Part shown: positions 1-24,271 of the stretch, piece after piece | Numbering within the stretch: the first letter of the stretch is position 1 | How the letters are laid out: the number at the start of each line of letters is the position of its first letter | NCBI GenBank assembly: GCA_035277165.1 | Contig: DATEKX010000069.1 | Coordinates: 1 to 24,271 of the forward strand | Length of the DNA stretch: 24,271 nucleotides | Direction: 5' to 3' | Source of the DNA: Blastocatellia bacterium | GTDB lineage: Bacteria; Acidobacteriota; Blastocatellia; UBA7656 | Notes under the pieces: model-generated | The model's input: the letters and a program-made list of their open reading frames with translations, nothing else | Databases searched by the model: none | Told to the model about the DNA's origin: nothing | Program-made: the position numbers and the translations under genes

Positions 1-4
1 TAAT

Positions 5-790
5 CTATTTGGCCACGCGCTCGTAATAATCGAGCATCAGTTTGCTTCCTGCCGAGTCGAAGATTTTGAATTTCCCCAGCTTCATTTTTTGCAGTCGGAA
101 CTTGATCGAGGTCGCAAGCACGCCTAACCCATACTTCACGCTTCTGTTGAAATTGATCGAAGAAGCTTCTGCGAAATACCGGGTCGGGCAGGAAACTTCC
201 CCGATTCTGTATTTGAAATAGACAGCTTGAGCCAGCATCTCATTGTCAAATATGAAATCGTCGGAGTTGTCTTCCAGTGGTAAATCTTCGAGAACTTTTC
301 GAGCGAATGCGCGATAGCCCGTGTGGTATTCCGACAGCTTGTAGTTGAGCAGTATGTTCTGAACCAGAGTCAGGAAACGATTGGAAATATATTTGTAGAG
401 CGGCATCCCTCCTTTGAGCGCCCCGACGCCGAGTATTCTTGACCCCAGCGCCAAATCGTATTCGCCGTATGCGATCATGCCTGCGAGCGACACGATGAGA
501 TTCGGTGAGTATTGATAATCAGGATGGAGCATGATGATAATGTCGGCTCCGCTTTTGAGCGCCTCGCGGTAACAGGTTTTCTGATTCCTGCCATAGCCCA
601 TGTTTTGCTTGTGCAAAAATACGGTCAGCCCCATATCTTTGGCCAGCGCCACTGTCGCGTCCGAACTCTTGTCATCGACCAGCAGGATGTCGTCAACGAC
701 ATCCGCAGGTATTTCGCCATAGGTTTGCTCAAGCGTCCTGGCCGCGTTGTAAGCAGGCATGACGACGATAATCTTTTTGTTGTTCAGCAC
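5..790 (-). CDS. Glycosyltransferase family 2 (polyprenol-phosphate mannosyltransferase-like)
   Basis: N-terminal IIVVMPAYN, LLVDDKSSD, MLHPDYQY (DxD-like position) and GYRAF motifs of GT2. GTG at 790 preceded by GAGAG is preferred over the ORF-track TTG at 808. Confidence 0.9.
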   Translation of the reverse strand: MLNNKKIIVVMPAYNAARTLEQTYGEIPADVVDDILLVDDKSSDATVALAKDMGLTVFLHKQNMGYGRNQKTCYREALKSGADIIIMLHPDYQYSPNLIVSLAGMIAYGEYDLALGSRILGVGALKGGMPLYKYISNRFLTLVQNILLNYKLSEYHTGYRAFARKVLEDLPLEDNSDDFIFDNEMLAQAVYFKYRIGEVSCPTRYFAEASSINFNRSVKYGLGVLATSIKFRLQKMKLGKFKIFDSAGSKLMLDYYERVAK

Positions 791-850
791 AGTTCTCTCA
801 AAACACAAAACGAATTCCGGCTCGCCGCTTTATACTTTTATTGAATTTGT

Positions 851-1477
851 TTAATTCTGTCGAGCCTGCGCTCTTGCGGGTACGCGCTCGGTGTAGCGCG
901 GCAGGTACTTGTTGACGATTCTATAAATCAAAACCAGCGCCAACGCCGCGCCGAAAAGCAGCGGCTCGCGCGTGTCTGCTTTCACAAGCATGTAGTAATG
1001 AATCACGCCGCCAGCGGCTGCCACATAAGCGAGCTTATGCAATCGGCTCCACGCTCGGCCACCCAATCGCTTGACCATTTTTTGCGTCGAGGTTATCGCA
1101 AGCGGAACAAGCAATATAAAACTGGCCATTCCAATCGTGATGAAAGGCCGTTTGCCTACGTCTTCGATAATCGCTTTAACGTCAAAGAATTTATCGAACC
1201 ATGTATAGGTCAGCAGATGCAGGAAGGCGTAAAAGAATCCGAACAGCCCAAGCATCCTTCGGAACTTCACCATCCACGGCAACCCGAGCATTTTTCTGAG
1301 CGGCGTCACTGCGAGCGAGAGTATTAAAAACAACAATGCCAGCGAGCCCGTTGTGCGGGTGGCGAACTCGTAAGGGTTCGCGCCGAGCCTGTGATAGTAT
1401 GCGTCGTTAGCCAACAGCGCGAGCGGCACCGTGGCGTTTGCGAATATTACGAACCTTGCAAATCTAGTGTCTTTCAC
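851..1477 (-). CDS. msrQ: Protein-methionine-sulfoxide reductase heme-binding membrane subunit MsrQ (YedZ)
   Basis: Multi-TM protein with LxVTPLR, RRMLGLFGFFYAFLHLLTY and WSRLHKLAY motifs; directly downstream of msrP. Confidence 0.95.
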   Translation of the reverse strand: MKDTRFARFVIFANATVPLALLANDAYYHRLGANPYEFATRTTGSLALLFLILSLAVTPLRKMLGLPWMVKFRRMLGLFGFFYAFLHLLTYTWFDKFFDVKAIIEDVGKRPFITIGMASFILLVPLAITSTQKMVKRLGGRAWSRLHKLAYVAAAGGVIHYYMLVKADTREPLLFGAALALVLIYRIVNKYLPRYTERVPARAQARQN

Positions 1478-1489
1478 TTGGATCGCCTC

Positions 1490-2464
1490 TCAAAAATATC
1501 TCCGCAAATCCATGCCTTCGTACATTTGCGCGACCTGATCTGCATAGCCGTTAAAGATCAAGGTGTCGCGTTTGCCGAATTCGCCTATGCGTTGTTCCGT
1601 CCTCTGGCTCCATCGCGGGTGGTTCACGTTCGGGTTCACATTTGAATAGAATCCGTATTCGTCGGGCGCGGCGATATTCCATGTAGCTGGCGGCTCTGCT
1701 TCCACGAGGCGAATCTTGACGATGGATTTGATCCCTTTGAAACCGTACTTCCACGGCACAACGAGTCGAAGCGGCGCGCCGTTTTGAGGCGGCAGCGTTT
1801 CACCATAAAGCCCGTTTGCAAGAATCGTCAGCGGGTGCATGGCTTCGTCCAATCGCAAGCCTTCGACATAAGGCCAATCCAAAATATTTGTGTTGATGTT
1901 GGGCATCTGGTTCGCGTCGGCCAGCGTCTCGAAAGCTACGTAGCGAGCTTGCGACGTGGGTTCGACGCTATCTAAAAGCTTCGAGAGCGGAAAGCCTACC
2001 CACGGGATGACCATCGACCATCCTTCGACGCAGCGATGGCGATATATGCGCTCTTCGGGCGGGCTGAGCTTTATCAGGTCATCAATATCGAAAGTCTTAG
2101 GCTTTTGAACAAGCCCGCCGACTTCTACAGTCCACGGGCGTGTGACGAAGTTTTTAGCTTTTGCGGCGACGGCCCCCTTGCTTGTCGAGAACTCGTAAAA
2201 ATTATTGTAGTGAGTTATGTCATTGTATGAAGTCGTCGCTTCGCCGACCGTTTGCTCGACCGAAGAAGGCGCAGATTGTACATCCGTGATTTTCTCTCCG
2301 ACTTTTCCGTCCTGGCTCGGTGAAGCGAACTGGCGATAAAGCCATCCGGTCGCGATAGTCGTCCCCGCAAGCACTGCTCCGCGCATAAACAGGCGGCGCG
2401 ACATATAAACATCTTTGTCCGTTATCTCGTTGCTCTTAATGTCTTCGGGCTTCTTGATCAACAT
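1490..2464 (-). CDS. msrP: Protein-methionine-sulfoxide reductase catalytic molybdo-subunit MsrP (YedY)
   Basis: Tat signal SRRLFMRG; [20 protein letters not shown] (Mo-ligating Cys), [21 protein letters not shown] and HPRWSQ. Confidence 0.96.
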
Positions 2465-2555
2465 CTCAGTTTACCTGCTTTTAATTCTACCACTGCTCAC
2501 TAAAAACTACGCGCCGCGCGACGGTCGCGGATTTTAAGTCATTTTCAAAATAATC

Positions 2556-2598
2556 AGCCCCAAAACTCGCCGCGCAAGTCCGGCAAACTTTTGGGGCT
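2556..2598 (-). terminator. Stem-loop downstream of the serine hydrolase; probable terminator or stabilising hairpin
   Basis: AGCCCCAAAA (2556-2565) pairs with TTTTGGGGCT (2589-2598), with an inner GCCG/CGGC stem; followed by GATTATTTT on the minus strand. Confidence 0.5.
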
Positions 2599-2648
2599 AT
2601 TTCATATATACATTCAGAGCGGAATTTTATTCCGGCAAGGCTGACTAT

Positions 2649-4142
2649 CTAATGCCCTTTCAACTTTTTCAGCATCTCGACGGCGTTCTGGTTCGCAGAG
2701 TCGAGCTTCAGTGACTTCTCATAGTTCTCAATCGCAAGCTCGCGGTCGCCGTTTTTCATGTATGCCTCGCCCAGACTGTCGTAAACGTTCGAGGACTGGG
2801 GATAGGCTTCTACGTTCAATTGTAATACTCGAATCGCTTCCTTCAATTTCCCGCGCGACATTAATTTGTATCCCAGATCATTCAACTGGACTTCCTCGAA
2901 CGCATATGCGGCGGGGGCGGTCTTCTTCAACTCGTAGTACTTCTTCACAGCCGCTTCAAGCCCTTCGCTCGCGATTGCTTTGGAAAGCACTATCGCTATC
3001 GCCTCTTTGAATACAATCGGCTCCGGTGGAAACCCCAGCGCCACATCCAACGCCGCATTCGTTATGCTGCCGAGCGGCAACGGGCCATCGTAATTCGACA
3101 TCATTACTACGGCCACGCCTTTATCGGGTATCATCAAAAGATTGCTGCGGAAACCCGTGTCGCCGCCGCTGTGCCCGATTGTCCGATTCTCTTTGCGCGC
3201 TCCTAAAAACCAACTGATGCCGATGTTTTGCCACTTATCCCCTGCGGGCTTCCACATAAAATCATAAGTTGGAGCCTTCAGTATTCGCTTGCCGTCAAGC
3301 TCGCCGCGATTCATATTCGCAATCGCCCATCGAGCCATATCCAACACGTTCGAGTAGAGCGTTGAACTCGGCGAGTGCATGCGATTATATGGAAACACTC
3401 GGCTCACGCTCGGCTCATACGACTCATCCAAAACATGCGGGCTCGTCAGTAGCTTCTGGTCGGCCTGTTTTACGAGCAGCGTGCTCGATTTCATTCCGAG
3501 CGGCTCAAGGATGTGATGCTTCACGTAATCTTCAAAACTCTCGCCCGAAACTTTCGCTATCACATCGCCCAGTATTTCATAAGCCATGTTGGAGTATCGA
3601 AACATAGTGCCGGGCTCTGCAATGAGCGAAAGATTAGTCAGGCTGCGCACGTATCGTTCGAGCGCGCCGTCGTCGTACTGCGGCTTGTCCCACTCGTAAT
3701 CTTCTACATCGGGCATTCCCGATACGTGGCTCAACATCTGCCGTATGGTGATCGTTTTGTATCGCTCGTCTTTCATTCGGAAGTAAGGCAGATACTTTAC
3801 GAGCGGCGCATCCAGATCAATCTTTCCCTTTTCCCAAAGCTGTATTATCGAAGTGGCGACGAATGGCTTGGTGATCGAGGCCATGTGAAACAGAGATTGC
3901 GGCGTGATCTTTTCATTCTTGTTTTTAAGATTTTTTACGCCGAAGCCTGCTGCATAAACCACCTTTTGATTTTGAACAACGGCGATGGCAAAGCCTGGAA
4001 CGTTCGCTTGTTTAAGCGCCTGTTCGATCAGCGGCTCAAGCTGCTCTTTGAACCTGTCGTTTGTTCCCTGAGCTTGAAGTTGAATGGGGAGAAGTAGAAT
4101 CGCTGAAATTAAAATGAGCGCGCGAATATTTCTTTTCGTCAT
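2649..4142 (-). CDS. Secreted serine hydrolase, beta-lactamase/AmpC-like fold, with C-terminal TPR
   Basis: Signal peptide; SxxK (ASITK), YxN (YSN) and HSGG motifs; C-terminal TPR (YPQSSNVYDSLGEAYMKNG...AIENYEKSL). Confidence 0.9.
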   Translation of the reverse strand: MTKRNIRALILISAILLLPIQLQAQGTNDRFKEQLEPLIEQALKQANVPGFAIAVVQNQKVVYAAGFGVKNLKNKNEKITPQSLFHMASITKPFVATSIIQLWEKGKIDLDAPLVKYLPYFRMKDERYKTITIRQMLSHVSGMPDVEDYEWDKPQYDDGALERYVRSLTNLSLIAEPGTMFRYSNMAYEILGDVIAKVSGESFEDYVKHHILEPLGMKSSTLLVKQADQKLLTSPHVLDESYEPSVSRVFPYNRMHSPSSTLYSNVLDMARWAIANMNRGELDGKRILKAPTYDFMWKPAGDKWQNIGISWFLGARKENRTIGHSGGDTGFRSNLLMIPDKGVAVVMMSNYDGPLPLGSITNAALDVALGFPPEPIVFKEAIAIVLSKAIASEGLEAAVKKYYELKKTAPAAYAFEEVQLNDLGYKLMSRGKLKEAIRVLQLNVEAYPQSSNVYDSLGEAYMKNGDRELAIENYEKSLKLDSANQNAVEMLKKLKGH

Positions 4143-4193
4143 CTGTGTGCCTCGCTGTTTGAGATAGTCACCTTTACTTACGCGTTGATAAGG

Positions 4194-5252
4194 TTATTTG
4201 TTTTGAAACTTCGCAATGCGACCACGCGGCCCGGCTGCCCAACCCGCGCCTGCGGCGAAACTCACAGAGTTGTAATTTTCCCGGTCAAGACCTCTCCAAT
4301 AATTGCCGCCGTCGTTTGAATAATCCGAACCCGATGTTCCGACCGCAACGAGCACGACGCCGCCTGTGCCCGGAACATATGCGACCGCCGAGCGATACCC
4401 TTTTGGCTGTGTGCCTTGTGCGAGCTTCCACGTTCGTCCGCCGTCGGCTGTCGTCGCCACATTGTTCACGGGCTCTTCGGGCCTGCTGTAATCGCCGCCC
4501 GCGACGATGCCGTTCCATGCATCTTTGAATGCGATTGAAAAGATTCCCGCCGATTGCGTGCCGCTTGTGATCGGAGTCGCTGCGACCTGCCATGTGCGGC
4601 CTCTGTCGGTCGAGCGAAACACGCGCGCAACAGAGCCGCCGCTTGCAAACCACACGTTGCTTTTGCCTTGAACGGTTATACAGGTGCCGCTCGCCGCAAA
4701 GCCTCCCTCGCCCTCGATAGCCGTCGGAAGGTTGCTGGCAGGAACTTGATTCCACGTCTTGCCGCCGTTGTCGGTTGTGATGATGAGAAAACGGCCATCA
4801 ACCGGATCGCTCATCGCGATGCCGTGATCGCGATCCCAGAAGGCCATCGCGTCGAAGAAGCCTTCAGCCGTTTTATTGGTGAATTGCAGAGTCCAGTTTG
4901 CGCCGCCATCAGTCGTTTTATAAATCCTCGATGATTCGCCCTTGCCTATGCTCAACAGGTAAGCAGTGTTCTTGTCGAATGCGTCAACATCTCTGAAATC
5001 CAACTCGCCAGCGCCCGCCACAGTTCCCGCGCGCCAGGTCTTGCCGCCGTCGGTCGTTCGCGTGTAAGTGCCGCGAGTCCCGCTCGCCCACGCGACCTTA
5101 GAACTAACGGCGCACAGTCCGCGAAAGTCTGCATTCGTGCCGCTCGACTGCAAGTTCCATTGCGCAGGTGTCGTGTCGCCTGCGAGCAAGAAAAAGATAA
5201 ACAAAAGACCGGCTTTAATTAATCTCATTCGCATCCATTTGCCTCGCGTCAT
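4194..5252 (-). CDS. YCF48-like / BNR (Asp-box) repeat beta-propeller secreted protein
   Basis: Signal peptide and repeated Asp-boxes (TTDGGKTW, TTDGGANW, TDNGGKTW, STDRGRTW, TADGGRTW, SNDGGNYW). The start may be slightly downstream (MRMRL). Confidence 0.85.
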   Translation of the reverse strand: MTRGKWMRMRLIKAGLLFIFFLLAGDTTPAQWNLQSSGTNADFRGLCAVSSKVAWASGTRGTYTRTTDGGKTWRAGTVAGAGELDFRDVDAFDKNTAYLLSIGKGESSRIYKTTDGGANWTLQFTNKTAEGFFDAMAFWDRDHGIAMSDPVDGRFLIITTDNGGKTWNQVPASNLPTAIEGEGGFAASGTCITVQGKSNVWFASGGSVARVFRSTDRGRTWQVAATPITSGTQSAGIFSIAFKDAWNGIVAGGDYSRPEEPVNNVATTADGGRTWKLAQGTQPKGYRSAVAYVPGTGGVVLVAVGTSGSDYSNDGGNYWRGLDRENYNSVSFAAGAGWAAGPRGRIAKFQNK

Positions 5253-6211
5253 GAATTGCTTGATGTTTCGACTCGCTCAATTATGTCGATACGCCGCACG
5301 TCAATCGTCAGCATATCGTTTTCCAACTGGCGATTGAATACGTTAGCGAACCGTGCGTTCCAGATTACCTCGTCAGCTTTGTAAGAAGACCGCGCGTGAA
5401 CGGTCTGCGAAAATGTCTCGTCAATGCCCGTCAAAAGAATCAGAAACTCCGCATCCGTCCGGCGCAGGTCTTCCTGCGTCAGGCCGTAAAGCGGACTGGT
5501 CTCGTCAACCGGATGCACAATCGTCCAGCTCAAGGGGAAGAAGACTACCTTGTCGCGTTCAAGTGTTAAAGGATAAAAACGGCGGACGCTCTTTCCGCCT
5601 TCATCTTTTTCAAATTGCGCGAAAAGGATTTTGGCTTCAAGCTCGATGATTTGATTAGTGCGCGCGTTTGTGATGCGAAACTCAAACGCCGTTATGTCTC
5701 CGTAAGGCGCGACGATGGCTCGTTGGCTGAATATGATCTTAGCCGTCGGTCTGGAAAACCTTGCGAACAACAATCCTGTGGCGAGCGCGAATCCAAGAAG
5801 GCCGACTAAAGACTCGATAGTGACGATCACGTGCGCAGCCGGTCCCGTGGGGATGATGTTGCCATAGCCGATTGTCGCGAACGTTTCTACGCTGAAGAAG
5901 AACGCGCACAGAAAATCGTTTTTGAAAGTCACTTCCGGCGAAGTGACCAGCGCGCCCGGCCCGCATGCCATGTAGGCGAATGCGAAGATGAGGTTGCCGA
6001 TGAGGTAAAAAAGCGCGACGAGGCTCAAAAATTTCGACCATGACATGGTCAGCAACCGATGATAAATACTGAGCGATGTCCAGAAGCTCAACCCCCGGCG
6101 CGCGACGTTGAAGCTGCCATCTCGATTTAAGAGGCGTTGTCGGCTTTCGTGCGCGACCACCGAGCCAAATCCCAGATCGCGATTCTCTTCTTCTTTGCTT
6201 GCACGGCGCAT
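5249..6211 (-). CDS. Inward-rectifier potassium channel (KirBac family)
   Basis: Two TM helices around the filter ETFATIGYG; FARFSRP; Kir cytoplasmic domain (FEFRITNAR, FFPLSWTIVHPVDETSPL, FSQTVHARSSY). Confidence 0.93.
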   Translation of the reverse strand: MRRASKEEENRDLGFGSVVAHESRQRLLNRDGSFNVARRGLSFWTSLSIYHRLLTMSWSKFLSLVALFYLIGNLIFAFAYMACGPGALVTSPEVTFKNDFLCAFFFSVETFATIGYGNIIPTGPAAHVIVTIESLVGLLGFALATGLLFARFSRPTAKIIFSQRAIVAPYGDITAFEFRITNARTNQIIELEAKILFAQFEKDEGGKSVRRFYPLTLERDKVVFFPLSWTIVHPVDETSPLYGLTQEDLRRTDAEFLILLTGIDETFSQTVHARSSYKADEVIWNARFANVFNRQLENDMLTIDVRRIDIIERVETSSNS

Positions 6212-6298
6212 AGGTTCACTCGATTTTTTTGCTTGAGTGAAGAATGACCGATGAATAAAAAATAAGCAACTGAGCCGAATCAGGGCTGTAACAAAGTA

Positions 6299-6392
6299 GT
6301 AGGGGCAGGGACAAGCCCTGCCCGGATCGCCGACAGGCGATAATTAGTCATGGTCTTACGACCATCCGGGCAGGGACAAGCCCTGCCCCTAC
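6299..6392. repeat. Pair of REP-like palindromic units (GTAG...CTAC flanked)
   Basis: GTAGGGGCAGGGACAAGCCCTGCCCGGAT (6299-6327) and ATCCGGGCAGGGACAAGCCCTGCCCCTAC (6364-6392); each unit folds as GGGCAGGG-ACAAG-CCCTGCCC. Confidence 0.75.
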
Positions 6393-6517
6393 ATGACATG
6401 CCAACCGCCCTGTGGGCCGAATCGGAAATCAATCCATCCTTGCTAGAACGCGCGCTGATAACGTATGCTGGCGCTTCACTCGCATCAAAGACATTAAACC
6501 TTTCAGGATTATTTCTC

Positions 6518-7846
6518 ATGAATGATCGCCGCGAATTGTTCGGCTGGTACATCTATGATTGGGCAAACTCTGCTTTCTACACGGTTGTAGTGACAGTCTT
6601 TCTCGGCCCCTATCTGACTACTGTCGCGGAAACGGCGGCTGACGCCGATGGATTCATCTACCCGCTAGGCATAGGAGTCTCGTCAGGTTCTTTCTTCTCT
6701 TACGTTGTCTCTGTGTCGGTATTTTTTCAGATGCTCTTTCTGCCTTTACTGGGCGCTATCTCGGATTACTCGAATCTGAAAAAACAGATGCTGGCTTTCT
6801 TTGCCTACACAGGCTCGTTTGCGACGATGGGGTTATATTTTCTGGATGGCGACCGTTATATGCTGGGCGGTGTGCTGTTTCTCGTAGCAAACTTCAGCAT
6901 CGGCGCTTCTTTAGTTTTCTACAACGCCTACCTCAACGATGTCGCAAGCCCCGACCGCCGGGACTCTGTTTCGTCAATAGGCTTTGCATGGGGTTACATT
7001 GGCGGCGGGTCGTTGCTGGCAGCAAACCTCGGGCTTCTTTTTAAAGCAGAATCTTTGGGACTCAGCCGTTCGCATGCGGTTCGTATCAGCCTGTTGTCAG
7101 CCGGATTATGGTGGGCCCTGTTCACGCTTATTCCAATGGCGCTTCTCAAGCGCAGGCGGGCGCAAAAGAGCCTGCCGCCCGGAGAGAGCCATCTGAAAGT
7201 AGGACTTAAACAGCTCAGGCATACCCTGAAAGATTTGATTCACTATCCGCAGACGCTGCTGTTTCTGCTTGCGTTCCTGCTTTACAACGATGGCATACAA
7301 ACGGTCATAGCGCTGTCGGCGCAGTTCGGAAGTAAAGAGCTTGGACTTGAACTCTCAACGCTTACGGCAACAGTCCTTGTCGTGCAATTCGTCGCCTTCT
7401 TCGGCGCAACTATCTTCAACTTCATCGCAAAAAAAGTGGGTACGAAGCGGGCCATCATCATCAGCTTGATTATATGGATAGGCACGATCATCTATGCTTA
7501 TGCTGCGCTCAGGACTGCGCGCGATTTTCTGATCATGGGCGCAGTCATCGGCCTTGTGCTTGGCGGGAGTCAGGCGCTCAGCCGCTCGCTTTATTCGCTG
7601 ATGATCCCTAAGGGAAAGGAGGCCGAGTATTTCAGCCTCTATGAAGTGAGCGACAAGGGGACTAGCTGGCTTGGGCCGCTGCTGTTCGGGCTGGCATATC
7701 AATTCACAGACAGCTATCGCATCTCGATTCTTTCGCTGGTGATATTTCTGGTTGTCGGACTCGCGCTGTTACTTTTTGTCAACGTTAACAAGGCGATTAA
7801 GGAAGCAGAAGGCAGTCAGCAAAAGGCGGAAGCCACAGGGCAGTAG
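6518..7846 (+). CDS. MFS transporter, UMF1/Atg22-like family
   Basis: GWYIYDWANSAF N-terminal signature, about 12 TM helices, GGSQALSRS motif. ATG 6518 chosen because the ORF-track extension to 6350 runs through the REP repeats. Confidence 0.9.
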   Translation: MNDRRELFGWYIYDWANSAFYTVVVTVFLGPYLTTVAETAADADGFIYPLGIGVSSGSFFSYVVSVSVFFQMLFLPLLGAISDYSNLKKQMLAFFAYTGSFATMGLYFLDGDRYMLGGVLFLVANFSIGASLVFYNAYLNDVASPDRRDSVSSIGFAWGYIGGGSLLAANLGLLFKAESLGLSRSHAVRISLLSAGLWWALFTLIPMALLKRRRAQKSLPPGESHLKVGLKQLRHTLKDLIHYPQTLLFLLAFLLYNDGIQTVIALSAQFGSKELGLELSTLTATVLVVQFVAFFGATIFNFIAKKVGTKRAIIISLIIWIGTIIYAYAALRTARDFLIMGAVIGLVLGGSQALSRSLYSLMIPKGKEAEYFSLYEVSDKGTSWLGPLLFGLAYQFTDSYRISILSLVIFLVVGLALLLFVNVNKAIKEAEGSQQKAEATGQ

Positions 7847-7883
7847 GCAATCGATGCCTGCTGCCCATTGCTTTCTGCTTACT
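7803..7883. repeat. Inverted short tandem heptamer repeats (RGCAGW type) between convergent genes
   Basis: AAGCAGA/AGGCAGT/CAGCAAA/AGGCGGA/GGGCAGT/AGGCAAT followed by complementary CTGCCCA/TTGCTTT/CTGCTTA units. Confidence 0.55.
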
Positions 7884-8475
7884 TCGACGGAGCGTAAAAA
7901 GGATTCTGGCCCGAAGCGTGATCCGTCGAGTCGAATATCTCGCGCACTTGAGGCACCTGATCGCGAATCATTCTTTCGATGCCCATCTTCAAAGTAACGT
8001 CTGCAGCGCCACAGCCCTGACAGCCTCCGCCCATGCGTATGAACACGTTGTCGTCCTGCACGTCGAGCAGTTCGACAAAGCCGCCGTGCGCAGCCACGCC
8101 GGGATTGATCATATCGTCAAGCACTTGCTGCACTCGCGTGCGTACAGCCTCAGACGGCAGCCGGTCGCCTTCGGCAACGGGCGGGGGCGGATTGAAGAAA
8201 GTGCGAATGGCAGAGCCTATGCGTTTGCCAAGCTGTCGCCAGTCTTCATTGCCTGTCTGGGTCACGGCCACACGGTATCCGTCAAGCTCTACTTTCGAGA
8301 TGCCCGGTATTTTGAAAAGCCTGTCGGCCAGGTCGTTGTCCTTCGATTCTTCGGCGCTGGTGAAAACAGCCGAACCGGAATGAACCGGGCGATCAACCGT
8401 GAAACGGCAAACGCGAATATCTTGCTGGTCTACTTCTGCTCTTATCTGAATGTTATCGGCTAATGGTGAACTCAT
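7879..8475 (-). CDS. Nfu/NifU-family Fe-S cluster carrier (Nfu_N domain plus NifU-C domain)
   Basis: C-terminal INPGVAAHGGFVELLDV...MGGGCQGC (CxxC); N-terminal scaffold-like domain (LADRLFKIPGISKV); strong RBS GAAGGAG. Confidence 0.9.
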   Translation of the reverse strand: MSSPLADNIQIRAEVDQQDIRVCRFTVDRPVHSGSAVFTSAEESKDNDLADRLFKIPGISKVELDGYRVAVTQTGNEDWRQLGKRIGSAIRTFFNPPPPVAEGDRLPSEAVRTRVQQVLDDMINPGVAAHGGFVELLDVQDDNVFIRMGGGCQGCGAADVTLKMGIERMIRDQVPQVREIFDSTDHASGQNPFYAPSK

Positions 8476-8573
8476 ATCAAAGCTCCTTCAATGTAATTGT
8501 AAATGATGAACGCGAGAGCAGGAAGGATGAATCCGGCGATTTCATATTTCAAATCTTTCATTCATCGTTGCTC

Positions 8574-10007
8574 TTAAACTCCTGATCTTTTTTCGAGAGG
8601 ACCAAACTGGTCCCGTGTAGGCTCCGCTCAGCAGAACCATGCTTCGGTAAGACGCGGCGGGCGAAGCTTCATCGGCGCAATATCAGGCGCATAGCGAATC
8701 ATTTCTTCATCGCCGCGCGCTCGATGTGCCGCGTCGCAAATTCGTTGAAACGTAAAGCCGGAGTCTTCATTTCTGCGAGCCGCCTGCTCGACTATCCGAA
8801 CAACCTGTTTGTGTAGCTCGTCCATCCGTGGGTCTGTGTGCGACCAGTTGTAACTGAACGATTCTTGCGCAAGCGGCCCAAGCCACGCTTCGGTGCCGGG
8901 TCGTGAAACAAGCAGCGAACCGGGCGGCACAAGCAACCGAATGCTGTATTGCACAGGGTCAACATGATCTATGAGATTGTGCGAGCGAACGAAATCGAGC
9001 ACTTCAATAAAATCATCAATTGTAGTCCACGGCGTGAAGGACACGAAAGACGGCCTGAGCGCGATGCCCGCATCGCGAAGTATGTGAAGCGCACGGCCTA
9101 CATCCCCGCGCGCGTGGCCCTTTTCGAGATGTGCGAGAACAATGTCGCTCAACGACTCAACCGCAGAGACCACGAAAACGCAGCCCGCGCGGGCAAGTTC
9201 TGCGATCAGCGAGCGATACTTGATTATGTGCTCGACCTTCGCCGTGAAATCGAAAGTCAGTTCGGGAAACTCTTCGTGCATTGCGCGCGCGATTCTAAGG
9301 CTGTGCGTCGGGCCGTTTAGAAAATCAGGGTCGCCGAATGTAATGTGACGAGCGCCCGACCCAACAAGCTGGCGAATGTCTTCGAGCACAACCTGCTCAG
9401 GCACGACGAAGAAGCGACCGTTGTAAACAGGTGGAATCGGGCAGTGCGTGCAATAGTGAAGGCATCCGCGACTTGCTTCGACGTAGCCCGCAAGCTGCTG
9501 CTCGCCGTTGTGCTCAAGCTTGGCGTAACGTTCGAGCGCGGGAAGTGCGCTGCGCTCTGGAAGCGGAAAATCCAGCCGCGCAAGCACAGGCAGCTTTTTC
9601 GCGCTGACCTGTGACCCTTCGTCTATCTCTTTGATCAGATCAACAAGCGACTGCTCAAACTCTCCGCCAATTACAGAATCGGCCACATTATTGAGCAGGT
9701 AATCCGCGTTGAGCGAAGCGTACAAGCCATAAAAGCAAATATGTGCGTGAGGATTGATGCGGCGAATCGTTTCGCCAACGCGCAGTCCCAACCTCAAGGC
9801 CGTGTGCATCGGAACCGATATGCCGATGAAGCGCGCGCGCTTCACTTTCTGCTCATCGAAACCTTCGACTGACACATCCATCGCTTCGGCCTCGTACCCG
9901 GCGCGACGCAAAAATCCCAGCGGCACGGCGAGGCTCGCAGGCTGATGCCCAAGCTCGTAGCACGAAACAAGCAGGATGGAATCGGTTTTGCCATTCGATA
10001 CATTCAT
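8574..10007 (-). CDS. Radical SAM selenoprotein, CUAEP/CCAEP-tail type, with in-frame UGA (Sec) at 8628-8630
   Basis: CxxxCxxC in EASRGCLHYCTHCP; N-terminal cobalamin-binding-like domain. The ORF-track stop is TGA after WFC; read-through gives WFC-U-AEPTRDQFGPLEKRSGV, ending at TAA 8574-8576. The family name is recalled from curated annotation, not searched. Confidence 0.88.
8598..8627 (-). promoter_or_regulatory. Putative bacterial SECIS element
   Basis: mRNA reads UGA-GCGGAGCCUACAC-G-GGACCA-GUU-UGGUCC-U: a 6-bp stem plus G.U pair, with the loop G 21 nt after the UGA. Confidence 0.7.
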
Positions 10008-10045
10008 CTTTAATTATTGTAGAGACATAATGCCTGCTTCGCCAT

Positions 10046-11278
10046 TTATTCGATTATGAACTCAAGCCGCGAATGAGCTTCACGAAGCGCGGCTTCGGCT
10101 CTTTCGGCGGTGGCGGCGCGGCTGAAGATGAACCCCAGATAGCTCGCGCCTTCCGGCGGCGGCTGAATTTCCTGCGTGATGTGCGCGCTGATGATTACGT
10201 CTTCAACGCCCATCACACGGCGAGCCTCGTCCACGCCATTGACTTCGCGCAGTATGCCTGAGCGAGGAACTGGAATCATCATCACGCCTGATGCCTGAGC
10301 TTCTCGCTCGATGCGGCTTACATCTTCGCCCAGCGCGTGGCGAATCAACACTTCTTCAAGTGAAGCCCCTTCGCCGAATCTGAGCGCACGCGAGCACAAC
10401 CCGCCGATGGCGCGCGCAGCCACTTCAATCACCCACGGCCCTTGATCGTTTACGCGCAGTTCTGCGTGTACAGGGCCTTTCGTCATGCCCATAGCGCGCG
10501 TTGCGGCTGCCGTAGTCTCTATAACCTGCTGCTGAACTTCCGAAGAGAGGCGCGAAGGAGTCACGTAGATTGTTTCCTCGAAGAAAGGCCCGTCAAGTGG
10601 ATCGGGCTTATCGAAAATTGCGAGCGAGCGAAACCGGCCATCAGTGACAAGCCCTTCGACTGCAACTTCAAAGCCCGGAATGAACTCTTCGATCAAAGCT
10701 TCGCGAGCCAGAGCGCCGCCGCGCCGCGCAATGTGCGGCTTACTGACGATACGGTCAAGTCGCGCGATTGCTTCGACCAATGCTTCTTCCGTGTTGGCTC
10801 GCATCACTCCGCGACTCGTCGAAAGAAAGACAGGTTTGATCACGCAAGGATAAACGACGCGTGCGGCAACCAGGCGCGGGTTTTCGTCAAGCGAGACGGG
10901 CCAGTAGCGCGGCACACGCACGCGGGCGCGGCTCAAAACTTCGCGCATCAAGTGTTTGTTCTTTGCCGCGCGCGCTGACTCTACGGGATTATGTTCAAGA
11001 CCGAGCGTCTGTGCGATTGATGAAGCGACCACAGCCGTATCTTCATCAACAGGGATGACGGCATCAACTTTGTGTTGCGCGGCGTACTCTGATGCTTTGC
11101 GCGCAGATTGTGCAGGGTCGAAGAAATCGAGCGTCAACAAACCTTCGGGATTTTGCGCTGCAAGCGTGCTGGGCTGTTCGGTAGCCGCGACAATGTTGAC
11201 GCCCAGTTTGAGCGCCGCATCCATAAATGCTTTCGTGCGATATGTTGTTGTGGGCAGAAGTAAAAGGACTCTCGGCAT
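10046..11278 (-). CDS. ATP-grasp domain protein (L-amino-acid ligase-like)
   Basis: KHLMREVL, YPCVIKPVFLSTSRGV, LIEEFIPGFEVAVEG, HAELR and VIEVAARAIGG, plus a C-terminal extension typical of LAL-type ATP-grasps. Confidence 0.88.
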   Translation of the reverse strand: MPRVLLLLPTTTYRTKAFMDAALKLGVNIVAATEQPSTLAAQNPEGLLTLDFFDPAQSARKASEYAAQHKVDAVIPVDEDTAVVASSIAQTLGLEHNPVESARAAKNKHLMREVLSRARVRVPRYWPVSLDENPRLVAARVVYPCVIKPVFLSTSRGVMRANTEEALVEAIARLDRIVSKPHIARRGGALAREALIEEFIPGFEVAVEGLVTDGRFRSLAIFDKPDPLDGPFFEETIYVTPSRLSSEVQQQVIETTAAATRAMGMTKGPVHAELRVNDQGPWVIEVAARAIGGLCSRALRFGEGASLEEVLIRHALGEDVSRIEREAQASGVMMIPVPRSGILREVNGVDEARRVMGVEDVIISAHITQEIQPPPEGASYLGFIFSRAATAERAEAALREAHSRLEFIIE

Positions 11279-11293
11279 AAACTCTCGACTGCT

Positions 11294-11959
11294 TCAACGA
11301 TGCTCGTCCACGCCTACTTGTTGACACATCTCAAGCACAGGACAGGTAGAGCAGCGCGGGAGCCTGCCTGTGCAGATATGTTTGCCGAACGGTACAAGAA
11401 GGCGATTGATCTCTACCCAGTACTGGCGCGGCAGTTTTTTAACGAGCGCTTCCATAGTCTGCTCAGGCGTGCGAGTTTGAACATAGCCCCAGCGATTTGT
11501 TACTCGGTGAACATGTATGTCAACGCCGATGTAAGGCTGGCCGCACGCGATGCCAAGCACAAGATTGGCGCACTTGGGGCCGACGCCCTTGAACGAAAGC
11601 AGCGTGTCAGCATCGCACGGCAGTTTGCCATCGTGTTCTTCGATTACGCGGCGAGCGATTTCATGAATCTGTCGCGCTTTGTTCTCGTGAAAAGTTGAAG
11701 GGCGAATTATCTCGTCAATCTCTTCCGTCGTCAGGCGACTGATCTCTTCAGGCGATCGCGCGCGCGCGAACAATTTGCGCGCCGTTGGCAGCATCACTTC
11801 GTCGTAAGTGCGGATAGAGATGATACAGGCGACGAGTTGCTCGAACGGCGAATCGAAGCCGTCTTCGGCCAGCTCGAACATCGCAGCTTTGGCGAAAGGC
11901 TCGGTTGCTTCACGGATTCGGCTGATTGCCGTATCGATATTAAATGGAGGTTTCGCCAT
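11294..11959 (-). CDS. nth: Endonuclease III (HhH-GPD DNA glycosylase with 4Fe-4S cluster)
   Basis: HhH GVGPKCANL (catalytic Lys), VDIHVHRV (catalytic Asp), and C-x6-C-x2-C-x5-C (CTGRLPRCSTCPVLEMC). ATG 11959 preferred over the ORF-track start at 11995. Confidence 0.9.
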   Translation of the reverse strand: MAKPPFNIDTAISRIREATEPFAKAAMFELAEDGFDSPFEQLVACIISIRTYDEVMLPTARKLFARARSPEEISRLTTEEIDEIIRPSTFHENKARQIHEIARRVIEEHDGKLPCDADTLLSFKGVGPKCANLVLGIACGQPYIGVDIHVHRVTNRWGYVQTRTPEQTMEALVKKLPRQYWVEINRLLVPFGKHICTGRLPRCSTCPVLEMCQQVGVDEHR

Positions 11960-12004
11960 AATTGCTGATCTTAACACAGACCGCGCGACGCCCACATCGC
12001 CGCT

Positions 12005-12013
12005 TGCTATGAT
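12005..12013 (+). promoter_or_regulatory. Extended -10 element (TGcTATGAT), probable native promoter of the gene now at 17603
   Basis: TGnTATGAT lies 21 nt upstream of the ATG inside the attL core (12035), divergent from nth. Confidence 0.45.
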
Positions 12014-12029
12014 ATTAATTCTACAGCAA

Positions 12030-12046
12030 TTTTTATGGACATATTA
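12030..12046 (+). other. attL core site
   Basis: TTTTTAT-GGACATA-TTA; the left arm plus overlap match the reconstructed attB inverted repeat. Confidence 0.8.
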
Positions 12047-12127
12047 GTAATTTGGTTGGCGCGCGTTCTGTTTTCACCATTTAAGACGCGAAACTAGCCG
12101 CAAAAGTTAGAAAACTTCGCACGTTGT

Positions 12128-12148
12128 TATTACCCAAACTGTGACCCA
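12128..12148 (+). repeat. Integrase arm-type binding sites (left end)
   Basis: TATTACCCA (12128) and TGTGACCCA (12140) in tandem at 12-bp spacing. AAACTGTGACCCAGT (12136-12150) is repeated exactly at 17520-17534. Confidence 0.7.
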
Positions 12149-12731
12149 GTATGGCACAACACTATAAACAACGCAGATATCATTGAGCCGAACTCTGCAA
12201 TGCTTGCGCTAGAATGCCTTCAGAGCGATTTTCTCTCCCGGCCATCTGAGACTCGGACAGAATCATCCCGGCTTGAAATAGGCAGGTTTCCGCTTTACGG
12301 TAGACCCTCATAGAATTAGGGTAGCAATGCGCTAGATGCGCAACCGGCTGTGCCTGTGACGATCAATAATCTACAGCATGTAAATATAGGTGCCGACAGA
12401 GGCCAGTAGACGAATGTGGTAAATAGGGGAGCTTACACATCTATTCCGAGCTGAATAGGATCAAAAGGCAGCAGCCGACTGCGGGAAGTTTCATTTTGCA
12501 ATGTTCCCATTACGGCAAATAAAGATTTAAATGACATGACTAAAGAATTCTTCGACGATACTCCCAAACCTGTAAACTGTTTATTCAGGATGCTCGATTT
12601 CTCAGATTACTCAAATCTTCTTCCCGCCCGCGAGCATTATGACCTGAGGTTGGACTTTATCAATATACTTATAGCTTCAGAGAAATTGCTAATGTGCGAC
12701 TACAGACTTTTGTGTGTTGGTGGTTCGAGCT

Positions 12732-13760
12732 TTAGTTATTATTTTCCAAGTCACTCTCGATGATCTCCTTGATTGAATTGCAGATTGCGACTAATGCAGG
12801 GAGGGGAAACGACGACGAACTCGCTATGATACACTGCCCGTCAATTCGGAGGCCATCCCAGCCGTAAGAAAACTCAACATCTGGGAAGTAGGCGTACTCT
12901 ATGCGTCCGTTATGTCCAATGAGCTTGTAATAAATTGCTGTCCCAGTAAAGGCGATGGCTCTCTTTGCTGAACCGAATACAGTAGAGTCAATTATCGCAA
13001 TAATCTTTTGGGTTGCCGGAACAGCACAGTATGACCTGGCATTCATCAGTTTATTGGGCGGGATATTCGGTGTGACATAGAAGTCTGGTTGTGATTGATA
13101 TTCTTTCAATATTTCTAAGAGGTGATCTCCAATATCTCGTCTTCGCTTCCTGCGCATATTTTCAGCAGGTATCGTGCACACGAAAAAGAAAATAACAACA
13201 ATAATAGCTAGCCCTCCAGACGTTCCCCATCTTGCGAGTGTAGACATGAAGGCCAGGTAATTCAGAACGGCAACATGTGTAGCGAAACAAAAAACAGGGA
13301 TGAATAAAAACAGACATCCCTGTTTTTTCTGGTAGGCTTTTGTATCTAACTCCTGCAAGAAGAATGACAAAATGAATGCGAGCCAGAACTCACTTGCTAA
13401 CAGGACAATTATACAAGGCCATGGCTGAGAACGAAGGAAGGTAATCCCCCAAAGAGGAAAAAGTAAGACTGGAAGTAATATAAAAGCTACTCGAAGCCAA
13501 CGTGTAGACACTTTTAAAGCGATGAGAGTGAAAGCTAGGCATGCGTAGACCGCTGTTGCGAATGCGAAAGATTGATCGGAAAAAAAAAAGAAGATTTTCC
13601 AGTTAGTGTTTGGAAGCAACGACCATGAAAATCTAAGAGAAATCTTAGGATATTCGAGGCTACTTGAAATGGTTGCAAGGTTCGCTAAGAACGAGGCAGA
13701 ACCCGTCACGAACGCAATGAATGATGCTATGCCTGAAAAACAGGAGTTGTTGTTATTCAT
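12732..13760 (-). CDS. Hypothetical multi-pass membrane protein with C-terminal soluble domain
   Basis: 342-aa ORF; about 6-7 hydrophobic segments, then RRKRRR, then a soluble domain (PNIPPNKLMNA...IIDSTVFGSAKRAIAFT). Confidence 0.75.
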   Translation of the reverse strand: MNNNNSCFSGIASFIAFVTGSASFLANLATISSSLEYPKISLRFSWSLLPNTNWKIFFFFSDQSFAFATAVYACLAFTLIALKVSTRWLRVAFILLPVLLFPLWGITFLRSQPWPCIIVLLASEFWLAFILSFFLQELDTKAYQKKQGCLFLFIPVFCFATHVAVLNYLAFMSTLARWGTSGGLAIIVVIFFFVCTIPAENMRRKRRRDIGDHLLEILKEYQSQPDFYVTPNIPPNKLMNARSYCAVPATQKIIAIIDSTVFGSAKRAIAFTGTAIYYKLIGHNGRIEYAYFPDVEFSYGWDGLRIDGQCIIASSSSFPLPALVAICNSIKEIIESDLENNN

Positions 13761-13954
13761 GATTGATTTTTAAGAGCAGCACCTTAAATGGTTTAAGTTG
13801 CATCTCCTAATATGATTTAGCCTCAGGTACGATGCATATACATTTGCATGGGATATATACTCGTATAATCTTATCTCCATCAATTAGCTTGTTAGAGCGC
13901 AGTGTATATCACAATCTCAGGAGGCATGAAAGCAAGAAAAACACATATTGAAGT

Positions 13955-13982
13955 TTGACACCGTCTCGTTTCTAAATATAAA
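13955..13982 (+). promoter_or_regulatory. Sigma70-like promoter with no long downstream ORF
   Basis: TTGACA-16 nt-TATAAA; overlapped by the imperfect inverted repeat AGGGATAC-N8-GTGTCCCT (13982-14005). Confidence 0.5.
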
Positions 13983-14458
13983 GGGATACCCTTTCAAGTG
14001 TCCCTGTCCTTGCTATGAAGCATGGGCCGCGTTCGCATCACGGTCCTGCTCTATCATTCGCTTGATTAAATCAAGGTAGGCTGAATCCTGCTGTCATTGT
14101 GCGGAGTAAGATTCTTTGATTAGTCCCGAATTAGAAACTCCACAACTCCGCTCCCTCATGCCAGTAGCGATGCTCGCGCGGCTGTCTCGCGGCGGCTCCC
14201 TTACTGCTCATATCTATAAATTTCGGCTCGCACATTTAGCCGCTGCGAGACTTTTAGATGCGAGATGATTGCGCAACGCCACGTACGACTTCCGGTGAAG
14301 GTCTCGCGCAAACGTCCGTAACGTTTCGCGACCAGAAAGGTAATTGTTTTGCAACAGGCAAAGAACGCGCACGAGTGGCGGAGGAACTTTATTCCTGTTA
14401 AGACAACTTGCTTCAATTACAGTATAGGCAGGCTGCATCTTAGAAACTGTATGTGGAG

Positions 14459-15667
14459 TCAGGGCCGATCTAAATAGACCATATATTGGCATCGGCCATT
14501 TTCACCGTTTAATCTGAGGAGGTACTGCCCATCAGCCGGTGGCGTGAAGGGTATTTCTTGTACACGATCATGAAATATATTTATTGGTTCCTTTAGCTTC
14601 CGGCCTCTGGAATCATAGATTCCAGCCTTAAACCTTGCAAGAAGTTTAGGGCTATACTCTCCTGCTCGAACAGTAAAAAGCAAAGGCGAATTAGCAATCC
14701 CGTCGAACTTGTAATTCTTGTATTGGCCCACAACAATTGTTCCATTCTTTTTATTTCCAACCTCAATACGTTCTATATCAGGCTCATCCTCACGTTTAGC
14801 TACCTGATCATCTGACGATGGTTTATTAGGCTTATCCGGTTGGTGTATTTGATTGGTAGGACTAGTTTCGACTTCAGATAATCGCGTGGTGTTTGCAGAA
14901 TCGCCTGTGAAGTGGAACTGTCCTACTAATGATGATGACTCCCAAGGTGTTTGCCGATCACCCGTTGCTCTGCGAACCGCGACACGCACACTCTTGAATA
15001 CTTCTTCCACACTTAATCCTGGCATACGCATAGCCTTTAGGAGTTCTTGAGTATAAAGCCCATTTCTTCCTGTCCCATCGCTTGCAACCGATCCAGGCGC
15101 TGTTGCATAAGCGATGAGCGTTCCGCTCGGAGCATCCATCGAAGCAAGCCCTTTTTGTGTGGAGCGAAAACTTCTAGCAAAAGGGTTATTTCGACAAGCA
15201 TCAAGAATGACAATGTTAAGACGATTACGAGCAGTCTCCATTTGCGCCAACACTAGACCGACATCAACCGACTCATACTCAACCTCTTCTTCGCTTGCGA
15301 TTGTAGCGCCCACCGGAATTAAATAATTGCTTCCTTTTATTTGCATACCATGACCGGCATAGTAGAAAAGCCCTATCCCGCCATTGCGAATTTTTTGACC
15401 GAAGGCCCGAATACTGCGCTTCATATCATTCTGCGACAGGTTTTCGCCAAGTATGACTTCAAAGCCAACGCTTCGCAGGGTTTGGGCCATGTCTCTGGCA
15501 TCATTAACAGGATTTAGTAAAGGTGAATCTTTGTAAGTGCTATTGCCTATGACCAATGCGACACGTTGTTCTGAACGGGCATCTTTCATTATTAACTTAC
15601 GATCCTGAGCATGTGAGGAAAATAAAACCAGCAAAAACAAATAAAAGATACAAAGTAGGTTTTTCAT
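14459..15667 (-). CDS. Caspase-family (peptidase C14) protease with signal peptide and C-terminal PPC-like beta domain
   Basis: RVALVIGNSTY, YYAGHG (catalytic His), ILDACRNNPF (catalytic Cys), YATAPG and QTPW; N-terminal MKNLLCIFYLFLLVLFSSHA/QD; RBS AAGGAG. Confidence 0.92.
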   Translation of the reverse strand: MKNLLCIFYLFLLVLFSSHAQDRKLIMKDARSEQRVALVIGNSTYKDSPLLNPVNDARDMAQTLRSVGFEVILGENLSQNDMKRSIRAFGQKIRNGGIGLFYYAGHGMQIKGSNYLIPVGATIASEEEVEYESVDVGLVLAQMETARNRLNIVILDACRNNPFARSFRSTQKGLASMDAPSGTLIAYATAPGSVASDGTGRNGLYTQELLKAMRMPGLSVEEVFKSVRVAVRRATGDRQTPWESSSLVGQFHFTGDSANTTRLSEVETSPTNQIHQPDKPNKPSSDDQVAKREDEPDIERIEVGNKKNGTIVVGQYKNYKFDGIANSPLLFTVRAGEYSPKLLARFKAGIYDSRGRKLKEPINIFHDRVQEIPFTPPADGQYLLRLNGENGRCQYMVYLDRP

Positions 15668-15785
15668 GAATGTACTCCTTGGAATCAAGGCAGTTTTTCA
15701 GGCATATCACAAACCGACATTAACCTTGCGCGCAATCTATATCACAAACTAATTGCAAATTAAAAGTCTGGGCCGCGCTCGCATC

Positions 15786-16163
15786 ATGGCCCTTAATGAG
15801 GGTCAGAAGGTAGATCATCTACCTTCTGAGGCAAGAAACGATGCTAGAAAGAGGATATCTAAGAAAACAGAAGAGAATAAGGTATCCCCTTCTAGAAGCG
15901 TGGTTGAGTGCCCGGACAAGTCAAAAAAAATCGTTCTCGATGCAGCCATCTCGCGCAATACCGGCAACGACCAGTCAATGATTGTTCGGAGTGAAGCAGG
16001 CACAGCATTAGATGGAAGGCGTTATGTCTCGATTGAAGAAGGCGCGTCGGAAATTCCCTTTGACGAAATTGAATACGAGTCGCCATCTGTGGCCGGGTCG
16101 TCTGATCCTCTGGTTCAGGCGCTGACCGAAGATGAAGCCGAATCAGAAGAGCCTAAGATTTGA
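15786..16163 (+). CDS. Hypothetical protein (charged, acidic C-terminus)
   Basis: Open frame upstream of and co-oriented with xis; no recognisable motif; start uncertain (15753 or 15786). Confidence 0.45.
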   Translation: MALNEGQKVDHLPSEARNDARKRISKKTEENKVSPSRSVVECPDKSKKIVLDAAISRNTGNDQSMIVRSEAGTALDGRRYVSIEEGASEIPFDEIEYESPSVAGSSDPLVQALTEDEAESEEPKI

Positions 16164-16218
16164 TTCAGAAGATAATAATCAAGTGTAATGATTCGGCCTG
16201 AAAGAGTGGTGTTGAACG

Positions 16219-16509
16219 ATGAGTAATACAATAGCATTTCCAAAAAAGCGCGATGACACGAGCAAACAAGTACTGCCAATGCTCGATCTGCCAGAGCCGC
16301 GCATCTGGAGCCCGCAAAACCTCGCTGACTTTCTCGGTATGTCTATTCACTGGGTTCGCAAGCGAACAGAATCAAAAGCCGAAGACCCAATCCCTCGCGT
16401 TGCTGGCGTGGGGTGGCTGCGCTTCGATGCTCATTCGCCAGCCTTTCAACAATGGCTGCGAAGATTATTAGGCTCTGGCTATATTGACAATGTTGAAGGT
16501 GATGAATAG
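16219..16509 (+). CDS. Excisionase / recombination directionality factor (winged HTH)
   Basis: WSPQNLADFLGMSIHWVRK...IPRVAGVGWLRFD is a Xis/HTH_17-like pattern; immediately upstream of the integrase. Confidence 0.75.
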   Translation: MSNTIAFPKKRDDTSKQVLPMLDLPEPRIWSPQNLADFLGMSIHWVRKRTESKAEDPIPRVAGVGWLRFDAHSPAFQQWLRRLLGSGYIDNVEGDE

Positions 16510-16561
16510 AGTAGCGGCGAAAACAGAACGCGGGCCGCAACAAGAAAGGAGACTTCTTATC

Positions 16562-17565
16562 ATGGCCCGTAGAAAAAGTTGCCAACACGGTAGCGTTCAG
16601 GAGCACAACGGTCAATGGACTGTTGTATATCGTGAGTTTGATCATGCCAAACGCAAATGGGTGCAAAAGCGTGAAGGTCTAGGCAAGCTCAAAAACAAGA
16701 AAGCCGCACTCAAAGCAGCCGAGCCTATTCTGGCTAGGGTGAATGAGCGCAACAACGACACAGGATGGCACTGCATCAATGCGCCTCTGACTTTCAAGGA
16801 ATTCATTGATAAACGATGGCGAGCTTACGCAGCCAGCGCAAAACACAAACGCTCGACAATGGATACCTATGACACCTTGCTTAAGAATCAACTTATCCCG
16901 GTCTTTGGTGAAAAAACAATGACCGAGATAACGTCTTCCGACATCAGCGACTTTCTCGATGCCAAGCGCGGCGCTCTAGCTAATAATACGATCCATGTGC
17001 TTTACGGGATGTTGCGATTGATATTCGAGATTGCGCGCCAATATGACCTGATTGAGCAAAGCTCAGTTAGGTCGCTAGTCCACAAGCCCGAATCTGAAAA
17101 GACGGAAAAGGCAACGCTCACGCCGCCGCAGATTCGTGCCCTACTGACGGCATTGTGTGAACAGGAGCGGCTTTATCTGCTTCTATTGGCTGTAACTGGA
17201 ATGCGAATGAATGAAGGCTTGGCTTTGCGCTGGATGGATATGGTGAATCGTTGAGCGTAACTACGCTTCGCAGGCATTTACAGAAGGCAATGGATGCAAC
17301 AGGCATCAAGCGCGTCGAACGACAATATGGGTTTCATATATTCCGCCACTCTGCCGGGACGCTTCTATACGGCAAGTTGCGTGATTTGAAACTCGTTCAG
17401 GCAGTGCTCAGGCACTCGGACATTTCAACCACCGCAGACATCTACGTCCATACAGATGAACAGATAGTGACTGAAGGTTCGGCGGTGCTGACAGAAACGA
17501 TTTTGGGTGATTTTCTGTTAAACTGTGACCCAGTTGTTACCCAAGAATCGGAAATGGTCAGTTAA
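16562..17565 (+). pseudogene. Tyrosine integrase split in two frames with internal deletion
   Basis: The N-part (16562-17254; RBS AAGGAG) has arm-binding and SAM-like domains and TGMRxxE. The C-part (about 17242-17565) has HIFRH, LRHS and the Tyr in TTADIY. Only about 43 residues separate the catalytic Arg from HxxR. Confidence 0.85.
17524..17543 (+). repeat. Integrase arm-type binding sites (right end)
   Basis: TGTGACCCA (17524) and TGTTACCCA (17535) in tandem at 11-bp spacing, within the 3' end of int. Confidence 0.7.
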
Positions 17566-17601
17566 GTGTAATGAGTAAAGGGTTGAAAGCTCTTCGGAGC
17601 C

Positions 17602-17618
17602 TATGGACATAATAAAAA
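17602..17618 (+). other. attR core site overlapping the start codon of the downstream gene
   Basis: TAT-GGACATA-ATAAAAA; the ATG at 17603 lies inside the duplicated core. Confidence 0.8.
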
Positions 17619-18184
17619 CCAATTGCCCAAAATGCGCGAGTCCTCTTGAATTTCCCAAAGACTTTGATAGCGTCATTTGCGCAAAGTGCGGAGCTGCCTT
17701 TCAGGTTCGCGCATATAAAGATGCCATCAACCTCTCTTTGAAAGATCAGACGACCTCACATGAAATGAACGAAGCCGAAGCGTTAGCGGTCGTCGATGCG
17801 AGATTAGCCGAACTCGACGAATTAATCTCAGAAGCTGGCGCCGAGGTCGAAGCTCTGAAAAGCAGGGAACTGAGCGCGCCGCTTCAGACTGGATGTTCCT
17901 TCTTCGGACTTTTCATGCTGGTTATAATCGTCATCGCCGCTTTCATGCCTTTTGGCAGAAAATACTTCGGCAACTGGCTGTTTTATCTGGCGATTGCTCT
18001 AGTAATACTGCTTGGCCTACAAAGAATACGTCGCAAACAGATAAATCCCGCTCAGATCGAACAATTCCGCGCAGAACGTTTGAATGTTGAAGCAGACCTG
18101 GCTCAACTGGAAACCGAACGCGAATATGTGCGCAGTCTTAAAGCCAAAATCACTTCATTTGACCTTGAAGAATCCGACCACTAA
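17603..18184 (+). CDS. Hypothetical membrane protein with N-terminal Zn ribbon and coiled coils
   Basis: CPKC-x14-CAKC; heptad-rich segments flanking two TM helices. Confidence 0.8.
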   Translation: MDIIKTNCPKCASPLEFPKDFDSVICAKCGAAFQVRAYKDAINLSLKDQTTSHEMNEAEALAVVDARLAELDELISEAGAEVEALKSRELSAPLQTGCSFFGLFMLVIIVIAAFMPFGRKYFGNWLFYLAIALVILLGLQRIRRKQINPAQIEQFRAERLNVEADLAQLETEREYVRSLKAKITSFDLEESDH

Positions 18185-18222
18185 ACCTTTATATTATGGC
18201 GTTTAACAGTGAAACTTAATGC

Positions 18223-18251
18223 TTGACGCTACAGGGTGCGCGCAGTATAAT
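18223..18251 (+). promoter_or_regulatory. Sigma70 promoter of the MarR gene
   Basis: TTGACG-17 nt-TATAAT. Confidence 0.85.
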
Positions 18252-18253
18252 AC

Positions 18254-18284
18254 TTAATATAGATTAATTATTAATCTATATTAA
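18254..18284. promoter_or_regulatory. Palindromic operator (probable MarR autorepression site)
   Basis: Perfect inverted repeat TTAATATAGATTAAT-T-ATTAATCTATATTAA between the -10 and the RBS (GGAGG). Confidence 0.8.
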
Positions 18285-18294
18285 CGGAGGCTGA

Positions 18295-18924
18295 ATGCGA
18301 AAATCCGCTACTGTAGAGGCCGAGGCAGTGCTGGATCGGTTTGTGGAGATGATGTTCAGGCTTATGATGGAGCATCATCAAAGTCATGTTCTGGAATCAG
18401 ATCTGACGATGCCGCAAGCTCAAGCTTTGAGAGTGCTGCGTCGTGGGCCGCTTTGCACGAGTGAACTTGCGGCTGAGTTGCGGATTTCTGCCCCGGCGGT
18501 GACGCAATTGACTAACCGGCTTACCCGCAAACATTTGATTGAGCGACGAACTGCTGATAAAGACCGTCGTTCTGTCCTGGTGGCGCTAACCGACAAGGGC
18601 AGGCAGGCAGTTGATGGATTCCGCGAGCGTCGCAATACTGTATTTTGGGGCGTGCTTGCGCATTTGGATGATGATGATTGCGCACATATCGTGTTGGCAT
18701 TGTCAAAAATGGTCTCAGTTCTCGAAAAATTTGACGCAGCGCCCGTTCGTATGAAAGTTGCATCTGTTTATGTGGAAGAGGTCGTACATGAAAAGTATGA
18801 GACTCCCGCGATTCTTGAGCATAACGACCCGCAGACAGCAGTTGAGACGCTTGTGGCATCCAATAACGATAGACGGACAAAAATAGGTCCGCCCGGTCGA
18901 AGGATGAAAATGGAATGGGATTGA
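18295..18924 (+). CDS. MarR-family transcriptional regulator with C-terminal extension
   Basis: LTMPQAQAL...SELAAEL.IS.PAVTQL..RL..K.LIER...DKDRRSVLVALTDKG winged helix. Confidence 0.92.
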   Translation: MRKSATVEAEAVLDRFVEMMFRLMMEHHQSHVLESDLTMPQAQALRVLRRGPLCTSELAAELRISAPAVTQLTNRLTRKHLIERRTADKDRRSVLVALTDKGRQAVDGFRERRNTVFWGVLAHLDDDDCAHIVLALSKMVSVLEKFDAAPVRMKVASVYVEEVVHEKYETPAILEHNDPQTAVETLVASNNDRRTKIGPPGRRMKMEWD

Positions 18925-18958
18925 AGATTAAATGAGGTAGAGATTTCAGGAGGGAAAA

Positions 18959-19504
18959 ATGATAACGATAAAAAGAAAATTAATCACGCTCGTAGCAGCG
19001 CTGGCGATTGTGGCATCAACCGCATTTGTCGCTTCCGCTCAGCAAAAAAATGACGATGTGCGGACAGCGAATAAGATTCGCAAGGAGCTTGTCACATTAC
19101 CCTATTATGGTGTGTTCGACAATCTTGCTTATAAACTGGACGGCGACACTGTGACGCTGTACGGTCAGGTCGTTGACGCCATTACGCGTAAGGATGCTGA
19201 AAGGCGTGTGAAGAAGATAGAGGGCATCGAGCAAGTGGTAAACAACATTCAGGTGTTGCCCACATCCGGGTTTGACAACACGATTCGCGTTCGCACGTAT
19301 AGAACGTTAGTCCGCACGGGCAGCCTCTATCGTTACTTTCAGGGCGCGAATCCTTCGATACACATTGTCGTCAATCGCGGGCACGTGGCGCTTGAAGGCG
19401 TAGTTTCAAACAGGATGGATAGCCAGCTCGCATACACAGCAGCGAGAGGCATTTCCGGCGTCTTCTCTGTCACCAACAACCTGCGTGTTGAAAGGGATAA
19501 CTAA
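18959..19504 (+). CDS. Secreted BON-domain (OsmY-like) protein
   Basis: Signal peptide; two BON repeats (GDTVTLYGQV...VVNNIQV; GHVALEGVV...VTNNLRV). Confidence 0.9.
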   Translation: MITIKRKLITLVAALAIVASTAFVASAQQKNDDVRTANKIRKELVTLPYYGVFDNLAYKLDGDTVTLYGQVVDAITRKDAERRVKKIEGIEQVVNNIQVLPTSGFDNTIRVRTYRTLVRTGSLYRYFQGANPSIHIVVNRGHVALEGVVSNRMDSQLAYTAARGISGVFSVTNNLRVERDN

Positions 19505-19510
19505 TCAAGC

Positions 19511-19547
19511 TCTGGCCGAGCGAGATAAATGAACTCGCCCGGCCAGA
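19511..19547 (+). other. GC-rich intergenic hairpin (no U-tract)
   Basis: TCTGGCCG/CGGCCAGA and GCGAG/CTCGC stems with a 9-nt loop. Confidence 0.5.
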
Positions 19548-19667
19548 CATGCGTTAAATCACCACGAGCTAGTCGGCAGCGAGCGGCAATAGAGCAACAA
19601 AGCAGTCTTTTGTCGTTCATAATTTCAGTGGTGGCTCGTAGGATGAGGATTTATGGAGGGTGAACAG

Positions 19668-21125
19668 ATGGGTGTGAGTCTAGACAAAATTAAACAAACG
19701 CGGAGAGGGATGCAGGCGCTGATTATCGCTCTGGCTATCGCTATTGCGGCGGGGCTGGGTTTTGAAATAGAAAAGCATGCCTCGGCTCAACAATCGCAGG
19801 CGCAGTTGCCCACGCCAGCCGATTTATCGCGCACTTTCATTAATGTGGCCAAACAGGTCAAGCCTGCTGTAGTCAATATTGATGTGGTCGAAAAGTCGAA
19901 GAGATCGGCAATGCGACTGCCTGAAGGTTTCCCGGATATACCCGGCCTTGGCGGCGGGCAACCCCGTCGCCAGCGCGGCACAGGGTCAGGCGTAATCATC
20001 AGTTCCGACGGCTACATTCTTACAAATAATCACGTCGCAGCCGATGCCGAGCAGATCAACGTAAAGCTTGCCGACGGGCGCGAATTCAAAGCGAAGCGTA
20101 TCGGCACGGACAAGGAGACGGATCTGGCCGTTATCAAGATCGAAGCACAAGGATTGGCTTTTGCGAAGCTCGGAAATTCCGACGCGCTGGAGCAGGGCGA
20201 GTGGGTGATCGCGCTCGGCAGCCCGTTCGGCCTTGAGCAGACGATGACTGCCGGGATCGTTTCGGCGATAGGCCGTGACCTGGGAGCCGGGGCAGGCCAG
20301 TTCACGCATTTCATACAGACCGACGCTTCGATCAATCCGGGCAATTCGGGCGGCCCCTTGATCAACATGCAAGGCGAAGTCATCGGCATTAACGCGCTGA
20401 TCTTTTCGCAATCCGGCACCAGTTCGGGAATCGGCTTTGCTATTCCGTCAAACCTTGCCAACAAAGTCTATGCGCAGCTTATCAAGAGCGGCAAAGTGAC
20501 GCGCGGGTATTTGGGAGTCTATCTCAGACCTGTAACCCCCACCCTTGCAAAGGCGATAGGTTACGAAGGGACTGACGGCGCGCAGGTTCAGGACATCACT
20601 AAAGAAGACAGCCCAGCGGCCCGTGCCGGTCTGCGCAGCGGCGACGTCATTGTTGAATTCGAAGGCAAGCCGATCAAGAATCCTTCGCAACTCACAGAAC
20701 TTGTTGCAGACACGCCCATAGGCAAACCTGCTCAACTCAAGTACGTGCGCGATGGCCGCACGCAGACGGCGACCGTCAATCTAGGCGAGCGCCCGGCCAC
20801 AGGTGAAGTTCAGGAGCAAAAGCAAGGCGAGGATGACGAGAATGGCAGCCCGCTCGGCATTTCAACTCAGACCGTGACGCCCGATATAGCTCGCGAGTTG
20901 AAATTGAGGATTACTTCGGGAGTGGTTGTTCAAAACATCCAAACTGATAGCCCTGCCGCAGAAGTTCTTCAGCGCGGTGACGTGATTCATCGCATCAATC
21001 GCATGCCGGTCACCAATCGTCAGGATTACGTCAGAGCGATGCAATCGCTCAAGGGCGATAAAGAGATCGCGCTTCAGATTGAACGCGGCGGCCAGCTTCA
21101 ATTCATAATCGTGACATTGGATTGA
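19668..21125 (+). CDS. HtrA-family (DegP/DegQ, Do) serine protease with two PDZ domains
   Basis: Triad TNNHV, DLAVIK and GNSGGP; IQTDASINP; two PDZ domains. GGAGG favours ATG 19668. Confidence 0.94.
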   Translation: MGVSLDKIKQTRRGMQALIIALAIAIAAGLGFEIEKHASAQQSQAQLPTPADLSRTFINVAKQVKPAVVNIDVVEKSKRSAMRLPEGFPDIPGLGGGQPRRQRGTGSGVIISSDGYILTNNHVAADAEQINVKLADGREFKAKRIGTDKETDLAVIKIEAQGLAFAKLGNSDALEQGEWVIALGSPFGLEQTMTAGIVSAIGRDLGAGAGQFTHFIQTDASINPGNSGGPLINMQGEVIGINALIFSQSGTSSGIGFAIPSNLANKVYAQLIKSGKVTRGYLGVYLRPVTPTLAKAIGYEGTDGAQVQDITKEDSPAARAGLRSGDVIVEFEGKPIKNPSQLTELVADTPIGKPAQLKYVRDGRTQTATVNLGERPATGEVQEQKQGEDDENGSPLGISTQTVTPDIARELKLRITSGVVVQNIQTDSPAAEVLQRGDVIHRINRMPVTNRQDYVRAMQSLKGDKEIALQIERGGQLQFIIVTLD

Positions 21126-21162
21126 TGAATCAATAGCCGGAACAATTTTCTGATGTGGCGTA

Positions 21163-21197
21163 CGGGGCGGTTAAATTTCAACCGCCCCGATTTTTTT
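21163..21197 (+). terminator. Rho-independent terminator
   Basis: CGGGGCGGTT-N7-AACCGCCCCG followed by A-TTTTTTT. Confidence 0.85.
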
Positions 21198-21268
21198 CGC
21201 TAGGGCCTTGGACTCGTCGCATTCGACCGGCTGTTGTAAGCTCTGTTCATCGCGTATAATCAAGCAGC

Positions 21269-22726
21269 ATGAAAAGCTCCAAATGTTTTTCCGCACTCGC
21301 GCTGATTGCAATCTTCGCATCAATGACTTTCAGCCTACCTGTTATCGCTCGCCAGCAAGCTAACGGTTCGGCCAACCTTTACTCGTCACAACTCGTGGCT
21401 GAACTTAAGCAATTGCAGCAGGCAGCGCTCGCAAGCGAATACGCCTACAAGCAGGTTGCGCATCTGTCGAACAACATAGGCCCGCGCTTGACCGGATCAC
21501 TGCAAGCTGAGCACGCGGTTAAGTACGTGGCTGACGAAATGCGGCGACTTGGATTAGACGTTCGACTCGAAAAAGTGACAGTGCCGCACTGGGTGCGCGG
21601 GGTCGAAACGGGCGAGCTTGTTCAATTCACAGGGCAGGCTAGTGGTACCACTCAAAAGATCGTTCTGACGGCGCTTGGCGGCAGCGTCGCCACCGAGCGC
21701 GAAGGGGTGACGGCTGATGTATTAGTCGTCGAGAATTTCGATCAGCTTCGCGCGATGGGGCGCGAGCGCGTGGCCGGAAAGATAGTCCTTTTCAACGCGC
21801 GATTCGACAAGGCGATGGCCGCACAAGGTTTTGCCATGGATGCATACGGGCAAGCGGTCGTATATCGCGGCGTGGGCGCAAGCGAGGCCGCGCGCCTCGG
21901 CGCAACGGCTGCTATTATTCGCTCTGTAGGCGGCGCAGATTTCCGTTTGCCGCACACGGGTTCTCTTCGCTATTTGGATGATGCGCCAAAGATTCCTGCC
22001 GCCGCCGTCGCGGCAGAAGACGCTGATTTGATCGCTTATCTTGCCGCTCAAGGCAATGTGCGAATGCGCCTGACGCTCACGCCGCAGACGCTTCCCGATA
22101 CCACAAGCTACAACGTCGTCGCGGACATCAAAGGAAGCGAGCATCCCGAACAGATCGTCATCGTATCAGGCCATCTTGATTCGTGGGATTTGGGAACAGG
22201 CGCGATTGATGACGGAGCGGGCGTGGCTGTGGCGATGCAGACGGCCAATTTGATAAAGCAACTCAAGCTGCGCCCCAAACGGACGGTTCGCGTTATCGCT
22301 TGGATGAATGAAGAGAATGGATTGAGAGGCGGAATCACTTACGCGCAAGATCACAAGGCGGAACTGGCAAATCATGTTGCGGCAATCGAGATCGATACTG
22401 GCGCGGGCCATCCCTTAGGGTTTTCCGCGCACGCAAGCAACAAAGCCATAGAGATGCTCACTCCGTTGTCGGCAATCCTGCAAACTTCAGGCGCGGGCAT
22501 CGTGCGACAGACTCAGAACCCAGAGGGAGCAGATGTTTCGCCGCTCGACGCGGCAGGCGTGCCGACGCTCGCGCCGATTCAGGATGCGCGCACTTACTTT
22601 TATTATCACCACACAGCCGCAGACACTTTAGACAAGATAGTCCCGCGCGAGCTTGCGGAAAACGCTGCGGTGATGGCTGTGCTGGCTTACGCGATTGCCA
22701 GTCTGCCGGAGCCGCTGCCGCGCTGA
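21269..22726 (+). CDS. Secreted M28 metallopeptidase (carboxypeptidase Q-like, PA insert)
   Basis: Signal peptide; GHLDSWDLGTGAIDDGAG, NEENGL and YHHTAADTLDKI zinc-binding motifs. Confidence 0.92.
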   Translation: MKSSKCFSALALIAIFASMTFSLPVIARQQANGSANLYSSQLVAELKQLQQAALASEYAYKQVAHLSNNIGPRLTGSLQAEHAVKYVADEMRRLGLDVRLEKVTVPHWVRGVETGELVQFTGQASGTTQKIVLTALGGSVATEREGVTADVLVVENFDQLRAMGRERVAGKIVLFNARFDKAMAAQGFAMDAYGQAVVYRGVGASEAARLGATAAIIRSVGGADFRLPHTGSLRYLDDAPKIPAAAVAAEDADLIAYLAAQGNVRMRLTLTPQTLPDTTSYNVVADIKGSEHPEQIVIVSGHLDSWDLGTGAIDDGAGVAVAMQTANLIKQLKLRPKRTVRVIAWMNEENGLRGGITYAQDHKAELANHVAAIEIDTGAGHPLGFSAHASNKAIEMLTPLSAILQTSGAGIVRQTQNPEGADVSPLDAAGVPTLAPIQDARTYFYYHHTAADTLDKIVPRELAENAAVMAVLAYAIASLPEPLPR

Positions 22727-22732
22727 ATAAGC

Positions 22733-22810
22733 AATTAAGAATTACGAATTAAGAATTAAAAATCGAGGATTGAAGAGTAATTCTTAATTCGTAATTTTTA
22801 ATTCTTAATT
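22733..22810. repeat. Inverted arrays of AATTAAG/AATTACG heptamers between convergent genes
   Basis: AATTAAG-AATTACG-AATTAAG-AATTAAA versus AATTCTT-AATTCGT-AATTTTT-AATTCTT-AATT; can fold into a long hairpin, likely a bidirectional terminator. Confidence 0.75.
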
Positions 22811-22813
22811 TCC

Positions 22814-24271
22814 TCATTCGTAGCGAAGCGCGATCATCGGATCAACTTTTGTAGCACGTCGCGCAGGGATGTAGCTTGCAAACATAGCCACTGCCACCAG
22901 CACAATCGAGATCACTGCAAACGTAGCCGGGTCGGTCGCACTCACCCCGAAAAGCAGGCTCTCCATCACGCGAGTCAATGCGAAAGCAGAAACAAGCCCT
23001 ATCGCTACTCCGACCGAAACAAGCTTCACGCCTTGCCCGACGACAAGCTTCAATACATCGCTGCGATTGGCTCCCAGAGCCATTCTTACGCCGATCTCGT
23101 GCGTGCGTTGTGTGACTGAATAGCTCATCACTCCGTAGATTCCTACTGCCGCAAGCGCGAGCGCCACACCCGCAAAGATCGCAAGCAACAGCATGTTGAA
23201 TCGCTCGCGCGCGACTGATTGAGCCAGTATCGCTTCCATAGTCGAGACGTTTGAAACCGGCTGATCTTTATCCACCGCCCAGACTTCGTTTCGCACTGCG
23301 GCGGCAAGTTGCAAAGGATCACCCGATGTGCGAACTACGAGATCACGCGGCGCGAAGTACGGCATTTGACTGTAAGTGAAATAGACTTGCGGCTTCGGAT
23401 CAATGTCCAACTCGAATTGCCTCACGTCTTTTACTACTCCTACGACCGACATCCATGCTTCATCCGAATCGTACCGGCCCATCTTTAACCGTTTGCCAAT
23501 CGGGTCTTCGTCGGGCCAGAACGTGCGCGCCGTAGACTCGCTGACGATAATGGAGGCGCGCGTGTCGGCCCTGTCCTGGCTGCTGAATTCGCGCCCCTTC
23601 GATAAAGCAATGCCCATCGTGCGAAAATAGCCGTCGCTTACTACGCGCGAGATTACTATCGGAATTTGATCAACGGGCGGCTCGGGGCGGCCTTCGATTG
23701 TGACGCCAGAGTTGTTGCCTTTGAAGGTCAACGGAAGATTGGTGATGACGCCAGCCGATTCGACACCCGGCAGAGATTCGATCCGCTGCAATATCTCGTT
23801 GTAAAACGCAGTGCGCTTGGCGCGGTTAGGATACTTCGAGCGAGGAAGGACTACATTCATCGTCAGAAGATTGGCGGAATTAAATCCCGGATCAACACTG
23901 CGCAATCTGAAGAAGCTGTTGATCATCAAACCTGCGCCGACCAGCAACAAAAGCGCGATTGCGACTTCGGCAACTACGAGCAGGCTTCTAACCGAGTTGC
24001 GGCCTGCGCTCGACGTACCTTTCCCGCCTTCCTTCAGCGCTTCATTCAAGTTTGGTCTTGACGCTTGCAGCGCAGGAACCAAACCGAAAATTACTCCCGT
24101 CAGCAAGGAGATCAGGAAAGTAAAACCGAGCACCGTCGCGTCAATGCTGATCGCTTTCGCCTGCGAAAGATTTGGAGGGATGAGCGTTGTCAGAAGCTTC
24201 AATCCAAACACGGCAAGCAGCAATCCTACAGCGCCGCCCAACGCCGCCAGCAAAACGCTTTCGGTAAGAAA
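22814..24271 (-). CDS. ABC transporter permease, MacB/FtsX-like (ADOP duplicated-permease type), 5'-partial
   Basis: Frame is open to the window edge (FLTESVLLAALGG); VDPGF, YSVTQRTHEIGVRMALGA and PARRATKVDPMIALRYE. Confidence 0.93.
   Translation of the reverse strand, partial: FLTESVLLAALGGAVGLLLAVFGLKLLTTLIPPNLSQAKAISIDATVLGFTFLISLLTGVIFGLVPALQASRPNLNEALKEGGKGTSSAGRNSVRSLLVVAEVAIALLLLVGAGLMINSFFRLRSVDPGFNSANLLTMNVVLPRSKYPNRAKRTAFYNEILQRIESLPGVESAGVITNLPLTFKGNNSGVTIEGRPEPPVDQIPIVISRVVSDGYFRTMGIALSKGREFSSQDRADTRASIIVSESTARTFWPDEDPIGKRLKMGRYDSDEAWMSVVGVVKDVRQFELDIDPKPQVYFTYSQMPYFAPRDLVVRTSGDPLQLAAAVRNEVWAVDKDQPVSNVSTMEAILAQSVARERFNMLLLAIFAGVALALAAVGIYGVMSYSVTQRTHEIGVRMALGANRSDVLKLVVGQGVKLVSVGVAIGLVSAFALTRVMESLLFGVSATDPATFAVISIVLVAVAMFASYIPARRATKVDPMIALRYE

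Follow-up and report, generated by a model that had tools for sequence, protein, structure and literature searches.

A gene module recurring across bacterial phyla combines a CUAEP-tail radical SAM selenoprotein with a LAL-type ATP-grasp ligase and an Nfu-type carrier

Gene content of the Blastocatellia locus

The window analysed here, a stretch of 24,271 nucleotides from a Blastocatellia bacterium (contig DATEKX010000069.1), carries a minus-strand quartet of genes for an endonuclease III-like (Nth-like) glycosylase, an ATP-grasp ligase, a radical SAM protein and an Nfu-type Fe-S carrier, spaced by exactly 15, 38 and 98 bp. A first-pass annotation had described these four co-oriented genes, their gaps and an in-frame TGA, all of which are present in the sequence; the 98-bp spacing between the radical SAM and Nfu genes is valid only when the TGA is read through. 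Its count of three Fe-S related products also agrees with the C-terminal four-Cys loop of the Nth-like protein, the CxxxCxxC motif of the radical SAM protein and the CQGC motif of Nfu. A co-oriented quartet with short gaps is ordinary by itself. Consensus scanning detected no promoter-like site in the three intergenic gaps and no excess of terminator-like sites (8, against 5.1 in shuffles, sd 2.2). A 12-bp hairpin (7838..7866), which the consensus scan alone marks as a possible terminator, lies between the convergent ends of the Nfu gene and a plus-strand gene for an ATG22-like MFS transporter (6350..7846; Pfam ATG22, 366 bits).

The radical SAM gene (8574..10007, minus strand, with a TAA stop at 8574-8576) encodes a selenoprotein of 477 residues with selenocysteine at position 460 (U460). 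The protein scores 701.8 bits against the NCBIfam model NF040546 (CUAEP/CCAEP-tail, cut-off 500), an uncharacterised family without biochemistry for any member. The ArsL model (NF040542) follows with 340.3 bits, below its cut-off of 450, and no other family exceeds 49.6 bits, the B12-type radical SAM families lying at or below 50 bits; ArsL is the closest characterised relative. The cluster motif corresponds to C182/C186/C189; apart from the Cys-Sec (CU) pair, the protein has no further conserved cysteines that could serve an auxiliary cluster. The best fold match of the AlphaFold model (mean pLDDT 93.8) is AprD4 (6FD2, TM 0.69-0.72).

Directly after Cys459, at a conserved position where the aligned ArsL sequence has the latter cysteine of its CC pair, the in-frame TGA (8628..8630, minus strand) is a genuine selenocysteine codon. 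It is followed by 17 codons (AEPTRDQFGPLEKRSGV; 8577..8627, minus strand) that form the end of the tail, and the AEPTxxQ motif remains in frame across related loci. Folding places a SECIS-like hairpin, GGGACCA-GUU-UGGUCCU (8598..8614, minus strand), 13 nt past the TGA. Among 80 related loci the codon at this position is TGA in 60, each with an in-frame AEPTxxQ, and Cys (TGC/TGT) in 16 (15 by motif and L025 by eye), the remaining four being truncated at contig ends. At a fixed offset after the codon, a hairpin with 5 or more base pairs is found in 57 of the 60 TGA sequences compared with one of 15 Cys-codon loci, and the post-TGA hairpins comprise 51 distinct sequences; no Rfam family matched the hairpin at its gathering score. 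The Cys-Sec tail proposed from the window is real.

The ATP-grasp protein (10046..11278, minus strand; 410 residues) contains the Pfam domains ATP-grasp_4 (118.4 bits), LAL_C2 (62.4 bits) and ATPgrasp_N (29.9 bits), and among proteins of solved structure it lies nearest to 3VOT (BL00235, E 2.8e-35) and BacD, in keeping with its original assignment to the L-amino acid ligase (LAL) type. It reaches no NCBIfam equivalog, the best hit scoring 127.7 bits where the cut-off is 625. The 198-residue Nfu-type carrier (7879..8475, minus strand) matches Pfam NifU (80.3 bits) and Nfu_N (40.6 bits) and, at 88.5 bits, falls short of the NfuA equivalog cut-off of 269. The Nth-like gene (11294..11995, minus strand) was previously started at an ATG at 11959, inside the present call; its product contains an HhH-GPD domain (74.9 bits, Pfam) and scores 164.3 bits against TIGR01083, under the cut-off of 211.7.

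Conservation of the neighbourhood

At 29 of the 80 loci a ligase ortholog (45-76% identity) is encoded no more than 2.5 kb from the radical SAM gene, and at 30 within 10 kb; the figure for 2.5 kb is 17 of 41 where at least 2.5 kb is available on both sides, and at 50 of the 80 the ligase is absent from the locus DNA examined. The linked loci are scattered over the whole radical SAM tree in six or seven phyla (Acidobacteriota, Rokuibacteriota/Methylomirabilota, Nitrospirota, Planctomycetota, Chloroflexota and Thermomicrobiota) and exhibit at least six gene orders or orientations. Natural fusions occur both ways, with the radical SAM part preceding the ligase in P0391 and P0393 and following it in P0371. 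The first two lack any CU/CC tail, so the Cys-Sec arm is not indispensable to the chemistry in every member. A further protein, P0392, joins a PaaK-like adenylating enzyme, and so another type of carboxylate activator, to a member of NF040546 (591.6 bits). The linkage suggested from the window is therefore borne out by its frequency, its varied gene orders and the two-way fusions: the ligase and radical SAM genes, for which co-occurrence in other genomes had been set as the test, do pair elsewhere. To our knowledge, and in the literature searched, the pairing or fusion of a LAL with a radical SAM enzyme has not been described.

Genes for Fe or Fe-S trafficking proteins (Nfu/NifU, A-type carrier, YggX or CDGSH) are the commonest neighbours, being found within 2.5 kb of the radical SAM gene at 45 of the 80 loci; a NifU-domain gene accounts for 24, and NifU and YggX never appear together in one locus. 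The YggX neighbour attains the “oxidative damage protection protein” equivalog, and DUF169 neighbours contain four conserved cysteines. In one locus (L016) the order SufS, IscU, FeS_assembly_P, A-type carrier, radical SAM and Nfu resembles a suf operon, and Rrf2 regulators are located upstream in three others (L023, L033 and L042). Among the 41 loci whose flanks extend at least 2.5 kb each way, 11 lack all five recurrent partner families within that distance. The earlier suggestion that Nfu supplies clusters fits the recurrence of NifU-domain genes and the substitution of other trafficking genes elsewhere.

The Nth-like gene, which had been included in the unit, does not share this pattern. 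Besides the window, an ortholog is found upstream, close to the radical SAM gene, in L001 only of the 80 loci, and in L004 and L005 selD occupies its place beside the ligase; nth is a bystander, adjoining the module without conserved membership in it. Orthologs of the ATG22-type MFS gene are likewise restricted to four Blastocatellia loci (L001-L004) of the 80, and both genes are lineage-specific neighbours. The core is a three-gene module of LAL-type ligase, CUAEP-tail radical SAM protein and Nfu carrier, and its recurrence across many phyla is well supported.

Relationship to characterised systems

In alignment the radical SAM protein is collinear with three ArsL-like proteins (34-36% identity, 34 invariant columns); the invariant columns include the radical SAM cysteines and an H-x2-F-x-D-x2-F-x-N stretch, and the ArsL CC falls on C459-U460. 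ArsL, the RCCLKC-tail enzyme of the arsinothricin arsQML genes, shares the Rossmann-like N-terminal domain, the CxxxCxxC core and a tail with a vicinal chalcogen pair. ArsL binds arsenite through all three cysteines of its CCxxC tail (10.64898/2026.04.29.721666), whereas the C-U-A-E-P tail offers two ligands after a linker of about 40 residues. The window enzyme is moreover a selenoprotein, has a LAL ligase and Fe-S carriers as partners, and lacks arsM, arsQ or any arsenic context; Pfam matches of the neighbours include no arsM or arsenic transporter, and a single ArsR-type HTH protein occurs in L021. NF040546 is also far larger: a library clustered at 50% identity contains 504 representatives that match at E <= 1e-30, compared with 147 sequences quoted for the ArsL family (10.1101/2024.02.01.577332). 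AprD4, a radical SAM 1,2-diol dehydratase, has the same two-domain layout, but is only 17-18% identical, has no Cys-Sec tail and performs canonical 5'-dA chemistry on an aminoglycoside.

The Cys-Sec dipeptide is rare and is common to the window enzyme and CU-motif organometallic systems (SAO, HgcA and MerT-type); a preprint by Haft counts NF040546 as one of the few families with a CU motif (10.1101/2022.07.06.499078). No SAO, hgcAB or mer gene is present in the window, and the neighbours scanned include only one MerT-like gene, in L014. The ligase has the same three domains as BL00235, BacD of bacilysin synthesis and DdaF, with full-length similarity to 3VOT, but differs from known LALs in its pairing or fusion with a radical SAM enzyme and in reaching no equivalog. 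NfuA and NFU1 serve lipoyl synthase by reloading its sacrificial cluster, and the analogy drawn in the first-pass annotation holds in so far as an Nfu-type carrier (NifU domain, CxxC) is again combined with a radical SAM enzyme. Here, in contrast, the carrier is encoded beside its presumed client in many phyla, and YggX, A-type or CDGSH proteins replace it at other loci; the Nfu of the window has an Nfu_N domain rather than the A-type N-domain of NfuA, and the radical SAM protein has no conserved auxiliary-cluster cysteines beyond the CU pair.

Possible functions of the module

One reading, developed from the first-pass annotation, is a cobalamin-dependent (class B) enzyme whose 5'-deoxyadenosyl chemistry, methylation for instance, acts on a peptide or small molecule that the ligase produces, with the Cys-Sec tail as a redox or H-atom-donating arm. 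The Rossmann-like N-terminal domain does score 31.6 bits against Pfam B12-binding, the cobalamin enzymes OxsB, TsrM, MgmA, CysS and TokK are among the fold matches, and the tail-less fusions are easier to reconcile with a redox arm of accessory function than with one that holds the substrate. However, that score is below the gathering cut-off of 32.1, the B12-type families fall far behind ArsL, AprD4 is the best fold match, and no cobalamin-related gene was seen in the neighbours scanned. A 2026 review also states that cobalamin is not bound by AprD4 or by homologs of ArsL (PMC12931638). The premise that radical SAM enzymes with a cobalamin domain often methylate misfits this protein, and we consider this function unlikely. 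It is also doubtful that the enzyme acts within Fe-S biogenesis, repair or S/Se trafficking, for example on a carrier-bound cluster or persulfide, with the carriers as working partners and the ligase as a frequent accessory. The prevalence of trafficking genes, the mutual replacement of NifU and YggX, the suf-like operon, the Rrf2 regulators, the DUF169 cysteines, the YggX assignment and selD beside the ligase all point in this direction; the ligase linkage and fusions, which suggest an amino acid-like product, and the 11 loci devoid of recurrent partners argue against it. We also know of no Fe-S assembly step that employs a radical SAM enzyme of the NF040546 type, which counts against such a role.

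A carbon-metal(loid) pathway resembling that of arsinothricin, in which Cys-Sec would bind As(III), methylarsenite, Sb(III) or Hg(II), the ligase would convert the resulting organometal(loid) amino acid to a dipeptide antimetabolite and the MFS protein would export it, is quite improbable. ArsL homology and the alignment of CC with CU favour it, as do a CCAEP-tail member fused to a MerB (alkylmercury lyase) domain (P0254), the MerT-like gene adjoining the radical SAM gene in L014, the dipeptide antibiotics made by LALs such as BacD, the MFS gene in the window and L001-L004, and the tie between CU motifs and organometallic systems put forward by Haft (10.1101/2022.07.06.499078). Yet the window contains neither an ars nor a mer operon, a tblastn search of the 80 loci with the MerB portion of P0254 gave no match, and the MFS gene is confined to a single lineage. 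Furthermore, both enzymes are 45-60% identical across phyla and occur in Fe-S housekeeping contexts, and so resemble core metabolism more than a sporadic antibiotic cluster. It is highly unlikely that the quartet has no shared function and is adjacent by chance or by shared Blastocatellia ancestry: the lineage-specific nth and MFS genes conform to this, but the adjacency of the ligase in six or seven phyla under varying gene orders and orientations, the fusions in both orders and the recurrence of NifU-domain genes already contradict it for the ligase, radical SAM and Nfu genes, and it stands for nth.

The reading that we tentatively prefer, at somewhat less than even confidence, is that the radical SAM enzyme transfers a 3-amino-3-carboxypropyl (ACP) moiety to an atom held by the Cys-Sec pair, that the product is ligated, and that Nfu feeds the cluster. 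Set against this are the sub-cut-off ArsL score and the absence of the third Cys of CCxxC, the lack of arsM or arsenic transporter genes among the neighbours, the tail-less fusions, the 50 loci without a ligase in the DNA examined, the 11 well-flanked loci devoid of recurrent partners, and Fe-S neighbours that suit cluster biogenesis equally well. In the literature searched, the earlier remark that the system has no assigned substrate still holds. ArsL produces MTA and an ACP radical, with arsenite bound by its C-terminal cysteines (10.1101/2024.02.01.577332; 10.64898/2026.04.29.721666); as an ArsL paralog, the window enzyme would most likely use its [4Fe-4S] cluster to cleave SAM likewise at the C-gamma-S bond. 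Movement of ACP onto the arm-held atom, which we would guess to be sulfur or selenium, would yield a gamma-substituted 2-aminobutyrate, that is, a homocysteine/methionine-type amino acid. The ATP-grasp enzyme may then activate a carboxylate with ATP and couple this amino acid with another. BL00235, the closest solved LAL, is described as accepting methionine as N-terminal substrate and making Met-Gly and Met-Met (PMC6920838). Methionine, too, belongs to the ACP-type amino acids. Nfu would load or reload the radical SAM cluster, a task that in other lineages may fall to an A-type carrier, YggX, CDGSH or DUF169 protein.

A selenocysteine-tailed radical SAM protein and its surroundings

The first-pass annotation described four consecutive co-oriented genes separated by gaps of 15, 38 and 98 bp, and all four were recovered on the minus strand of the window by ORF listing and by translation with TGA read as selenocysteine (U). 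They encode an endonuclease III-like (nth-like) protein (11294-11995; its ATG had previously been placed at 11959), a LAL-type ATP-grasp ligase (10046-11278), a radical SAM protein that starts at 10007 and ends with a TAA at 8574-8576, and the Fe-S carrier Nfu (7879-8475). The radical SAM reading frame contains an in-frame TGA (8628-8630) directly after Cys459, beyond which 17 sense codons (AEPTRDQFGPLEKRSGV) precede the TAA. Judging by how its nearest protein relatives are named, the DNA belongs to a Blastocatellia-type acidobacterium.

The radical SAM protein matches NF040546, the CUAEP/CCAEP-tail radical SAM (seleno)protein family, with 701.8 bits (cut-off 500), the match extending over model positions 1-467 of 468; PF04055 (Radical_SAM) scores 49.3 bits. 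Apart from the model for the arsinothricin enzyme ArsL, other NCBIfam families, including the B12-type radical SAM families, score no more than 49.6 bits. In an alignment of 41 diverse NF040546 members the CxxxCxxC motif (C182/C186/C189) is invariant. When a library clustered at 50% identity was searched, 504 representatives reached E <= 1e-30; the family consists mostly of selenoproteins and is found in more than 10 phyla. A scan of one genome per species returned at least 599 pattern matches, and tblastn upheld at least 585 of them. The comparisons that follow are based on the best 80 of these confirmed loci (L001-L080), again from more than 10 phyla.

The tail of the window protein reads TEAWFC-U-AEPT, and the motif W-F-C-[U/C]-A-E-P is present in 76 of the best 80 loci, the remaining four being broken by contig ends. 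After the tail cysteine, 60 of the 80 carry TGA followed by an in-frame AEPTxxQ and 16 carry TGC or TGT (15 recognised by the motif and L025 by eye), with four ending at a contig edge; the Cys forms include the Blastocatellia locus L004, and some family members have CCAAP, which lacks the Glu. A SECIS-like hairpin with a CAGUU-type loop folds at 8598-8614 on the minus strand. Of 60 sequences with TGA (59 loci plus the window, L059 being too short), 57 have a hairpin of at least 5 bp at a fixed offset after this codon, compared with one of 15 loci with a Cys codon, and the hairpins represent 51 distinct sequences with a CAGUU-type loop. The Cys-Sec tail claimed in the first-pass annotation is therefore borne out by the retained position of the TGA and by the hairpin that follows it, and we predict that the TGA is a genuine Sec codon with a SECIS element downstream. 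No Rfam family reached its gathering score in a scan of the window, and the SECIS assignment therefore rests on our own hairpin comparison. The CAGUU loop of the hairpin coincides with Gln and Phe/Leu codons, and this accounts for the conserved Q[FL] that follows AEPTxx in the Sec forms, with RNA structure constraining the protein sequence.

One CCAEP-tail member, P0254, is fused at its C terminus to a MerB (alkylmercury lyase) domain. A tblastn search with the MerB part across the 80 loci gave no match. A MerT-like gene that scores under its cut-offs adjoins the radical SAM gene in the Planctomycetota locus L014 (4345-4833, minus strand).

Elsewhere in the window, the GC content dips to 0.40-0.49 at 12001-19000, compared with 0.53-0.57 on either side. 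This stretch contains a multi-pass membrane ORF of 342 aa without a family match (12732-13760, minus strand), a caspase-like Peptidase_C14 gene (14459-15688, minus strand) and a phage-type integrase in two overlapping plus-strand frames (16484-17254 and 17251-17565) that lacks the middle of its catalytic domain; the stretch resembles what is left of an integrated element. A tRNA search of the window found none. A 29-codon minus-strand ORF with a hydrophobic core lies in the gap between the radical SAM gene and Nfu (8473-8562), its stop overlapping the Nfu ATG, but it is not kept in the four closest loci (L001-L004) and hence is probably due to chance. Further minus-strand genes include a molybdopterin oxidoreductase domain gene (1490-2464) and a gene for a ferric-reductase-type membrane protein (851-1477), a pair spanning 851-2464 that we take to resemble MsrP/MsrQ. 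They also include a Kir-type potassium channel homolog (5249-6211; IRK_C 92.6 bits, plus Ion_trans_2), the end of which overlaps the start of a BNR-repeat gene (4194-5252) by 4 nt.

Ligase and Fe-S carrier partners of the family

The window ligase contains ATP-grasp_4 (118.4 bits), LAL_C2 (62.4) and ATPgrasp_N (29.9) domains, each above its cut-off, and among proteins of solved structure it is closest to the L-amino acid ligases BL00235 (3VOT, E 2.8e-35, residues 35-408) and BacD. These matches uphold the original LAL-type designation and identify a putative ligase of the free-amino-acid LAL type, for which dipeptide synthesis is predicted. Nfu contains NifU (80.3 bits) and Nfu_N (40.6) domains and a CQGC motif; against the NfuA equivalog TIGR03341 it reaches 88.5 bits, under the cut-off of 269.35, and only the C-terminal part matches. 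The nth-like protein has an HhH-GPD domain (74.9 bits) and a C-terminal four-Cys loop, and with 164.3 bits against endonuclease III (TIGR01083, cut-off 211.7) it is a family relative.

ORFs were called in all loci with a caller weighted by codon-position GC, then clustered, and each family was confirmed by tblastn; a gene was counted as a neighbour if it lay no more than 2.5 kb from the radical SAM gene in the best 80 loci. An ortholog of the ATP-grasp ligase (45-76% identity to the window ligase) is present in 29 loci, or 30 if the distance is extended to 10 kb, and is absent from the DNA retrieved for the other 50. A cluster of NifU-domain and A-type carrier proteins is likewise represented in 29 loci, 24 of them with a NifU domain and five with an A-type carrier (Fe-S_biosyn) only (L023, L042, L052, L056 and L068). 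YggX, which reaches the "oxidative damage protection protein" equivalog, occurs in 16 loci and never alongside NifU, CDGSH proteins occur in eight, and 45 loci have one or more genes for Fe or Fe-S trafficking. DUF169 (PF02596) proteins, encoded on the same strand as the radical SAM gene in 14 loci (e.g. L035:635-1363 and L055:7442-8227), retain four conserved cysteines in 13-14 of 14 sequences, which suggests that this neighbour may be a metal or Fe-S protein. An Fe partner accompanies the ligase in 24 of the 29 ligase loci; of the other five, L005 stops at a contig edge, and four, all from the Nitrospirota clade, have DUF169 instead. When only the 41 loci flanked on both sides by at least 2.5 kb are counted, the ligase is present in 17 and an Fe partner in 24, and 11 lack all five families.

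The arrangement of these genes varies between loci. The order ligase, radical SAM, Nfu is observed in Blastocatellia, radical SAM, NifU, ligase in Rokuibacteriota/Methylomirabilota, radical SAM, DUF169, ligase in Nitrospirota, and radical SAM, ligase in L065 and L074. Convergent ligases follow YggX and radical SAM in Chloroflexota and Thermomicrobiota, and radical SAM and Nfu in L017 and L018. In the Bacteroidota locus L016 (1551-6004) the radical SAM gene lies inside a suf-like operon, preceded by SufS, IscU, FeS_assembly_P and an A-type carrier, in that order, and followed by Nfu. Phylogenetic analysis of the window protein, 79 loci (L037, whose radical SAM ORF the caller missed, was left out) and three ArsL-like outgroups, using a quick method under LG+G4, placed the ligase-linked loci throughout the radical SAM tree, and the ligase link goes beyond shared ancestry.

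Fusions join the same two components in both orders. P0391 (860 aa) and P0393 (869 aa, six member sequences) consist of a radical SAM domain followed by a ligase domain; in P0393, the window radical SAM protein is matched by residues 3-410 with 44% identity, and the window ligase, over its whole length, by residues 452-863 with 46%. Both have lost the CU/CC tail, and a linker of approximately 41 residues joins the two domains. P0371 (850 aa) has the opposite order, ligase then radical SAM, and keeps a CCAAP tail. A further family member, P0392 (591.6 bits to NF040546), is fused to a PaaK-like adenylating enzyme.

Co-occurrence of the ATP-grasp ligase and the radical SAM protein in other genomes, on which the proposal in the first-pass annotation depended, is thus evident both from neighbouring genes and from fusions, and the association with NifU-domain genes extends beyond the lineage of the window. 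The nth gene does not share this pattern, since an ortholog lies near the radical SAM gene solely in L001. In two other Blastocatellia loci the position that nth occupies in the window is taken by selD (selenide, water dikinase), divergent upstream of the ATP-grasp gene (L004:3884-4981 and L005:1957-2919, minus strand; 357 and 329 bits, cut-off 125), and we rejected nth as a module member. An ATG22-type MFS gene was also discarded as a recurrent neighbour, being found in four of the 80 loci, all Blastocatellia (L001-L004). Of the four-gene pathway originally proposed, therefore, the ligase, radical SAM and Nfu hold together and nth falls outside; radical SAM protein, ligase and Fe-S carrier very probably constitute a functional unit.

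Relationship to ArsL and possible chemistry

The second-ranked family for the window radical SAM protein is the ArsL model NF040542, at 340.3 bits and under the cut-off of 450. Three ArsL-like proteins ending in KRCC[LI]KC (P0348, P0357 and P0368) align collinearly with the window protein and six further members of its family, with 34-36% identity and 34 invariant columns, and the CC pair of ArsL aligns with C459-U460. ArsL transfers the ACP moiety of SAM: cleavage of SAM releases MTA and leaves ACP as a radical or as an Fe-bound species, and ACP goes to arsenite, which the enzyme grips with its three C-terminal cysteines (10.1101/2024.02.01.577332, and the accessible text of 10.64898/2026.04.29.721666). 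It is the sole canonical-CxxxCxxC radical SAM enzyme known so far to make an ACP radical (10.1101/2024.02.01.577332). The features that define ArsL nevertheless fail for the window protein, in score, in the third Cys of the RCCLKC tail, which is absent, and in ars context. The ArsL family is associated with arsM/arsQ, whereas no arsM, arsQ or other arsenic-resistance gene was found in the window, and the scan of neighbour families around the 80 loci showed no arsenic context other than one ArsR-type HTH protein. NF040546 also differs in having a longer linker before the tail, and is best described as the larger sister of the ArsL family. By homology, the window protein may split SAM in the same way, with MTA and either an ACP radical or an Fe-ACP species as products.

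The protein had initially been taken for a cobalamin-domain radical SAM enzyme, a type that often methylates, but closer comparison weakens this view. The B12-binding Pfam domain scores 31.6 bits against a gathering score of 32.1, a near miss that is weak alone. An AlphaFold model built from the family alignment (mean pLDDT 93.8, and about 90 for residues 451-470) has AprD4 as its best PDB fold match (TM 0.69-0.72), followed by OxsB, TsrM, MgmA and MiaB; no ArsL structure is among the matches listed. AprD4 and ArsL homologs possess Rossmann-like domains and yet bind no cobalamin, according to the accessible part of PMC12931638. The cobalamin/methylation premise thus becomes the weaker lead, and ArsL-like chemistry would take its place.

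We propose that the ArsL-like radical SAM protein would move ACP from SAM onto an atom held by the Cys-Sec pair, that the LAL ligase would couple the resulting amino acid, and that Nfu or its substitutes would keep the radical SAM cluster loaded. Taken as a whole this three-step scheme is tentative, and we give it slightly less than even credence. An ACP-type amino acid is favoured because Met-Gly and Met-Met are products of BL00235, the nearest LAL of solved structure (accessible text of PMC6920838), and because the partner fused in P0392 is a second carboxylate activator. Our guess is that the atom on the arm is sulfur or selenium, given the SufS, carrier and selD contexts. As the radical SAM-then-ligase fusions have no tail at all, the Cys-Sec arm may be a hand-over device instead of part of the catalytic core. 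A more elaborate version is improbable: a widespread bacterial pathway without earlier description, in which an ArsL-like selenoenzyme would forge a C-S, C-Se or C-metal(loid) bond by placing the ACP of SAM on an atom borne by its own Cys-Sec swinging arm, take that atom from Fe-S/persulfide carriers and pass the product to the LAL, in some cases its fusion partner, for dipeptide formation; candidate suppliers of the atom would be Nfu, the A-type carrier, SufS and YggX.

The dense Fe-S gene context around the radical SAM protein would be just as compatible with a role inside Fe-S cluster or sulfur trafficking. Two other readings were rejected. The tail could be imagined as a LysW-like carrier loaded by the ATP-grasp enzyme, but the radical SAM-then-ligase fusions are tail-less, the CCAAP members have no Glu to load, and the ligase resembles the free-amino-acid LAL type. 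Maturation of a RiPP would call for a precursor, and no conserved precursor-like ORF was found; a 95-aa family of unassigned function is limited to five Rokuibacteriota/Methylomirabilota loci.

Implications for the NF040546 family

The NF040546 family itself is already known and named, and is described as uncharacterised in the accessible text of the Haft preprint (10.1101/2022.07.06.499078). Our literature search, which included the accessible part of a 2026 selenoproteome review (PMC13188914) and had subscription journals and preprint supplements outside its range, found no functional study. Nor did we find in print the link to a LAL ligase with its fusions, the association with Fe-S carriers, or any suggestion that the family consists of ArsL-like ACP transferases.

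For enzymologists, the partner ligase, fused in some organisms, and the dedicated Fe-S carriers provide a starting point, as do a short list of candidate substrates and natural all-cysteine orthologs, whose expression does not depend on Sec machinery. If the more elaborate version of the chemistry is true, this would be only the second known CxxxCxxC radical SAM family with ACP chemistry. Acidobacteriota, Rokuibacteriota, Nitrospirota, Planctomycetota and Chloroflexota, aerobic phyla of soil and sea, would then have a new way of making an amino acid of the homocysteine or selenohomocysteine type, or else a novel low-molecular-weight thiol or selenol. Confirmation of ACP transfer to S or Se would establish a new carbon-chalcogen bond-forming reaction and might bring to light a novel thiol or selenol metabolite in soil phyla that have been little studied. 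Even without ACP transfer, the module would still mark a function closely tied to Fe-S cluster supply.

Follow-up and report, generated by a model that had tools for sequence, protein, structure and literature searches.

Background

The curated NCBIfam family NF040546, named 'CUAEP/CCAEP-tail radical SAM (seleno)protein', was listed as uncharacterised, with a rare Cys-Sec motif, by Haft & Gwadz (bioRxiv 10.1101/2022.07.06.499078), who argued that Cys-Sec motifs indicate the handling of heavy atoms; this is the sole mention of the family that we found in the literature. Since both the NCBIfam entry and this listing describe it so, its status as a selenoprotein family is already part of curated annotation, and the recoding, the family and its selenocysteine have to be considered as known.

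The closest characterised relative of the family, as judged from the profile scores given below, is ArsL, the enzyme that forms the C-As bond in the biosynthesis of arsinothricin. ArsL has the canonical radical SAM motif and cleaves SAM to a 3-amino-3-carboxypropyl radical, which is joined to As(III). The cysteines of its C-terminal RCCLKC motif bind arsenic, and are needed for the formation of the product (but not for the cleavage of SAM).

For the recoding signal, the best point of comparison is the SECIS of Escherichia coli fdhF, a stem-loop located directly 3' of the UGA within the coding sequence, whose loop carries G23 and U24.

Results and discussion

A radical SAM gene with an in-frame UGA

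The DNA analysed here (hereafter the window, 24,271 nucleotides in full) carries on its minus strand, at 8574..10007, a radical SAM gene of 477 codons plus TAA when it is translated through an in-frame UGA. The open reading frame starts with an ATG at 10007, and the automatic call stops at the TGA at 8628-8630, giving a protein of 459 amino acids. This TGA (codon 460, minus strand) is a predicted selenocysteine codon, aligned with an invariant Cys of the CCAEP homologues. It is preceded by the codons for W457-F458-C459 (TGG TTC TGC; 8631..8639, minus strand), all three invariant, where gene calls usually end, and it is followed in frame by a tail of 17 codons (8577..8627, minus strand), AEPTRDQFGPLEKRSGV, closed by the TAA at 8576-8574. 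Read through, the C-terminus is W-F-C-U-A-E-P-T-R-D-Q-F..., with WFC-U-AEPT at residues 457-464. As far as can be judged from the sequence, the TGA near the end of the gene is almost certainly read as selenocysteine, producing a Cys-Sec-Ala-Glu-Pro tail, and the protein almost certainly ends ...WFC-U-AEPTRDQFGPLEKRSGV, i.e. 18 residues beyond the ordinary gene call.

A preliminary description of this stretch, made from the letters alone, had read W-F-C-U-A-E-P within 8574-8640, which agrees with our limits to within one base (on the minus strand), and had counted 17 sense codons between the TGA and the TAA, which we recover at 8627-8577. It had also supposed that gene callers stop such proteins at the Cys, and this is what they do: of the 120 top-ranking homologues in the database, 101 have ...RPPRLTEAWFC as their exact C-terminus. 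The window protein itself is 100% identical to a database entry recorded there as 459 amino acids, ending before the Sec.

Neither the tail nor the hairpin that follows the UGA would be convincing if the window were considered alone. An open tail of 17 codons is unremarkable, as 45% of the stop-to-stop runs in the window are at least that long, and the hairpin folds with -10.5 kcal/mol (z = -0.28), with 73 of 200 shuffled sequences equally stable. Each is within chance by itself, and the case therefore rests on the comparison with homologues.

Comparison with homologues

The readthrough protein, scored with U written as C, matches NF040546 with 701.8 bits (cut-off 500), the alignment covering profile positions 1-467 of 468 on residues 11-469, and thus extending across the UGA. 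It shares with the family the CX3CX2C core, the WFC-U/C-AEPT tail and the alternation between Sec and Cys, and nothing material differs. It is one more member, from Blastocatellia, of this catalogued family, which the preliminary description had named by its tail, and we consider, on these sequence comparisons, that the gene is very probably a genuine selenoprotein gene. The gene is present as a single copy in the genome (695.2 bits in a genome profile search, with '1 TGA' inside).

Beyond the homologues that end in ...AWFC, 17 of the 120 best database matches continue as C-C-A-E-P-T-x-x-Q-F... and 1 more has CCSEP at the same position. In alignments of 43 Cys-form homologues, W457, F458, C459, C460, E462 and P463 are invariant, and A461, T464 and Q467 are conserved in at least 90%. 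The picture is the same at the DNA level. Among the 76 best species-representative loci in which the tail motif could be located, the codon at the Sec position is TGA in 51 and TGC or TGT in 25, and the AEPTxxQ tail is found in frame after codon 460 at every one of the 51 TGA loci, as it is at the 25 Cys-form loci. One locus (L081:2372-2416) stands out in that its tail after the UGA reads AEPLRTSL..., with the hairpin one base early, which suggests that a single base was deleted or that this MAG was misassembled there.

A scan for carriers at the DNA level, with one genome per species, recovered the family in at least 594 species-representative genomes, from Acidobacteriota, Nitrospirota, Planctomycetota, Rokuibacteriota, Gemmatimonadota, Poribacteria and other phyla. 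In a maximum-likelihood tree, Sec and Cys have been interchanged about six times (at least three of these being forced by well-supported branches), with Cys forms nested within the Sec clades of Blastocatellia and Gemmatimonadota. The same tree places two MAGs labelled 'uncultured Clostridia' (L024, L025) inside the Blastocatellia clade, and one labelled 'uncultured Enterobacteriaceae' (L073) inside Nitrospira; to judge from these positions, the three taxon labels are probably wrong.

The SECIS hairpin

The hairpin GGGACCA/GUU/UGGUCCU is located at 8598..8614 on the minus strand, corresponding to nucleotides 17-33 when the U of the UGA is numbered 1, with G24-U25 in the loop. Its core stem pairs nucleotides 18-22 with nucleotides 28-32, and the loop carries the conserved A23-G24-U25. 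When the 45 nucleotides from the UGA onwards were aligned for 51 TGA genes, the consensus stem consisted of five pairs, among which C22-G28 is invariant, and the loop opened with an invariant A23-G24; RNAalifold recovers the identical five pairs. Four of the five show compensatory changes, and double-change cells number 52, against 19.3 +/- 3.4 in column shuffles (none of 500 reaching the observed value). In control stems whose 3' partner was slid by one to three columns, the covariation was well below that of the real stem in all cases.

All five pairs can form in 40 of 52 TGA genes, a number that rises to 48 when a register shifted by one base, with an AGUU tetraloop, is also accepted, and in none of the 25 Cys genes. 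As these Cys genes encode nearly the same peptide, the hairpin goes with the UGA rather than with the peptide. In seven loci from Rokuibacteriota, Methylomirabilota and Nitrospinota (L061, L064, L068, L072, L077, L099 and L101), the 3' side of the stem is shifted by one base, so that the hairpin, 17-32 nucleotides after the UGA, has an AGUU or AGGU tetraloop, compared with a loop of 5 nucleotides elsewhere.

On this comparative evidence, the hairpin is a SECIS. It resembles the E. coli fdhF type in being a stem-loop that follows the UGA immediately and is itself part of the coding sequence, with a loop G-U (here at nucleotides 24-25), and in occurring only where the UGA occurs; it differs from it by a short stem of 5-7 bp, a loop of 3-5 nucleotides and no evident bulged U. 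A search of Rfam returned no SECIS family covering the hairpin, the sole match being a chance one to sR39 (E = 0.13). The hairpin would bring SelB, together with its Sec-tRNA(Sec), to a ribosome positioned at the UGA.

Selenocysteine machinery and genetic code

The genome, an assembly of 855 contigs that is 84% complete, contains a tRNA-Sec (71.9 bits; anticodon TCA according to ARAGORN), together with selA (579.8 bits), selB (358.8 bits) and selD (391.7 bits), all four above their family cut-offs. A genome-wide reassignment of UGA was also considered, and can be ruled out: TGA is the stop codon of 8 of the 18 other genes in the window (where it is the commonest ordinary stop), so that the recoding is local and the code unchanged. 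No formate dehydrogenase alpha subunit was found above cut-off, and none with an internal stop, in this 84% complete genome; the radical SAM gene may belong to a small set of selenoproteins for which the full Sec machinery is kept.

Several expectations of the preliminary description bear on this part of the analysis. It had put a G-U in the hairpin loop 21-22 nucleotides after the UGA, which is where G24 and U25 lie, and its interpretation of the hairpin as a SECIS is upheld by the compensatory changes and by the fact that the structure is complete only in TGA-bearing genes. It had proposed to look in the genome for selA, selB, selD and the tRNA-Sec gene (selC), all of which are there, and in homologues for a Cys at the UGA position (CCAEP) and for conservation beyond it, both of which are seen.

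One objection to all this is that translation really terminates at the UGA, so that the enzyme ends in ...WFC and the frame downstream is untranslated. This is indeed how gene callers treat the gene and how the 101 database homologues are recorded, TGA is an everyday stop in this window, and we have seen that the hairpin and the open frame are each non-significant when taken alone. We nevertheless regard it as very improbable, because it would have to account for an AEPTxxQ tail kept in frame at all 51 TGA loci and identical in kind to that of the 25 Cys-form loci, for a hairpin that both covaries and is tied to the TGA, for the full Sec machinery in the genome, and for a curated NF040546 model that extends past the UGA. 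The comparison of homologous sequences shows the recoding, the membership of the family and the SECIS, the recoding being supported to the full extent that sequences allow.

Domains and predicted structure

The radical SAM cluster motif CX3CX2C (C182/C186/C189; 9441..9464, minus strand) is invariant in the homologue alignments, and the protein matches the radical SAM core of Pfam (PF04055) with 49.3 bits. The match of its N-terminal part to the B12-binding domain (PF02310) reaches 31.6 bits, just below the threshold of 32.1. The predicted model (pLDDT 88.4, pTM 0.88, with a pLDDT of only 67-80 in the tail) resembles the two-domain radical SAM enzymes AprD4, TsrM, OxsB, MgmA and MiaB, the best match being AprD4. 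The architecture predicted from this model would be that of a B12-binding-like N-terminal domain, followed by a CX3CX2C [4Fe-4S]/SAM core and by a flexible C-terminal arm carrying the Cys-Sec pair.

Comparison with ArsL

After NF040546, the second-best family for the protein is ArsL (NF040542), with 340.3 bits over residues 11-409. This is below the ArsL cut-off of 450, and all other radical SAM families score at most 50 bits. The two proteins have in common a homology of about 400 residues, covering the radical SAM domain and the putative B12-like domain, and a vicinal chalcogen pair on the C-terminal tail. They differ in that the linker of the window protein exceeds that of ArsL by about 50 residues and leads to WFC-U-AEPT, with no RCCLKC motif (profile positions 415-423 of ArsL remain unaligned), so that its tail offers two chalcogen ligands compared with three in ArsL. 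The genomic contexts differ too: the window gene has no recognised arsM or other ars gene among its neighbours and, in the loci of the family, adjoins genes for an ATP-grasp ligase and for Nfu or DUF169 proteins. No cluster of methyltransferases recurs across the 76 loci.

A search for true ArsL proteins above cut-off was negative in this genome and in 400 other Acidobacteriota genomes, so that the comparison with ArsL is made from profile scores only. Neither sequence nor fold searches returned a solved structure of ArsL.

Gene neighbourhood

On the minus strand, the genes follow each other in the order Nth-like, ATP-grasp (LAL type), radical SAM and Nfu-like, with gaps of 15, 38 and 98 bp. 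The ATP-grasp gene, of the L-amino-acid-ligase type (10046..11278, minus strand; Pfam ATP-grasp_4 and LAL_C2), lies 38 bp upstream of the radical SAM gene, and the gene for an Nfu-type Fe-S carrier (7879..8475, minus strand; Pfam Nfu_N and NifU) lies 98 bp past its TAA; both are conserved partners. A convergent gene for an ATG22-like MFS transporter (6350..7846, plus strand; Pfam ATG22 and MFS_1) comes next. Further away, the minus strand of the window encodes MsrP, the catalytic subunit of a methionine-sulfoxide reductase (1490-2464; 466 bits), a KirBac-type inward-rectifier potassium channel (5249-6211) and a peptidase of the caspase family (C14; 14459-15688), the last with a sub-threshold match to an EACC1-associated caspase model.

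The conservation of this neighbourhood was evaluated by clustering the open reading frames around the 76 loci, 45 of which are well flanked (at least 3 kb on both sides). An orthologue of the ATP-grasp gene (45-76% identity) adjoins the radical SAM gene in 38 of the 75 other loci, and is present in 25 of the 45 well-flanked ones, being missing from 20. A gene of the Nfu type with a conserved CQGC neighbours the radical SAM gene in 29 other loci, and 26 have one for DUF169; one or the other of these two is found in 32 of the 45 well-flanked loci, and at least one of ATP-grasp, Nfu and DUF169 in 35. The association of the radical SAM gene with the ATP-grasp ligase and with Nfu/DUF169 spans phyla. 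The MFS transporter adjoins the cassette in 6 related loci and is kept only in those of the Blastocatellia type. We also considered the Nth-like gene as a member of the unit, and rejected it: just 2 related loci have it alongside, and it probably does not belong there.

Five loci from Planctomycetota (L040, L055, L066, L089 and L100) exhibit a variant in which there is no ATP-grasp gene, and in which the radical SAM gene is followed downstream by genes for DUF169 (in four of the five, it not being detected in L040), for a protein of 166 amino acids, for a PLP-dependent decarboxylase of the Orn/DAP type and for a protein with the FGE-sulfatase fold. This fold is used by EgtB and SenA, which form C-S and C-Se bonds, respectively. 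The clues to DUF169 in the literature (a phylogenetic-profile link to YedE, and a gene adjoining hgcAB in Nitrospina) are limited to these two passing mentions, which we judged too weak to be used. In 11 loci from Nitrospirota (L033, L036, L045, L069, L070, L073, L076, L080, L083, L084 and L092), a conserved open reading frame of 144 amino acids, without any family match, is located in convergent orientation just after the ATP-grasp gene.

A possible function, and its alternatives

Partner genes whose products act on alpha-amino acids are consistent with an amino-acid product, as chemistry of the ArsL type would give. By analogy, we tentatively propose, at a level of confidence that we would place a little short of even, that the enzyme transfers the amino-acid side chain of SAM onto an atom held by its Cys-Sec tail. 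SAM would be cleaved to a 3-amino-3-carboxypropyl radical, as by ArsL, and this radical would then combine with a soft atom, metalloid or chalcogen, bound by the Cys-Sec pair, yielding an unusual amino acid. The ATP-grasp ligase would then couple this product to another amino acid, the PLP decarboxylase would process it instead in Planctomycetota, and Nfu would serve to provide the Fe-S cluster or to repair it. There are several observations that do not sit easily with such a scenario: the protein falls below the ArsL cut-off (340 compared with 450 bits) and is devoid of RCCLKC, ars genes are missing beside the window gene and no methyltransferase recurs near those of the family, AprD4, to which the predicted model is closest, is a 5'-deoxyadenosyl-radical enzyme, and the ATP-grasp gene is missing from those 20 well-flanked loci.

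Another possibility keeps the selenoprotein but assigns it to the conventional 5'-deoxyadenosyl-radical enzymes, in which case its Cys-Sec arm would be a redox pair comparable to that of thioredoxin reductase; the arm would give electrons or an H atom to a radical intermediate on an organic substrate, or resolve it, and would hold no atom of the substrate. The canonical CX3CX2C motif and the radical SAM fold agree with this, as do the absence of an arsenic gene context, the analogy with thioredoxin reductase and the predicted structure, whose best matches (AprD4, OxsB, MgmA and MiaB) are enzymes of the 5'-dA-radical or B12 type. ArsL, however, is the nearest family by far (340 bits, as against 50 or less for other radical SAM families), and is precisely a case where the same canonical motif and fold go together with a 3-amino-3-carboxypropyl radical and with a Cys tail that binds the substrate; we thus consider a redox arm possible, but rather unlikely. 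It seems to us improbable that the protein is instead a cobalamin-dependent radical SAM methyltransferase (class B), methylating a compound that the ATP-grasp ligase produces or consumes. The putative B12-binding-like N-terminal domain suggests it, together with the likeness of the predicted model to TsrM, OxsB, TokK and CysS and with weak matches to PhpK, HpnR and other class B families, but the PF02310 match that underlies the first of these points does not quite reach the Pfam threshold, the class B families are among those scoring at most 50 bits where ArsL scores 340, and the papers on ArsL that we consulted describe no cobalamin requirement. Furthermore, AprD4, the top structural match, is a diol dehydratase and no methyltransferase, and methylation of this kind would leave the invariant Cys-Sec tail with no role.

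The analogy with thioredoxin reductase has itself to be taken with caution. The arms of the mammalian enzyme and of MerA, as well as HgcA and the proteins of the SAO system, resemble the window protein in that two adjacent residues, Cys-Sec or Cys-Cys, sit on a flexible stretch at the C-terminus. All of them nevertheless have folds unrelated to its own, and the window protein has no flavin domain, so that the analogy is one of motifs only. ArsL is a more informative relative than thioredoxin reductase or MerA, in that its tail binds the atom of the substrate.

Conclusion

At the level of annotation, the protein of the window is 18 residues longer than its 459-amino-acid database entry, and the missing residues include the Sec of the Cys-Sec pair that defines the family; most public homologues are likewise cut at the Cys. 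The recoding itself is not new, and the broader biology that it opens belongs to the CUAEP family and is not specific to the window. ArsL, the one canonical radical SAM enzyme from which a 3-amino-3-carboxypropyl radical is known, has no closer relative than this family, and the identity of the family's substrate would show whether the chemistry of ArsL extends beyond arsenic. One may go further and imagine, as an idea that we still find doubtful, that the CUAEP family is a second and far wider ArsL-type branch, in which the atom held by the Cys-Sec tail would be one other than arsenic, for example Se, S, Sb or Te, the product would be ligated to a dipeptide by the ATP-grasp enzyme and, in Blastocatellia, exported by the MFS transporter. 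If this were true, hundreds of species living in soil, in groundwater or in association with sponges would contain an undescribed class of natural products.
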